From the NCBI GenBank assembly GCA_049325515.1, contig JBMOLI010000006.1, positions 29,328 to 93,327 of the forward strand: a stretch of DNA of 64,000 nt. Direction: 5' to 3'. Positions 1 through 64,000 of the stretch are shown here, in pieces (positions within the stretch are counted from its first letter, which is position 1; the number at the start of each line of letters is the position of its first letter). The position numbers and the translations under genes are program-made. The notes under the pieces are model-generated. The model did not search any database, had not been told where the DNA came from, and saw only the letters and a program-made list of their open reading frames with translations. The DNA is from Actinomycetota bacterium (lineage in GTDB: Bacteria; Actinomycetota; Acidimicrobiia; Acidimicrobiales; VFJN01).

Positions 1-627
1 TACGGCATGCGTGAGTACGTACGAGGTGACGATCTCCGCCGCATCGTCTGGCGAGCTTCAGCGCGCACCGGGAAGATCATGGTCCGCGAGGCGGAGCAGG
101 GGATCACCGATCACATCACGATCATCCTCGACACCGATCGTGGCACCCACAGCAACGACGGAGACGGCCTGTCGGAGTCGTTCGAGACGGGTGTGCGCGT
201 CGCCGCGTCGCTCGCCGTCCGTCACCTGCGAGAGGGCTACGAGATCAAGGTCGAGACAAATGGTGGGCCGCTCACCCGCCATCTGCGGGGAGCGACGAGC
301 CAGATGCAGATGCTGGACAGCCTCGCCAAGGTCGACCTCGACCGCGAGCCGCTCAGCAAGGCGATCATGAAGCTGCTGAGCTCGGCCCAGCGCGACGCCC
401 ACAACATCCTGATCACGCCCTTCCTCGGCCAGCGCGAGGCGGCTCAGCTCCGCATGCTCCTGAACACTGGCGTCTCGGTCCTGGTGGTTGCGCTTCTCTG
501 GGACGAGGACAACGCCAACACGATGGGTCTGGCGGCCTCGATGGGCTGTCAGGTCGTGGGTGTTCACCCAGGCCAGGACCTGGCCACCGCACTGTTCAGC
601 GACATCGGCGCCGGGAACCGGGTCTGA
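1..627 (+). CDS. DUF58 domain protein (MoxR-associated, vWA-like), 5' end outside window
   Basis: REYVRGDDLRRIVWRASAR...MVRE is the DUF58 signature; frame is open from base 1; stop overlaps next ATG (TGATG). Confidence 0.9.
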   Translation, partial: YGMREYVRGDDLRRIVWRASARTGKIMVREAEQGITDHITIILDTDRGTHSNDGDGLSESFETGVRVAASLAVRHLREGYEIKVETNGGPLTRHLRGATSQMQMLDSLAKVDLDREPLSKAIMKLLSSAQRDAHNILITPFLGQREAAQLRMLLNTGVSVLVVALLWDEDNANTMGLAASMGCQVVGVHPGQDLATALFSDIGAGNRV

Positions 628-3074
628 TGGGCCCCACCGACCTCGACAGCGACCTGACCCTGCTCGAAGAGCGGGCGCTCGACCATCTCGAGGCTGACTC
701 GCACGGCGCATCGGATCTCGACGCCGCCGTCGACGGGTCTGAAGATGCCGATCTCGATCCGGAGATAGCCGCATCGCGCCTCGCGCTGGCGATGGCGTTC
801 CCGGTGCTCGGCGCGGCGGTGATGGTCGGTGGGGTGTTCAGCGGAGTGTCGGCGCGGCCTCTCGCCGCTCTGGCCGGCCTGCTCGGCATGGGCCTCGCCC
901 TCGTCGCCCGACGGGTGCGCAAGCCGCTGCTCGGCAACGCCATGATCGCGGTGGGCCTCTTCTTGATCGGGCTCGTGCTCGTCGGCACCTCCGGCATCGG
1001 CAACATCGCCAACGCCCGCTCCCTGGCGCAAGAGGCGGCGGCGAGCGGAGACGTGCTGCGCCCGCCGGTCGAGCTCACTGCGGGGTGGCACGCGATCGTC
1101 GGCTGGCTGATGGGCATCGTCGGCTTCGTCACCTGCTGGGTGGCGACGGTGGTGCGACGTCAGAGCATCGCTCTGCTCGTGCCGTTGCCGTTCGCAGCCA
1201 TCGCAGGAATCTCGGTCCCCGAGACCGCGCAGGTCCCAGGCGGGATCGCCGTGCTGGTGCTGTTCGCGATCGGGCTCGGCCTCGTGTCGAGCGCCAACTC
1301 CTTCGAAGGCAGCCAGCGCCCGCCGCTTTCCTACGAGATCCGCAAGACGGCCAAGAGCCTGCCGGTCATCGCGCTCATCACGGTCGCGCTGATCGCGCTG
1401 GCCCAGACCAGCTTCCTCTTCCCCGACCCGCAGATCGACCCTGCGCAGGAACCGCAGAAGCCGAAGACGGTTCCCCTCGAGGAGGTCGAGGATCGCGTCC
1501 TGTTCGAGGTCACCGACCCCAGCGGCGGCGACCCGGTGAGCGGCCCGTTCAGGCTTGGCACGCTCGACGTCTACGACGGCACCGACTGGCGCCTGCCCGC
1601 CTTCAGCGAGAACGAGCTCGAGGACGTTCCAACGAACGGTCACGTCGATGACGAGCTCTTCGGCACACGCGACACGCAGGCGCGCTTCCGAGTGCAGGGT
1701 CTCGGGGGCACGGTGCTACCGGGCCTACCGAACACGGTCGGCATCAACGCGCAAGGTCCGCAGCTCGCCTACGACTCGCGCAGCGGCAACATCCGCGTCG
1801 CCTCCGGGCAGGTGAAGGTGGGCCTGACATACGAGGTTGCGGCGGCGGCGCGCTTCACGGAGGACGAGCTCCGGGCCAGCACCGGGAAGGTGCCGCGCGA
1901 GGTCGAGCGCTTCCTCGAGATCCCCGCCCCACCCCCTGCTGTCGTGACCTTGGTCGACGACGCTGTCTCGAGGTTCGACAACGGCTTCGACCGCTTCAAC
2001 TTCCTGCGCAACCATGTGCTCGACGAAGTGACCGCCTCCGGGCTCGGCACGCCGGTCAGCATCACCCCGGAGCGCGCACAGGAGATCCTCGGGGACACCC
2101 TCGAGGCCACGCCGTATGAGATCGTCGCACTCCAGGCGATGCTGGCACGGTGGGTGGGGCTGCCCGGCCGCATCGGCTACGGCTTCGACTGCGGCGGCAC
2201 TGCCTGCGACCTGAACGGCAAGACGCTCGAGGTGCGCCCGCGCAACGGCGCCGCCTTTCCCGAGGTGTACTTCCCGGGGTTCAAGTGGGTGCCCGTCATC
2301 GGCCAGCCGAAGAAGGCCAAGCCCACGGTCGGCACCGACCCGAGCCTCCAGAGCGTCGACCCCAGCATCCTGCCCAGCGACGACATCGCGGTGAGCTTCC
2401 TGCTCCCCAAGCTGGTGCCACCGCCCAGCACGCTCACAGACCAGATCCGCCTGAGCCTGCTGATCGCGCTCGGGATCGGGCTGATCGGGGGAGCGGGCTA
2501 CGTGGCTGCACCTGCGGTTCGCAAGGGCATCATCAGGTCGCGTCGCCGTGCGGCGGCTCGCCAGGCAGGACCCCGAGCACGGGTCGCGCTCGCCTACGCC
2601 GAGTGGCGTGACCACGCCACCGACTACGGCTATCGCCACCCGACCGACACGCCCCTCATGTTCCTCGAGCGATTCATCGACGACCCCGAGCACAATGAGC
2701 TTGCCTGGCTCACCACCCGGGCTCTCTGGGGGGACCTGCGCGACGAGTGCGACGACGAGGTGGCCGGGGCGGCCGAGGAGTTGTCACGCGCACTGCGCCG
2801 GCGTCTTTCGCAGGCGCAGCCGGCGACTCTGCGCTTCGTGGCGACTGTCTCACGCCTGTCGCTGAGGTCGCCCTTCGCGCCGGACACCGACCTCACCTCC
2901 GGGCGACGCCGCACCGGTGCCTCCAGGGCCTCTCGCTCGTCTCGCGCCTCTCGCGACCGAGTGCTCGAGGGAGCCCCGGCCCTTCGCAGCGACCGGGTGC
3001 TCGCCGCCGCGGATGCGGGCCAGCCAGATGGATCGATCGGAAAGGAGCGGGAGCATGTCTCGACATCGCTCTAG
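627..3074 (+). CDS. Membrane protein with transglutaminase-like domain (TgpA/DUF3488-like), catalytic residues degenerate
   Basis: About 8 N-terminal TM segments; LDVYDGTDW; MLARWVGLPGRIGYGF and PEVYFPGFKWVP transglutaminase-core segments; follows DUF58 as in MoxR-DUF58-TGase operons. Confidence 0.8.
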   Translation: MGPTDLDSDLTLLEERALDHLEADSHGASDLDAAVDGSEDADLDPEIAASRLALAMAFPVLGAAVMVGGVFSGVSARPLAALAGLLGMGLALVARRVRKPLLGNAMIAVGLFLIGLVLVGTSGIGNIANARSLAQEAAASGDVLRPPVELTAGWHAIVGWLMGIVGFVTCWVATVVRRQSIALLVPLPFAAIAGISVPETAQVPGGIAVLVLFAIGLGLVSSANSFEGSQRPPLSYEIRKTAKSLPVIALITVALIALAQTSFLFPDPQIDPAQEPQKPKTVPLEEVEDRVLFEVTDPSGGDPVSGPFRLGTLDVYDGTDWRLPAFSENELEDVPTNGHVDDELFGTRDTQARFRVQGLGGTVLPGLPNTVGINAQGPQLAYDSRSGNIRVASGQVKVGLTYEVAAAARFTEDELRASTGKVPREVERFLEIPAPPPAVVTLVDDAVSRFDNGFDRFNFLRNHVLDEVTASGLGTPVSITPERAQEILGDTLEATPYEIVALQAMLARWVGLPGRIGYGFDCGGTACDLNGKTLEVRPRNGAAFPEVYFPGFKWVPVIGQPKKAKPTVGTDPSLQSVDPSILPSDDIAVSFLLPKLVPPPSTLTDQIRLSLLIALGIGLIGGAGYVAAPAVRKGIIRSRRRAAARQAGPRARVALAYAEWRDHATDYGYRHPTDTPLMFLERFIDDPEHNELAWLTTRALWGDLRDECDDEVAGAAEELSRALRRRLSQAQPATLRFVATVSRLSLRSPFAPDTDLTSGRRRTGASRASRSSRASRDRVLEGAPALRSDRVLAAADAGQPDGSIGKEREHVSTSL

Positions 3075-4113
3075 GGCCCTGCTCGCCGTTGTCCTCGCCG
3101 CCGTCGTGTCTGCGTGCGTGTCCCCGGGTGAGCCCGGCGTGAACGTGGACACCGTCCAGGCAGACATCGTCTTCGGGGTCGAGCAACCACCGGTTGGCGA
3201 GGTTCCGCCGCCCACCGCCACGGGCGGCCCGCCATCCAACGGTGGTCTCGCGCCCGAGCTGCGCGTTCCCTTCTTCAACCGGGTCGGCAGCCGCTTCAGC
3301 AACGTGCAGTACACCGTGCCGTCCTCCGACGCTGACTGCCCCACCGCGTCGCCAACGGAGGCACCCGACGTTGTCGCACCGGACAACGCGTCAGAGCCTC
3401 CCGCCGCCGGCCTCTACGTGTGGCAGCGGAGCGGAGAGCAGACCGTCGTCGTCGAAGGTGCCAGCTACAAGAGCACGATCAGCGGGTACGAGAACCGCCT
3501 CGTACGTGCGGTCGACAAGATCAGTGAGACGCGCTGGACCTTCGAGCTGGTCCAGCCTGATCTGAGTGGCGCCACCCTGGTGACGACCTATGCGGTCAAC
3601 ACCGACCCCACCGAGGTCGAGAACCCCACAACCGGGAACAGAGGTGTTGCGGCGCCCTACGTGGGGCAGACGACGCGGGCGGGCGAGCCGTTGCGCGGGC
3701 TCACGCTCGAACGCCAGGAGTACTACGACGGAAACGGGATCCTGGTTGGGGAGTTCGATCCGGCAGACCCGGTGCTATTGGCGCCGCTGCCCGTGCTGAG
3801 CGGCGAGACCTGGACATCGGTGGGCGTCGACCCGCGGTCCGGCCAGACCATCCGAGTCGACGGGATCATGTCTAGGCGCGAGTCGGTGGACGCCTGCGGG
3901 TCGCGGCTCGACGCATGGCTCTCCGACATGACCGTCACCTACTCGGGCGACTCCGAGACCGTCCGCCAGCTCGATCTGTACGTCAGCACCGAGCTGGGCG
4001 GGATGCCGATCGGAGAGCGCATCTCGGAGTCGTCGAACGACGGTGGGAAGCTCGACGCCTTCTTCGAGATCGGCCAGCGAGACCCTGACCCTGCGCCGGA
4101 GGAGGAGTCGTGA
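3055..4113 (+). CDS. Putative lipoprotein, unknown function
   Basis: RBS AAAGGAG before ATG 3055; signal peptide with lipobox VSAC; GTGA overlap with next gene. Confidence 0.75.
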   Translation: MSRHRSRALLAVVLAAVVSACVSPGEPGVNVDTVQADIVFGVEQPPVGEVPPPTATGGPPSNGGLAPELRVPFFNRVGSRFSNVQYTVPSSDADCPTASPTEAPDVVAPDNASEPPAAGLYVWQRSGEQTVVVEGASYKSTISGYENRLVRAVDKISETRWTFELVQPDLSGATLVTTYAVNTDPTEVENPTTGNRGVAAPYVGQTTRAGEPLRGLTLERQEYYDGNGILVGEFDPADPVLLAPLPVLSGETWTSVGVDPRSGQTIRVDGIMSRRESVDACGSRLDAWLSDMTVTYSGDSETVRQLDLYVSTELGGMPIGERISESSNDGGKLDAFFEIGQRDPDPAPEEES

Positions 4114-6374
4114 ACCTCCGTCGCCACCTTCCGGAGAACGCAACGGCGCGCTCGGCTCTGCTCGGAGCGATCTCGTTCGCCGCGCTGCTGCTCGTCACCC
4201 AGGTGGTCCTGCCTGGCTCGCCTGGCACAGCGGGCCGCGGCACCCCGCCCGGGATCCTCTTCGACGGGGTCGTGAGCGGGCTCGTCATCTCGCTGACCGC
4301 CGCCGGAGTGGTGCTCGTCTACCGCGCCATGAGGATCCTGAACTTCGCCCAGACCGCCCTCGGCGTGATGGGGGCGAACCTCATCTTCGGCCTCGTGCAG
4401 TTCACCGAGGTGCCGTTCCCGATCAGCATGGCGCTGGGGCTCGCGCTCGCCACCGCGATCGGCGCCGGCGCCGGACTGGTCACCCTCCGCTTCTTCCGCG
4501 CCTCCCGCCTCGTGCTCACAGTCGTGTCGATCGTGGCGGCCGGGTTCATCGTCAGCTTCTCCTACGAGATCTACAAGCTCCCGTTCTTCCCCGACTACGA
4601 CAGCCTCACAGCGGAACAGCAGACCGGCTCTGCCCCGATCCAGGAGATGCTGCCCTTCCCCGGCTGGCACTTCGATGTCGGCATCGTGCGCGACTTCGGG
4701 TTCGTTCACGTGTTCGCCATCGAGGCAGCGGTCATCTGCCTGCTCGGCCTCATGGCGTTCTTCCGCTACACGCGTGCGGGCGTCGCCGTGCGCGCCCTCG
4801 CCGAGAACCCCGAGCGCGCCTCGCTGCTCGGCATCGGCGTCGGAGGCCTCACGATCATCACCTGGGCGATAGCAGGGTTCTTGAGCGGCGTCAGCACGAG
4901 CTTGAACGGCATGCTCACCGTGCCCGCTGCGGCCGGCGGGTTTGCGCCATCGCTGCTCTTGGTCGCCTTCGCCGCCGCCGTGATCGGCCGCATGGAGAGC
5001 ATTCCGGTCACGGTGATGGCGGCTGTCGGCATAGCCACCCTCAACCGGGCCTTCACGTGGAGCTACCCCGGCGACCGAGGGCTAGTGCCGGTGATCCTCT
5101 TCTTCGTGCTCGGAGCGGCACTCCTGGTGCAGCGGAGCTCGATCAGCCGCGCCGAGTCATCTGCGGTCGGCTGGGCAGCCACGGAGGAGCAGCGGGCGAT
5201 CCCCAAGGTGCTCGCCGACCTCGGAGCCGTGCGCGGCGTCCGCTACGGCCTCTACCTGCTGGGCCTCATCGCCGTCACGGTGGTCCCCTTCGTCGGGTCG
5301 ACCGGTGTGGTCAACCTCTCCAGCGTCATCGCACTGAGCGCTGTGGTGGTGGTGTCGATCGTGGTGCTGACCGGCTGGGGCGGACAGGTCAGCCTCGGAC
5401 AGTGGGCCTTCGCGGCCGTCGGAGCCGTCGTGGCGGGTGCGCTGACAGCCACTGCTGGCCTCAGCTTCTGGCTGGCCGTACCCGCCGCCGCCGCCGTGTC
5501 GGGCGCGGTCGCGATTGCGGTTGGGCTGCCAGCGCTGCGCATCAAGGGTCTGTTCCTGCTCGTGATCACGATGTCGTTCGCGTTCGCGATCGAGAGCGCG
5601 CTCTTCCAGGATCGCTACTTCGGTTGGTTGCTGCCGGACAGCGCAATCGAGCGGCCCAGCCTGTTCTTCTTCGACTTCGTGGACGAGACGAGCATGTACT
5701 TCCTCTGCGTGGCGACGCTCGTGCTGTCGATCGTCATCGTGGGCAACCTGCGGAGATCGAGGACTGGTCGGATCCTCATCGCGCTCCGCGAGAACGACGC
5801 CAACGTGCAGTCCTTCGGGGTGGCAGTCCTTCGAACCAAGCTCGTCGCGTTCGCGATCTCCGGTGCGCTCGCAGGCATGGCGGGTGCGGTCTTCGTGCAC
5901 CAGCAACAAGGTCTCAACGTCCAGTCCTTCACGTCGCAGAAGAGCATCGATGCGTTCGTGACCGCCGTCTTCGGCGGCGTCGGATCGGTTGCCGGGGCGC
6001 TGCTCGGCGCGACGTACTTCGCTCTGGTGCGGTACTTCTTCAGCAGCGCCCTGTTCCTCGCTGTCGTGGTGAGCGGTGGCGCGCTCTACATCCTCATCGC
6101 TTTCCCAGGTGGCTTGATCTCCTTGCTCAACGCTGCGCGCGACTCGGTGCTCCGTGTCATCGCTCAGCGCCGACAGATCCCGGTGCCCAGCCTCTTCGCC
6201 GACTACGACGCCGAGGCGCTGGAGCGCAGGCTCATACCGCTGGCTGAGCCCGACACCGGCGCCGGCCTCGGCGCCCTGCCTCCCGGAGAGGGCTACGTGC
6301 TCGGGTCCGCTCTCTACCGCGGCCGCGGCCGGAGATTGGCTCCGAGCTCGCCCGCATCGAGGGAGGCCGGATGA
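4110..6374 (+). CDS. Fused double branched-chain-amino-acid-type ABC permease (LivH+LivM)
   Basis: LNFAQ and TRAGVAVRALAENPERASLLGI (LivH half); GQVSLGQ, PALRIKG, SRTGRILIALREND (LivM half). Confidence 0.9.
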   Translation: MNLRRHLPENATARSALLGAISFAALLLVTQVVLPGSPGTAGRGTPPGILFDGVVSGLVISLTAAGVVLVYRAMRILNFAQTALGVMGANLIFGLVQFTEVPFPISMALGLALATAIGAGAGLVTLRFFRASRLVLTVVSIVAAGFIVSFSYEIYKLPFFPDYDSLTAEQQTGSAPIQEMLPFPGWHFDVGIVRDFGFVHVFAIEAAVICLLGLMAFFRYTRAGVAVRALAENPERASLLGIGVGGLTIITWAIAGFLSGVSTSLNGMLTVPAAAGGFAPSLLLVAFAAAVIGRMESIPVTVMAAVGIATLNRAFTWSYPGDRGLVPVILFFVLGAALLVQRSSISRAESSAVGWAATEEQRAIPKVLADLGAVRGVRYGLYLLGLIAVTVVPFVGSTGVVNLSSVIALSAVVVVSIVVLTGWGGQVSLGQWAFAAVGAVVAGALTATAGLSFWLAVPAAAAVSGAVAIAVGLPALRIKGLFLLVITMSFAFAIESALFQDRYFGWLLPDSAIERPSLFFFDFVDETSMYFLCVATLVLSIVIVGNLRRSRTGRILIALRENDANVQSFGVAVLRTKLVAFAISGALAGMAGAVFVHQQQGLNVQSFTSQKSIDAFVTAVFGGVGSVAGALLGATYFALVRYFFSSALFLAVVVSGGALYILIAFPGGLISLLNAARDSVLRVIAQRRQIPVPSLFADYDAEALERRLIPLAEPDTGAGLGALPPGEGYVLGSALYRGRGRRLAPSSPASREAG

Positions 6375-9300
6375 GCGAGTCAGCCACCCCTGGAGGCCGG
6401 AGCTCCGGCCACGCGCGCCGAGCAGCGACGGCGCCGCCCGCCGCCACGAACGGTGCCCAAGCCACCAGTACCGCTCTGCTCGACCCGAGGCCGCGCAACG
6501 ACCGCGATCCAGTCGCGCCGAACGGAGATCACGCCGATCAGCCCGCGGCCGCCCGGCGGAGGCCGGGAGAGGGAAAGCCGACGCTGGCCGACGACGATCG
6601 TCCCGGTGGCTGGCGCGGGTTCATGTGGGATGTTCGCCAGTACCGAGTTGTGGCGGGCACTCACTACGGGCTGACCCCCTTGCTCGTGTTCGGGTTCATC
6701 GGCTTCTTCCAGCGCTTCGACTCCAGGGCCTTCTCGCTCGCCTCTCCGGACATCGCGCGGGATCTCAACATCAGCGTCGGCGACATCATCGGCATCCAAG
6801 CGCTGGTCGGCACCGTGGCGACCATCGCCCTGCTCTTTGCCGGCTACTACGCGGATCGGCATCGTCGCGTGCCGTTCGTGAGCATCGGGACGCTCATCTC
6901 GGGGTTCTTCTCAGCGGTCACCGGTCGAGCGCAGAGCTTCGCCGGTGCGGCCACACCGAGGGTTCTCGACGATGTAGCGGACGCTGCTTCGGGCGTACCC
7001 CAGTTCTCGCTGACCACCGACTACTACCCGCCGGCGGTGCGGGGCCGGGTGTTCGCGCTGCTCGGCATGTTCTCCAAGGTGGCGGAGCTGCTGTCGCCGG
7101 TGATAGTCGGCCTCTGCGTGGTCGGGCTGGGCTGGCGCACCTCGTTCCTCGTCTTTGCAGTGCCGCTGATGCTCCTGGGCGTCGCCGCCCACTTCCTGCT
7201 CAAGGAACCCATCCGGGGTTACCAAGAGCGCAAGGCGATGGGCGCAAGCGAGGAGGTGGCTCGCCAGGAGGAGGAGCCGCTCTCGTTCGCCGAGGGATGC
7301 CGAGCCACGTGGTCGGTCCGCACAGTCCGGCGCACGGTCGTAGCCGACGTGTTCACGTTCGGCGCCGACGCCATTCTCTCGCTGTACTTCGTGTTCTTCC
7401 TGGCGGAGGTCTACGGCCTCGACGCGCTGGAGCGCGGGATCGTCTTCCTCCCTGCCGTGGTGGCCCGCCTTGCCGGTGGGTTCATCGGCGGCGCGGTCGT
7501 CGATCGCCTCACCCGCCGCAACCCGAGCCGTGTGCTGCTCGTGCTGGGCGTCTACGGCCTCATGCTCGTCCCCGCTCCGCTCGTCTACCTGCTCCAGCCA
7601 CCGCTGTGGATCATCGTCGGCATCAGCCTGCTCACTGGCTTCGGCGGGTCACTGATCGGTCCCGCCACCCAGGTCGTCTACAGCCAGGTGATCCCGCCCG
7701 GCATCCGCACTCAGGGACTCAGCATCACCGCGCTCGCCGGGATCCCCACCACGGCCATGTTCATCCCGATCGCGCGCGGCGTCTTCTCGGAGTACGGCTA
7801 CGACGGGATCTGGGTGATGAGCATCCCCTTGGGAGTCGTCGGCGCTCTCATCTACCTCACCGCCGCCGGCTTCTTCGAGCTCGACATGCGCAACAACCTG
7901 GCTGCGTCGATGGCGGCCGAGGAGTGGCGCCGGACGCGCGCAGCGGGGAAGGGCAAGCTCCTCGTCTGCCGCAACATCGATGTCGCCTACGACGGCGTGC
8001 AGGTTCTCTTCGACGTCGACTTCGACGTGGACGACGGGGAGATCATTGCCCTCCTGGGCACCAACGGAGCCGGCAAGTCCACGCTCCTGCGTGCCATCAG
8101 CGGCATCCAAGAGGCGTCGAGCGGGGCCATCGTCTTCGACGGGCGCGACATCACGCACATGCCGCCCCACGAGACAGCAGGGCGTGGCGTCGTCCAGATG
8201 CCAGGTGGCAAGGGCGTGTTCCCGAACCTGTCCGTGAAGGAGAACCTCGTCCTCGGCAGCTGGATGAACGAGGATCAGGCCGACGTATCCGCACGACTGG
8301 CTGAGGTCTTCGAGATCTTCCCTGCGCTGCGTGACCGCATCGACACCCCAGCCGGGCAGCTCTCGGGCGGGGAGCAGCAGCAGCTCTCGCTCGCCCAGGC
8401 GTTCCTTTGCCGCCCCCGGTTGCTCCTGATCGATGAGCTCTCGCTCGGCCTCGCACCCACGGTGGTCGGGCAGCTCGTGGAGATCGTCAAGGAGATCAAC
8501 CGTCGAGGCGTCACCGTGATCGTGGTGGAGCAGTCCGTGAACGTAGCCCTCACGATCGCCACCAGAGCGGTCTTCATGGAAAAGGGCGAGGTCCGCTTCG
8601 ACGGTCCAGCTCAGGAGCTGCTCGCTCGTCCCGACATCCTCAGGGCCGTCTACGTGAAGGGCACCGGTGCGCTCACGGACGGTGTGCCAGCAGCAGCCCG
8701 GCGCGACGAGCGCCAGGTCAGGTCGCTCGGTCTGGCTGAGGCCCGGCCAGTGCTCGAGGTGAGCGGGCTGCTCAAGACATACGGCGGCATCACTGCGGTG
8801 GACGACGTGAGCTTCCAGCTCCGTGAGGGCGAAGTGCTCGGCCTGATCGGTCCCAACGGAGCGGGCAAGACGACGATCTTCGATCTGATCAGCGGCCACC
8901 AGCCCCTGGACGGCGGCCGGGTGGTCCTCGAGGGTGCCGATGTGACGAAGTGGGCCCCGGAGATGCGTGCGAGGGCCGGACTGGTCCGCCGCTTCCAAGA
9001 CGCCCGCCTCTTCCCCTCGCTCACGGTCTTCGAGACCCTGCTCGTCTCGCTCGAGCAACGACTCGAGGTGAAGAGCGCGTTCCTCAACGCAGTGGCTGCT
9101 CCCCAGGCTCGCAAGGCCGAGCGGCGCGTGAGAGCGAGGGCTGAAAAGCTCATCGAGCTGCTTGATCTGGACGCCTACCGGGACAAGTTCGTCAAGGAGC
9201 TCTCCACGGGCCTGCGTCGAATCGTCGATCTCGCCTGCGTCCTTGCCGCTGAGCCGAAGGTGCTGCTGCTCGATGAGCCTTCCTCCGGGATAGCGCAGGC

Positions 9301-9541
9301 GGAAGCGGAGGGTCTGGCACCCCTGCTCACCCGCGTGCGGTTCGAGACCGGCTGCAGCATCCTCATCATCGAGCACGACATGCCACTCATCTCGGCGGTG
9401 TCCGATGAGCTCATCGCGCTCGACCTCGGTGCGGTCGTCAGGCGAGGACGTCCAGAGGACGTCCTCGTGGACGAGCGCGTGGTCGAGTCGTACCTCGGCA
9501 CATCCGAAGCCGCCATCAACCGTTCCGGGAGCACGATCTGA
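6371..9541 (+). CDS. Fusion of an MFS domain and two ABC ATPases (LivF-like then LivG-like)
   Basis: About 12 TM with MFS loop motifs GYYADRHRR and GAVVDRLTRR, plus DYYPPAVRGR; GTNGAGKST/LSGGEQQ/LLLIDE; GPNGAGKTT/LSTG/LLLDEP/VVESYLG. Confidence 0.9.
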   Translation: MSESATPGGRSSGHARRAATAPPAATNGAQATSTALLDPRPRNDRDPVAPNGDHADQPAAARRRPGEGKPTLADDDRPGGWRGFMWDVRQYRVVAGTHYGLTPLLVFGFIGFFQRFDSRAFSLASPDIARDLNISVGDIIGIQALVGTVATIALLFAGYYADRHRRVPFVSIGTLISGFFSAVTGRAQSFAGAATPRVLDDVADAASGVPQFSLTTDYYPPAVRGRVFALLGMFSKVAELLSPVIVGLCVVGLGWRTSFLVFAVPLMLLGVAAHFLLKEPIRGYQERKAMGASEEVARQEEEPLSFAEGCRATWSVRTVRRTVVADVFTFGADAILSLYFVFFLAEVYGLDALERGIVFLPAVVARLAGGFIGGAVVDRLTRRNPSRVLLVLGVYGLMLVPAPLVYLLQPPLWIIVGISLLTGFGGSLIGPATQVVYSQVIPPGIRTQGLSITALAGIPTTAMFIPIARGVFSEYGYDGIWVMSIPLGVVGALIYLTAAGFFELDMRNNLAASMAAEEWRRTRAAGKGKLLVCRNIDVAYDGVQVLFDVDFDVDDGEIIALLGTNGAGKSTLLRAISGIQEASSGAIVFDGRDITHMPPHETAGRGVVQMPGGKGVFPNLSVKENLVLGSWMNEDQADVSARLAEVFEIFPALRDRIDTPAGQLSGGEQQQLSLAQAFLCRPRLLLIDELSLGLAPTVVGQLVEIVKEINRRGVTVIVVEQSVNVALTIATRAVFMEKGEVRFDGPAQELLARPDILRAVYVKGTGALTDGVPAAARRDERQVRSLGLAEARPVLEVSGLLKTYGGITAVDDVSFQLREGEVLGLIGPNGAGKTTIFDLISGHQPLDGGRVVLEGADVTKWAPEMRARAGLVRRFQDARLFPSLTVFETLLVSLEQRLEVKSAFLNAVAAPQARKAERRVRARAEKLIELLDLDAYRDKFVKELSTGLRRIVDLACVLAAEPKVLLLDEPSSGIAQAEAEGLAPLLTRVRFETGCSILIIEHDMPLISAVSDELIALDLGAVVRRGRPEDVLVDERVVESYLGTSEAAINRSGSTI

Positions 9542-10065
9542 TGTACTCAACCCGTCGCGCGCGCACCACCGCTCTCGCCCTTCTCCTGGCGCTCGCCCCG
9601 CTCGCTGCGTGCGGCGGCGAGGACAAGGTGGGCGACGACGACCTGCTGGCCTTCGACCAAGAGCAGGCGAACCAGCTCGGCGCCAGCAGCACCACCGAGA
9701 CCACCGCCAGCCCGATCGACGATGGTGGGGCTGAGACGACTGCGGCCCCGACCCAGACCACTGCGGCACCCCAGACCACGCTGCCACCCGAACAGCAGCA
9801 GGTCACCGTCGAGGTGGTGATCCAGGACGACGAACAAGGAGCGCCATTCACACCGAACGTCGTCCGCGTAGCAGTTGGCGGGCGGGTTCGCTTCCTGAAC
9901 AAGGGCACGCGCGCCTACTCGATCGTCGCTCAGAACGGAGCCTTCGCGTCACCGTCGATCGCGCCGGGTCAGGCATGGATCTACGAGGCGACCACACCCG
10001 GCAACTTCAACTACAGCGACGATGTGCGCACCTACAGCCAAGGCACCATCCAGGTGGTCGCTTGA
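9541..10065 (+). CDS. Lipoprotein with cupredoxin-like C-terminal domain lacking Cu ligands
   Basis: Lipobox LAAC; Thr-rich linker; FTPNVVRVAVGGRVRFLN...PGNFNY...GTIQV cupredoxin pattern. Confidence 0.75.
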   Translation: MYSTRRARTTALALLLALAPLAACGGEDKVGDDDLLAFDQEQANQLGASSTTETTASPIDDGGAETTAAPTQTTAAPQTTLPPEQQQVTVEVVIQDDEQGAPFTPNVVRVAVGGRVRFLNKGTRAYSIVAQNGAFASPSIAPGQAWIYEATTPGNFNYSDDVRTYSQGTIQVVA

Positions 10066-10577
10066 GCTCCCTGCACCTGCTGCGTTGCCTTGTTGCTGTC
10101 GTCACCGTCGTCGGTGTTACGGCGTGCGGTGAGGAAGACCCGGCCACCAGGGCCGCCTCCGAGCGCGTCATCGTGCCTCTCGAAGCCTCGCCAGTCCCGC
10201 CGACGCTCAACGGCCTGAAGGTCGCCGAGGAGGACATCGCCGACGTGCTGGAGGGAGCTGACCGGCCATATCTCGAGGCCGCCACGCTCTACAGCCTGCG
10301 CGAGGGCGAAGCCCTTCAGGCCACGCTCCAGGTCGGCCGCTTCGCCGCCGACGCCAAGTTCGCCGACCCGGACTTCCGCAGCTCGCTCGTGAACCGCATC
10401 GGCAACGGCGGCGCCAACGACTTCCGGATGGGTGACGACACCGTCTGGCTCACTGCCGGCGACCGCCAGTCCATCGCTGTCTGGTTCAACGAGGACCACA
10501 TCTTCGTGCTCTCAGCCCGTGAGGAGTACCCGGGCGCCCGGGCGCTGCTGCGCGAGGCCTTGGGGATCGAGCCGTGA
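10062..10577 (+). CDS. Putative lipoprotein
   Basis: TTG start in TTGA overlap with upstream stop; lipobox VTAC. Confidence 0.65.
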   Translation: MSSLHLLRCLVAVVTVVGVTACGEEDPATRAASERVIVPLEASPVPPTLNGLKVAEEDIADVLEGADRPYLEAATLYSLREGEALQATLQVGRFAADAKFADPDFRSSLVNRIGNGGANDFRMGDDTVWLTAGDRQSIAVWFNEDHIFVLSAREEYPGARALLREALGIEP

Positions 10578-11722
10578 AGCGGACCAGGGCGTTCGCAGTC
10601 GCTCTCGCTGTGCTCCTGGCGCTGACGGCGTGCGGCAAGCAAGAGAAGGACAGCGAGGAGGTCCGGGAGTTCATCGATGCCAGTGACACCCTGGCGCGCC
10701 GCTTCGTCTACACGGAGGAGACGAAGGAGCGCACGATCGTCGTCCAGGGTCTCGTCGAGGACGACTTCCGCTACAAGACGAAGGTCGTTCAGGATGGCTC
10801 GGACGTCCTTGAAGCCGTGGTGAGCGACGACTCCGTCGCTGTGCGATTCCTCGACCCTGAGCTGATCGGCGCCTGGATGGACGAAGAGGTCGCCTCGGAG
10901 GTGGATCAGGCGACCGACCTGGAGGGCATCGGCGTCCTCGACGCTCTGCGCGCTCGTCGATGGGTGCTCGACGCCGGGGGAGCACCGCCAGTGGCTCGAA
11001 GCGCCGAGCAGCTGGAGACTCAGGGCGACGACCCTCTTCTCGATGCCCTGACCGCGCTCAGCTATGTGCGAGACATCGCCGAGGCCAAGGACCTCACCCC
11101 GATGATCAAGTACAACCCTGAGGCGATCTCGCCGACCTACCGGGCCGATGAGGACCCGTTCCCGGTGCCTGAGGAGGGCTCGGGTGTGGAGCGCTACGAC
11201 GTCTACCAGCCGAAGCTCCCGTCGGCCGCGCAAGCGACGTCCGGCTCCCAGGCGGTGCTCCCGAGTGCGCTCAACTTCAGGAAGCTGGCCGTCTACGTCA
11301 AGGACGGCAGGGTCATCCAGGTGAGCGAGCACATCGGGCTGACGCCGCGGCTGCTCGATGACCTCGGCAGCTACATGCTTCAGCTCATCGACACGACGGC
11401 GCCCGAGAACATCCGGCGCGACTTTCGCGCGAGGGTCGACCGCCTGCGCGGCGAAGAGCTGGGTGAGTTCCTTCTGCAGGGCCTGAACGCAATCATCGAG
11501 ATCGCCGGAGACGAGCCGATCCGCTTCCGGAGCATGACCCTCGAGCTGCGCGACCTGGGAGCCGACGACATCGACGTGGAGCTGCCGGGGGAGACCATCC
11601 GGGGCAGCCTCGCTGTGCTCAAGAACCTGGGTCGCAAGCCGTCGATCGATGACGACGCTCCTGCCACCGGCACAGGCCCGGGAACGGGCTCAGGCACGAC
11701 AACGACGCTCGTCGATGGCTGA
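10574..11722 (+). CDS. Putative lipoprotein
   Basis: GTGA overlap; MKRTRAFAVALAVLLALTAC lipoprotein signal. Confidence 0.75.
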   Translation: MKRTRAFAVALAVLLALTACGKQEKDSEEVREFIDASDTLARRFVYTEETKERTIVVQGLVEDDFRYKTKVVQDGSDVLEAVVSDDSVAVRFLDPELIGAWMDEEVASEVDQATDLEGIGVLDALRARRWVLDAGGAPPVARSAEQLETQGDDPLLDALTALSYVRDIAEAKDLTPMIKYNPEAISPTYRADEDPFPVPEEGSGVERYDVYQPKLPSAAQATSGSQAVLPSALNFRKLAVYVKDGRVIQVSEHIGLTPRLLDDLGSYMLQLIDTTAPENIRRDFRARVDRLRGEELGEFLLQGLNAIIEIAGDEPIRFRSMTLELRDLGADDIDVELPGETIRGSLAVLKNLGRKPSIDDDAPATGTGPGTGSGTTTTLVDG

Positions 11723-12254
11723 GCCGAGCCGCCTCGCCTGCGCAGCATCTGCCGCCCTCTCGGTGATGCTGCTCGTAGCCGCTTGCAGCGGCGGCGCTAC
11801 GTCATCCGGACCGACGACGGCCGTTCCGCTGGATGGCACGCCGAGGTATCCCGATGCTGAAGGGATCGTGGTCGACATCGCGGACGACTTCTCCACCATC
11901 ACCCTCGACGGCGACCGGACCTTCGAGATCAACGAGGACGTGCAGAGCTTCTCGACGGTCGACGGCTCGGTTCAGCAGCTGCTCCGCCGCAAGGGTCAGT
12001 ACGTGCAGGTCGGTCTGAAGGAAGGCTACGTCCGCTGGATAGCGGGGATCGCCGCAGTGGTCCGTGCTCCCGGCCAGCCGCCCGTCGTGTACTACTCGGG
12101 CAACCTCGTCGAGGTGCGCGGCGAGCACGCAGTGTTCGAGGACGGGACCGTGCTGACGCTCTCCGAGGAGCTCGATGCTCCTCCTACCGGTGCCCGGTAC
12201 ACCGCAACCATCAGCGCAGACGAGCACGTCGTGATCTCGCTCTCGCGGGCCTGA
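11715..12254 (+). CDS. Putative lipoprotein
   Basis: Overlaps upstream stop; lipobox VAAC; beta-rich body. Confidence 0.65.
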   Translation: MAEPSRLACAASAALSVMLLVAACSGGATSSGPTTAVPLDGTPRYPDAEGIVVDIADDFSTITLDGDRTFEINEDVQSFSTVDGSVQQLLRRKGQYVQVGLKEGYVRWIAGIAAVVRAPGQPPVVYYSGNLVEVRGEHAVFEDGTVLTLSEELDAPPTGARYTATISADEHVVISLSRA

Positions 12255-12673
12255 TGCCTCTCTGGGGGCGAACAGTGCTCAGGTCGGTCGTCGCTGGCCT
12301 GGTTACGTTCGGCGCGGTGTACCTCGGCGTCACCAGCATGCGCGGTGATCCAAAGGTCAGCACCGCTGAAGCCGATGAAGACGCCCTCGGCGTGGCCGAT
12401 GCGATCGCGATGGACCGAGGCTCGAGGGTCGCGGTGCGTGGGTTCGTGTTCATCGACGCGAACGTCGGGGAGCTGCTCTGCTCGGCTCGCCGCAACGACG
12501 ACCCCCCGACGTGTGACGGGGTTGCCCTGACCCTCATCAACCTCGACACGAACCGTCTCGACCTCGATGTGCCTGACGACACCGAGGGCAGCTACGACGC
12601 CTGGAGCCGCGACATCGTGACCCTGATCGGGCGAGCCGACCGAACGACGTTCGTGGTCGACGACATCCTCTAG
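12254..12673 (+). CDS. Membrane-anchored small protein, possibly OB-fold
   Basis: TGATG coupling; N-terminal TM; VAVRGFVF...LC...PPTC pattern. Confidence 0.65.
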   Translation: MPLWGRTVLRSVVAGLVTFGAVYLGVTSMRGDPKVSTAEADEDALGVADAIAMDRGSRVAVRGFVFIDANVGELLCSARRNDDPPTCDGVALTLINLDTNRLDLDVPDDTEGSYDAWSRDIVTLIGRADRTTFVVDDIL

Positions 12674-12736
12674 CAACCAACGTCTGTGAACCCCCGCGTC
12701 CGCATGTCGGCCGCCCGGGTTCACAGACGTTGGTTG
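12674..12736. repeat. 63-bp palindromic extragenic element, family A copy 1
   Basis: CAACCAACGTCTGTGAAC-N27-GTTCACAGACGTTGGTTG, directly after a TAG stop. Confidence 0.95.
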
Positions 12737-12817
12737 GTGGACTGGTGGCTGGCGAGATGGGCGGCCAGACTGACGCCCACGCCAGACAGGACCAGAACCC
12801 ATCGAGGAGGGGCTCGC

Positions 12818-14017
12818 ATGCCCGAAGCCGTCATCGTCTCGACCGCCCGCACGCCGATCGGCCGGGCCAACAAGGGCAGCCTCACCGAGTGCCGGCCCGA
12901 TGACCTTGCGGGGTTCATCATCAAGGACGTCCTCGCCAAGACGCCGCAGCTCGACCCCCAGCAGGTCGAAGACGTGATCCTCGGGTGCGGCCAACCCGGT
13001 GGTGAGGCTGGCTACAACGTGGGTCGGGTGGCAGCGCTGCTCGCCGGCCTGCCCGATGTCCCGGGCGTCACCGTCAACCGCTACTGCTCGTCGTCGCTCC
13101 AGACGATCCGCATGGCCGCACACGCCATCAAGGCCGGCGAGGGCGATGTCTTCGTGGCCGCGGGGGTCGAGACGGTCAGCCGCTACATGCACGGCGCTTC
13201 GGACACCGGACCGCACAACCCGCTGTTCGCTGACGCTGAGGCCCGCACGAGCGAGCGCACGGGCGGCGCCGACAGCTGGGAGCCCCCGGCAGGGCTGCCC
13301 GACATCTACATCGCGATGGGCCAGACGGCCGAGAACGTCGTGCTGGCGGAGAACGTCTCGCGCGAGGAGATGGACGAGTGGGGTGCCCGCTCGCAGCAGC
13401 GTGCGGTGGCAGCGCAGGAGCGCGGCTTCTTCGAGCGCGAGATCACGCCTGTGACGCTGTCGGACGGCACCGTCGTGTCCAAGGACGACGGGCCTCGTGC
13501 CGGCACCACGGTCGAGAAGCTGGCCGAGCTGAAGCCGGTCTTCCGCCCAGACGGCAAGGTCACTGCCGGCAACGCATGCCCGCTGAACGATGGCGCCGCC
13601 GCTGTCGTCGTGATGAGCGACACCAAGGCGGCTGAGCTGGGCATCACGCCCCTCGCTCGCATCGTGTCGTCGGGTGTGACGGGCCTCAACCCGGAGATCA
13701 TGGGGATGGGCCCGGTCGAGGCATGCCGCATGGCGCTGAAGCGTGCCGGCCTCACGATCGACGACATCGACCTCGTGGAGATCAACGAGGCGTTCGCGGC
13801 GCAGGTCCTGCCGTCGATGAAGCACCTCGGCATCGACCCTGAGAAGCTCAACGTGAACGGTGGAGCCATCGCGCTGGGCCACCCCTTCGGCATGACCGGT
13901 GCGCGCATCATGACCACCTTGATCAACGGCCTTCAGGACTCCGGCGGTCGCTACGGCCTCGAGTCGATGTGCGTCGGTGGTGGCCAGGGCATGGCCATGG
14001 TGATCGAGCGCCTCTGA
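12818..14017 (+). CDS. Acetyl-CoA C-acyltransferase (thiolase)
   Basis: RBS GAGGAGG; NRYCSSS, NEAFA, GHPFGMTG, CVGGGQG. Confidence 0.95.
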   Translation: MPEAVIVSTARTPIGRANKGSLTECRPDDLAGFIIKDVLAKTPQLDPQQVEDVILGCGQPGGEAGYNVGRVAALLAGLPDVPGVTVNRYCSSSLQTIRMAAHAIKAGEGDVFVAAGVETVSRYMHGASDTGPHNPLFADAEARTSERTGGADSWEPPAGLPDIYIAMGQTAENVVLAENVSREEMDEWGARSQQRAVAAQERGFFEREITPVTLSDGTVVSKDDGPRAGTTVEKLAELKPVFRPDGKVTAGNACPLNDGAAAVVVMSDTKAAELGITPLARIVSSGVTGLNPEIMGMGPVEACRMALKRAGLTIDDIDLVEINEAFAAQVLPSMKHLGIDPEKLNVNGGAIALGHPFGMTGARIMTTLINGLQDSGGRYGLESMCVGGGQGMAMVIERL

Positions 14018-14042
14018 CATCGACGTGACGCCACCCAGTCGC

Positions 14043-16349
14043 TCAATCGGGCGGCTGGGTGGTCGTAGTCGTGGTGGTGGTCGTCGTCGACGACGACGAT
14101 GTCGTGGTCGGCTTCCCACCGCCTTTGCCTGTGGTGATGGTGGTCTGCAGCGGGCCGCTCGTCGTCGTCGGCCCGCGAACGACGATCGACGTCTCCGCGC
14201 CGTATCTCGACCCCGCCCCGCTGTCGCAGCGGGCGATGACGCGGTAGGAGCCGGGAGCCAGGTCCGCAGGGATCACCAGTGTGGCTGTCCGCTCATCTGC
14301 GGTGGAGCCGGTGTCGGGAGGGCTGGCCACCGGCGTGCCGTCCAGTACCACCCACCACGACGCACGGCAGAAGCTGAAACCCACACCGCGCACCGTGATG
14401 GTGGCGCCGGGGTCGACCTCGCTGGGCTCTGCTGTCAGCGTGGCCGGCTGGTCCTCCTCGAGGAGCTCGGCCGGCGGGGCCGGGAAGTCCACCGCCTCCC
14501 GATCACGGAGCGCCTCGGCCATGAACTTGGCCCATATCTGGGCCGGGAACGATCCGCCTGTCACGGCGCGACCCTGCACGTCATCCATCGGAGTGGAGGC
14601 CTCGGGGTGACCCATCCAGACCACCGCTGCGTAGCCAGGTACGTAGCCCGCGAACCAGGCGTCCACGTTGTCCTGGGTGGTGCCCGTCTTGCCGGCTGCG
14701 GGCCGGCCGATCTCGGCGCCGCGCCCTGTGCCGCTCTCGATGACACCGCGCAGGGCGTGGGTGACCGCCCTTGCCACGTCGGGCTCGATCGCCTCAGCCT
14801 CTGGCTCGCGTCGGTCTGGCTCCCAGATGACCCGCCCGTCGCCGTCCTCGATGCGCGCGATGGCATACGGCTCGAGCCTGGTGCCGTCATCCGCCAGCGT
14901 CAGGTAGGCGCTCGCCAGGTCGAGCGGTGACACCTCCTCCACGCCGAGCGCGATCGATGCGACCGGTTCGAGCTCGGCATCGATCCCCATGGCCTCGGCG
15001 GCAGCTGCGACAGCGTCGGGCCCGACCTTCTCCAGCAGCTGCGCGTAGACCGTGTTCACCGACCGGGCGGTCGCCTCGGCCAACGTGAGGTCGCCGTAGC
15101 CTTCGCCCCCGTAGTTGCTCACCTTCCAGGTCTCGCCGCCGAGCTCGAGCTCGATCCGGGGCGGGGCGGCGAACCGCTCACCCAGCTTGATGCCATCCTC
15201 TAGGGCGGCTTCGAGCACGAAGGGCTTGAAGGCCGAGCCCGGCTGGCGCCCAGAGCCCCCGCCGTCCTGCCCCCGAGCCAGGTCAACCTGGAGCTCCTCG
15301 AAGTCGCGCCCGCCGACGTGCGCCCTGATGGCCCCGTCCATGTCGAGCGCTACGAGTGCCGCTTGCGGGCCGGCAGGATCCGTGAGGACCTCGGCGACGG
15401 CCGCCTCGGCGGCCGCCTGGGCGTCGAGGTCGAGCGTCGTCACGACGCGCAGGCCCTTGCCGTAGACGGCGTCCTCGCCCACCGCATGGATCGTCTGCTC
15501 GCGGATCCACTCGACGAAGTGCGGCGCCAGGCCAGCCGTCAGGGTGATGGGTCGAGTGCGCGGGGTGGCGACGATCGGCTTCGAGCGCGCTGCCTCGGCC
15601 TCGGCCTGGCTGATCTCGCCGACCTCGACGAGGTCGTCCAACACGGTCGAGCGGCGGCGCTCGGCCTCCTTCATGTCCTCAGCTGGGTCCGCCGCCTCGG
15701 GCGACTTCAGCAGGCCGACCAGCAGCGCCGCCTGGCCCAGGTCGAGATCCTTGGCGCTCGAGTCGAAGTACGAGCGCGCGGCGGCCTCGATGCCGTAGGC
15801 GCCCCTTCCGAAGTACACCGTGTTGAGGTAGCGCTCGAGGATCTCGTCCTTGTCGGCGGTGCGCTCGAGCTTCACGGACAGCACGGCCTCGCGAGCCTTG
15901 CGCCACAGCGACCGCTCACCGTTGAGGTACTCGTTCTTGACGAGCTGCTGCGTCAGCGTCGAGCCGCCTTGCACGTCATCGCTCGTCAGATTGACCCAGA
16001 GCGCCCGCGAGACGCCGACAGGGTCGACGCCGTCATGGTCGAAGAAGCGGCGATCCTCGGCGGCTATCAGCGCGTCGACCACGACCGGTGCGACCTCGTC
16101 CAGCGACACCTCGAAGCGCTGCCCGTCCTGAGACAGGACGGCCAGCTCGCGGCCCTTGGCGTCGACCACCAGGGCTGAGCGGATCTTCGGTGGGTCCGCG
16201 GGGAGCTCGACCGCCTGCCACAGCACCGCCAGCCCCGCGACTCCGAGGGCACCGAGACCTCCAAGGGCAAGAGCCGGCCATCGGACCCAACGCGGCAGCC
16301 CGCGCCAGCGATGGCGCGCGCGCCTCAACAGCTCCGATGGACGTGCCAC
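14043..16349 (-). CDS. Class A penicillin-binding protein (transglycosylase/transpeptidase) with C-terminal Ig-like domain and Thr-rich tail
   Basis: EDRRFFDHDG, GGSTLTQQLVKN, KDEILERYLN; SAFK, SVN and KTG motifs. Confidence 0.95.
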   Translation of the reverse strand: MARPSELLRRARHRWRGLPRWVRWPALALGGLGALGVAGLAVLWQAVELPADPPKIRSALVVDAKGRELAVLSQDGQRFEVSLDEVAPVVVDALIAAEDRRFFDHDGVDPVGVSRALWVNLTSDDVQGGSTLTQQLVKNEYLNGERSLWRKAREAVLSVKLERTADKDEILERYLNTVYFGRGAYGIEAAARSYFDSSAKDLDLGQAALLVGLLKSPEAADPAEDMKEAERRRSTVLDDLVEVGEISQAEAEAARSKPIVATPRTRPITLTAGLAPHFVEWIREQTIHAVGEDAVYGKGLRVVTTLDLDAQAAAEAAVAEVLTDPAGPQAALVALDMDGAIRAHVGGRDFEELQVDLARGQDGGGSGRQPGSAFKPFVLEAALEDGIKLGERFAAPPRIELELGGETWKVSNYGGEGYGDLTLAEATARSVNTVYAQLLEKVGPDAVAAAAEAMGIDAELEPVASIALGVEEVSPLDLASAYLTLADDGTRLEPYAIARIEDGDGRVIWEPDRREPEAEAIEPDVARAVTHALRGVIESGTGRGAEIGRPAAGKTGTTQDNVDAWFAGYVPGYAAVVWMGHPEASTPMDDVQGRAVTGGSFPAQIWAKFMAEALRDREAVDFPAPPAELLEEDQPATLTAEPSEVDPGATITVRGVGFSFCRASWWVVLDGTPVASPPDTGSTADERTATLVIPADLAPGSYRVIARCDSGAGSRYGAETSIVVRGPTTTSGPLQTTITTGKGGGKPTTTSSSSTTTTTTTTTTQPPD

Positions 16350-16482
16350 GCTTCGTGACCTACCCAGGAACAGCGGCTGACAGACTCTCGGCGCGGGTTG
16401 AAGCGCGGCCCTAGCGGCGCTTGCCGCGTGTCGGACAGTGGTGGTGACGCCGGGGTGGGTGGTGCAGGCTACCCGGGCCTGC

Positions 16483-17397
16483 TCAGGCGGTGCCGTAGAC
16501 GGGAGCCGGCGCGGGAGCGTCAGCGAGCAGGCGGTCGATGACCGGGCCGAGCTCGTCTGCGTCCCAACGGTCGCCCTTGTCAGCAGTGGGGCCGTGCTGC
16601 CACCCCGTGGCGAGCCCCACCTTGCCGCCCTCGACCTCGAACACGCGGCCGCTCACGTGCGCCGAGGCGCTCGACGCGAGCCAGGCGACCAGCGGCGACA
16701 CGTTCTCCGGCGCCATCGCGTCGAAGGCGTCGGGCTCGTCGGGCGTCGCCATCATCTCGGTGAAGACGCCCTCGGTCATGCGGGTGCGAGCGGCGGGGCA
16801 GAGCGCGTTGGCGGTCACCCCGTAGCGGCCCAGCTCGACAGCTTGGACGAGGGTGAGCGTGGCGATGCCTGCCTTGGCAGCCGAGTAGGCGGCTTGCCCG
16901 ACCGAGCCGAGGATGCCGGCGCCCGAGCTCGTGTTGATGATTCGAGCGTCAACTGGCTGACCCGCCTTCGCAAGATCGCGCCAGTGGGCCGCGGCATGCC
17001 TGGCTACCGCGAAGTGACCCTTGAGGTGCACGCGCACCACCGCGTCCCACTCATCTTCGGCGATGTTGGCGAACATGCGGTCGCGCACGAACCCAGCGTT
17101 GTTGACCACGACGTCTAGACCGCCCAGCTCGTCGAGCGCCGCCCGCACCATGCGTGCGGCTCCATCGAAGTCGGCCACGTCGTCACCGTTGGCGATGGCC
17201 TCACCTCCGGCGGCTCGGATCTCGGCCACCACCTCGCCGGCCGGACCGCTGCCACCACCGGTGCCGTCGAGCTCGCAGCCCAGATCGTTGACGACGACGC
17301 GCGCTCCCTGGCGAGCCAGCTCGAGCGCGTGTGCGCGACCGAGCCCGCGGCCCGCGCCTGTGACGAGCACCCTTCGTCCCTCGCAGATGCGACCCAT
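16483..17397 (-). CDS. SDR oxidoreductase, Rv3548c-like (HIP/steroid catabolism)
   Basis: TGAGRGLG, YSAAK; VRDRMFAN, FDAMAPENVSPLV and C-terminal PVYG closely resemble Rv3548c; start taken at ATG 17397. Confidence 0.88.
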   Translation of the reverse strand: MGRICEGRRVLVTGAGRGLGRAHALELARQGARVVVNDLGCELDGTGGGSGPAGEVVAEIRAAGGEAIANGDDVADFDGAARMVRAALDELGGLDVVVNNAGFVRDRMFANIAEDEWDAVVRVHLKGHFAVARHAAAHWRDLAKAGQPVDARIINTSSGAGILGSVGQAAYSAAKAGIATLTLVQAVELGRYGVTANALCPAARTRMTEGVFTEMMATPDEPDAFDAMAPENVSPLVAWLASSASAHVSGRVFEVEGGKVGLATGWQHGPTADKGDRWDADELGPVIDRLLADAPAPAPVYGTA

Positions 17398-17416
17398 GGC
17401 GGGCAGTCTGTCAGGA

Positions 17417-17433
17417 TCTGACGGCTCGTCAGA
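17417..17433. promoter_or_regulatory. Palindromic operator candidate TCTGACGGCTCGTCAGA
   Basis: CTGAC-N5-GTCAG, 20 bp upstream of the SDR start; same motif at 25913, 35251 and 38831. Confidence 0.75.
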
Positions 17434-17439
17434 CACCAC

Positions 17440-17495
17440 CAACCAACGTCTGTGAACCCCCATGGCCGGCATGCGGACGTACGGGTTCACAGACG
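17440..17495. repeat. Family A palindromic element copy 2 (right arm shortened)
   Basis: CAACCAACGTCTGTGAAC-N27-GTTCACAGACG. Confidence 0.93.
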
Positions 17496-17507
17496 CCAGG
17501 AGCGACC

Positions 17508-18368
17508 GTGCGATACGGGATCACGATGTTCGCAACCGACCTCAGCTGCGATGTGGTCGAGCTGGCGCGCGAAGCCGAGGCGCGCGGCCTGGAGTCGCTT
17601 TGGCTGCCGGAGCACACGCACATACCGGTGAGCCGGCGCACCCCTCCGCCCACGGGGGACGCGGAGCTGGCCGAGGAGTACAGGCGCTGCCTCGACCCGC
17701 TCGTGGCGCTGGCCGCCGCGGCTTCGGTGACGACGAGCCTGCGACTCGGCACGGGCATCCTGCTGGCGGCGCAGCGTGACCCGATCGTCACCGCCAAGGC
17801 CGTCGCGACGCTCGATCACCTGAGCGGAGGGCGGGCCGCCCTCGGGGTGGGCTTCGGGTGGAACGAGGACGAGATCGCGCAGCACGGCGTTGCGATGGCC
17901 GACCGGCGTGACGTGGCGCGCGAGCACCTGCTCGCCATGCAGGCGCTGTGGGCCGAGGACGAAGCGTCGTTCGTCGGGCGCCACGTCCAGCTCGCCCCGT
18001 CCTGGTCCTGGCCGAAGCCCACCCAGCGCTCGGTGGACGGTCGCCCTGCTGTTCCCGTGCTGCACGGCGGGGCGGCCGGGCCCAAGCTCTTCTCCCACAT
18101 CGCCGAGTACGGCGACGGCTGGATCCCGATCGGCGGGGCCGGGCTGACTGATGCGATACCCAGGTTGCGTGAGGTCGTGGCGGAGGCGGGCCGCGACCCC
18201 TCGACCCTCGAGATCATCCCGTTCGGGTCGCTGCCCGACCCAGGCAAGCTCGACCACTTCGACCAGATCGGGGTGACCGAGTGCGTCTTCCGCCTGCCGA
18301 GCGCACCTCGCGACGTCGTGCTGCCGCTGCTGGACGAGCAGGCCGCGCTGGTGGCGTCGCGCCGCTGA
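17508..18368 (+). CDS. LLM-class, probably F420-dependent oxidoreductase
   Basis: WLPEHTHIP, DPLVALAAAA, ATLDHLSGGR, GFGWN, PKP. Confidence 0.9.
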   Translation: MRYGITMFATDLSCDVVELAREAEARGLESLWLPEHTHIPVSRRTPPPTGDAELAEEYRRCLDPLVALAAAASVTTSLRLGTGILLAAQRDPIVTAKAVATLDHLSGGRAALGVGFGWNEDEIAQHGVAMADRRDVAREHLLAMQALWAEDEASFVGRHVQLAPSWSWPKPTQRSVDGRPAVPVLHGGAAGPKLFSHIAEYGDGWIPIGGAGLTDAIPRLREVVAEAGRDPSTLEIIPFGSLPDPGKLDHFDQIGVTECVFRLPSAPRDVVLPLLDEQAALVASRR

Positions 18369-18381
18369 GGACGAGCGCAAC

Positions 18382-18444
18382 CAACCAACGTCTGTGAACC
18401 GCCACGGCCGCCATGCGGACGCAGGTGTTCACAGACGTTGTTTG
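18382..18444. repeat. Family A palindromic element copy 3
   Basis: CAACCAACGTCTGTGAAC-N27-GTTCACAGACGTTGTTTG between convergent genes. Confidence 0.95.
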
Positions 18445-18455
18445 GTGGGGCGCCT

Positions 18456-19427
18456 CTAGGGCACCAGCACGACCTTGCCGGCGATCTTGCGCGACTGCAG
18501 GTCGGTGAGCACGCTGACGACGTCGTCCAGCGGGTGCTCGGTCGGTTCCACCGGGGAGATCTCGCTCGAGCCGGCCAGGCTCACAAGCTCGGCCATCAGC
18601 TCCTGGTTGCCAGCGGGATCTCTCATGGTCCATGCGCCCCAGTCGATGCCCACCACCGTGCGGTTGCTCAGCAGGATCTGGTTGGCCGGGAGCGCCGGGA
18701 TCCCTCCGCCCGCGAAGCCGATCACGATGAAGCGACCCATCCAACCGAGCGCTCGCAGTGCCGGCTCGGCGAAGCGGTCACCGACGGGATCGACTACCAC
18801 GTCCACACCGCCGCCTGCGATCTCGCGGGCTCGGGTCTTCAGATCCTCTGTCTCATAGCTGATGGTGGCTTCGGCGCCCGCCGCGACCGCAGCCGCCAGC
18901 TTGTCGTCTGACGACGCCGCGGCGATGACGCGCGCGCCGAGGTGGCGTGCGAGGTCGACCGCCGCCAGGCCGATTCCGCCCCCCGCGCCGAGCACGAGCA
19001 CCCACTCGCCGGCACGGACCTGCGTGCGGCGGGTCATGGCGAAGAGCATGGTTCCGTAGCTCTGCACCAGTGCCGCGGCCTGCCCGTAGCTCAACGTGCC
19101 GGGAATGGGGATCACCGCGCTGGCTGCCAGCTCCACGTGCGACGCGAAGCCCCCGAGCCAGGGCATGGCCAGCACCCGATCGCCGACCGCGAGGCTCGTG
19201 ACGCCGTCGCCGACCGCGACGACGTCGCCGGCCACCTCTCCGCCCGGCGTGAACGGCAGGGGCGGCTTGATCTGGTACTTGCCCTGCACGAACAGCCCGT
19301 CGACGAAGTTCACGCCGGCGGCCTTGACCGCAACGACGACGCGACCCGGTCCGGGCTCTGGGTCAGGCCTCTCTTCGATCACGAGGCGGTCGATGGGGGC
19401 GAACTCGTGGCAGACGACAGCGCGCAT
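18456..19427 (-). CDS. NADPH:quinone oxidoreductase (MDR family)
   Basis: GVNFVD, PFTPGGEVAG, LGAGGGIG, GKVVL. Confidence 0.92.
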   Translation of the reverse strand: MRAVVCHEFAPIDRLVIEERPDPEPGPGRVVVAVKAAGVNFVDGLFVQGKYQIKPPLPFTPGGEVAGDVVAVGDGVTSLAVGDRVLAMPWLGGFASHVELAASAVIPIPGTLSYGQAAALVQSYGTMLFAMTRRTQVRAGEWVLVLGAGGGIGLAAVDLARHLGARVIAAASSDDKLAAAVAAGAEATISYETEDLKTRAREIAGGGVDVVVDPVGDRFAEPALRALGWMGRFIVIGFAGGGIPALPANQILLSNRTVVGIDWGAWTMRDPAGNQELMAELVSLAGSSEISPVEPTEHPLDDVVSVLTDLQSRKIAGKVVLVP

Positions 19428-19464
19428 CCCGGGAGCATGGCACGCCTGCGCGAGGCTGCGTGTC

Positions 19465-20277
19465 GTGCCCATCGTCCGCGTCGAAGACCTCGATGATCCG
19501 CGTCTGGCGGACTACGCGCACCTGCGGGCACCGTCGCGGCGCATGGCGCTCGAGCGCGAGCGCGGCATCTTCACGGTGGAGGGTCGGCTGTCGATCGAGG
19601 CGCTGCTCGAATCGCCGTACGAGGTGCGGTCGTTGTTCGTTGCCGAGGAGCACGTCGCTCGCGTTGCCTCGCTCGTGCACACCGAGGCTCCGATCTTCAC
19701 GATGTCAGCCGCTCAGATGGCGGAGGTCACGGGCGTGCACTTCCACCGCGGAGTGCTGGCCGTGGCCGAGCGGCCACAGCTCCCGCCGGTGGCCGACCTC
19801 CTGCGTGACGCGAAGGTGGTCGTCGTGCTCGAGGCGGTCAACGACCACGAGAACATCGGGGCGCTGTTCCGCAACGCAGCCGCCTTTGGAGTCGACGCCG
19901 TCGTGCTGGATCCCACCGCCACGGATCCGCTCTACAGGCGCTCGACACGAGTGTCACTCGGACACGTGCTGCGCGTTCCGTTCGCACGGGTCGACGAAGG
20001 CGAGTGGCCCGCGGCTCTCGGCGGAATGCGCGACCAAGGCTTCACGACGGTGGCGCTCACCCCATCACACGACGCCGAGACGCTGGGAGCGCTGCTCGCA
20101 GATCGTCCGGACCGGGTGGCCCTCGTTCTTGGAGCGGAGGGCCCCGGGCTCAGCACGGCGGCCCTCGATGCGACCGACCGCCGGGTGCGGATCCCCATGG
20201 CGCCCGGCGTCGACTCCGTCAACGTCGCGACTGCCGCAGCGATCGTCCTCTCTGCCCTTTACAACCAACATCTGTGA
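19465..20277 (+). CDS. TrmH/SpoU family RNA methyltransferase
   Basis: ENIGALFRNAAAFG, LGAEGPGL, IPMAPGVDSVNVA; stop TGA lies inside family A copy 4. Confidence 0.92.
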   Translation: MPIVRVEDLDDPRLADYAHLRAPSRRMALERERGIFTVEGRLSIEALLESPYEVRSLFVAEEHVARVASLVHTEAPIFTMSAAQMAEVTGVHFHRGVLAVAERPQLPPVADLLRDAKVVVVLEAVNDHENIGALFRNAAAFGVDAVVLDPTATDPLYRRSTRVSLGHVLRVPFARVDEGEWPAALGGMRDQGFTTVALTPSHDAETLGALLADRPDRVALVLGAEGPGLSTAALDATDRRVRIPMAPGVDSVNVATAAAIVLSALYNQHL

Positions 20278-20324
20278 ACCCCCATGGCCGCATACCGGCC
20301 AACCGAGTTCACAGACCTTGGTTG
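20262..20324. repeat. Family A palindromic element copy 4; overlaps the 3' ends of both convergent genes
   Basis: CAACCAACATCTGTGAAC-N27-GTTCACAGACCTTGGTTG. Confidence 0.93.
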
Positions 20325-21547
20325 GTGAGGGCTTCGATGCGCTGCTCGAGGAAGCGGCGCTCCGGGTCGCTCGGTCGGCAGGCCAGCGCCTTCTCGTATG
20401 CCGTGACCGCCTCGGCGCGGCGGTCGAGGCGGCGCAGCAGATCGGCCCGAGCGGCATGCCATAGGTGGAACCCGTCGAGACTGCTGATGGCGTCGACGGC
20501 GGCCAACCCGTCAGCAGGGCCGTCGCGCTCTGCCAGCGCCACTGCACGGTTCAGAGCCACGACTGGCGTTGGCAGCACCTTCGCCAACAGGTCGTAGAGG
20601 GCCACGAGCTCGTCCCAATCGGTCGCGTCCCACGTCGGTGCCTCAGCGTGAACAGCAGCGATCGCGGCCTGGAGCGCGTAGGGGCCTGGCGCGCCAGCGG
20701 CGCGCCGGAGGGCGACCTCGAGCAGCGTGATCCCGTCGTCGATCTGCGTGTGATCCCAAGCGGAGCGGTCTTGGTCTGCCAGAAGGATGAGATCCCCGGA
20801 TGCGTCGACGCGCGTCGACCGGCGAGCATCGCTGAGCAGCAGCAGAGAGAGCAGGCCGAGCACCTCGGTCTCGTCGGGCAGCACCTCGGCGAGGAGCCGA
20901 GCGAGTCTCAGCGCCTCGCTGCAGAGATCGAATCGCACGAGAGAGCCGCCGGCGCTTGCGGTGTGCCCCTCGGTGAAGATGAGGTAGACGACCGCCAGCA
21001 CAGCGGGAAGGCGTTCGGGCAGCTCGTGATCGGCTGGCACCCGATAGGGGATGTTGGCGCCTGCGATCTTGCGCTTGGCCCTGACCAAGCGCTGCGCCAT
21101 CGTCGCTTCCGGCACGAGGAAGGAGCGGGCGATCTCGGCGGTGGTGAGCCCGCCGAGCGTTCGCAGGCTGAGAGCGATCCGCGCCTCGGGCGCCAGTGCT
21201 GGATGGCAGCACGTGAAGATCAACCGCAGCAGATCGTCACGCACGGCAGAGTCGGGCACTGGATCGTCGTTCGAGCCCTCGAGCATCCGCATGGCCCGCT
21301 CCTCCTTGTCGCCGCGCCGCTGCTCCCGCCTGAGGCGATCGAGCGCCTTGTTGCGGGCGGCGGTCGTGAGCCAGGCGGCCGGCTTGGCCGGCATGCCGTG
21401 GCGCGGCCAGTGCTCGAGCGCCGCGAGAGCCGCCTCTTGCACCGCATCCTCGGCCAGGTCGAGGTCGCCGAGGATCCGGGCGAGGGTGGCGACGACGCGC
21501 CCTCCCTCGATCCGGATGACCTCGGCGAGCTCGTCCGAGTCGACCAA
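20309..21547 (-). CDS. ECF sigma factor, ECF42 type (C-terminal TPR/DUF6596 extension)
   Basis: [53 protein letters not shown]; adjacent DGPF gene; start approximate (TTG). Confidence 0.9.
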
Positions 21548-21569
21548 CCTGCGGCTCAGTGCGCTGGCG

Positions 21570-21932
21570 CTAGTCGAAGACGACCACTGGGCGCACCTCG
21601 ACCTTGCCGTGCCAGGCACCCGGGATCTGCGCCGCCCACTTGATGGCTTCGTCGAGGTCGGCGCAATCGAGCAGGTAGTAGCCCCCGAGGACCTCCTTCG
21701 TCTCCGCGAAGGGCCCGTCGGTGGTGACGATCTCGCCACCCTTGCCGCCGAGCACGCTGACTGTCGTGGCGGTGTCGGTGGACTGGAGCGCGTTGCCTCC
21801 GACGATCACGCCCGCTGCGCCGGCTGCTTCTCCGAAGGCCATGTAGTCGGCCATGACGTCGCCCTGGAAGTCCTCCGGAGCGGCGGCCTGCTGGTCAGCG
21901 GGGCCGTAGATGAGAGCAAGGTACTGGGGCAT
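21570..21932 (-). CDS. YciI/DGPF family protein
   Basis: [16 protein letters not shown]...VEVRPV; RBS GGAGG. Confidence 0.92.
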
Positions 21933-21983
21933 GGGATGTCCTCCTGGTGGTCGCGGGCGCGGTTCGCCCGCTGTCTCCAAGAC

Positions 21984-22010
21984 GACGAACGACATGTGCC
22001 CAGATCGACA
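21984..22010 (-). promoter_or_regulatory. ECF42-type promoter upstream of the DGPF-sigma operon
   Basis: Minus strand TGTCGA-N17-CGTC matches the ECF42 -35 TGTCGA / -10 CGWC consensus. Confidence 0.7.
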
Positions 22011-22054
22011 GCATCGCGAAGATCTGTCACCCAGGCCTCCGCCGACCCCCGCCG

Positions 22055-23488
22055 CTAGCCGAACGCTTCGATCACCTTGCTGAATCGCTCGATCTGCTCA
22101 GTCGTGCCGTCCTCGTGGAGCGCGACGAAGACCTGGCGCACCCCTGCGTCGGCGAGGGAGCGGAACCGCCCGATCTGCTCATCGACCGTGCCGACGACGT
22201 CCGCGTAGCGATCGCCACCTGCGTCGATGACGGCGGCCTCCGAGAGGTGCGTGACGGTGATCTCGGCGGGATCACGGCCCTCTGCGTCACAGTGGTGCCG
22301 GAGGACATCTACCTTGTGCCGGACGACGTCGGGCTCGCCAAAGAGGTTGCACGCGTCGGCGTGCCGAGCCGCCAGTCGCAGCGTGCGGCGCTCACCCGAT
22401 CCACCGACGAGCAGCGGGACGCGCTCCTGGATCGGGCGGGGGTAGCAGATGGCCTCCGGGACGGTGACCGTGCGCCCTTCGAAGTGTGGCGAGCCCGGCC
22501 CCCAGAGCAGGGGCAGCAGCTCGAGGGCATCCTCGAGGAGCGCGTATCGACGGCTCAACGGCGGGAACTCCCAGCCGTACAGAGCGTGCTCGCGATCGTG
22601 CCAGGCGACTCCGAGCCCGCAGAAGGCGCGACCGCCTGAGAGCACGTCAAGGGTGGCGACCTGCTTCCCAAGCTGTGCGATGTTCCGATAGGTCACGCCA
22701 TTGACCAGCGCGCCGAGGCGCACACGGGTGGTGCACGCGGCGAGAAAGGCGAGCGCGGTCGTGCTCTCGGGGATGTCCTCCCACTCGGGACCGACGACCG
22801 GGATCTGCACGACGTGGTCCATGACCGAGATCGAGTCGAAGCCAGCCTCTTCGGCGGCACTTCCCACGCGCCGCAAGTTGTCCCGTAGCTGGGGTCCTCC
22901 GCCAGGCCAAGCGAATCGTCCAATGTGCAGCGCGAAGCTGAGGGGCACGGGATCCTCCTGCTGTAGGAGTGCTGCCGAGGGCGCCGACAGGAACCTGGGT
23001 GGGACGAGCGCGACCGGGGTGGCTTCGTCGACGTGGTGCACCCCGTCGAAGTCCTCCGTTGGGAGCGAGGGGATGGTTGCGGCGAGGGCACGTAGCTGCG
23101 AGGTGACAGTGGCCGACGGCACCGGCTGATCCCGAGCGCGGTTGCGCTCGCGTGTTGCACGCTCACCGACGTCGAGCACGACAGCGTGAACGGGCAGGCC
23201 GTGTTTGCGGGCGATCGCTGTCCATGTGCTCCGCAGCTTGGTGTCGAGACCGGAGGTGTCGAGAACGGTGGTGAGGCCCCTTCGAAGGCGAGCGTCGGCG
23301 ATGCGTGCAAGCAGGTCGAAGGCGTCCTTGGATGCGCGCTGGTCGTGCTCGTGCAGGCCGACGACGGCGCGCAGCGCATCCGATGACACGATCTGCCGAG
23401 CGTCGAAGCGGTCCGCTGCCCAAGTGCTCTTCCCGGCGCCAGCGGCGCCCACCAGCACCACGAGGCAAGGATCGGGCAGGCGGATCAT
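22055..23488 (-). CDS. Fusion of an AAA_33/polynucleotide-kinase-like P-loop domain and an LLM (F420-type) oxidoreductase
   Basis: VVLVGAAGAGKSTW, SSDALR; C-terminal MDHVVQIP, ATLDVLSGGR, GGSGERRTLR. Confidence 0.85.
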   Translation of the reverse strand: MIRLPDPCLVVLVGAAGAGKSTWAADRFDARQIVSSDALRAVVGLHEHDQRASKDAFDLLARIADARLRRGLTTVLDTSGLDTKLRSTWTAIARKHGLPVHAVVLDVGERATRERNRARDQPVPSATVTSQLRALAATIPSLPTEDFDGVHHVDEATPVALVPPRFLSAPSAALLQQEDPVPLSFALHIGRFAWPGGGPQLRDNLRRVGSAAEEAGFDSISVMDHVVQIPVVGPEWEDIPESTTALAFLAACTTRVRLGALVNGVTYRNIAQLGKQVATLDVLSGGRAFCGLGVAWHDREHALYGWEFPPLSRRYALLEDALELLPLLWGPGSPHFEGRTVTVPEAICYPRPIQERVPLLVGGSGERRTLRLAARHADACNLFGEPDVVRHKVDVLRHHCDAEGRDPAEITVTHLSEAAVIDAGGDRYADVVGTVDEQIGRFRSLADAGVRQVFVALHEDGTTEQIERFSKVIEAFG

Positions 23489-23552
23489 CGCCAGAAGGCT
23501 ACGTAGGGAGCGCGCCCGGCATCCGGTTGGATGTGTGACCTGTGGCGGCCCG

Positions 23553-23999
23553 TCAGGCGCGGCCGGTGACGTCGACGACCCAGGAGAGGTCGGCGTCATC
23601 GAGGCGCTTGTGCCAGGCGGCGGGCGCCGCGCCCATCAGCGTCTGGAAGTCCCAGTAGTCCTTCCAGAGCACGATCACCCCGTCGACGATCCTCTGCACG
23701 GACACGAATGGCAGGGCGACGGTCTCGCCCGACTCCCAGGTCCACACCTCGGTGTGCTCCGTGACGACCACGCCGTCGGGCCCGTCGGCCACGACGCCGG
23801 GGATGTGCTCGTAGCCGGTTAGCCCTTCGAGGCCGAGTCGCAAGCGGGCTTCGATGCTGTCGGGACCGACGCCGGCAGAAGACGGTCCGGTGGGAACGTC
23901 GTAGTAGATCGACTCGGGCCCGAAGAACGATCGGATGCGGGGCCAGTCACGGTCGTAGAGCGCCGCCCAGAACGCCGCGGCAGTCTCGAGCGGCGTCAC
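23553..23999 (-). CDS. Limonene-1,2-epoxide hydrolase-like (NTF2/SnoaL fold) protein
   Basis: YYDVP...GPDSI...TEHTE...LPFVSV...WKDYWD. Confidence 0.8.
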   Translation of the reverse strand: MTPLETAAAFWAALYDRDWPRIRSFFGPESIYYDVPTGPSSAGVGPDSIEARLRLGLEGLTGYEHIPGVVADGPDGVVVTEHTEVWTWESGETVALPFVSVQRIVDGVIVLWKDYWDFQTLMGAAPAAWHKRLDDADLSWVVDVTGRA

Positions 24000-24043
24000 G
24001 AGAGCGCCGCCCGTGTGAGGTTCGCGGCATCCGGGGCCGTCCG

Positions 24044-24128
24044 AGGGCTACTGATGCCCCCAACCTCCGGGCCCGCCGATGTTCGGGGCAGGGAGGGCCC
24101 GCGCAGGGCTACTGATGCCCCCAGCCTC
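24044..24128. repeat. 24-bp direct repeat pair AGGGCTACTGATGCCCCCA(A/G)CCTC with 37-bp spacer
   Basis: Copies at 24044-24067 and 24105-24128, one mismatch; second copy overlaps the amidohydrolase stop. Confidence 0.85.
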
Positions 24129-25851
24129 ATCGGGCACCTCGCAGGAGCACGCCGGGGCGGGCTCCGGTGTCCTCTCCGGACTCGAAGGTGATCTCCCCGG
24201 ACTTGATCGTCTGCAGGTAGCCGTCGGCCTGCTGGACGAGCCGACTGGCTCCGCCCGGAAGGTCGGCCACCAGAGCGGGGCGGCGCAGCTGCAGGCGCTC
24301 GAAGTCGATCACGTTGCAGTCGCCGACGTAGCCCGGAGCGAGCACGCCGCGGTCGCCCAGGCCGTAGAGCGTGGCGGTCGCCTGAGTCATCTTGTGAACT
24401 GCCTCCTCGACGGTCAGCCTGCCGTGATCGCGATCGCGGGCCCAGTGCGAGAGCAGGAACGTCGTGGTGGACGCGTCGCACGTCTGGCCGGCGTGTGCGC
24501 CACCGTCGCCCAGACCGAAGGCCGAGGTGGGATGCCGCAGCATCTCGCCCACGGCGTCGAGGTTGCCGTCGGTGTAGTTGAGGACCGGAGCGTTCAGCAG
24601 CTCGCGGCCGCCATCGATGAGGAAGAGCTCGAGCAGCAGCTCCCACACGTCGGCGCCCTGCGCGGCTGCCAACGAGGTCGCGCTGTCACCCGCACGTGGT
24701 TCGTACTGGGGCGGGTCGCCCAGCGGGAAGATCCGGTCGGGGTGCATGAACCCGCTCACGATCGGGTCGCCTTCGAGAGCGTGTGCATCGGCGATCAGGC
24801 GCGCCTTCAGATCTGGGTCGGCCTCGATGCGGGCCACCTGCTCGTGCCAGGGGAGCAGGCCGAGTCCGGCGGCTGTCCAGGCTGCGGTGAAGGCAAAGGG
24901 GTGGAAGGTCTGGAAGCCGAGGAGCAGCGACACCGTGCGGCCGTGCACCTGGGGACGGACGGGCGCGCCCTCGGCGGCTGCATGGCCGGCCATGTCAAGC
25001 ATCCGCTTCCAGGAGCCGGGGTCGGCGTTGTTCTGGTTGAGAGCGAAGGTGACGGGCCGCCCGATCGCCGCGGCGAGCCGGCGCATCCAGTCCATCTCCC
25101 GCTCCGGCGCAGCTAGGTCCTCGCCGAGCGCACCGGCCGGAGCCAGCTCGAACACACCGGTGCCGAGCTCACCCAGGACGCGACCGATGCCAAACAGCTC
25201 GTCCTCCGCCGCGAACGTCCCAGGGACCGGTTCGCCGTCGATGGCGCGGTGCGCCAGCGTGCGGCTCGTCGAGAAGCCGAGGGCGCCCGCCTCGATGCCT
25301 GCGCGCACGATGGCGGCCATCTGCTCGATGTCCTCCGGCGTGGCCGGCTCGTTGCAAGCGCCGCGGTCACCCATGACGTAGCCGCGCACGGCACCGTGAG
25401 GCACCTGCGTGCCGAGATCCATCACGTGCTTGCGCTGATCAAGAGCGTCGAGGAACTCGGGGAAGCTCTCCCAGCCCCAGCGGATGCCGGCCGACAGCGC
25501 CGCGCCGGGGATGTCCTCCACGCCTTCCATCAGGCCGATGAGCCACTCGTGCCGGTCGGGCGCGACGGGGGCGAAGCCGACCCCGCAGTTGCCCATCACC
25601 ACCGTGGTCACGCCGTGCCAGCACGACGGCGTCAGCTGCTCATCCCAGGTGGCCTGGCCGTCGTAGTGCGTGTGGATGTCGACGAAGCCAGGGGTGACGA
25701 GCGCACCGTCCGCGTCGATCTCGCGGGAGCCCTTGCCGTCCACGTGCCCCACCGCGGTGACGACGCCGTCGCTGATGGCGACGTCCGCCGTGACCGCGGG
25801 CGCACCCGTGCCGTCTACGACGGTTCCACCTCGGATCACCAGGTCGTGCAT
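24127..25851 (-). CDS. N-acyl-D-amino-acid deacylase family amidohydrolase
   Basis: [40 protein letters not shown]. Confidence 0.92.
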
Positions 25852-25912
25852 GCGTCCCCCCGGACTCGTGCGCGGTGCTTGTGCGCTGTGCGTGGGCCGC
25901 ATCTTCGCAGAC

Positions 25913-25931
25913 ACCTGACGGCCCGTCAGGT
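25913..25931. promoter_or_regulatory. Palindromic operator candidate ACCTGACGGCCCGTCAGGT
   Basis: CTGAC-N5-GTCAG in the divergent amidohydrolase/thioesterase intergenic region. Confidence 0.75.
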
Positions 25932-25936
25932 TGGTC

Positions 25937-25999
25937 CCCTGTCGTTCTCGGGCGATCTCTCCGTTGCCCAGGCGGAATCTTCGCCCGAGAACGACAGGG
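25937..25999. repeat. Palindromic element family B copy 1
   Basis: CCCTGTCGTTCTCGGGCGA-N25-TCGCCCGAGAACGACAGGG; related copy at 53903. Confidence 0.85.
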
Positions 26000-26053
26000 A
26001 GCCCGCGTCGAATCGGTTGGCGGCAACCAAGGTCGGGGCGGCAGCCTGGGCCG

Positions 26054-26890
26054 ATGGGTGATCTGGGGATCGATACTGCGGTCGAGGACTGTGGCGAGGG
26101 GCGCTACCGCGCCACGCTGAGCCAGGACTGGGAGATATGGGGGCCGATGGGTGGCTACGTGGCAGCCGTCGCTCTGCGAGCGGCCGGCGCGGCCAGCGAG
26201 CATCCGCATCCGGTGGCGTTCTCGTGCCACTACTTCGCCGCTGCACGCTTCGAGCCCGTCGACATCAGCGTCGAGGCCCGCAAGACCGGCCGGTCGGCGA
26301 GCGCGCAACGGGTCGAGATCAGCCAGGACGGCCGGGCGATCCTGGACGCGATGGTCTGGAGCGCGGCCGACAACGAGGGTCTCGAGCACGACGAGACGAC
26401 CGCTCCCGAGGTGGCCGACCCGTCCGAGCTGCCGAGCATCGAGGAGCTGCTGCCGCCTGACGCAGAGTCGCCCTTCCCGTTCTGGCTCAACTTCGACGCC
26501 AAGCCGATCCACTTCGAGGTCGACTGGCCGCCCGAGGGCCCTCGCCCGGCCCGCTGGCAGGAGTGGCTCAAGTTCCTTCCCAGCGCCACCTTCGACGACC
26601 CCTGGCTCGACGCCGCTCGCTCGGTGATCCTCGTCGACCTGCCCAGCTGGCCCTCAGCACACCGCCCTCACGCCTGGCAGCAACCTCCCTACATGGCCCC
26701 CACGCTCGACCTCAACGTGGCCTTCCACCAGCCGACGGTCGATGAGGCGTGGCTGCTCTGCGACGGCGCTGCACCGCTGTCGACGCGCGGCCTGTTCGGC
26801 TGGACTGCACGCGTCTGGTCGCCCGGCGGCAAGCTCCACGCCTCCGGCGGCGGCCAGTGCCTCTACCGCAAGCTGCGCCCGCAGCAGTAG
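26054..26890 (+). CDS. TesB-like double hot-dog acyl-CoA thioesterase
   Basis: WEIWGPMGGYVAA, RKTGRS, APTLDLNVAFH, VWSPGGKLHA. Confidence 0.85.
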   Translation: MGDLGIDTAVEDCGEGRYRATLSQDWEIWGPMGGYVAAVALRAAGAASEHPHPVAFSCHYFAAARFEPVDISVEARKTGRSASAQRVEISQDGRAILDAMVWSAADNEGLEHDETTAPEVADPSELPSIEELLPPDAESPFPFWLNFDAKPIHFEVDWPPEGPRPARWQEWLKFLPSATFDDPWLDAARSVILVDLPSWPSAHRPHAWQQPPYMAPTLDLNVAFHQPTVDEAWLLCDGAAPLSTRGLFGWTARVWSPGGKLHASGGGQCLYRKLRPQQ

Positions 26891-27004
26891 CTCCCTGGTC
26901 GATGAAGGTCGACGAGTGCTACGCGTCTCGTCGCCGCATGGGCGCAACGCAGCCGGGACCAGCAGCGTCACACGGTTCACGCGCATGGCTGGAAGGATGG
27001 CGCC

Positions 27005-27220
27005 ATGAACGATCGGGGACGGGTGGTGTTAGTCGTAGCCCGGGGCACCGTCGCTTCAATCGTCGCGGTTCTCGTGAACCGGCTTCTTGCCGATGGCGAT
27101 GCTGGTTGGTTCGCGTACGCGCCGAACACGGGAGCCACGTTCTCGCCCAATCGGACTTCGACGATTTGGCGCGAGGCGTTGGTGTGGTCCTCGGTCACCG
27201 CGGTGTGGACGGGCCGCTGA
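27005..27220 (+). CDS. Small membrane protein with GWFAYAP motif (possibly degenerate at C-terminus)
   Basis: Hydrophobic N-terminus, GWFAYAPN, RBS-like GGAAGG. Confidence 0.45.
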   Translation: MNDRGRVVLVVARGTVASIVAVLVNRLLADGDAGWFAYAPNTGATFSPNRTSTIWREALVWSSVTAVWTGR

Positions 27221-27237
27221 CTGAGACAGATCGGCAG

Positions 27238-27471
27238 CTATGCCCGCGGATCGCTAAGCACCCGACGGACCCAGACGGCCACTGCCCAAGCCGAGAACGC
27301 GGCTCCGGCCACCGCGAGGTAGTCACTGGCGCTCTCGGACAGCCGCCTGTTCCCACCGAGCTCGAACTCGTAGTCGGTCAGCAGAACGACGACGAAGAAG
27401 ACGGCCGCGGCAAGCCAGAGAAGGGTGAACCCGACCGCCTTCCGTCGGGCGGGTTCACCTGACGGTGGCAT
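27238..27471 (-). CDS. Small two-TM membrane protein
   Basis: Two hydrophobic helices; purine-rich RBS GGAGGATGAGG. Confidence 0.55.
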   Translation of the reverse strand: MPPSGEPARRKAVGFTLLWLAAAVFFVVVLLTDYEFELGGNRRLSESASDYLAVAGAAFSAWAVAVWVRRVLSDPRA

Positions 27472-27531
27472 GCCTCATCCTCCCCCGCGGACACCCGCGA
27501 TGTGTCGTGTTCGGCAGGAAGGGGCCCACGC

Positions 27532-28296
27532 CTAGCTGCACTGATGGTGCTTAGCGAGCAGCCAGGACGCGCCCCGCAGCGGAACGGAGGTGGCGGTGAT
27601 CGTCGGAATGCGATCGTCTGCCGGGGACACGAACTCGATCGACACGATGACACCACCAACATCGAGCTTGGTGTTCGCTCCGTCGTCCGAGATCACCCAG
27701 AGCGTGACCCCTTCGGCCAGCGACGACACCGCCAAAGGTGCCTCTTTCGGCGGGTCAACCTGTTGCACGACCGCCGCCGCCCGGTAGATCCCGAGGGCTT
27801 GGTTGCGGCCCATCGGTGCCGTAACGGGTTTGAAGCCGAGCCGGGTGAGAAGTTGCTCCGATGCCTGGTTGCCGGCTGTGACCCAGGCCGCGAGATGCGG
27901 CTCAGCGCGCTCGGCGAGCTCCCGCATCGAGGCGCCTAGCAGGCGCAGCGCAACTCCTGTCCGCCGGTGCGATGCAGAGGTGGCGATCTCGTAGAGGAAT
28001 GGTGCCCCGAGTTCTCGGCCGATCATCGACGCCCCGATGAGTCGGTCGCCCTCGACCTGGACCAAGCTGGCATCGTCGTCAGCGAAGTCGACCTCACGCC
28101 ATGTTCGAACCTCGTCGGCGTGGTCAGCGGCGCCGTCGAAGTCGATAGTGCCTTCGTATGACTCGTCCAGCAGCGCGGCGAGCGCGCTGTCATCGGCCGG
28201 CGTGGTGCTGCGGACGCCGATCTCCCGCGTAGGCGTGATGTCTGTTGCCGGGATGGGGGCGACGACCCATCGTCGACGTAAGCGCTCCACCCGCAC
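27532..28296 (-). CDS. GNAT family acetyltransferase
   Basis: TSASHRRTGVA (motif A), VTAGNQASEQLLTRLGF; start uncertain. Confidence 0.75.
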   Translation of the reverse strand: MRVERLRRRWVVAPIPATDITPTREIGVRSTTPADDSALAALLDESYEGTIDFDGAADHADEVRTWREVDFADDDASLVQVEGDRLIGASMIGRELGAPFLYEIATSASHRRTGVALRLLGASMRELAERAEPHLAAWVTAGNQASEQLLTRLGFKPVTAPMGRNQALGIYRAAAVVQQVDPPKEAPLAVSSLAEGVTLWVISDDGANTKLDVGGVIVSIEFVSPADDRIPTITATSVPLRGASWLLAKHHQCS

Positions 28297-28403
28297 AGAT
28301 TGCCGGATCTGGACGCGTCGAGCGCGGCGGTGTCGCCCACGGCGAAATTCCCTACTGCCCGCGATGCCCGCTCACCGCGTCGATGATCGGCAGAAGTGGG
28401 ACG

Positions 28404-28499
28404 CGAGGCAATGAGTCCCACTTGGCCCAGTCGGAGGCGATAGGTCCCACATGTGGGACTGATGACCTCGAGAGTGCAGTCGTGGGACCTATTGCCTCG
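28404..28499. repeat. 96-bp composite palindrome, family C copy 1 (four 18-bp units, two direct and two inverted)
   Basis: CGAGGCAATGAGTCCCAC-N11-GGAGGCGATAGGTCCCAC-AT-GTGGGACTGATGACCTCG-N11-GTGGGACCTATTGCCTCG. Confidence 0.88.
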
Positions 28500-28596
28500 T
28501 GGGTCGTGTCTGCCCGTCGTGGGGCGCAGGTGCGAGTGAGGGCGCTGCCTCGTGGTAGTAGGACGGGTGGGTTCGTGGAGACTGAGGACTGATCTG

Positions 28597-29130
28597 ATGG
28601 TGCTTGATCGGCAGCCGATGCTGGAGGGGGAGCTGGTCAGCGTTCGCCCGCTCCGAGCGGACGACTTCGACGCGTTGTGGGCGATCTCGTCGGATCCGCT
28701 GCTGTGGGAGCAGCACCCCGCCAAGGAGCGAGCGACCGCCGAAGGGTTCCAGCAGTGGTTTGCCGATGCGATGGAGTCGGGTGGCGCCCTGACGGTGATC
28801 AACCGCGCCGACGGAGGAATCATCGGGACGTCTCGCTATGACAACTACGACCCCGACGCGCGGGAGGCGGAGATCGGTTGGACGTTCATCGCCCGTTCCC
28901 TGTGGGGCACGTCGTACAACGCGGACCTGAAGCGCGTGATGCTCGACCACGCCTTCGGCTCGGTGGACACCGTCGTGTTCCGCGTCAACGGCGGGAACCT
29001 GCGGTCACAGCGCGCAGTCGAGAAGCTCGGAGCGGTCAGGTCTGCAACGGAGATCGACGCGCGCGGCTTCGGCGAGGTCGTCGTGTTCCGTCTGGAGCGC
29101 ACCGTGCCGAGGGCAGGTTGGGACGGATGA
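28597..29130 (+). CDS. RimJ/RimL-type GNAT acetyltransferase
   Basis: DPLLWEQHP, EIGWTF, WGTSYN, NLRSQRAVEKLGA. Confidence 0.88.
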   Translation: MVLDRQPMLEGELVSVRPLRADDFDALWAISSDPLLWEQHPAKERATAEGFQQWFADAMESGGALTVINRADGGIIGTSRYDNYDPDAREAEIGWTFIARSLWGTSYNADLKRVMLDHAFGSVDTVVFRVNGGNLRSQRAVEKLGAVRSATEIDARGFGEVVVFRLERTVPRAGWDG

Positions 29131-29795
29131 ACGGCGAACCCTCTGTCGACCGCGGCGTCCACTTCGAGCGACTCGAGCTCGGGGCTGGCGCGTGGGTCGA
29201 CCTGGCTCGTGGGTGGATGGCACGAGCCGAGGAGCTGTACGAGCACCTGCTCACCGAGGTGCCTTGGCAGACGAGCCGGCTGTTCCGCTACGACCACGAG
29301 GTGGAGGAACGGCGGCTCGGCGCGTCGTGGCGATCGGGCACCCCACTGCCGCACCCTGCGCTGGCCGAGGCGACCCGTGTGCTCCAGCATCGGTATCGGG
29401 TCGAGTTCGCGGGCTTCGGAATGATCCAGTACCGCGACGGCGCCGACGGCCAGGCCTTCCACCGCGACACCGACATGCGCTGGCTCGACGACACGATCAT
29501 CGCCATCCTGAGCCTCGGGGCGCAGCGCCCCTGGCTGCTGCGGCCGAGAAGCGCGCGCCACACGGACGCGCCCGGCAAGGGAGCGACGCACGACCTCGCC
29601 CCGGCCGCGGGAGACCTGCTGGTGATGGGCGGCCGCTGCCAGGCCGACTGGGAGCACTCCGTCCCCTACCTGCGCGGTGGCACGCCCGTCGGCCCGCGCA
29701 TCTCGATCCAGTGGCGCTTCGCCCGCCGCACCGGCCGCCCCTTCCAAGGTGCCGGCTACCGCGCGCCGCTCTACTACAGCCGCGAGCGCCGCTAG
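29127..29795 (+). CDS. AlkB-family 2OG-Fe(II) dioxygenase
   Basis: YRDGADGQAFHRD, LSLGA, GDLLVMGG..Q..WEHSVP, RISIQWR; ATGA coupling. Confidence 0.9.
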   Translation: MNGEPSVDRGVHFERLELGAGAWVDLARGWMARAEELYEHLLTEVPWQTSRLFRYDHEVEERRLGASWRSGTPLPHPALAEATRVLQHRYRVEFAGFGMIQYRDGADGQAFHRDTDMRWLDDTIIAILSLGAQRPWLLRPRSARHTDAPGKGATHDLAPAAGDLLVMGGRCQADWEHSVPYLRGGTPVGPRISIQWRFARRTGRPFQGAGYRAPLYYSRERR

Positions 29796-29830
29796 CCCCA
29801 CGGCTCACGGGTCTCGGGCAGGCTGGGGCG

Positions 29831-30688
29831 ATGGACGACGTGAGCAGGTCGAAGTTCGCGGGCGGCGACCAGATGTACCTGCGAGATGAGCAGTATCGGG
29901 ACGGCAGCCGTCTGGAGCGAAGGACGAACCTGCACGTTCGATACGGCACGGCAACCATTCCGTGGTTCGAGTGGGTCGCGTCACGGATCGACCTGCGTGC
30001 GGGGCAGCGGGTGCTCGAGGTGGGCTGCGGGTCGGGCGCTCTATGGGACCAGCGCGCGGTTCCCATCCCCGAAGGCGTCGAGCTCAGCCTGTGCGATCTC
30101 TCACCGGGCATGGTGGCGGCTGCCACGGAGCGAGCGACGGCTCGCGCCGAGTTCGCCTCCGTCGTCGGCCGCGAAGCGGATCTGCAGTCGCTGCCGTTCG
30201 ATGACCACTGCTTCGACCGGGTGATCGCGAACCACATGCTGTACCACCTGCCCGACCCGTCGCTCGGAGTCGCAGAGCTGGCGCGGGTCGTTCGCCCCGG
30301 TGGAGCCGTGATCGTCGCCACCAACGGCTTCCAGCACATGCGCGAGCTGCATGAGCTCGAGTCAGAGGTGTTCGGCACGAACCTCGTCGACCCCACCATC
30401 GAGGCCTTCGGCACCGAGGTGGGCTTCGGCCTGCTCCGACAGCGCTTCGGAGATGTGCGGTGGGTGCAGTACGAGGACGAGCTCCGCTGCTCCGACCCGG
30501 CCGATGTTCTCGCCTACGTCTGCTCCAGCCCGCCGGGCGAAGACGCCACACCCGACGAGCGAGCGAGACTCGAGGCCGCCATAACGGAGCGCTTCGCTGT
30601 GGGAGGTGGCGTTATGACGATCACGAAGGATGTCGGGTGCTTCGTGTGCAGCTCGCCTCGCCGTGGAGCTGGTGCCGCGGGGCCATGA
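29831..30688 (+). CDS. Class I SAM-dependent methyltransferase
   Basis: VLEVGCGSG, DLSPGM, FDRVIANHMLYH. Confidence 0.9.
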   Translation: MDDVSRSKFAGGDQMYLRDEQYRDGSRLERRTNLHVRYGTATIPWFEWVASRIDLRAGQRVLEVGCGSGALWDQRAVPIPEGVELSLCDLSPGMVAAATERATARAEFASVVGREADLQSLPFDDHCFDRVIANHMLYHLPDPSLGVAELARVVRPGGAVIVATNGFQHMRELHELESEVFGTNLVDPTIEAFGTEVGFGLLRQRFGDVRWVQYEDELRCSDPADVLAYVCSSPPGEDATPDERARLEAAITERFAVGGGVMTITKDVGCFVCSSPRRGAGAAGP

Positions 30689-30740
30689 CCCTCTTTCGTG
30701 GGTGGCGCGGCAAGTCAGATGTGCGGCTCCCCTCGGGGGG

Positions 30741-31889
30741 CTAGAGGCGTTCGATGATGGTGACGTTGGCCTGGCCGCCGCCCTCGCACATGGTCTGAAG
30801 GCCGTAGCGGCCGCCGGTGCGCTCCAGCTCGTGCAGCAGGGTCGTCATGAGTCGTGCTCCCGTGGCGCCGAGCGGGTGGCCGAGGGCGATGGCGCCGCCG
30901 TTCACGTTCACCTTGGCGAGGTCGACGTCGAGCTCCTTCTGCCAAGCGAGCACAACGGAGGCGAACGCCTCGTTGATCTCCACCAGGTCGATGTCGTCCA
31001 TCGTCATGCCTGTCTTCTCGAAGGCGTAGCGCGTGGCCGGGATCGGAGCGGTGAGCATGTATATCGGGTCGTCGGCCCGCACGCTCATGTGGTGGATGCG
31101 TGCGCGCGGCGTGAGGCCGTGGTCGCGGAGCGCTTGCTCGCTGACGACGAGCAGCGCTGACGACGCGTCGGAGATCTGCGACGCCACGGCTGCGGTCACC
31201 CGGCCGCCCTCGACCAGGGTGGGCAGCGATCGGATCTTCTCCCAGTTCGGCTCGCGTGGGCCCTCGTCGACGGCAGCGTCGCCGAGAGGCACGATCTCGT
31301 GCTCGAAGCGCCCTTCGGCGCGCGCCCGCAGCGCGCGCTCGTGGCTCTCGACGGCGAACTCCTCCATCTGCTCGCGGCTGATGTCCCACTTGGTGGCGAT
31401 CATCTCGGCGCTGTTGAACTGGCTCACCTCGCCGGCGCCGTAGCGCTTCACCCAACCCTCGGAGCCGGTGAACGGGTCGGTGAAGCCGAGCGGCTCGGCC
31501 AGCGTCATGGCGGAGCTGATGGGGATCATCGACATCTGCTGCACACCGCCGGTCACCACGACGTCGTTGACGCCGGCCATCACGGCTTGAGCCGCGAAGT
31601 GGATGGCCTGCTGCGCCGAGCCGCACTGCCGGTCGACCGTGGTACCGGGCACGTGCTCAGGGAGGCCCGCCGCCAGCCAGCAGGTGCGGGCGATGTCGCC
31701 CGCCTGCCCGCCAACCGTGTCGACGCAGCCGAAGATCACGTCGTCGACGGCGGCCGGGTCGATGCCGGTGCGGTCGATGAGAGCACTGATCGAGTGGGCG
31801 CCCAGGTCGGCCGGGTGGACCTGGCTCAGACCTCCGCCGCGGCGCCCGACCGGCGTGCGCACTGCGTCGACGATGAATGCCTCAGGCAT
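30741..31889 (-). CDS. fadA6: Thiolase, FadA6-like (HIP catabolism)
   Basis: DRQCGSAQQA, IPISSAM, SQFNSAEMIA.KW, CEGGGQAN; resembles Rv3556c; cluster context. Confidence 0.85.
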   Translation of the reverse strand: MPEAFIVDAVRTPVGRRGGGLSQVHPADLGAHSISALIDRTGIDPAAVDDVIFGCVDTVGGQAGDIARTCWLAAGLPEHVPGTTVDRQCGSAQQAIHFAAQAVMAGVNDVVVTGGVQQMSMIPISSAMTLAEPLGFTDPFTGSEGWVKRYGAGEVSQFNSAEMIATKWDISREQMEEFAVESHERALRARAEGRFEHEIVPLGDAAVDEGPREPNWEKIRSLPTLVEGGRVTAAVASQISDASSALLVVSEQALRDHGLTPRARIHHMSVRADDPIYMLTAPIPATRYAFEKTGMTMDDIDLVEINEAFASVVLAWQKELDVDLAKVNVNGGAIALGHPLGATGARLMTTLLHELERTGGRYGLQTMCEGGGQANVTIIERL

Positions 31890-31898
31890 GGCTGTCTC

Positions 31899-32978
31899 CT
31901 AGGTCGAGAGCGCTGACGCGACTCTGCGTGTGTGGTGGGCGGTGTCGCCCCACGAGCGGCTGAGCGCCCACGTGCGCTTCATGTAGAGGTGCAGGTCGGC
32001 CTCGACGGTGTAGCCGATGGCGCCGTGGCACTGCAGGGCCTTGCGCCCGGCCAGCTCGGCCGCGTCATTCGCCAGGGCCTTGGCCATCGAGACGTCGCGT
32101 GCTCTGGTCGAGGTGTCGTGCGCCACCGACCAGGCCGCCCTCCACACGGCCGGGCGCGCGAACTCGAGCGCCAGGGCGACGTCCGCGAGGTGGTGCTTGA
32201 CGGCCTGGAAAGAGCCGACGGGCACGCCGAACTGGTGGCGTTCCCGCACGTAGCCGACGGTGAGGTCGAGCATCGCCTGGCCCAGCCCGACAAGAATCGC
32301 GGCGGTGCCGAGGGCACCCCGGTCGATGGCGAGGTCGACGATGTGAGGGTCGTCGGCGACGATTTGCATGTCGGTCCCGGCGGTGGCCTCGTCGTCGCGG
32401 CCGGCCTTGTCGGCCGCGGCCCCGGCGGTGACCTTGTCGTCGGCCCCGTGAACTTGCGACATGTCGCCATCCGTCGCATGTCGCTGTGTCGCCGGCTCCG
32501 TCGAGTGGACACGCCCGGCGCGTCGGGCCCGGTCGACGGTGTCGACGGCGGTCAGCTCAGCATCAGATGGTGCGACGCAGACGATCGCGTCGCCGTGACG
32601 CAGCAGCAGAGTGTCGGCGTCGGCCGCGCACGGGACGTGTGGCCCGCCGAGGTCGGTGCTGACCATCCCCTTCCTGACGCCTATGAGCGGCGCAGCGACC
32701 ATCGCGGTCTCGACGATCGGATGCGGCAGCGCCACCCGTCCGCACTCCTCGAGGATCGGCACGAGGTAGGTCTCGTCGAGGCCCATGCCGCCATCAGATT
32801 CGGCCACCAGCAGGCCCAGCACGCCCATCGCGTCGAGGCTGTCCCACACGCCGCGGTCGAGCTCGCCAACTGGTGCGGCCCAGGCTGCTCTCACCGCGGC
32901 CGGCGGGCACTCCTTCGCGAGGAGCTCGCGCACGGCATCGCGGAAGGCGACCTGGTCGTCGGTGCGCGCGAACCTCAT
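31899..32978 (-). CDS. fadE32: Acyl-CoA dehydrogenase subunit, FadE32-like
   Basis: QFGVPVGSFQAVKH, ALQCHGAIGYTVEADL; ATGA-coupled to fadE31-like gene; internal insertion of about 45 aa. Confidence 0.75.
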   Translation of the reverse strand: MRFARTDDQVAFRDAVRELLAKECPPAAVRAAWAAPVGELDRGVWDSLDAMGVLGLLVAESDGGMGLDETYLVPILEECGRVALPHPIVETAMVAAPLIGVRKGMVSTDLGGPHVPCAADADTLLLRHGDAIVCVAPSDAELTAVDTVDRARRAGRVHSTEPATQRHATDGDMSQVHGADDKVTAGAAADKAGRDDEATAGTDMQIVADDPHIVDLAIDRGALGTAAILVGLGQAMLDLTVGYVRERHQFGVPVGSFQAVKHHLADVALALEFARPAVWRAAWSVAHDTSTRARDVSMAKALANDAAELAGRKALQCHGAIGYTVEADLHLYMKRTWALSRSWGDTAHHTRRVASALST

Positions 32979-34129
32979 CGCGGAAGCCCCAGGAGTCGCT
33001 CGGCTGCGATGTTGCGCTGGATCTCGTTGGTGCCGGCGTAGATCGGGCCGGAGAGCGCGAACTGCCAGCCCTTGCTCCATGGTCCGTCGAGCTCCGCCGC
33101 AGGTCCGAGCAGGTCGAGGGCGATCTGGTGCAGCTCGATGTCGAGCTCGGACCACCACAGCTTGGTGAGGCTCGCCTCGGCACCGAGCTTGGCGCCGCTC
33201 GCCAGCTTCGTGACGGTGGCCAGCGTCTGCAGCTGGTATGCCTCGGCTCGCATCCACGCTCGGGCAGCGCGCAGGCGCAGCGCCTCGTCGGCACGCTCGT
33301 CGCAGAGAGCGAGCAGGCGCTCGGCCGTTGCGAGGAAGCGCCCCGGCGAGCGCAGCGTGAGACCGCGCTCGGAGCCGGCCGTCGCCATGGCGACGGCCCA
33401 GCCACTGCCTGGCTCGCCGAGCACCACTCCGCCGTCGACGGCGTCGTCGGCCAGGAGCGCGTCGTCGAAGAAGACCTCGGCGAAGCCCTCGTCGCCGTCG
33501 AGCCGGCCAAACCCGCGCACGGTCACGCCCGGCGTGTCGAGCGGCACGAGGAGATAGGTGAGGCCCTTGTGGCGAACGCTGTCGGGGTCGGAGCGGAACA
33601 GGCCGAACAGGTGGGTGCAGAACGCGCCGCGAGTGGTCCAGGTCTTCTGGCCGTCGAGCACCCAGCCGCCGTCGACGCGGCGCGCCCGGCTCGTGACGCC
33701 GGCCAGATCGCTTCCGGCGTTGGGTTCCGACCAGCCCTGGCACCACAGGTCGTCGGCCGCCGCCATGCGACGCAGGATGCCGGTCTGCTGGGCCGGCGTG
33801 CCGAACTCGAAGACGCTCGGCGCCAGGAGGAAGATCCCGTTCTGTGTGACCCGCGGGGGACAACCTGCGCGGTAGTACTCCTCCTCGAACAGCAGCCACT
33901 CCCAGAGGGAGGCACCACGCCCGCCGTGCTCCTCAGGCCAGGACACGGCTGCCCAGCCGTCCGCGAAGAGCCGCCGCTCCCACAGCAGGTGCTGCGCGAA
34001 GCCGTCACGCGTGTCGCCAGAGGCGGGGTCGCCCCCGCATTCGTCGCGCCACTCGGACAGGTTCGCTTCGAGCCAGGCGCGTGCCTCCGCCCGGAAGGCC
34101 TCCTCGGCCGCCGACCAGGTCAGGTCCAC
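32975..34129 (-). CDS. fadE31: Acyl-CoA dehydrogenase, FadE31-like
   Basis: WSEPNAGSDLA, ERGLTLRSPGRFLA, GPIYAGTNEIQRN; resembles Rv3562. Confidence 0.85.
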   Translation of the reverse strand: MDLTWSAAEEAFRAEARAWLEANLSEWRDECGGDPASGDTRDGFAQHLLWERRLFADGWAAVSWPEEHGGRGASLWEWLLFEEEYYRAGCPPRVTQNGIFLLAPSVFEFGTPAQQTGILRRMAAADDLWCQGWSEPNAGSDLAGVTSRARRVDGGWVLDGQKTWTTRGAFCTHLFGLFRSDPDSVRHKGLTYLLVPLDTPGVTVRGFGRLDGDEGFAEVFFDDALLADDAVDGGVVLGEPGSGWAVAMATAGSERGLTLRSPGRFLATAERLLALCDERADEALRLRAARAWMRAEAYQLQTLATVTKLASGAKLGAEASLTKLWWSELDIELHQIALDLLGPAAELDGPWSKGWQFALSGPIYAGTNEIQRNIAAERLLGLPR

Positions 34130-34137
34130 GAGATCAC

Positions 34138-34192
34138 CAACCAGCGTCTGTGAACCCCTACGTCCGCATGGCGGCCGTGGCGGTTCACAGAC
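34138..34192. repeat. Family A palindromic element copy 5; contains the ipdC stop codon
   Basis: CAACCAGCGTCTGTGAAC-N27-GTTCACAGAC. Confidence 0.92.
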
Positions 34193-35258
34193 CGAGGCCC
34201 TTCAGAGCAGCAGCGGCTTCGCTCTCGATGCGAGAAAGGAGGTCGGCCACCGTCGGCAGGTCGTCGACCACTCCCGTCACCTGACCGGTGGGCAGGATCC
34301 CGACCTCGGGCTTGCCGTCGACCATCGTCGCCTTGATGAGCATCGGAGCGTTGGCGGCGAGGGCGACCTGGCTCCAAGTGAGATCTTGGTTGCGCTTCAT
34401 GGCGAGGCCCTCACGCAGCAGATCGGCGAGCGACGTGCCGGTCTCCCTGCGGAAGCGCAGCGCAGCGGCGGCCGCGCGGGGGAAGCGAAGGAGCTTCGGT
34501 GAGCGCTCGATGCGCTCGACGACATCAGTGCGGATGACGCGCTGAGGCGCGCCGTCGATCGCGGTGGTGACGACCGTGTCGAAGACGGTCGCCGCCGTGT
34601 AGCGATCCTTCACTCGGTCGGGCACCCGGCTCTCGGCCGTGAGGAGGAAGCGGGTGCCCATCGCGATGCCGTCGGCCCCATAGGCGAGAGCAGCGACGAG
34701 ACCTCGGCCGTCGTGGAAGCCGCCGGCGCCCAGCACCGGGATCGTGGCGCCCACGGCGTCCACGACCTGTGGCAGCAGCAGAGAGGTGGGCACCGAGCCG
34801 GTGTGGCCACCGCCCTCCGCTCCCTGCGCGATCACGGCGTCGACGCCCATGTCGAGCACCTTCTCGGCGTGCCTGCGCGCCCCCACGGTCGGCATCACCA
34901 CCACCCCAGCGTCGTGGCAGCGGGCCACCGCGGCTGCGGTGGGCGCCCCCGCGAAGGACACGAGTCGCACGCCTTCCGATACGACGAATGCCACGAGCTC
35001 GTCGAGGCCTGGTTGATCCGCACGGAAGTTGACGCCAAAGGGCGCATCGGTGCGTTCGCGCACCGACCGGACTGCGCCCCGCAGCTGCTCGGGTGTCATG
35101 GTCACAGCGGCGAGGATCCCGAAGCCGCCGGCAGCGCTCGTCGCCGCCGTCAGGCTGGCGCCCGACACCCATCCCATCCCGGTCTGCACGATGGGCAGCC
35201 GGCACCCCACCAGATCGCAGAACCTCGTCTGGAGCACGGGGTGGACAGAACCTGACAC
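34185..35258 (-). CDS. ipdC: Nitronate-monooxygenase-family enoyl-CoA reductase, IpdC-like
   Basis: PIVQTGMGWV, GAEGGGHTG, MGTRFLLT, TWSQV...ANAPML; resembles Rv3553. Confidence 0.85.
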   Translation of the reverse strand: MSGSVHPVLQTRFCDLVGCRLPIVQTGMGWVSGASLTAATSAAGGFGILAAVTMTPEQLRGAVRSVRERTDAPFGVNFRADQPGLDELVAFVVSEGVRLVSFAGAPTAAAVARCHDAGVVVMPTVGARRHAEKVLDMGVDAVIAQGAEGGGHTGSVPTSLLLPQVVDAVGATIPVLGAGGFHDGRGLVAALAYGADGIAMGTRFLLTAESRVPDRVKDRYTAATVFDTVVTTAIDGAPQRVIRTDVVERIERSPKLLRFPRAAAAALRFRRETGTSLADLLREGLAMKRNQDLTWSQVALAANAPMLIKATMVDGKPEVGILPTGQVTGVVDDLPTVADLLSRIESEAAAALKGLGL

Positions 35259-35267
35259 TCCGTCAGA
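35251..35267. promoter_or_regulatory. Operator candidate CCTGACACTCCGTCAGA overlapping the ipdC start
   Basis: CTGAC-N5-GTCAG. Confidence 0.7.
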
Positions 35268-35298
35268 TTAGTGACGGGCTTCTGAGACCGGCGAAAGC

Positions 35299-36315
35299 TC
35301 AGTCGAGGCTGCCGCAGGCGGCGGTTGCCGCGGCGGCACCGCTACCGGCGTTGTTGAGCACGCAGACCAGCCAGCTGCGCACGACGGGTATGTCGACTCT
35401 CTGGTAGCCGCCTAGGTAACGACAGTTGCTGGTGTACCCGTAGCTCGTGTCGCCGACGATGTAGCCGCCGTGGAAGGCGGGACCGCCCGAGTCGCCGAAG
35501 CAGGTGCCGCCTCCACCAAACGGGTCCCGTTCGTTGCCGTTCATCTGCAGGATCTGCGATGTGAGCTTCTGTGGCTTCTCGTCGGTGAGCTGCCGCCGGA
35601 TCGGGAAGCTCATCGGGGTCGGGGCCTGTGGACCGGTGTCTGCCTGGCGCACCTCGGTGCCGTACCCGACGGTGCGGATCAGCTCCTTCACGAGAGCCTT
35701 CTGGGGGATCCCGTCGAGGTACCCCTCCGGCGGGAGAGCTGCAGTCGCCACACCCGTGATCGCCTCGTCGAGGATGACCACGCCCGTGTCGTTCCAGTTC
35801 TTGATGTCCGTGAAGTCGCTGTAGTCAGGGTGGGTGAGTGCCGTCCCGGTGACCCACACGGGGCTGCCGTCGGCCGTCCCGTCGGCGAAGCCGGTGTTGT
35901 CATAGGGGTAGTGGGGCAGCGGGTTTCCGTCCGCATCGAGCTCGACGATCCACAGGCCGTCGTCGAAGCCCGAGCCCTCCTCGCCGAAGCCGAGGTCGTC
36001 CAGTGCTCGCGGGATCACCCGGCGGCCGGCGGCGGCATCGGGCGCGACCTCCGTGTCGAAGGAGACGGCGACCTTGCCGACGTCGCCGAAGGTGCAGTGC
36101 GCCGCTGTGACCACGACTCGGGGGTGGACGAGCGTGCCGGAGCACCGGAAGCGTCCGTCTGGCTGGTAGAAGACCACGATCCCGACGTTCGGGTGCGTCG
36201 GATCGACGGGGTCGTCGTCGGCGCCACCGGTGATGGCTCCGGCCACCGTTGTGGCAGCGATGAGAGCACCGGCCGCGACCACGATGGCTGCGGTGGTACG
36301 CCGAATGGTGCGCAT
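35299..36315 (-). CDS. Secreted trypsin-like (S1) serine protease
   Basis: Signal peptide then ITGG; CSGTLV..VVTAAHC, NDTGVVIL and TCFGDSGGP; triad intact. Confidence 0.9.
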   Translation of the reverse strand: MRTIRRTTAAIVVAAGALIAATTVAGAITGGADDDPVDPTHPNVGIVVFYQPDGRFRCSGTLVHPRVVVTAAHCTFGDVGKVAVSFDTEVAPDAAAGRRVIPRALDDLGFGEEGSGFDDGLWIVELDADGNPLPHYPYDNTGFADGTADGSPVWVTGTALTHPDYSDFTDIKNWNDTGVVILDEAITGVATAALPPEGYLDGIPQKALVKELIRTVGYGTEVRQADTGPQAPTPMSFPIRRQLTDEKPQKLTSQILQMNGNERDPFGGGGTCFGDSGGPAFHGGYIVGDTSYGYTSNCRYLGGYQRVDIPVVRSWLVCVLNNAGSGAAAATAACGSLD

Positions 36316-36392
36316 GTGACGATCCTCCGAGAGGTCGCGTGCGACGGCCCCGCCCTGGTTCCGTCCTCCGCGACGGTAGCGCGGACTTGGGA

Positions 36393-37169
36393 TCAGGGGT
36401 TCGGCACCTCGGAGTGACGCAGGCCGGTCGGGTCTATCACGGTGGCGATCAGCTCGATCTCCTCCGGGGTCGGCAGCCTCGACGTCGGAACGTCCTCCTC
36501 CACCACGAGCTCGAAGCCCGTTGCCGCGCGCACCTCGTCGACGGTCACACCCGGGTGCACCGAGCGCAGCCGCATCGAGTGGTCGGGGGTCTCGAAGTCG
36601 AGGACGCAGAGGTTGGTGACGACGCGGCGGATCTCGTGGAAGCGCGCAGCCCGCGGCCCTAGCGCGGCGGCACGGTCGTACCCGATGCCGCAGACCGTGT
36701 CGACCGCATCGCACACGACCGCAGGCGAGTGGTTGGGCACCCAGTACGAGGTGACGTCGTTGATGGTGTTCCCAGGGGCTCCCCTGTAGCCGAGCAGCTG
36801 CACCTTGGGCTGCTGGTACTGGCCGATGGCGGCGATGTTCTGGTTGCCGAACCGGTCGACCTGTGTGGCACCCATCATCACGTGGCGGCGCCCGTTCCAC
36901 ACCCAGTTGAACATCTGGCGGTACGGATTGAAGTGCTCGACGACGGCGCCGGAGGGCCATGCGAACGCCTCGTCGTTGGCGATGAGGCGTGCCTCGCCGT
37001 CGGTCATCGCCAGGTCGGGCTCGAACGTGGCGCGGGCCAGCCGGCCACCGATCATGGGGACGGTGCCGATCGGGTTGGCGAGGATCTCGCCGTCGCCGCG
37101 GAAGCACTCGGCCACGGCGACCACGCACACGTCAGCGCGGTCGACGAGGCCGTCGAGCTGTGCTGTCAC
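36393..37169 (-). CDS. ipdB: Ring-cleaving hydrolase beta subunit (CoA-transferase fold), IpdB
   Basis: TDGEA, GRRHVMMGATQVDRFGNQNI, RGAPGNTIN; GTGA-coupled to ipdA. Confidence 0.88.
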   Translation of the reverse strand: MTAQLDGLVDRADVCVVAVAECFRGDGEILANPIGTVPMIGGRLARATFEPDLAMTDGEARLIANDEAFAWPSGAVVEHFNPYRQMFNWVWNGRRHVMMGATQVDRFGNQNIAAIGQYQQPKVQLLGYRGAPGNTINDVTSYWVPNHSPAVVCDAVDTVCGIGYDRAAALGPRAARFHEIRRVVTNLCVLDFETPDHSMRLRSVHPGVTVDEVRAATGFELVVEEDVPTSRLPTPEEIELIATVIDPTGLRHSEVPNP

Positions 37170-38035
37170 CTGGCACCTCCGTCGGCGCGGAGCTTTGCCT
37201 GGTAGTCGGCCTCGCTCAGCTGGAGCCAGGCCTCCCGGAACTCGGCCCACGCCTCGGGTGACTTGGCGGACGCCGCGTACGCCTTCTGGAAGGCCTCATC
37301 GCGGTCGTAGTCGGGCACGCAGGACGTGAAGTGCGCGCCGTTGGGCGCCTCGATCACGCCGTCGACCAGCAGCCGGCTGATGAGCAGCGACTGCGGTGGC
37401 CCCTCCTTGGCGAGGTCCTCGGTGGCCACGACCTTCTCCGTGGAGAGGAAGCGCTTCGAGGCGGCGCCGAGGAACAGGTCGTCGAAGTACGGGTCAGGGC
37501 CGAGGTACTGACCGTTGCCGCGTGCGTCCGCGCGGTTCATGTGCACGAATGCTGCGTCCATCGTCAGCGCCGGCGCGGCTACGAGCTCCTCGCCATCGTC
37601 ATAGGGAGAGGTGATGGTGCGCAGCCGTGGGTTGTCACGAAGGAGGTCAGAACCGAGCCCCACGCGCGTTGGCAGGAAGGGGACGCGCCATGCGGCGGCC
37701 TGAAGCCCGAGGAGGAACATGCCCTCGTCGTAGGGCTCGTCCTCGATGCGACCACCCTGGCGGGCGGCGCGGAAGTGTGGCTCGAGTGGGATCGAGTCGA
37801 GCGACACGAAGGCGTAGACCAGGCGCTTCACCTTCCCCGCTGCGCAGAGCAGACCCACGTCAGGCCCGCCCCAGCTCACCACCGTGAGGTCGGTGAGATC
37901 CGACCGGAGGATGGCGCGCACGACGGACATCGGCTTGCGCCGTGAGCCCCATCCGCCGAATCCGATGGTCATGCCGGACGACAGCTCCGCCACGGCGTCG
38001 TCCTCACTGCAGCGCTTGTCGCGAGGTGCGGTCAT
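37166..38035 (-). CDS. ipdA: Ring-cleaving hydrolase alpha subunit, IpdA
   Basis: GGWGSRRKPM, FVSLDS, DEGM, GPDPYFDDLF. Confidence 0.9.
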   Translation of the reverse strand: MTAPRDKRCSEDDAVAELSSGMTIGFGGWGSRRKPMSVVRAILRSDLTDLTVVSWGGPDVGLLCAAGKVKRLVYAFVSLDSIPLEPHFRAARQGGRIEDEPYDEGMFLLGLQAAAWRVPFLPTRVGLGSDLLRDNPRLRTITSPYDDGEELVAAPALTMDAAFVHMNRADARGNGQYLGPDPYFDDLFLGAASKRFLSTEKVVATEDLAKEGPPQSLLISRLLVDGVIEAPNGAHFTSCVPDYDRDEAFQKAYAASAKSPEAWAEFREAWLQLSEADYQAKLRADGGAR

Positions 38036-38048
38036 CGTGAGAGGCGCG

Positions 38049-38810
38049 TCATCGTGTGGTGTCGGTGTCGCGCTTTGCGACGAACGCGTCGCGGTGCTCG
38101 TCGGCCACGCCTGACAGGTTGAGCTCGAAGGTGAAGCCCTGCTCGAACCGGTACGAGCGCTTGACGTCCCACAGGTCGATGCCGTTGAGGCTCTCCTTGG
38201 CGGCGCGGATCACGGTCGGTGACTTGGCGGCGATCTGGCCGGCCACCTCCATGGCCGCTGCACGCAGCTCCTGCAGCGGCACCACGCGGAGGACGGAGCC
38301 GAAGTGGTGCAGCTCCTGCGCTGTCGCGGTCGCCGACGTGTACACCATGGCGCGCATCTTGTGCTGGGGGACGAGTCGCGACAGGTGGGTGGCCGCGCCG
38401 AGCGCACCACGGTCGACCTCGGGCAAGCCGAACGTGGCGTCGTCGGCCGCGACGATGATGTCGGCGTTGCCGACCAGGCCGACGCCACCTCCCAAGCAGA
38501 AGCCGTTGACGGCCGCGATCACCGGCACCGGGCACTCGTAGACGGCAGCGAAGGCGGCGAAGCACCCGCGGTTGGCGCCGATCAGCGCCTCGAAGCCCTC
38601 GGTCGCCTGCATCTCCTTGATGTCGACGCCAGCGTTGAAGCCACGGCCCTCCGCGCGCAGGACGACGACGCGCACGTTCGAGTCGCTGCCCAGCGAGCTG
38701 AGCAGCTCCGCCAGGTCGAACCAGCCGGCAACCGTGAGCGCGTTGACCGGGGGGTTGTCCATGACGACCTCGGCGACGCCGTCGTCGTGGATGATGTGGC
38801 TGGTCCCCAT
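38049..38810 (-). CDS. echA20: Enoyl-CoA hydratase, EchA20-like
   Basis: FNAGVDIKEMQ, LPEVDRGALGAATHLSRLVP, SYRFEQGFTFELN. Confidence 0.9.
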   Translation of the reverse strand: MGTSHIIHDDGVAEVVMDNPPVNALTVAGWFDLAELLSSLGSDSNVRVVVLRAEGRGFNAGVDIKEMQATEGFEALIGANRGCFAAFAAVYECPVPVIAAVNGFCLGGGVGLVGNADIIVAADDATFGLPEVDRGALGAATHLSRLVPQHKMRAMVYTSATATAQELHHFGSVLRVVPLQELRAAAMEVAGQIAAKSPTVIRAAKESLNGIDLWDVKRSYRFEQGFTFELNLSGVADEHRDAFVAKRDTDTTR

Positions 38811-38830
38811 GGGCGACGCCTCGCGTTAGG

Positions 38831-38849
38831 TTCTGACGGACCGTCAGAA
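38831..38849. promoter_or_regulatory. Operator candidate TTCTGACGGACCGTCAGAA
   Basis: Perfect 9-1-9 palindrome about 20 bp upstream of echA20. Confidence 0.8.
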
Positions 38850-38904
38850 ACCTAGGCCAAGCCCTCAGAGGCCACCAACCAACTCCAGCCGACCCACACC
38901 GAGC

Positions 38905-39000
38905 CGAGGCAATGGGTCCCGTCCACGCCAGGTCGAGGCGATGAGTCCCGCATGTGGGAGTCATGACCTCGGGCTCGCAGCAGTGGGACCCATCGCCTCG
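38905..39000. repeat. 96-bp composite palindrome, family C copy 2
   Basis: CGAGGCAATGGGTCCCGT-N11-CGAGGCGATGAGTCCCGC-AT-GTGGGAGTCATGACCTCG-N11-GTGGGACCCATCGCCTCG. Confidence 0.88.
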
Positions 39001-39020
39001 GGTGACGAGGTGAGCGAGAC

Positions 39021-39776
39021 ATGCCGATCACTATCGATCTGTCGGGGCAGGTGGCGCTCGTCACCGGCGGCACGAAGGGGATCGGTGCGGGCATCGCCGA
39101 GCGCCTGGCCGAAGCGGGCGCGACGGTCGTGGTGTGCGGCCGCAGCGAGCCGGCACAGACGACCACACATCAGTTCAAGGCATGTGACGTGCGCGAGCCA
39201 GCGCAGGTCGACGCGCTCATCGAGTCGATCGTCGCCGAGCACGGCCGGCTCGACGTCGCCGTCAACAACGCCGGCGGGTCGCCGAGTGCGGAAGCGGCCG
39301 ATGCGTCGCCCCGGTTCAGCGAGGCCATCATCCGGCTCAACCTGCTGGCGCCGCTGCACGTCGCGCAGGCAGCCAATCGGGTGATGCAGGGCCAGGCGGG
39401 CGGCGGGTCGATCGTCAACATCGCGAGCGTCAGCGGCCTGCGCCCGTCGCCGGGCACAGCCGCCTATGGCGCTGCCAAGGCCGGGCTGCTGAGCCTCACG
39501 CAGACGCTCGCGATCGAGTGGGCCCCAAACGTGCGCGTCAATGCTGTGTCGGCTGGTCTCGTCGCCACCGACGACAGCCTCGAGCACTACGGCGGTGAGG
39601 AGGGGCTGGCGCGGGTCGCCGCCACGGTTCCCGCCGGCCGCTTCGGCACTCCGTGCGATGTGGCGGACGCCGTCGTCTTCTTGGCGAGCCCGCTGGCCGC
39701 CTACGTCACCGGCAGCAACCTGCTCCTTCACGGTGGTGGAGAGTGGCCCGCCTTCCTGCGGGCCGCGCAGGGCTGA
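39021..39776 (+). CDS. SDR oxidoreductase, Rv3549c-like
   Basis: TGGTKGIG, NNAGGSP, YGAAKAG, HGGGE; divergent from echA20 as in mycobacteria. Confidence 0.88.
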   Translation: MPITIDLSGQVALVTGGTKGIGAGIAERLAEAGATVVVCGRSEPAQTTTHQFKACDVREPAQVDALIESIVAEHGRLDVAVNNAGGSPSAEAADASPRFSEAIIRLNLLAPLHVAQAANRVMQGQAGGGSIVNIASVSGLRPSPGTAAYGAAKAGLLSLTQTLAIEWAPNVRVNAVSAGLVATDDSLEHYGGEEGLARVAATVPAGRFGTPCDVADAVVFLASPLAAYVTGSNLLLHGGGEWPAFLRAAQG

Positions 39777-39789
39777 AGGTCCTGTTTGC

Positions 39790-40521
39790 TCAGGGCAGGT
39801 GCTGTGCGAAGAAGGCTTCGCTTGCGTCGATCTCCTCGACGGGCACAGCTGAGTGCGCGCCGGGATGGGCGTGGAGGCGCTTGTCCTTCGAACCGACCGA
39901 TCGGAACAGTGAGATCGCGGTGTCGACCGGGACGAGCTCGTCGTCGGTCTGCACCAAGAACAGCACCGGGCAGGTGATCGAGGTGGCTGCCGCTCCCCAG
40001 GGGTTGCCCTCGGCGAACGTGCCCATGAGGCCGAGGACTGCGCAGCGGACGTCGGACGTGGCTGCCACGAACGGCAAGCCGAACATCGTGCCCATCGAGA
40101 GTCCCCAATAGCCGAGTGGGCCCTCGCCCACGTCGGGCAAGGCACGCAGCGATCGCAGCGTGGCGGTCCAGTCGGCGGTCATCTGCTCGGAGGCTGCCGT
40201 CACGTGGTCGAGGAACCCGCGGGGGATGCCAGCGGTCTCTGAGCCCTCGCGTGTGAGCGTCGCACCCTGGCGATCGCCGTGACCAGGTCCGTCGATCGAA
40301 GCCACCGCATACCCGGCGTGGCGCACGAGGCGGCGTGCGAGCGAGAGCACGTAGGGCATGCGCTTGTGCCCTCCGCCGCCGTGGCCGACGAGGACGAGCG
40401 GCCGTGCACCGCCTGCCCCCTCCGGGGTCCACAGGATCCCCGGCACCACCCCTGAGTGGCCCTCGACGTCGAAGCGCCGCTCGGTCACACCGTGACTTGT
40501 CGTCTCCCCCGAGATGTGCAT
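39790..40521 (-). CDS. Alpha/beta hydrolase (dienelactone-hydrolase-like)
   Basis: GHGGG, GLSMG nucleophile elbow, DELVP, PGAH. Confidence 0.85.
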   Translation of the reverse strand: MHISGETTSHGVTERRFDVEGHSGVVPGILWTPEGAGGARPLVLVGHGGGGHKRMPYVLSLARRLVRHAGYAVASIDGPGHGDRQGATLTREGSETAGIPRGFLDHVTAASEQMTADWTATLRSLRALPDVGEGPLGYWGLSMGTMFGLPFVAATSDVRCAVLGLMGTFAEGNPWGAAATSITCPVLFLVQTDDELVPVDTAISLFRSVGSKDKRLHAHPGAHSAVPVEEIDASEAFFAQHLP

Positions 40522-40557
40522 CCCGGGAGCGTAGGCCGACCGGTGATGCATGCGAGA

Positions 40558-40581
40558 GGGCCCCGGCCGCAGCCGGGGCCC
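40558..40581 (-). terminator. GC-rich hairpin downstream of hppA (probable intrinsic terminator)
   Basis: GGGCCCCGGC-CGCA-GCCGGGGCCC perfect 10-bp stem; no U tract. Confidence 0.55.
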
Positions 40582-40610
40582 AGCTCAGTCCGTGACGGAG
40601 ACGGATCGCG

Positions 40611-43024
<2,414 letters not shown>

Positions 43025-43028
<4 letters not shown>

Positions 43029-43759
43029 GCATGCTTCCTCTGGGTCGTGTGAGCAATGGTGTGCTCACCGGTCTCTGGGGACAGGTCGGCCGCGGCGAGC
43101 CCGCGGCGGGTTACGTAGATCTGACGCGCGACTCGCTCGCCCAGCGTGCGGTCCTGCCCGTCGACCTTGACGACGAGCGGGCCATCGAACGGGTGCTTCT
43201 CGACGACGGCGACCTCGACGCCGGGCACGAGCCCGAGCGTGCCGAGGAAGGTCACGAGCTCAGGGTCGGTCGATCCCGACAGCGCGACCTCGGCGACCTC
43301 GCCGGGCTCTAGCGCGTAGAGCGTCGGTGTTGCGGGCAGCTCGCGGTCATCCGCGGTGGGGATGGGAAAGCCGTGCGGGCAGGTGGCCGGGCGGTGCAGC
43401 GCTATGTAGAGGCGCTCGAGGACCTCGTCGGGCAGCTCGTGCTCGAATCCCACTGCGAGCTTGTCGGCCTCGTTCCACGCGTAGCCGAGCATGTCGGCGA
43501 GGAAGCGCTCGACGATGCGGTGCCGCCGGATGGCGGCGATGGCGGTCTTGCGGCCCGCGGCTGTGAAGCTCACGCCTTGGTAGGGGCGGTGGTCGACGAG
43601 CTCACGATCGGCGAGGCGCTTCACGGTCGTGGTGACCGTGCCGGGGGAGAGCCCGAGCACGTCCGCGAGCGCGCCAGTGTGCGCCTCTGACCCGTCGCGG
43701 GTGAGGCGGTATATCGCCTTCAGGGCCTCTCGTTCGGACTTCGTGAGGGAGTCGTCCAC
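43025..43759 (-). CDS. DtxR/MntR-family metal-dependent regulator with FeoA-like domain
   Basis: HTH, RRHRIVERFL, FEHEL, TCPHGFPIP, LGLVPG..PFDGP; stop overlaps hppA ATG (ATGA); start inferred at GTG 43759. Confidence 0.88.
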
Positions 43760-43946
43760 CGGCTCGATCTGGTCAGTTGTTTGGTCCGCCCAAAACTGGA
43801 CTTTGAACTGGGCGCGCTCAGAGCGCGCACATACCACCAGACGAGCACGGTCAGGGGCAAAACGGCTGCGGCGCGGGGCTTGCGATGCCAACGCGTGCTA
43901 GACGATGGCGATCATCCTCAGGCTGGTCGAGCGAGGTGCACGGAGC

Positions 43947-44696
43947 ATGGAAGCAGCGCCAGCGCGAGACCCCCACGGGCCGCTCTTCTTCGTGCACGTG
44001 ATGAAGACGGGCGGCTCGACCTTCGCGGTGCGGCTGAAGAGGGAGCTGGGGCGCGAGTCCGTCTTCCCGTACTTCGGGATCGACCCGGTCGAAGTGATGA
44101 CGAACCTGAGCGTCGGCTATCTGACCTCGCAGCCACTCGAGAGGCTCAACCAAGTCCGTGCGTTCGCCGGTCACTACCCCTTCTTCGCGGCGCGGCTCGT
44201 CCCCACGCCTTCCCTGGTGCTCACCATCCTGCGCGACCCGGTGGAGCGCGCCATCTCCCATCTGAAGCAGCACCGCCGCGAGAAGGGCCAAGAGAGCCGC
44301 TCGCTCGAGGACATCTACGAGCGCGGCTTCGCAAGGCCCCTCTACATCGACAACTTCCAGGTGCGCGTCTTCGCGCTCACCGAGGCGGACGGAGCCGATG
44401 ACGTCCAGCAGCCGATCGAGATCGACGACCGGCGCATGTCGATCGCCAAGGAGCACCTCGAGGAGGTCGACATCCTTGGGCTGACTGATCACCACGCAGA
44501 GTTCGTTGCCGAGGTCGTCAGGCGACTGGGCTGGTCGAACCGGGGCGTGGGCAACCAGCGCGTGTCGGAGCCCGTTGAGGTGCCGAGCTCGTTGCGCCAG
44601 AAGCTGATCCAGGACAACGAAGCCGACAGGGAGTTCTACGCCTTCGCCCGAGACCTGTATGAGCGGAGGCGCCGCAGGGGCTCAGTGGTCGTGTGA
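43947..44696 (+). CDS. Sulfotransferase (family 2-like)
   Basis: HVMKTGGST (5'-PSB loop), TILRDPVERAIS (3'-PB), N..D..FY. Confidence 0.8.
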   Translation: MEAAPARDPHGPLFFVHVMKTGGSTFAVRLKRELGRESVFPYFGIDPVEVMTNLSVGYLTSQPLERLNQVRAFAGHYPFFAARLVPTPSLVLTILRDPVERAISHLKQHRREKGQESRSLEDIYERGFARPLYIDNFQVRVFALTEADGADDVQQPIEIDDRRMSIAKEHLEEVDILGLTDHHAEFVAEVVRRLGWSNRGVGNQRVSEPVEVPSSLRQKLIQDNEADREFYAFARDLYERRRRRGSVVV

Positions 44697-44850
44697 GCGG
44701 TCGAGGCGGCACCGCCCCCGGGCCGGCCGCACGGTCGGCCGGCGCTACGGCGTAGCCTGCATCCACCTCCGGCCGTTTGTGGGCGCCCGGCGGGCCAGAC
44801 CTTGGGCACTCGCGTCACTCGGACGGGAGTCAGGAACAGGGAGCGTGTGC

Positions 44851-45294
44851 ATGTCCACCACTGCGGTGCCGGCCGTCGAGGGCTGGTTCACCACCGATGC
44901 CGAACCGAGGCTGCTCGGCACCCGCTGCACGTCTTGCGGCACGGTGTTCTTCCCGAAGGCGAGCGGCTTCTGCCGCAACCCCGAGTGCCGGGGACGTTCA
45001 TTCGAAGACGTCGAGCTGTCCCGTGTCGGCAAGGTGTGGAGCTACACCGATGCCCAGTACCAGCCGCCGCCGCCGTACATCCCGCCCGCAGACACCCACG
45101 AGCCGTTCGCCATCGCGGCGGTCGAGCTGGCCGAGGAGCAGGTCGTGATCCTCGGCCAGGTGGCCAAGGGGTTCGGAGTGGACGACCTGCGAGTCGGGGC
45201 AGAGGTGGAGCTGGTCGTGGAACCGCTCTACGAGGTCGACGGCGTGGACCACCTCATCTACAGATGGAAGCCGGTCGCCGGGAGCGGGTCATGA
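44851..45294 (+). CDS. Zn-ribbon OB-fold (DUF35) protein, Rv1628c-like
   Basis: CTSC..FFP...CRNPEC, GKVWSYT; ATGA-coupled to Ltp. Confidence 0.9.
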   Translation: MSTTAVPAVEGWFTTDAEPRLLGTRCTSCGTVFFPKASGFCRNPECRGRSFEDVELSRVGKVWSYTDAQYQPPPPYIPPADTHEPFAIAAVELAEEQVVILGQVAKGFGVDDLRVGAEVELVVEPLYEVDGVDHLIYRWKPVAGSGS

Positions 45295-46490
45295 GCGCGC
45301 CAGAGTCAGTCGCCGTCCTCGGGGTCGGCATGCACGAGTGGGGCAAGTGGGGCCGGCCATTCCATGAGTACGGCATCGACGCGGCGCTTGCCGCCCTCGA
45401 CGACGCCGGCATCGACTGGGCCGATGTGCAGTTCGTCGCCGGCGGCGAGACGGTCCGCAACGGCTACCCGGGCTACGTCGCCGCCGCCACGATCACGCAG
45501 GCACTGGGCTGGAACGGTGCCCGGGTTGCCACCTGCTACGCCGCGTGCGCCTCGGGCGTGACCGCTCTCGACGCGGCACGAGCGCGGATCCTCGCCGGTC
45601 TGTGCGACGTCGCTCTCGTGGTTGGGGCAGACACCACGCCCAAGGGCTTCCTCGCGCCGGTCGCGGGCGAGCGCTGGGACGATCCCGACTGGCTGCGGTT
45701 CCGCCTGCTCGGTGCCACCAACCCCACCTACTTCGCGCTGTACGCCCGCCGCCGCGTCGACCTCTACGGTGCCACCGACGCCGACTTCGCCAAGGTGAAG
45801 GTGAAGAACGCGCGCCACGGGCTTCACAACCCCAACGCGAGGTACCGCAAGGAGGTGACCGTCGACGAGGTGCTCGCCTCGCCGATGGTGGCCGACCCGC
45901 TACGCCTGCTCGAGATCTGCGCCACCTCCGACGGTGCGGCCGCGGTCGTGCTCACGTCGATGGACTACGCCCGCAAGCGCGCCGGAGTCGCCTCACCCGT
46001 GCGCATCCGGGCCGTCTCGACCGTCACGCCGCGCTTCCCGAACACGGTGATCGAGATGCCCAACTTCTCGACCGACTCGGCTGCCGCGCTGGCGCCACCC
46101 GAGCTCACCTTCCGCGACTCGATCGCTGCCGGCGCCTACGAGGAGGCCGGCATCGGCCCCGACGAGCTCAGCCTGGCCGAGGTCTACGACCTGTCGACCG
46201 CTCTCGAGCTCGACTGGTACGAGAACATCGGCCTCTGCAAGCCGGGCGAAGCCGAGAAGCTGCTCAACGACGGCGACACGACGATCGGTGGGCGCATCCC
46301 CGTCAACCCGAGCGGCGGGCTCGCCTGCTTCGGCGAGGCGGTTCCCGCGCAGGCGATCGCCCAGGTCTGCGAGGTCACGTGGCAGCTGCGCGGCCAGGCC
46401 GCCGGCCGCCAGGTCGAGGGTGCCAGCGCCGGGCTCACGGTCAACCAGGGCCTCTTCGGCCACGGCAGCGCCGTCCTGCTGACGAGCTGA
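45291..46490 (+). CDS. Thiolase-like lipid-transfer protein (SCP2-thiolase), Rv1627c-like
   Basis: GMHEWGKWG, RNGYPG, ICATSDGAAA, EVYDLS, NPSGGL. Confidence 0.9.
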   Translation: MSAPESVAVLGVGMHEWGKWGRPFHEYGIDAALAALDDAGIDWADVQFVAGGETVRNGYPGYVAAATITQALGWNGARVATCYAACASGVTALDAARARILAGLCDVALVVGADTTPKGFLAPVAGERWDDPDWLRFRLLGATNPTYFALYARRRVDLYGATDADFAKVKVKNARHGLHNPNARYRKEVTVDEVLASPMVADPLRLLEICATSDGAAAVVLTSMDYARKRAGVASPVRIRAVSTVTPRFPNTVIEMPNFSTDSAAALAPPELTFRDSIAAGAYEEAGIGPDELSLAEVYDLSTALELDWYENIGLCKPGEAEKLLNDGDTTIGGRIPVNPSGGLACFGEAVPAQAIAQVCEVTWQLRGQAAGRQVEGASAGLTVNQGLFGHGSAVLLTS

Positions 46491-46494
46491 CCAA

Positions 46495-46556
46495 CAACCA
46501 ACGTCTGTGAACCCCGGCGGCCGCATGGCGGACGCGGCGGTTCACAGACGTGGTGG
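46495..46556. repeat. Family A palindromic element copy 6
   Basis: CAACCAACGTCTGTGAAC-N27-GTTCACAGACGTGGTGG. Confidence 0.93.
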
Positions 46557-46565
46557 ACTTGGGCC

Positions 46566-46949
46566 ATGACCGTGAACTTGAACCACACGATCGTGCACGC
46601 CCGCGACGCCGAGGCGTCGGCGGCCTTCCTGTCCGAGATGCTGGGCCTGGCAGCGCCGCGCCGCTTCGGTCCGTTCGTGATCGTCGACGTCGACAACGGA
46701 GTGTCGCTCGACTTCATGACGACGGGCCCGGAGTGGGACATCACGATCGAGCACTACGCGTTCCTGGTCAGCGAGCCCGAGTTCGACGAGATCTTCGGGC
46801 GCATCGAGGAGCGAGGTCTGCCGTACTGGGCCGACCCGCACGGCAACGAGCCCGGCGAGATCAACCATCACGACGGCGGCCGGGGCGTCTACTGGCACGA
46901 CCCGGACGGCCACATGCTCGAGATCATCACCGTTCCCTACGGCGGCTGA
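46566..46949 (+). CDS. VOC/glyoxalase family protein
   Basis: LNHTIV, HYAFLVSE, GGRGVYW.DPDGH.LE. Confidence 0.92.
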   Translation: MTVNLNHTIVHARDAEASAAFLSEMLGLAAPRRFGPFVIVDVDNGVSLDFMTTGPEWDITIEHYAFLVSEPEFDEIFGRIEERGLPYWADPHGNEPGEINHHDGGRGVYWHDPDGHMLEIITVPYGG

Positions 46950-46957
46950 CCCACCAA

Positions 46958-47012
46958 CAACCAACGTCTGTGAACCCTGACGGCCGCATGGCGGACATGG
47001 GGGTTCACAGAC
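46958..47012. repeat. Family A palindromic element copy 7
   Basis: CAACCAACGTCTGTGAAC-N27-GTTCACAGAC. Confidence 0.93.
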
Positions 47013-47230
47013 CGCTGTCCAGCAACTCGACCTGCCCGCCCGCGGGTCGTGTCCGCTGCGGCTTCGCTCGTTGGCTCTGTGGAGTCCCGAGGGTGGACGA
47101 AATCGGAAAAATCAGATATTAATCCCAGAGCCCTTTGGAGGGTGTTGGGCGGTTCAGGCCGGTTGAGGTGTAGCGCAAGCGCGCATCTGCGCCTTCGCAT
47201 CGTCGCCGTCCGCCGCAAGGAGGACGGGTC

Positions 47231-50200
47231 ATGCAGAGCGTCGGGCGGTCCGGGAGCGTTGTGCAGAGGAGTTCACGCACCCGCCGGAGGCTCGGCCGCC
47301 GGCTCGCGGTCGTGGCCGCCGGGACGTCGACCCTCCTCCTGACACCGCTGGCCCTCGAGACGTCTCCGGTTCGTGCAGCGCCGACATCAGCCACGCTCGA
47401 GCAGTGTGCGAACGGATCAGCGCAGGCGCCGAACGAACCCGCCTGCGACCCCGAATCGTGGGTCTCCGGGAACCTCGGCGCCAGCAAGTCCCACTACCTC
47501 GAGGGCGACTCGATCCCTTATCGGATGCGGTTCGGCGGATTGGCCCCCGGAAGCACTCACGCGGTCGACATCGAGTGGGACACCACCAAGGCCGGCAAGC
47601 ACGCCCTCGACTACCTGACGACCTTCGACCGCACCGTGACCACCGCCAACCCGTGCGCGCTGTCGGCGTCGAAGTCGGTCCCGGGATGCAGCCCCGGGTC
47701 CTACTCGAGCTACGCGATTCCGTCCGACCCTCAGGTGGCAAGTGCCGGTGTCTCACAGGTCCCCGGCGAGTTCCGCCTCTATGGGGGCACGATCACTGCG
47801 ATTGGCGCCGTGCGGCCGGGCGCAGGGCCCTACTCCTATGACGAGCCCGGGTTCGAGGGCGACCGCAGCGCGTCCATTCGTGTCACCTTCACCGCCGGCT
47901 CAGCCGAGCCGGTGCTGGCATGGGGCGGCCACATCGCGGCGCGCGCCGATTGGGGCTCGTTGGAGTCGGCTGTAGCTATCAATGGCTCGCCATACCACAT
48001 GCGCTTGCTGGGCCTTGACGGATCCGGCGGCAACCAGGACCGGTCTCTCAGCGCAGAGGCGGTCATCTTCCCCAGCTCGCTGAAGGTCATCAAGGACGCT
48101 GCCCCCGACCACTCGCAGGACTTCGCGTTCACCGCTTCCGATCTCTCACCAACCAGCTTCAGCCTGGACGACGACTCGGACGCGACCTTGAGCAACGAGC
48201 AGATCTTCAGCGACATCACCTCCTTCGGGACGAAGTCGGTGACAGAGGGAGCCGTCAACGGGTGGGCTCTCAGCTCGATCAGCTGCACCTTCACGGGGGA
48301 CGGCTCCGACGGGTCATCTTCGAACCTCACCACGCGCACGCTGTCGATCGAGATGGAGGAGGGTCAGGACTACGTCTGCACCTTCACCAACACGCGACAG
48401 ACGGGTTTGCTGCGCGTGATCAAGCAGTCATCACCGGCGTCGCCATCACAGTTCTCGCTGCACGTGACGCAGGGTGGCAGCGATGTGGCGGGAAGCCCGG
48501 AGCCTGGCTCGGCGTCGGGAACGGACTACACCCTTCCCGTCGGCACCTACCTGGTCTCTGAGTCCGGCGGTCCTGCCGGGTACACAGCCGACTTCAGCGG
48601 TTGCGGCGACACGGGCTCCGTCTTGGTTCTCGACGGACAGACCACCACATGCACGATCGTCAACCGCCCGGCGGCGCTGGGGCTGGTGGTCGCCAAGTCG
48701 GCGAGTCCCACGGCGATCGCAGAGCCCGGGGGCACGATCACCTTCACCGTCGACGTGACGAACAGCTCCGCGGTCGCGGTGACCATCGTGTCTCTCGTCG
48801 ACGATCCCTACGGTCCGCTCTCCGGAGATGCGGACTGCCAGGTGGGCACCGCGCTGGAGGCTGGCGCATCGTGCTCGTTCGACTTCACGGCCACCGTCAC
48901 GGGCAACGCCGGCACTGAGCACACCGACACCGTCACGGTCGTGGCGAAGGACGCCGAAGATCGTGAGACCACGGGCTCCGCCTCCGCCACGGTGACGATC
49001 ACCGACGAGCCACCGTCGATAGACGTGGCCAAGTCCGCTGACGTCGTCTCGGTCTCCGAGAACGCCGGAGGTCAGGCGACCTACACGGTTCGGGTGTCGA
49101 ACTCGTCGATCGAGAGCGTCACGATCACGGCCATTGCCGACGATCCGTTCGGTGCACAGGCCGGTGGTGAGGACTGTCAGGTGGGCACGGTGTTGGCGGC
49201 GGGGGCGTCGTGTGAGTTCAGCTACACGGGCGCGGTGCCGGCGGGTGATGCGAGTGGTGAGCCGTTCGTGAACACGGTGTCTGTCACGGCTCAGGACAAC
49301 GACGGCAACGAGGCCGGCGACGACGGTTCGGCCATCGTCGACTACACCGATGATCTGCCCAGCCTGGCGGTCGACAAGTCGGCCGCTCCCGACTCGGTGC
49401 CGGAGAACACCGGCGGGTCGGTCACCTACACGGTGAGGGTGTCGAACCTGTCGGGTGAGTCGGTGGCGGTCAGCTCGATCGCGGATGATCGCTTCCCTCA
49501 TGCGGTGGGTGATGAGGACTGTCAGGTGGGCACGGTGTTGGCGGCGGGGGCGTCGTGTGAGTTCAGCTACACGGGCGCGGTGCCGCCGGGTGATGCGAGT
49601 GGTGAGCCGTTCGTGAACACGGTGTCTGTCACGGCTCAGGACAACGACGGCAACGAGGCCGGCGACGACGGTTCGGCCATCGTCGACTACACCGATGATC
49701 TGCCCAGCCTGGCGGTCGACAAGTCGGCCGCTCCCGACTCGGTGCCGGAGAACACCGGCGGGTCGGTCACCTACACGGTGAGGGTGTCGAACCTGTCGGG
49801 TGAGTCGGTGGCGGTCAGCTCGATCGCGGATGATCGCTTCCCTCATGCGGTGGGTGATGAGGACTGTCAGGTGGGCACGGTGTTGGCGGCGGGGGCGTCG
49901 TGTGAGTTCAGCTACACGGGCGCGGTGCCGCCGGGTGACGCGAGTGGTGAGCCGTTCGTGAACACGGTGACTGTGACGGCTCAGGACAACGACGGCAACG
50001 AGGCCGGCGACGACGGCAGCGCCAGCGTCGACTATGACGACGATCTGCCCAGCCTGGCGGTCGACAAGTCGGCCGCTCCCGACTCGGTGCCCGAGAACAC
50101 GGGTGGGTCGGTGACCTACACGGTGACGGTGACGAACCTGTCGGGTGAGTCGGTGACCGTCACCTCGATCGCGGACGATCCGTTCGGTGCACAGGCCGGT

Positions 50201-51940
50201 GACGAGGACTGTCAGGTGGGCACCGTGCTGGCGGCCGGGGCCTCGTGCGAGTTCAGCTACACGGGTACCGTCACGGCCGGGTCGTTCGGTGCCGCGCACG
50301 TGAACACGGTGACTGTCACCGCCGAGGACAACGACGGCAACGAGACCGGCGACGACGGTTCGGCCATCGTCGAGTACAGCCCGGTGGCCAACCTGGTCGT
50401 GTCGAAGGTGGCATGTCCCAGTCCCGTGGCCCCTGGTGGCGAGCTCACCTACACGATCACGGCCAGCAACGATGGCAATGCCGCTTCGGCGCAAGACACC
50501 ACGCTGGTGGACACTCTGCCGAGCGGCACCTCGCTACTCGATGCGGATGACGGCGCCGTGGGTGAGAGCAACGGTCTCGTCACGATCTCGTGGAGCCTCG
50601 GGCCCATCGATGTCGACGAGTCGGTGACCCGCACCGTGGTCGTGCTCGTGACAGCGCCCAGCGGGACGACCCTTCAGAACTCAGTGACGTTGACGGCGTC
50701 GTCAGTGGCTCCCGCTACGGCAACCACGGACACGCTCGTGTCCGACGCCGGCGCAGCCACTCGAGGGTCGGCGTTCGGCGCCGATCTCCAGGTGCTGGGC
50801 GTTCCCCTCGTCGACCGCTACGGGAACGTCAGCTCTGAGGCACCTTCCTCCCCGGACGGCGACGCCAGCGAGCTGGCGGGCGCGAACCAGCCCGGCCTGT
50901 CGGCGGGCCTCTTGCGTCAGAGCACGGCCTCGACAGTCGACACGACGGCGCAGAGCACCGCGTCATCGACGGTTGCCGGGGTGAGCGTCCTCGACGGTCT
51001 TATCACCGCCGATGTCGTGAAGGGCGTCTCGCAGTCGATCGCAGGGCCGATGTCGGCATCCCACAACGTGGTCGGGTCGACCTTCACCAACCTGAAGGTC
51101 AACGGTGCCGCCGTGACCAACGTCAACCCCAACACGACGGTCAACCTGAAGGTGGTCGGTCTGACGGTCGCCCGAGCTGTCCTCCTCGAACAGACGGGCA
51201 ACGTGTCGGCCACCGACCTCCATTCGGCGGAGGGCGCGGTGAACATGATCCACGTCACGATGCTGGCCCCCTTCGCCGGCCTGCCCGCCGGTGCGGAGAT
51301 CATCGTGGCTCACGCAGACAGCGAGGCCACCTACCCGTCAGGCACGGCGTGCGGACGCGAGCTGGGCTTCGTGACTGGTGAGGCGTTCTCCGTGTTCGCT
51401 CATGGAGCTGTGGGTGGCCAGCCCATCGATCTGGTGAAGCAGGGCGACGCCGTGCTGCCAGCGCTGGGCGGCTCGGACAGCGACGAGGTCAACGAGCTGA
51501 CGCTCGACGGCGTCGTGAGCGCGACCTCCGCACGCAACAGCACGTCCGGGGCCATTTCGACCAGCCCGAACAGCACCAGTCGATCCCAGATCTTCGGTCT
51601 TGATCTGCTCGACGGCCTGATCACTGCTGATGTGCTCGACGTCATGTCGACGAGCTCCACGTCTGGCGCGCCGACGACAGCGCTCGCGTCGACCTTCACC
51701 GGCCTGCGCGTGGGTGGCGTGCCGATCGTGGTGCCTGTCGCGCCCAACACCACGATCCAGATCCCGCAATCGGACGGAAGCGTGCTGCTCGTCGTTCTGA
51801 ACGAGCAGGTGACGACCAGCTCCACGTCGCACACCGAGGGGACCGTCAACGCCGTCCACATCTATGTGCTGAAGGGCGGAGAGATGACAGCAGAGGTGGT
51901 CGTCGCCTCCGCTCACAGCGGTGCACATCTCGGTTTCTGA
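47231..51940 (+). CDS. Large secreted/surface protein: prealbumin-like domains, DUF11-like Ig repeats, two C-terminal choice-of-anchor-P-like domains
   Basis: Arg-rich signal peptide; CTFTN domains; repeated LAVDKS..VTYTV.VSN..CQVGTVLAAGASCEF..NTV units; paired GLITADV..STFT.L.V.G..PNTT..IHV..A domains. Confidence 0.85.
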   Translation: MQSVGRSGSVVQRSSRTRRRLGRRLAVVAAGTSTLLLTPLALETSPVRAAPTSATLEQCANGSAQAPNEPACDPESWVSGNLGASKSHYLEGDSIPYRMRFGGLAPGSTHAVDIEWDTTKAGKHALDYLTTFDRTVTTANPCALSASKSVPGCSPGSYSSYAIPSDPQVASAGVSQVPGEFRLYGGTITAIGAVRPGAGPYSYDEPGFEGDRSASIRVTFTAGSAEPVLAWGGHIAARADWGSLESAVAINGSPYHMRLLGLDGSGGNQDRSLSAEAVIFPSSLKVIKDAAPDHSQDFAFTASDLSPTSFSLDDDSDATLSNEQIFSDITSFGTKSVTEGAVNGWALSSISCTFTGDGSDGSSSNLTTRTLSIEMEEGQDYVCTFTNTRQTGLLRVIKQSSPASPSQFSLHVTQGGSDVAGSPEPGSASGTDYTLPVGTYLVSESGGPAGYTADFSGCGDTGSVLVLDGQTTTCTIVNRPAALGLVVAKSASPTAIAEPGGTITFTVDVTNSSAVAVTIVSLVDDPYGPLSGDADCQVGTALEAGASCSFDFTATVTGNAGTEHTDTVTVVAKDAEDRETTGSASATVTITDEPPSIDVAKSADVVSVSENAGGQATYTVRVSNSSIESVTITAIADDPFGAQAGGEDCQVGTVLAAGASCEFSYTGAVPAGDASGEPFVNTVSVTAQDNDGNEAGDDGSAIVDYTDDLPSLAVDKSAAPDSVPENTGGSVTYTVRVSNLSGESVAVSSIADDRFPHAVGDEDCQVGTVLAAGASCEFSYTGAVPPGDASGEPFVNTVSVTAQDNDGNEAGDDGSAIVDYTDDLPSLAVDKSAAPDSVPENTGGSVTYTVRVSNLSGESVAVSSIADDRFPHAVGDEDCQVGTVLAAGASCEFSYTGAVPPGDASGEPFVNTVTVTAQDNDGNEAGDDGSASVDYDDDLPSLAVDKSAAPDSVPENTGGSVTYTVTVTNLSGESVTVTSIADDPFGAQAGDEDCQVGTVLAAGASCEFSYTGTVTAGSFGAAHVNTVTVTAEDNDGNETGDDGSAIVEYSPVANLVVSKVACPSPVAPGGELTYTITASNDGNAASAQDTTLVDTLPSGTSLLDADDGAVGESNGLVTISWSLGPIDVDESVTRTVVVLVTAPSGTTLQNSVTLTASSVAPATATTDTLVSDAGAATRGSAFGADLQVLGVPLVDRYGNVSSEAPSSPDGDASELAGANQPGLSAGLLRQSTASTVDTTAQSTASSTVAGVSVLDGLITADVVKGVSQSIAGPMSASHNVVGSTFTNLKVNGAAVTNVNPNTTVNLKVVGLTVARAVLLEQTGNVSATDLHSAEGAVNMIHVTMLAPFAGLPAGAEIIVAHADSEATYPSGTACGRELGFVTGEAFSVFAHGAVGGQPIDLVKQGDAVLPALGGSDSDEVNELTLDGVVSATSARNSTSGAISTSPNSTSRSQIFGLDLLDGLITADVLDVMSTSSTSGAPTTALASTFTGLRVGGVPIVVPVAPNTTIQIPQSDGSVLLVVLNEQVTTSSTSHTEGTVNAVHIYVLKGGEMTAEVVVASAHSGAHLGF
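49169..50264 (+). repeat. Intragenic 345-bp (115-aa) tandem repeat
   Basis: GAGGACTGTCAGGTGGGCAC starts at 49169, 49514, 49859 and 50204; the first two periods appear to differ by one base. Confidence 0.95.
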
Positions 51941-51995
51941 ACGTGGTGTCGGCGCCGTCGTCACCAAGGAGATGGGATCTGGCCGGCTGGGCCGG

Positions 51996-52547
51996 TCACC
52001 GTGGACCGCATGACCACCGTGCAGTGCCATGCAGCTCATCGCCCGTTGGGGCTCGCAGCCCCTCGAAGACCAGCTCGCCGCTCCCGTCGGCGGACAGTTC
52101 CAGGCTCGCGGTGGTGCCGCTGACCGCTGCGTAGTCCATGGCCGGCGCTTCGGGATCGGCGATGACGGTCACCTTGAACGTTGTCAGGTCTGTGAGGTCG
52201 TAGGTATCCGCGCCGCGCAACGCCGCAACGGCCGCCTGCCATTGGAGGCGAAGCGGATCGAGGCGTCCGGGGAGCGGGATCACGTAGCTCGCCGCGGAGA
52301 CCAGGTCTTCGCACGCGGTGAGGGTCGAGCTGTATTGGATCTCGTAGACCCCGGAGCTGCTCACTGCGCCCGTCAAGGTCGCGGTGCCCTTCGCTGCCAA
52401 TGGTCCGCCCACTGACGTGGGGGAGGTGGTGGCGAGAGCTGTGGTCGTCGGATCAGCCTCACCTGTGGCGGGCTCATCGTTGCCGCTGCAGGCGGCGCAC
52501 CCCATCAAGACGGCGCCGATGATCAGAGATCGCCAGATCCTCCCCAT
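51996..52547 (-). CDS. Putative lipoprotein
   Basis: MGRIWRSLIIGAVLMGCAACSG signal/lipobox; Thr-rich linker. Confidence 0.65.
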   Translation of the reverse strand: MGRIWRSLIIGAVLMGCAACSGNDEPATGEADPTTTALATTSPTSVGGPLAAKGTATLTGAVSSSGVYEIQYSSTLTACEDLVSAASYVIPLPGRLDPLRLQWQAAVAALRGADTYDLTDLTTFKVTVIADPEAPAMDYAAVSGTTASLELSADGSGELVFEGLRAPTGDELHGTARWSCGPR

Positions 52548-52575
52548 TGGGCGGGAGCATACGACTGGCAAGGAA

Positions 52576-52638
52576 CAACCAACGTCTGTGAACCCTGGCG
52601 GCCGCATGGCGGACGTGGCGGTTCACAGACGTTGGTTG
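52576..52638. repeat. Family A palindromic element copy 8
   Basis: CAACCAACGTCTGTGAAC-N27-GTTCACAGACGTTGGTTG, directly abutting the MaoC TAG. Confidence 0.95.
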
Positions 52639-53103
52639 CTAGGCGAGCCAGCGGCTGAGCGACTCGATCACGCAGGCAGGCTTGGGGTTCCCCTCGACCT
52701 CGATGGTGATGACGATCGTGCTCTGCACGCCGCCGGAGATCTCCTCGACGGAGGCGATCTCCGCTCCGGCTCGCACGCGGCTGCCGACTGGCACCGGTGC
52801 GGGGAAGCGCACCTTGCCGGTGCCGTAGTTGACGCCCGCGGAGGCTCCGGGCACCTGGAGCAGCTGCGGCAGGAAGTAGTTGGACAGCGCGAGTGTGAGG
52901 TAGCCGTGGGCGATCGGGCCGCCGAACGGGCTCTCAGCGGCGGCCCGCTCCACGTCGACGTGGATCCACTGGTGGTCGCCGGTGGCGTCGGCGAACAGGT
53001 TGACGCGGTCCTGGGTGATCTCGATCCAGTCGGTCCAGCCGAGGTGAGCTCCGGCTGCGGCGCGCAGGTCGTCGATCGACTCGTAGGTGGTCGGCGCAGT
53101 CAT
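52639..53103 (-). CDS. MaoC-family (R)-enoyl-CoA hydratase
   Basis: FADATGDHQWIHVD, IAHGYLTL, NYG..KVRFPAPV. Confidence 0.92.
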   Translation of the reverse strand: MTAPTTYESIDDLRAAAGAHLGWTDWIEITQDRVNLFADATGDHQWIHVDVERAAAESPFGGPIAHGYLTLALSNYFLPQLLQVPGASAGVNYGTGKVRFPAPVPVGSRVRAGAEIASVEEISGGVQSTIVITIEVEGNPKPACVIESLSRWLA

Positions 53104-53105
53104 GA

Positions 53106-53888
53106 TCAGGCCCGCTGCGACGACACGGACACGACCTCGCCGGTCATGTAGGTGGAGTAGTCGCTTGCCAGGAACGCGATCACCGTGGCGATCTCCCATG
53201 GCTCTGCCGCTCGACCGAAGGCCTCGCGCTGGGTGAGCTCGTCGAGCAGCTCGTCGGTGGTGACCTTGGCGAGGAACGGGTGCATCGCTAGCGAAGGTGC
53301 GACAGCGTTGATGCGGACGCCGTGCGACGCCGCCTCGATCGCCGCGCAGCGGGTGAGGGCCATCACGCCGGCCTTGGCGGCCGCGTAGTGGGCCTGACCG
53401 TGCTGCGCTCGCCAGCCGAGCACCGAAGCGTTGTTGACGATCACCCCACCCCCGCGCTCGTACATGTGGCGCAGCGCTGCTCGCGTGCAGCGCATCGTGC
53501 CTGTGAGCGTGATGTCGAGCACCTTGTGCCACTGCTCGTCCGTCATGTCGACCAGCTCGGCTGTCCCGCCGAGACCTGCGTTGTTGACGAGCACGTCGAC
53601 GCGGCCGTGGGCACTGATGGCGCCGTCGACCATGGCCTGCACCTGGTCCTCGACCGTGACGTCACAGGGGATCGCGAGTGGACGCGCGCCGGCCAGGTCG
53701 GCCAGCTCGTCGGCGGTCTCACCAAGACGTCGCTCGTGCGCATCGCTCAGTACGACCGTCGCCCCCTCTTGGAGGCAGCGGCGAGCCGTGGCGTTGCCGA
53801 TGCCAGTGCCGGCCGCTGCCGTCACCAGCACGATCTTGCCCGCAAGCAGGTCGCGCCCGGGCGGGGGAGTGGGCGCGGCGTCGATCAT
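53106..53888 (-). CDS. ipdF: SDR oxidoreductase IpdF-like (Rv3559c)
   Basis: TAAAGTGIG, HERRLGET, NNASVLGWRAQ, EAFGRAAEPWE. Confidence 0.88.
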   Translation of the reverse strand: MIDAAPTPPPGRDLLAGKIVLVTAAAGTGIGNATARRCLQEGATVVLSDAHERRLGETADELADLAGARPLAIPCDVTVEDQVQAMVDGAISAHGRVDVLVNNAGLGGTAELVDMTDEQWHKVLDITLTGTMRCTRAALRHMYERGGGVIVNNASVLGWRAQHGQAHYAAAKAGVMALTRCAAIEAASHGVRINAVAPSLAMHPFLAKVTTDELLDELTQREAFGRAAEPWEIATVIAFLASDYSTYMTGEVVSVSSQRA

Positions 53889-53902
53889 CGTGCGTCCTTC
53901 GG

Positions 53903-53953
53903 CGTTCTCGGGCGATCCTGCCGTCCAGGAGACGGAGGAATCGCCCGAGAACG
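53903..53953. repeat. Palindromic element family B copy 2
   Basis: CGTTCTCGGGCGA-N25-TCGCCCGAGAACG between ipdE1 and ipdF. Confidence 0.85.
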
Positions 53954-53979
53954 GCTGTGGAGTGGCGCGGGGGTCGAGG

Positions 53980-55164
53980 TCATGTGGGTTCCTTGGGGAG
54001 GCCGAGGGCGCGCTCGCCGATGATGTTGCGCTGGATCTGGTTCGTGCCGGCGTAGATCGTGTCACTGCGACTGAAGAGGAACAGCCGCTGGAGGCGCGAG
54101 TAGTCCGGCGAGCCGTCCGGGAGGGCGGCCGTGCGAAGGGTGGCCTCCGGGCCCGACACGTCCATCGCGAGCTCGCCCAGGTCGCGGTGCAGCGTCGCCC
54201 AGAACAGCTTGGTGACCATCGCGGCTGGTGGCGCCTCGTGAGTGGAGGACATGATCCGCATCGCGTTGAGCCGCATCAAGCGCAGTCGCAGCCACGTGTC
54301 CGCAAGGCGCTGGCGAACCACCGGATCGTGCACCGTTCCGTTCTGGCGAGCGACATCGACGATGGAGTCCCACTCGTTGAGGAACATCAGGTTCTGGCCC
54401 AGGGTCGAGGCGCCACGCTCGAAGGCGAGCGTGCCCATGGCGACGCGCCAGCCGCCGTTCACCTCTCCGACGACGTTGGCGCCATCCGTGCGGGCCGCGG
54501 TGAAGAACACCTCGTTGAACTCCGAGTCGCCCGTGAGTTGGTGGATGGGGCGGGTCTCCACCCCTGACTGCCGCATGGGGACGAGCAGGTAGGAGATGTC
54601 CTTGTGCTTGGGCGCATCCCGGTCGGTGCGGGCCAGCACGAAGCACCAGTCGGCCCAGTGCGCCTGGCTGGTCCAGACCTTCTGGCCGTCGATCACCCAC
54701 TCGCCATCGATCAGCTCGGCGCGGGTCTGGATGTTGGCGAGGTCCGAGCCGGCGCCGGGTTCGCTGTAGCCCTGGCACCACAGCTCGGTGCCGGCGACTA
54801 TGCCTGGTAGGAACCGCTCGCGCTGCTCGTCGGTACCGAAGGCGATGAGGGTCGGCCCGAGCAGCGTCTCGCCGATGTGGCCGATCCGGCCGGGAGCCCG
54901 GGCTCGTGCGTACTCCTCGAAGTAGATGACCTGCTGGTGGAGCGACAGCCCGCGTCCGCCGTGCTCCTTGGGCCAGGCGACGCAGGTCCAGCCGTGCGCC
55001 CCGAGGTGGCGCTCCCAGGCCAAGCGCTCCTCGAACAGGCAGTCGTCATCACCGGGACCACCGCGCCCCCGCGTCACCGCGAAGTCGCTGAGGAGGCTCT
55101 CCTCGAGGAAGGTCCGCACCTCGTCGCGGAACGCCTCGTCCTCGGCGCTGAACCTCAGGTCCAT
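53980..55164 (-). CDS. ipdE1: Acyl-CoA dehydrogenase IpdE1 (FadE30)-like
   Basis: GRGGPG..FEER.AW, LLGPTLIAFGT, YSEPGAGSDLA, FERGASTLGQ, DTIYAGTNQIQRN; adjacent to ipdF. Confidence 0.85.
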   Translation of the reverse strand: MDLRFSAEDEAFRDEVRTFLEESLLSDFAVTRGRGGPGDDDCLFEERLAWERHLGAHGWTCVAWPKEHGGRGLSLHQQVIYFEEYARARAPGRIGHIGETLLGPTLIAFGTDEQRERFLPGIVAGTELWCQGYSEPGAGSDLANIQTRAELIDGEWVIDGQKVWTSQAHWADWCFVLARTDRDAPKHKDISYLLVPMRQSGVETRPIHQLTGDSEFNEVFFTAARTDGANVVGEVNGGWRVAMGTLAFERGASTLGQNLMFLNEWDSIVDVARQNGTVHDPVVRQRLADTWLRLRLMRLNAMRIMSSTHEAPPAAMVTKLFWATLHRDLGELAMDVSGPEATLRTAALPDGSPDYSRLQRLFLFSRSDTIYAGTNQIQRNIIGERALGLPKEPT

Positions 55165-55223
55165 CGGGCGGACGCTAGACGACGGCTGCTCGAAGGCCCG
55201 CCGTCGGAATGCGTTCGTGCGCC

Positions 55224-57128
55224 TCAGACATCGGGTGCGACAGCGGTGGCTGCAGCCTCGGCCCGCACGAGGGTGCGGTACAGATCTGAGTAGAGACCAC
55301 CGGCGCTCATCAGCTGCTCGTGAGTTCCGCGTTGCACGATCCGCCCTTCGTCCAGCACCAGGATGCAGTCAGCTGCCGTGATGGTGGAGAGCCGATGAGC
55401 GATGACGACGCTCGTTCGGCCCGCCAGGGCGGAGGCGAGCGCGCGCTGCACCAGGGCCTCGTTCTCAGAGTCGAGATGGCTCGTCGCCTCGTCGAGGATC
55501 ACGATCGCCGGGTTCTTCAGCAGCATCCGCGCGATGGCGAGCCGCTGCTTCTCGCCGCCCGACAACCGATACCCGCGCTCGCCCACCAGGGTGTCGAGCC
55601 CCTCAGGAAGCGAATCGACGAGGTCATCGATCTGGGCGGCCCTCACCGCAGCCATCACCTCCGGGAGCGTCGCGGAGGGTCGGGCGTAGCGGAGGTTGTT
55701 GCCGATGGTGTCATGGAACATGTGGCTGTCCTGGCTGACCACACCGATGGCCGCTCGCAGGCTGTCCTGGGTCAGGTCGCGCACATCGATGCCATCGATC
55801 CGCACAGCACCACCGGTGACGTCGTAGATCCGCGGGATCAGCTGCGACAGGGTCGTCTTCCCAGCCCCAGACGGTCCGATCAGCGCCACCATCTGGCCCG
55901 GCTCGATCGTGGCCGTCACGCCTTGTAGCACTGCTGCTGGAGCGCTCTGCTGAGCCCACACCTGGTCGGACGCGGGAGAGACCGCGGGCACGGGCTCGAG
56001 GCTCGCGACGATCGGCTCCGTCGGATAGGTGAAGCGGACATCGTCGAGCTCGATCCGGCCGCGAGGCGCCACCAGGTCGACCGCACCTGGCCTGTCCTCC
56101 AGGTCGTTCGGAGCGTCGAGCACCTCGAAGACCCGTTCAAAGCTGACGAAGGCCGTCATCACATCGACGCGGGCGTTGGTGAGCTGGGTCAGCGGACCGT
56201 AGATCCGGGTGACGAAGGTGGCCAGCGCCACGAGCGTGCCAGCGCTCAGCGCGCCGTCGATGGCGAGCAGTCCTCCGAACCAGTACACCGCGGCGGCGGC
56301 CAGCGAGCCGACGAGCCCGAGGGCGACGAAGAACGTGCGCCCGTAGACGGCAGAGCGCACGCCAACTGCGCGCACCGCGTCGGCGCGGGATGCGAAGTCG
56401 CGGGTCTCGTGGCCGAGGTGGCCGAACAGCTTCACGAGCAGGGCACCGGCCACGTTGAAGCGCTCGGTCATCGTCGTGTTCATCGACGCGTTGAGGTCCA
56501 TCTGCTCGCGGGTGAGAGCTTGCAGGCGCCGACCGACCCGCTTGGCCGGGACGATGAACACGGGGAGGATCACGAGGGTGATCACGGCGAACCGCCACTC
56601 CAGCAGGACGATGGCTGTGCCGTTGGCGCCCAGCGTCACGAGGTTGGAGACGACCGATCCGAGGGTGCCTGTGACGGCCCGTTGAGCACCGAGCACGTCG
56701 TTGTTGAGGCGGCTGGTCAGCGCGCCGGTCTGGGCTCGGGTGAAGAACGCGATGGGCATACGCTGCACACGGTCGAACAGCGCCACCCGCAGGTCGTAGA
56801 TCACACCTTCCCCGATCCGGGAGGACAAGTAGCGCTCGCCCAGAGCCAGGCCCGCGTCGGCGAGCGCGGCGGCGACGATCAGCGCGGCGAGCGCATGGAG
56901 CAACCCGCGGTCGCCCTCCGGGATGGCTTCGTCGAGGATCTGGCGGAACAGCAGCGGCGGGACCAGGCTGACGAGCGCCGTCACGATGATGGTGGCGACG
57001 AACCCAGCGATGAGGGCGTGGTAGGGCCGCGCAAAGCGCCATACCCGAAGAAGCACCGTGCGCGACAGCTGGGCCCCCTCGACGCCGGCAGGGTCGGCGC
57101 CCAGCATCATGTGTGGGCCTTGTCGCAT
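55224..57128 (-). CDS. ABC exporter, fused permease and ATPase
   Basis: 6-TM domain; GPSGAGKTT, LSGGEKQR, ILDEAT, IAHRLST. Confidence 0.93.
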   Translation of the reverse strand: MRQGPHMMLGADPAGVEGAQLSRTVLLRVWRFARPYHALIAGFVATIIVTALVSLVPPLLFRQILDEAIPEGDRGLLHALAALIVAAALADAGLALGERYLSSRIGEGVIYDLRVALFDRVQRMPIAFFTRAQTGALTSRLNNDVLGAQRAVTGTLGSVVSNLVTLGANGTAIVLLEWRFAVITLVILPVFIVPAKRVGRRLQALTREQMDLNASMNTTMTERFNVAGALLVKLFGHLGHETRDFASRADAVRAVGVRSAVYGRTFFVALGLVGSLAAAAVYWFGGLLAIDGALSAGTLVALATFVTRIYGPLTQLTNARVDVMTAFVSFERVFEVLDAPNDLEDRPGAVDLVAPRGRIELDDVRFTYPTEPIVASLEPVPAVSPASDQVWAQQSAPAAVLQGVTATIEPGQMVALIGPSGAGKTTLSQLIPRIYDVTGGAVRIDGIDVRDLTQDSLRAAIGVVSQDSHMFHDTIGNNLRYARPSATLPEVMAAVRAAQIDDLVDSLPEGLDTLVGERGYRLSGGEKQRLAIARMLLKNPAIVILDEATSHLDSENEALVQRALASALAGRTSVVIAHRLSTITAADCILVLDEGRIVQRGTHEQLMSAGGLYSDLYRTLVRAEAAATAVAPDV

Positions 57129-57218
57129 GCGGCGAGCGTACGGGCGGTCGCCTCTGCTTCGTGTGCGCCGGTAGCTGAGCGGCGCGATCTCAGCGAGCGG
57201 CCCCGTGAGCGGTCAGCG

Positions 57219-58553
57219 TCATCGGGAGGTGGGCTCAGGCTTCCGGGTGGCTGGGTCCCTCAGCAGGATGAGCGCGCCGATCGCCGCGGCCACGAGGGAC
57301 GCGACCAGCACGCCGATCTTCGCCTCGTCGGTCGTGGCCGCGTCGTCGAACGCGAGCCCCGCTACGAAGATCGACACCGTGAAGCCGATGCCGGCGATCC
57401 CTGCCATCCCGAGTATGTGGCGCAAGGTGATTCCCGCCGGAAGGCGTCCAACTCCGAGCCTGGTCGCCAGCGAGATGGCCCCCGCCACGCCGGCCAGCTT
57501 GCCGATCACCAGCCCTACGACCACGCCGATGGTGACAGGCGAGCCTGCGGCGTCCCTCAGTGATTCACCCGTCACCGCCACGCCCGCGTTCGCCAGCGCG
57601 AAGACTGGCACGATCAGGTAGCTGGTCCACGGGTGCAGGAAGTCCTGGAGGCGCTCCGTCACAGGGATCGACTCGCGCAGGCGAAACGAGATGTCGCGCA
57701 CCTCAGCGGCCGTGACGTGCTGGTCCGCCGAGAGCTTGTCGGCGATGCGGTCTGCGTCGACCTCGGGCATGAAAGCTCGGGCGGGCGCGAGGAGCCCGAG
57801 CGCCACGCCCGCGATGGTGGCGTGGACGCCTGACTCGAAGGTGGCGAGCCAGATCCCGCAACCGAGCGCGACGTACACCGGCAGGTAGCGGACCCTCGCC
57901 TGACGCAGGATCGCGACGACCAGAAGGCCGGCCCCGGCTAGCGCCAGCCACTGTCCGTCAAGGCCGCCTGAGTAGAAGGCGGCGATCACGATGATGGCGC
58001 CGACGTCATCAACGATGGCCAAGCCGAGCAGCAACACCTTCAGCTCTGGCGGCACCCTGCTGCCGAGCAGCGCCAGCACTCCGACGGCGAACGCGACATC
58101 GGTGGCCATGGGGATTCCCCACCCACCGATGGCGTCGCCGCCGATGTTGAACGCTGCGTACAGCAGAGCAGGAACGACCATTCCTCCCAGCGCTCCAGCC
58201 GCTGGCACGGCCGCTTCGCGCGGCGAGTTGAGCTGACCGTTGGTGAGCTCCTGCTTGATCTCGAGACCGATGACGAAGAAGAACAGCGTCATCAGCCCGT
58301 CGTTGATCCAGTGGCGCAGATCCTCCGTGATCGCGTGCCCACCGAGGTCGATGGTCAGCTCGGTGGACCACAGATCCCGGTAGGCGGCCGACCACGGCGA
58401 GTTGGCCCAGATGAGAGCGATGACCGCCGCGCCTGCGAGCAGTAGGCCGCCGGAGGCCTCGATGTGAAGGAAGCGGTTCAGCGGTCGAGCGACAGATCGC
58501 GCGAGGAACCGATCGCTGCGCAGCCAAGTGGCGCGGTCGGTGCTGGGGGCCAT
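57219..58553 (-). CDS. nhaA: Na+/H+ antiporter NhaA
   Basis: WINDGLM, GWGIPMATD, AIVDD, GIGFTVSIF. Confidence 0.95.
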   Translation of the reverse strand: MAPSTDRATWLRSDRFLARSVARPLNRFLHIEASGGLLLAGAAVIALIWANSPWSAAYRDLWSTELTIDLGGHAITEDLRHWINDGLMTLFFFVIGLEIKQELTNGQLNSPREAAVPAAGALGGMVVPALLYAAFNIGGDAIGGWGIPMATDVAFAVGVLALLGSRVPPELKVLLLGLAIVDDVGAIIVIAAFYSGGLDGQWLALAGAGLLVVAILRQARVRYLPVYVALGCGIWLATFESGVHATIAGVALGLLAPARAFMPEVDADRIADKLSADQHVTAAEVRDISFRLRESIPVTERLQDFLHPWTSYLIVPVFALANAGVAVTGESLRDAAGSPVTIGVVVGLVIGKLAGVAGAISLATRLGVGRLPAGITLRHILGMAGIAGIGFTVSIFVAGLAFDDAATTDEAKIGVLVASLVAAAIGALILLRDPATRKPEPTSR

Positions 58554-58586
58554 CGTGCCTGCTCCTCAGGGTCGCAAAGTGGAATC

Positions 58587-58610
58587 GCCGACCAGGCTTC
58601 CCGGCACACC
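58587..58610 (-). promoter_or_regulatory. Candidate cis-regulatory RNA in the nhaA leader (GGUGUGCCGGGAAGCCUGGUCGGC)
   Basis: Starts about 7 nt after a TACTCT -10 element (58618-58623) and ends 33 nt before the nhaA ATG; can form a hairpin. Confidence 0.45.
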
Positions 58611-58707
58611 AGCGCCCAGAGTAACCCGCTGACCAACCCAGCCTGCTCGAGCGGAGACGGTGACGGGCGCGGCATGTCCTTGGCCTCCCTCAGTGCGTCA
58701 GATGCAC

Positions 58708-58756
58708 GTAAGGAAGCCGTGAGGATCTGGCAACGCCGGGACAACGGGCGGGAAAC
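58708..58756 (+). promoter_or_regulatory. GlnR-like box array upstream of amt
   Basis: GTAAG/GTGAG/GCAAC/ACAAC/GAAAC at 11-bp period (GlnR gTnAc-n6-GaAAc), followed by -10 TACGTT at 58767. Confidence 0.65.
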
Positions 58757-58884
58757 GTCGCGCTCTTACGTTGCTCCCATTCGGTGGAGCAGCAGGCCTC
58801 GCCGACCTCCCGGCGCCTCTGGGCGCGTCCCACTCGGTCCGACCCCGCGGCACGGACGACGCAAACCACCAAGGAGAACAGACA

Positions 58885-60330
58885 ATGCATGCTCCGCCCG
58901 ACGCTCACCGCCATCGCCGGCGCCTGACCAGGTTCGTGGTCGGTCTCGGCGTGGCGACGGCCTCGCTGGTTGCCCTGGCCGGGCCCGCCATGGCTCAGGA
59001 CGAAGTCGACCCCGTGCAGGTCAACCTCGACAACGTCTGGGTCCTGTTGGCCGCCGTGCTCGTCATCTTCATGCAGGCCGGCTTCGCTCTCGTCGAGGCG
59101 GGCCTGACCAGGGCGAAGAGCGTCGCCAACATCATGATGAAGAACCTGATCGACTTCTGCGCAGGGGCGGTCGCCTTCTTCGCCGTCGGCTTCGCGATCG
59201 CGTATGGCGGGTCCTTCGACGGCTCGGGCAAGTTCTTCGGCGGGGACGGCTTCTTCCTCGGCGACGGTGCGTTCACGTACGGCAACCTGACGGTGCCCGT
59301 CTTCTTCATGTTTCAGGTCGCCTTCGCCGCTACCGCTGCGACGATCGTGTCCGGCGCGATGGCCGAACGGACCAAGTTCAAGGCGTATCTGCTCTACAGC
59401 TTCATAATCAGCCTCATCATCTACCCGGTGGTCGTCCGCTGGCAGTGGGGCGGAGGCTGGCTGTTCCAGGGCGAGTACCTGCCCACTGGCTTCCATGACT
59501 TCGCTGGTTCGAGCATCGTGCACATGGTCGGTGGCATCACGGCCTTCTGGGGCGCACGTGCGCTCGGACCGCGCATCGGCAAGTTTGGGCCCGACGGCAA
59601 GCCGCGCCCCATCCTCGGGCACAGCATCCCGTTCGCCATCTTGGGCTGCTTCATCCTCCTGGTGGGCTGGTACGGCTTCAACCCTGGCTCCGAGCTGGCG
59701 GCGGATGCCGCCATCGGTGGCATCGCGGTGACCACGACCTTGGCTGGAGCCATGGGAGCGCTCACGGCGATGACGACGGTTTGGATCCAGACCGGCAAGC
59801 CCGATGTCGGCATGACCGGCAACGGCTTGCTGGCGGGGCTCGTCGCCATCACCGCTGGCACCGCCGCGGTCACGCCGCAGGGCGCACTGATCATCGGCGG
59901 TCTCGCCGGGGTGATCGTGGTGCTGGCCGTCAGCTTCGTCGAGCGAGTGCTCAAGGTGGACGATCCCGTCGGAGCGGTCGCCGTGCACGGCGTGTGCGGC
60001 GCCTTCGGCACGATCTGCGTCGGCCTCTTCGCTCGGACAGACGCGGAGGGCTTCTGGAAGCAGGGCCTCTTCTATGGCGGCGGCACCGACCAGCTCGTGG
60101 CTCAGGTGATCGGCGTGCTGGCGATCGCCGCTTGGGTCTCGGTCACTGCGATCCTGTGCTTCGCGATCATCAAGGCGACGGTCGGCCTGCGCGTCACCGA
60201 GGAGGAAGAGCTCATGGGGCTCGACATCTTCGAGCACGGCTCCGCCGGCTACGGCGCAGACACCATGGCCGGAGTATCAGTGCCGGGCGCCAGCGCCATC
60301 ACTGCCCACGCCCCGTCGACGACGGGCTGA
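58885..60330 (+). CDS. amtB: Ammonium transporter Amt
   Basis: RBS AAGGAG; FMQAGF, GAMAER, DFAGSSIVH, GWYGFN, DDPVGAVAVHG. Confidence 0.95.
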   Translation: MHAPPDAHRHRRRLTRFVVGLGVATASLVALAGPAMAQDEVDPVQVNLDNVWVLLAAVLVIFMQAGFALVEAGLTRAKSVANIMMKNLIDFCAGAVAFFAVGFAIAYGGSFDGSGKFFGGDGFFLGDGAFTYGNLTVPVFFMFQVAFAATAATIVSGAMAERTKFKAYLLYSFIISLIIYPVVVRWQWGGGWLFQGEYLPTGFHDFAGSSIVHMVGGITAFWGARALGPRIGKFGPDGKPRPILGHSIPFAILGCFILLVGWYGFNPGSELAADAAIGGIAVTTTLAGAMGALTAMTTVWIQTGKPDVGMTGNGLLAGLVAITAGTAAVTPQGALIIGGLAGVIVVLAVSFVERVLKVDDPVGAVAVHGVCGAFGTICVGLFARTDAEGFWKQGLFYGGGTDQLVAQVIGVLAIAAWVSVTAILCFAIIKATVGLRVTEEEELMGLDIFEHGSAGYGADTMAGVSVPGASAITAHAPSTTG

Positions 60331-60345
60331 GAGAGGAGAACGAAG

Positions 60346-60687
60346 ATGCTCAGCCTTGTCACGGCTGTCGTGAAGCCCTACGTGCTCGACTCGGTGAAGG
60401 AGGCCCTCAAGGGGGCTGGCGTCACGGGCATGACGATCACGGAGGTGAAGGGGTTCGGCCGCCAGGGTGGCCACACCGAGACCTACCGAGGGGCCGAGTA
60501 CTCGGTCGACTTCGTGCCGAAGATCAAGCTCGAGGCCGTCGTGCCGACGAGCGAGGCGGAATCTGTGGCCGGGGTCATCGCCTCAGCGGCCAACACCGGG
60601 AAGATCGGCGACGGGAAGATCTGGATCACGTCCGTCGACCGCGTCATCCGGATCCGCACCGGCGAGATGGGCGCAGACGCCATCTGA
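60346..60687 (+). CDS. glnK: PII nitrogen regulatory protein
   Basis: [29 protein letters not shown]. Confidence 0.95.
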
Positions 60688-60694
60688 TCGGTGA

Positions 60695-60732
60695 CAGGGG
60701 TGGGAGCCGCCAGTGGTCGGCTCCCACCCCTG
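60695..60732 (+). terminator. Hairpin after glnK
   Basis: CAGGGGTGGGAGCCG-N8-CGGCTCCCACCCCTG perfect 15-bp stem. Confidence 0.65.
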
Positions 60733-60797
60733 CCCGCTGGTTCCCGACCCGCTCGCACTGGCCACACGGTCAGCCCCGGGACACTGCGTGGAGAGAG

Positions 60798-61130
60798 ATG
60801 CACGACACGATCCCGACTGATGAGGGTGCGCCGGTGCTCGACGAGGACGGGCTGCTCCGAGTCGGCGCGCGATGGGTCGCCATCCCGGACGCGCAGATCC
60901 CGGTCGTCAAGCTCCTGGTGGAACGCTTCGGAAGGGTCGTGAGGCGCGACGCTCTCGTCGGGGCCTATGTGGGCGCCGGGCACAGCGGCAACGAAGCCTC
61001 GGTGAGATCGCTTCTTGCGCGAGTGGCCCGCCGCATCGAACCGGTGGGGCTGACGCTCCACACCATCAGGGGGCGTGGCGTGATCCTGAGCCAGCAACAG
61101 AGCGATGTGGTGCGTGGTGATGCGCCGTGA
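60798..61130 (+). CDS. Stand-alone OmpR-type winged-helix DNA-binding protein
   Basis: LDEDGLLRVG.RWVAI, LVERFGRVVRRDAL, RVARRIEPVGLTLHTIRGRG; no receiver domain. Confidence 0.7.
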   Translation: MHDTIPTDEGAPVLDEDGLLRVGARWVAIPDAQIPVVKLLVERFGRVVRRDALVGAYVGAGHSGNEASVRSLLARVARRIEPVGLTLHTIRGRGVILSQQQSDVVRGDAP

Positions 61131-61152
61131 GGTCTTGTCGTGAGGTCCTGCC

Positions 61153-62601
61153 GTGAGTGACGGGATGCCCGTGCGCCGAACCTGGAGCGAGTCGCAGCGC
61201 TTCGTGCCGCGCACGATGGTCCAGCCGTTGCAAGAGGTGCTCCGCCACGAGGCCGCGGGTGGGCTGATCATGCTGGCCGCGGCGGTCGTGGCGATCGTGT
61301 GGGCGAACTCACCCGCTTCACAGAGCTACTTCGACCTGTGGGCGACGCCCTTGCGGATCGAGCTGGGCGAGCTGATCCACATCGACCACCTCACGCTCCA
61401 GGCGTGGGTCAACGATGCGCTGATGGCCGTGTTCTTCCTCCTCGTCGGCGTCGAGATCAAGCGCGAAGCAGTGCACGGCGACTTGCGCGAGCTGCGGTCG
61501 GTGGCTCTGCCGATCGTGGCGGCCCTCGGCGGGATGGTGGTCCCTGCTGCGATCTACGCCTCTGTCACAGCTGGTCATGCTGGTGGCGAGGGTTGGGGCA
61601 TCCCGATGGCCACCGACATCGCCTTCGCCGTGGGTGTCGTGTCCCTGCTCGGCCGCCGCGTGCCGCTGGCGGCAAAGATCTTCCTGCTGACGCTCGCCGT
61701 CGCCGACGACATCGGCGCGATCATCGTGATCGCGGTCTTCTACACCGGCGACCTGGCCTTCGGGTGGTTGGCAGCCGCCGCCGCCTCCCTGGTCGTCATC
61801 TTCCTCATGAGGCGCGGCGATGTTCAGTCACTCGCGCCCTACCTCGCAGTCGGAGCCCTTGCCTGGTTCGCCCTCCTCGAGTCCGGGGTGCACGCCACGC
61901 TTGCCGGCGTTGCGTTGGGTCTGCTCACGCCCGCTTGGCCGTTGCACTCACCGCGGCGCTACCCGGCGGAGGTGCGCCAGCTCGTCGACAAGATCGAGCG
62001 CGCCTACTACGACAGGGTGCTCACTCAGGAGGAGTTCGAGCACAACGAGCACCTGATCGCCGAGGTCTCGCGCCTGTCCGTGTACTCGACGAGCCCGCTG
62101 GCGCGTCTCGAGCGCGCGCTCTCGCCCTGGGTCGCGTACGTCATCGTGCCCACCTTCGCCCTTGCCAACGCAGGGGTCGTCATCTCCGCCGACACGCTTG
62201 GCGGCCTGCTGTCCAACCCCGTGACCCTCGGAGTCGGGCTAGGGCTGGTCGTCGGGAAGACGGTCGGGGTGTTCGGTGCGAGCTTCGTCGCCGTGAAGCT
62301 CGGCGTCGGCCGCCTGCCGACAGACACGACGTGGCGCCACCTGTTCGGCTTGTCGCTGTGCGCCGGCATCGGCTTCACCGTGGCCCTCTTCGTGGCGAGC
62401 ATCTCCTTGACCGATCCCGCACTGGCCGACTCGGCCAAGGTTGGCATCCTCCTCGGCAGCCTCGCCGCCGGCCTGCTGGGCTACGCCTTCCTCCGCGCGC
62501 TGCCCGCGCCCCATGACGACCTCGTGGGGTCGAACGATGTTGATCCAGATGTCGAGGCCGGTGACCCAGCGAGCCTTGGAGCTGTAGTCGCGATGCAGTG
62601 A
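61153..62601 (+). CDS. nhaA: Na+/H+ antiporter NhaA (second paralog)
   Basis: WVNDALM, GWGIPMATDIAF, AVADD, GIGFTVALF. Confidence 0.95.
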   Translation: MSDGMPVRRTWSESQRFVPRTMVQPLQEVLRHEAAGGLIMLAAAVVAIVWANSPASQSYFDLWATPLRIELGELIHIDHLTLQAWVNDALMAVFFLLVGVEIKREAVHGDLRELRSVALPIVAALGGMVVPAAIYASVTAGHAGGEGWGIPMATDIAFAVGVVSLLGRRVPLAAKIFLLTLAVADDIGAIIVIAVFYTGDLAFGWLAAAAASLVVIFLMRRGDVQSLAPYLAVGALAWFALLESGVHATLAGVALGLLTPAWPLHSPRRYPAEVRQLVDKIERAYYDRVLTQEEFEHNEHLIAEVSRLSVYSTSPLARLERALSPWVAYVIVPTFALANAGVVISADTLGGLLSNPVTLGVGLGLVVGKTVGVFGASFVAVKLGVGRLPTDTTWRHLFGLSLCAGIGFTVALFVASISLTDPALADSAKVGILLGSLAAGLLGYAFLRALPAPHDDLVGSNDVDPDVEAGDPASLGAVVAMQ

Positions 62602-62679
62602 TGCTCTGCGCCGCATCGGAACGACGGCCGATGCCGGCGACAGGCCACCCAGCCTGTTGAGCGAGGTCTGGGTGAAGGA

Positions 62680-63141
62680 TCAGGCACCCGGTCGGAAGAC
62701 CATCACTGCTACTGCGAGGACGAGGATCGACAGATCGACGCGCGCCACGAGGAAGCGGCGCCGGGTCCTGTCGCGGAGCTCGCCCGGATCGTGATCGGGC
62801 TGAAGTGCCAGCTGGGCCAGGCGTCGCCCTTCGGGGATGAGAAACGCTCCGCCGATGGTCCCGGCGATCGCAAGCGCCCCGACGCCAAGCAGTATCCATG
62901 GCTCCGTCCACCCGATCTGCTGGCGCTCGACGAGGGCCACTCCCGTGAGGAGGAGCACGACGGCCGCGGGGCCGAAGAGTCGCTTGCCAATGACTTCCGC
63001 ATCGACGGCGAACACGTCGACCACCGCGTCCGGTGTCGACGGGCGCACGCGTGCCGCCAACACCTGAAGTGCCAGAGCCGCGCCGATCCACGTGGCGCTG
63101 GCGAGGATGTGGAGTGTCAACAGGACCTCATTGATGCGCAT
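62680..63141 (-). CDS. DUF2269-like membrane protein
   Basis: LHILA..WIG, LLLTG, four TM segments, MVFRP C-terminus. Confidence 0.75.
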   Translation of the reverse strand: MRINEVLLTLHILASATWIGAALALQVLAARVRPSTPDAVVDVFAVDAEVIGKRLFGPAAVVLLLTGVALVERQQIGWTEPWILLGVGALAIAGTIGGAFLIPEGRRLAQLALQPDHDPGELRDRTRRRFLVARVDLSILVLAVAVMVFRPGA

Positions 63142-63275
63142 GGCTCGACCGTAACCACGATCGGCCTTCGGACCCGCTTCCCGCGCTTGGCCCGACCGTG
63201 AGCCAGACAGCGGTGATGAGCCATCGATCAGTGCAATTGCCTGCCGAGGGCACGGGGTGCAGCAGACTGACCCGG

Positions 63276-64000
63276 ATGCTGGGTCGTCGCCACCTGCTGC
63301 CCGCCATCGGTCGGGGGCTGCTCTCGATGCCCGACCGAGGCGCCCACGGCCTGATCATCCGGGAGCTCGACTCCTGGATCCGCTTGGAGTTCCTTGGTGT
63401 GATGGTGCACAGCGGTGTCGCGGACGCGCTGGCTCAACCCAGGACGGCCGAGGAGATCATCAGCGAGACCGCGACTGCGGATCATGAGCTCCTCGAGGCG
63501 CTTCTGGCGCTTGGAGTGTCGCTACGTGAGCTGCGGAAGAGCAATGGCCGTTACAGCATTCGCGGCCGACGACTGCGGGCCGTCACGGGCAACTCGTCGG
63601 ATCTGCGGGGCCTCGTGGAAGAGCTGGTCGTCTACGACAATCCGGTCTACAGCGCATTGAGGGCACACCTCCGCGGCCAACCCGCTCAGCCCTATGACGC
63701 CGATCACGGCGCGGTGATCGCCGCAGCATCACGGGTGGCGGAACCGATCTTGGGCCCCACGGTCAGGGCCTTCGCTGGTGAGGTACAGCCGGCGCGGGTG
63801 CTCGACATCGGGTGCGGCAGCGGCGTCTACCTACGACATGTCCTCGAGGTCGAGCGGGCTTCGATCGGTGTCGGCATCGACTTGGACCACGCGGCCGTGG
63901 CGGCTGCGGCTGTCCACCTGGCGGACCTCAGGGAGGACGCTCGCTGCGAGGTGCGCCACGGTGACATCGAGGCAGTCGCGGGGGATCTCGGCGAGTTCGA
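63276..64000 (+). CDS. Class I SAM-dependent methyltransferase with N-terminal HTH-like domain (3' truncated)
   Basis: My translation from ATG 63276 stays open and contains VLDIGCGSGVY and VGIDLD; absent from the ORF track because it runs off the window. Confidence 0.8.
   Translation, partial: MLGRRHLLPAIGRGLLSMPDRGAHGLIIRELDSWIRLEFLGVMVHSGVADALAQPRTAEEIISETATADHELLEALLALGVSLRELRKSNGRYSIRGRRLRAVTGNSSDLRGLVEELVVYDNPVYSALRAHLRGQPAQPYDADHGAVIAAASRVAEPILGPTVRAFAGEVQPARVLDIGCGSGVYLRHVLEVERASIGVGIDLDHAAVAAAAVHLADLREDARCEVRHGDIEAVAGDLGEF

Follow-up and report, generated by a model that had tools for sequence, protein, structure and literature searches.

Palindromic hairpin repeats at gene 3' boundaries supply stop codons to neighbouring genes in an Acidimicrobiales genome

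The 63-nt palindrome at positions 20262-20324 of the window, the 64-kb stretch of DNA analysed here, is one copy of a dispersed repeat family (family A). We consider it probable that family A is a lineage-specific set of hairpin-forming palindromic repeats, of the orphan REP/TRIT type, located at gene 3' boundaries, in which the TGA of the arm is an accident that genes have exploited and the hairpin may play a role at the 3' end. The window represents C6:29328-93327 of a 3.90-Mb genome (G000) with 41 contigs, 69% GC and 99% completeness. For the SpoU methylase gene next to the palindrome, the closest named records were Microthrixaceae and Acidimicrobiales metagenome-assembled genomes.

Allowing up to three mismatches, the 15-mer AACCAACGTCTGTGA matched the window 12 times, compared to a mean of 0.86 in shuffled sequences (0 of 100 shuffles reached 12), and the matches group into eight copies of family A. 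The palindrome at 20262-20324 (copy 4, core 20271-20315) lies between two convergent genes that both end in its arms. Its left arm reads AAC CAA CAT CTG TGA, and this TGA (20275-20277) is the stop of a SpoU/TrmH-type methylase gene (19465-20277) ending ...YNQHL*. On the minus strand, the right arm reads AAC CAA GGT CTG TGA, and the corresponding TCA (20309-20311) is the stop of a gene for an ECF sigma factor with DUF6596 (20309-21547, minus strand) ending ...TNQGL*. A preliminary description of this DNA had proposed that the arms act as stop-codon cassettes, and its statement that copy 4 terminates both convergent genes is confirmed. It had also credited copy 5 (34138..34191, left arm plus core 34147-34191) with the stop of ipdC. 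The right-arm TCA (34185-34187) does serve as a stop codon there, but the gene that it ends (34185-35210, minus strand) encodes a nitronate monooxygenase (PF03060).

Copy 1 (12674..12736, a 63-nt palindrome with core 12683-12727) follows a plus-strand gene (12275-12673) whose TAG (12671-12673) abuts the left arm with a gap of 0. The right arm of copy 8 (52576..52638, core 52585-52629) is likewise abutted, with a gap of 0, by the stop CTA (52639-52641) of a MaoC-like minus-strand gene. In both copies TAG directly adjoins CAACCAACG, as had been described. At copies 3, 6 and 7 the distance from the end of the nearest stop to the core TCTGTG is 13-22 nt, equivalent to ~0-8 nt ahead of the CAACCAACG arm and roughly matching the 4-13 bp given for these copies before. 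Copy 3 (18382..18444) is flanked by convergent genes, one for a luciferase-like monooxygenase (stop 18366-18368), the other for a zinc-type dehydrogenase (stop 18456-18458); each retains its native stop. A thiolase-like gene (45291-46490) stops 13 nt ahead of the core of copy 6 (46495..46550, core 46504-46548), and a glyoxalase-family gene (46566-46949) stops 17 nt ahead of that of copy 7 (46958..47011, core 46967-47011). Copy 2 (17440..17495) consists of the left arm and core (17449-17493) without the right outer arm and is flanked by two gene starts (16483-17370, minus strand; 17508-18368, plus strand). Its site is also occupied in the congeners G024 and G001; this copy was absent from the earlier list of stop-associated copies.

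Throughout G000, family A elements are palindromes of 61-75 nt with a fixed 45-nt core, TCTGTG-N33-CACAGA. Exact 9-nt core arms were found in 92 copies, 91 of which measure exactly 45 nt from TCTGTG to CACAGA. An nhmmer profile search yielded 115 loci, and 103 of these were analysed, the 12 left out being weak matches, located at contig ends or containing Ns. Column counts showed the core to be invariant (TCTGTGAAC / GTTCACAGA) and the outer arm (CAACCAACG with its complement) to be moderately conserved. A stretch of 5 nt varies on either side, and the apical stem, rich in GC, carries a loop of 3 nt. The interior between the hexamers is arranged as a stem, an internal loop, the apical stem and the loop, and the species-specific outer arms lengthen the stem to ~30 bp. 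Folded as RNA, the copies reach -42 to -57 kcal/mol with z values of -7 to -13. A search of the whole window against Rfam gave no family at the gathering threshold and, at E values up to 10, only generic microRNA-precursor-like hairpins. Among the most stably folding gene ends of G000, elements make up a sizeable share, not a majority: 38 of the 136 ends that fold at -55 kcal/mol or lower and 14 of the 36 that fold at -60 kcal/mol or lower, in a genome of 69% GC where 100-nt windows fold to ~-40 kcal/mol regardless.

In an alignment of 103 copies (at least nine genomes), 80.5% of the cells were paired, as against 28-47% when the partner was slid by 1-3 columns. Twenty-one of 29 pairs varied on both sides, with 502 compensatory cells compared to 250 +/- 15 in shuffles of the same 103 copies, a count that is inflated by relatedness and by the amplification of palindromic masters. 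These data still show palindromy being maintained as the sequence itself gets replaced.

This pairing bears on a rival explanation, namely that the element is bound as double-stranded DNA by a dimeric protein, either nucleoid or regulatory, which touches the two invariant hexamers, the hairpin being irrelevant. Such a site would account for hexamers that are invariant and equally spaced in every species. It would also agree with mismatches lacking a strand bias (71 G-U versus 62 A-C in the sense strands of the 48 copies in tandem context, p = 0.49) and with the absence of a significant orientation bias with respect to transcription when the loop triplet is used to assign direction (29 versus 18). 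However, a protein contacting the ends would not need the complementarity of the 33-nt interior that is kept by compensatory changes, and the hexamers lie 39 bp apart from centre to centre, which is far for a simple dimer. The placement of the elements, moreover, tracks stop codons and not promoters, and we regard a dimer site as extremely improbable. Since G-U mismatches do not outnumber A-C mismatches, a constraint acting on RNA is not favoured over one acting on DNA. One position of the apical stem prefers a mismatch (51 heterotypic versus 31 homotypic halves, p = 0.045). The junction between arm and core in G000 is mostly CGTC on both sides (C in 73 of 91, G in 81 of 91, T and C invariant) and is GATC in the congeners. 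The most conserved bases of the element are internal, not terminal.

To place the elements relative to genes, we called genes with our own codon-bias caller, which gave 3573 genes and a coding share of 91%; a stop position is exact once the frame is given, and some starts or small genes may be wrong. Ninety-six of the 103 analysed elements lie outside called ORF bodies. They are located between convergent genes (37), between tandem genes (48), between the starts of divergent genes (10) or at a contig edge (1), and the other 7 lie inside a called ORF. The adjacent gene 3' ends, 123 in number, stop at the arm TGA in 43 cases, inside the outer arm (model positions 8-13) in 21, 1-7 nt ahead of the palindrome (model positions 1-7) in 31 and in the next 14 nt upstream (model -13 to 0) in 23. 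Only 5 stop farther away. Besides the 43 ends at the arm TGA, 75 of the 123 thus stop within ~28 nt upstream of the core, and 80 of the 123 use a stop of their own. At least one stop is supplied by 38 of the 103 elements, and both stops by five.

When compared with random insertion points in element-free intergenic DNA, this proximity is pronounced. A stop lies within 7 nt of 75 of the 96 intergenic elements (78%) as against 5.9% of the random points, and lies at or inside the palindrome in 51 of the 96 as against 0.8%. With 75 of 96 elements within 7 nt of a stop, copies are strongly enriched at stop codons genome-wide relative to intergenic space, in contrast to the lack of enrichment by which the preliminary description would have been refuted. 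In tandem pairs, 45 of 48 elements lie closer to the upstream stop than to the downstream start (p = 1.3e-10), with median distances from the core of 9 nt to the stop and 33 nt to the start. The median convergent spacer measures 25 nt where it is element-free and 50 nt where it bears an element, the core alone taking up 45 nt. As element-bearing spacers barely exceed the core, the arms overlap coding sequence beyond what simple insertion into a spacer would give. Selection alone would push the surviving copies toward the stop, because the spacer close to a start is needed for ribosome binding and promoters.

The reading frames of the arm explain which fusions are seen. Of the three frames of the consensus arm only one contains a stop; the remaining two stay open across the whole element. 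Ends with their own stop are in the frame of the arm TGA in 25 of 80 cases, which matches chance. Among fusions that enter the core, 43 are terminated by the TGA and at most 7 read through, although a ratio of 2:1 in the opposite direction was expected. Clear element-encoded tails of ~27 residues were found in only 2 of the 7 possible read-throughs. Because core fusions occur almost solely in the TGA frame, the arm TGA decides which fusions survive. C-termini of the form NQ[RHG]L are present in 15 of 3560 predicted proteins, and all 15 are located at elements. Likewise, 42 of the 47 coding sequences that end in TCTGTGA do so at recognised elements. Recoding of the UGA as selenocysteine through a bacterial SECIS is rejected, as a whole-genome ARAGORN scan detected 51 tRNAs and one tmRNA but no tRNA-Sec.

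These frequencies might be taken as evidence that the element is a true stop-codon cassette, aimed at or built to replace stops, with the arm TGA selected and defining. The provision of one or both stops by more than a third of the elements speaks for it, and so does the number of gene ends in the TGA frame (68 of 123, where 41 were expected). On the other hand, 80 of the 123 ends have a stop of their own, 10 elements have a gene start on either side, and 68 of the arm sides are turned toward a gene start. The distances between stop and core are many and varied, so that there is no fixed target or duplication.

Comparison with orthologues helps to reconstruct how the arm-terminated genes came about. 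In relatives lacking the element, TrmH has 269-270 amino acids and ends ...SALYGLG*, GIC*, GLDV* or GIG*, whereas the protein in the window has 270 amino acids and ends ...SALYNQHL*, which is 0 or +1 residues relative to the relatives. The ECF sigma factor ends ...EVTVPT*, ...DLA* or ...EVTRT* in relatives and ...EALTNQGL* in the window (+1 to +4 residues). In one relative, just 2 nt separate the two convergent stops at the TrmH/ECF sigma junction. At other elements the difference in length was 0 residues (C12_123932_L and C13_15275_R), -4 (C13_13114_R), -9 (C13_11693_L), +4 (C25_76130_L), -17 (C25_76130_R) and -10 to -40 (C13_9435_R). The changes therefore span -17 to +4 residues, and more only at C13_9435_R. 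These comparisons show that in arm-terminated genes the arm has taken the place of the native C-terminus or trimmed it.

Further loci indicate by which steps this happened. At C13:15275, the sister species G024 has a native TGA followed by 18 nt of outer arm and then the core, and a 25-nt deletion would turn this state into precisely the fusion present in G000. The arm at C13:19343 starts within what was once a TAG. In contrast to the fused genes, the native stops are kept at copy 3, C13:1853 and C13:6983, where the stops lie outside the palindrome. The empty counterparts of these three sites have spacers of 5-17 nt (17 nt for copy 3 in G017), except for C13:6983 in G024 with ~44 nt. Two routes thus occur, insertion beside a stop and fusion of a coding end to the arm. 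Synteny limits the sample: the element-rich region C13:8.6-16.4 kb has few two-flank matches, and 3 of the 8 junctions in C13:1-20000 were resolved. For the cassette explanation, the former TAG at C13:19343 and an arm TGA located exactly at the native stop position in three of the nine comparisons (TrmH, C12_123932_L and C13_15275_R) are favourable points. The claim that the element inserts at or replaces stops without destroying genes holds in so far as native C-termini are replaced with little change in length; there is no sign that insertion was aimed at stops rather than shaped by survival and erosion in a genome that is compact.

The exact AAC-type core was found in 8 of the 41 relatives searched, all belonging to one genus. 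The pattern TCTGTG-N33-CACAGA is present in 9-107 copies in 23 of 29 congeners and as a single copy in a 24th (G003), a tally that takes in the unpublished genome G004. Other genera of the family have 0-3 copies, and the reversed-pattern control gave 0 in every genome. Interior and outer arms differ by species, the element being always 45 nt and palindromic, and many arm types are stop-free in every frame. Two congeners with an arm lacking a stop nevertheless have elements that hug stops just as tightly, with 30 of 33 adjacent ends in G008 and 33 of 34 in G005 stopping within model -13 to 14 and none in the core. In G001, which has an AAC arm with a different interior, the arm TGA ends 10 of 30 adjacent genes. 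Three congeners, G017, G063 and G066 (89-96% complete), have no copy at all, and their matching junctions are 5-17 nt long and hairpin-free, so any function of the element must be dispensable.

Among 400 other Actinomycetota, multiple copies were detected only in G142 (10) and G484 (21), and single matches were at control level; this sample takes in five unpublished genomes with 1-2 matches each. Several copies in both G142 and G484 have long ORFs that terminate at the core or shortly ahead of it, and in both genomes TCTGTG is followed by an A, giving TGA. The same base in two distant lineages could be held in favour of a selected stop, but about a quarter of arm types should have A as their seventh core base by chance. 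We therefore consider a purpose-built cassette decidedly unlikely. The general feature is a hairpin base abutting the stop, with the internal TGA used wherever the arm happens to have one. As to the proposal that the arms are stop-codon cassettes, the use of the arm TGA by 43 of 123 ends stands, but the TGA is not conserved and stop-free congener arms still abut stops. The TGA within the arm is a lineage-specific by-product put to use by genes.

Site occupancy also indicates turnover. Among element-flanked gene ends of five congeners that have a G000 orthologue, 14 of 49 (29%) are occupied in G000, too. These shared ends represent 7 distinct G000 elements and exceed a background of 123 in 3560 (3.5%) with a binomial p of 7e-10, a value computed over kin and repeated sites that are not independent. 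The interior types at shared sites are completely different between species; copy 3 and C13:19343, for instance, are of AAC type in G000 and of GGC type in G024. Ten G024 sites have both flanks syntenic in G000, in a sample biased toward shared sites, and 7 of them are occupied in G000 and 3 empty. Two of the empty sites resemble decayed remnants, and one holds an unrelated hairpin. It is shown by such comparisons that copies have been gained, lost and replaced over time.

Turnover of this kind raises the question of whether family A is mobile DNA of the REP/REPIN type, moved by a dedicated single-copy transposase (RAYT or an equivalent) acting on the single-stranded TCTGTG/CACAGA base, in which case the position at gene ends would merely reflect tolerance and the repeat would have no host function. 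Copies that are alike within a genome and different between species, numbers ranging from 0 to 107 among congeners that do well without any copy, and multi-copy occurrence in just 2 of the 400 other Actinomycetota are consistent with it. The same applies to the favoured mismatch in the apical stem and to the missing G-U bias. Yet the Y1/RAYT domain (PF01797) was not found in the 99% complete G000 and occurred in 1 of 13 genomes (G008), 10 of which carry elements, in a search whose control gave matches in 6 of 14 known genomes. IS110 (PF01548) was found in 5 of the 13 genomes, not including G000, and TnpB (PF07282) in none. RAYT, IS110 and TnpB are rejected as mobilisers, as none of the three domains tracks the elements. 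Core 10-mers occur 89 and 95 times in G000, nearly all within the 92 elements, and their confinement to the elements means that G000 has no longer element with the same ends. The genes enclosed by close element pairs are ordinary housekeeping genes (HemC-like, Lgt-like, lysyl-tRNA synthetase, dUTPase), and the sharing of 29% of sites across species argues against purely random hopping. Overall, we hold REP/REPIN-type mobility to be unlikely. A constant flanking duplication was found neither at the 123 junctions nor in filled-versus-empty comparisons. An origin as a MITE is rejected, as there is no full-length insertion sequence with shared ends and no constant target-site duplication, and the conserved bases are internal.

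Taken together, we favour the explanation of family A as hairpin repeats of gene 3' boundaries. Copies persist almost only at these boundaries, where alone a genome with 91% coding sequence is permissive. Coding sequence becomes fused to an arm through insertion in the last codons or through later deletion of a short spacer. In this species and its close relatives, one frame of the arm is ...CTG TGA, which terminates such fusions immediately and leaves a tail of N-Q-R-L or only R/G-L. The other two frames would lengthen a fused protein by at least 20 residues, and fusions of that kind are almost never found. The arm TGA is a spare stop codon, an exploited accident of one arm variant and not the purpose of the family.

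As for a role of the hairpin, the ~30-bp structure in the mRNA may mark or protect the 3' end, as a barrier to exonucleases, an aid to termination or a substrate of RNase III. Because the hairpin base either includes the stop or begins 0-12 nt beyond it, a terminating ribosome would have to melt it, and this melting could couple translation to the fate of the 3' end or provoke stalling. G000 encodes RNase III and tmRNA, the machinery for these putative roles. A scan of positions 12000-21000 of the window for a terminator pattern (a GC-rich hairpin with at least 5 T in 8 behind it) flagged none of the four elements, the tail after the core being CGTTGGTTG in G000. The element is not a canonical intrinsic terminator, because a U-tract after the stem is absent.

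A more elaborate variant would invoke a dedicated factor other than RAYT, IS110 or TnpB that recognises the UCUGUG/CACAGA base and the 45-nt geometry, homes to gene-end slots or overwrites hairpins there, and sets the base over the stop purposely for translation-gated 3'-end processing or termination. Homing to gene ends would explain why 29% of sites are shared with different sequence types, and this reading also draws on the multi-copy occurrence of the same geometry in two distant actinobacterial lineages. We regard it as distinctly improbable.

The orthologues demonstrate that a hairpin repeat, be it selfish or semi-domesticated, has rewritten the last residues and the stop of ~40 ordinary genes in one genome. 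Gene annotation is affected as well, C-termini of NQRL or RL being element-derived. The species variants, with arms that contain or lack an internal stop and stems that are perfect or mismatched, represent a natural mutagenesis series, which could be used to probe the effect of stop-overlapping hairpins on termination, RNase III processing and ribosome rescue.

Family A can be compared with several known systems. Canonical intrinsic terminators likewise place a stable GC-rich stem-loop just downstream of genes, and the palindrome would act in both directions. In contrast to them, family A has no U-tract and a stem that is far longer than usual.

REP and REPIN sequences resemble family A as short GC-rich palindromes in many copies at gene ends and in extragenic space. 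The GTAG/CGTC-tagged REPs are described as stem-loops of 20-40 bp that carry a conserved tetranucleotide at one end (PMC3733652). In most G000 copies CGTC spans the arm-core junction, on both sides, and the congeners have GATC there. According to the same source, some REPs supply stop codons through their ends (PMC3733652), so a repeat that provides stop codons is a known phenomenon. However, family A is without RAYT, forms a single 61-75 nt hairpin and not a 20-40 nt REP or a doublet, and carries its stop 13 nt inside the stem instead of at the tip of the element. In Escherichia coli, ribosome stalling and reduced translation have been reported for REPs within 15 nt of a stop (PMC12306157, citing its reference 17), and ~11% of predicted REPs are given as being that near to a stop (PMC12306157), as opposed to ~78% of the family A elements. 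In these REPs and in most family A copies, the stable hairpin starts within the footprint of the terminating ribosome; the reported stalling concerns E. coli.

The closest resemblance in description is to the TRIT elements (Tuberculosis Rho-independent terminator motif) of Mycobacterium. These are reported as 147 palindromic and mostly bidirectional copies, distributed very narrowly about position -8 relative to the stop and largely within the coding sequence; their authors' database scans found them solely in Mycobacterium (PMC3152330). The role of TRIT is disputed: it is described as overlapping little with Term-seq ends (10.1101/2022.06.01.494293) and has been proposed as an RNase III substrate (PMC13714241). 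TRIT and family A are both sets of ~100-150 dispersed palindromic hairpins tied to gene termini or stops, and both have no known mobilising enzyme. Family A differs in belonging to the class Acidimicrobiia, and the likeness is one of description. Unlike TRIT as described, family A has species-variable interiors and arms around invariant hexamers, and a third of its neighbour genes stop within the stem. In the journals covered by our literature search, which were not all journals, we found no paper on palindromic, REP or MITE repeats in Acidimicrobiia or Microthrix. Family A would represent a second, independent TRIT-like system outside Mycobacterium: the kind of repeat is already known in other bacteria, and family A itself is new.

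The hairpin family with core TCTGTG-N33-CACAGA breaks the assembly of the source genome. The element lies at a contig terminus in five contigs (the start of C5, C18, C38 and C39 and the end of C40), and C5 additionally holds two half copies separated by a run of N. Because contigs end inside elements, the true copy number of the family in this genome is probably higher than the 115 loci counted. At four of the genome's elements (C4:404211, C6:149541, C6:190761 and C13:375495), the reading frame is open on both sides and codon usage is coding-like before and after the element. Either the element has joined two genes together at these sites, or it is inserted in frame and adds about 25 residues. 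In G142, a distant actinobacterial lineage with multiple copies of the core geometry, 9 out of 10 copies fall within a single 343-kb stretch (C1:381746-724414) of the 2.3-Mb genome.

The window also contains repeats of other kinds. Two palindromic segments of 59 nt (25935-25993 and 53903-53961; 76% complementary), whose arms take the form GTTCTCGGGCGA...TCGCCCGAGAAC, are unrelated to the TCTGTG-N33-CACAGA family and may constitute another hairpin-repeat family. An inverted repeat of 268 nt (13748-14015 and 30743-31010; 74% complementary, spacing 16.7 kb) probably reflects paralogous genes on opposite strands. Within the 1542-aa ORF at 47312-51940, four to five tandem units with a period of 345 nt (48728-50378), in which certain 91-nt blocks are 88-100% identical, represent a repeated protein domain.

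At the convergent junction C13:124813-125020, the source genome carries a different perfect hairpin, accompanied by an upstream partial copy of one of its arms, where its sister species G024 has the family element. Unrelated hairpins seem to use gene-end junctions as slots. In L002, the record of a Microthrixaceae metagenome-assembled genome, the TrmH and ECF sigma genes that flank the family copy at 20262-20324 of the window have a palindrome between them (L002:3308-3400) with arms TCTCTGG.../...CCAGAGA. It looks like a family variant with one core base altered, and pattern searches for the TCTGTG/CACAGA core would overlook such variants.
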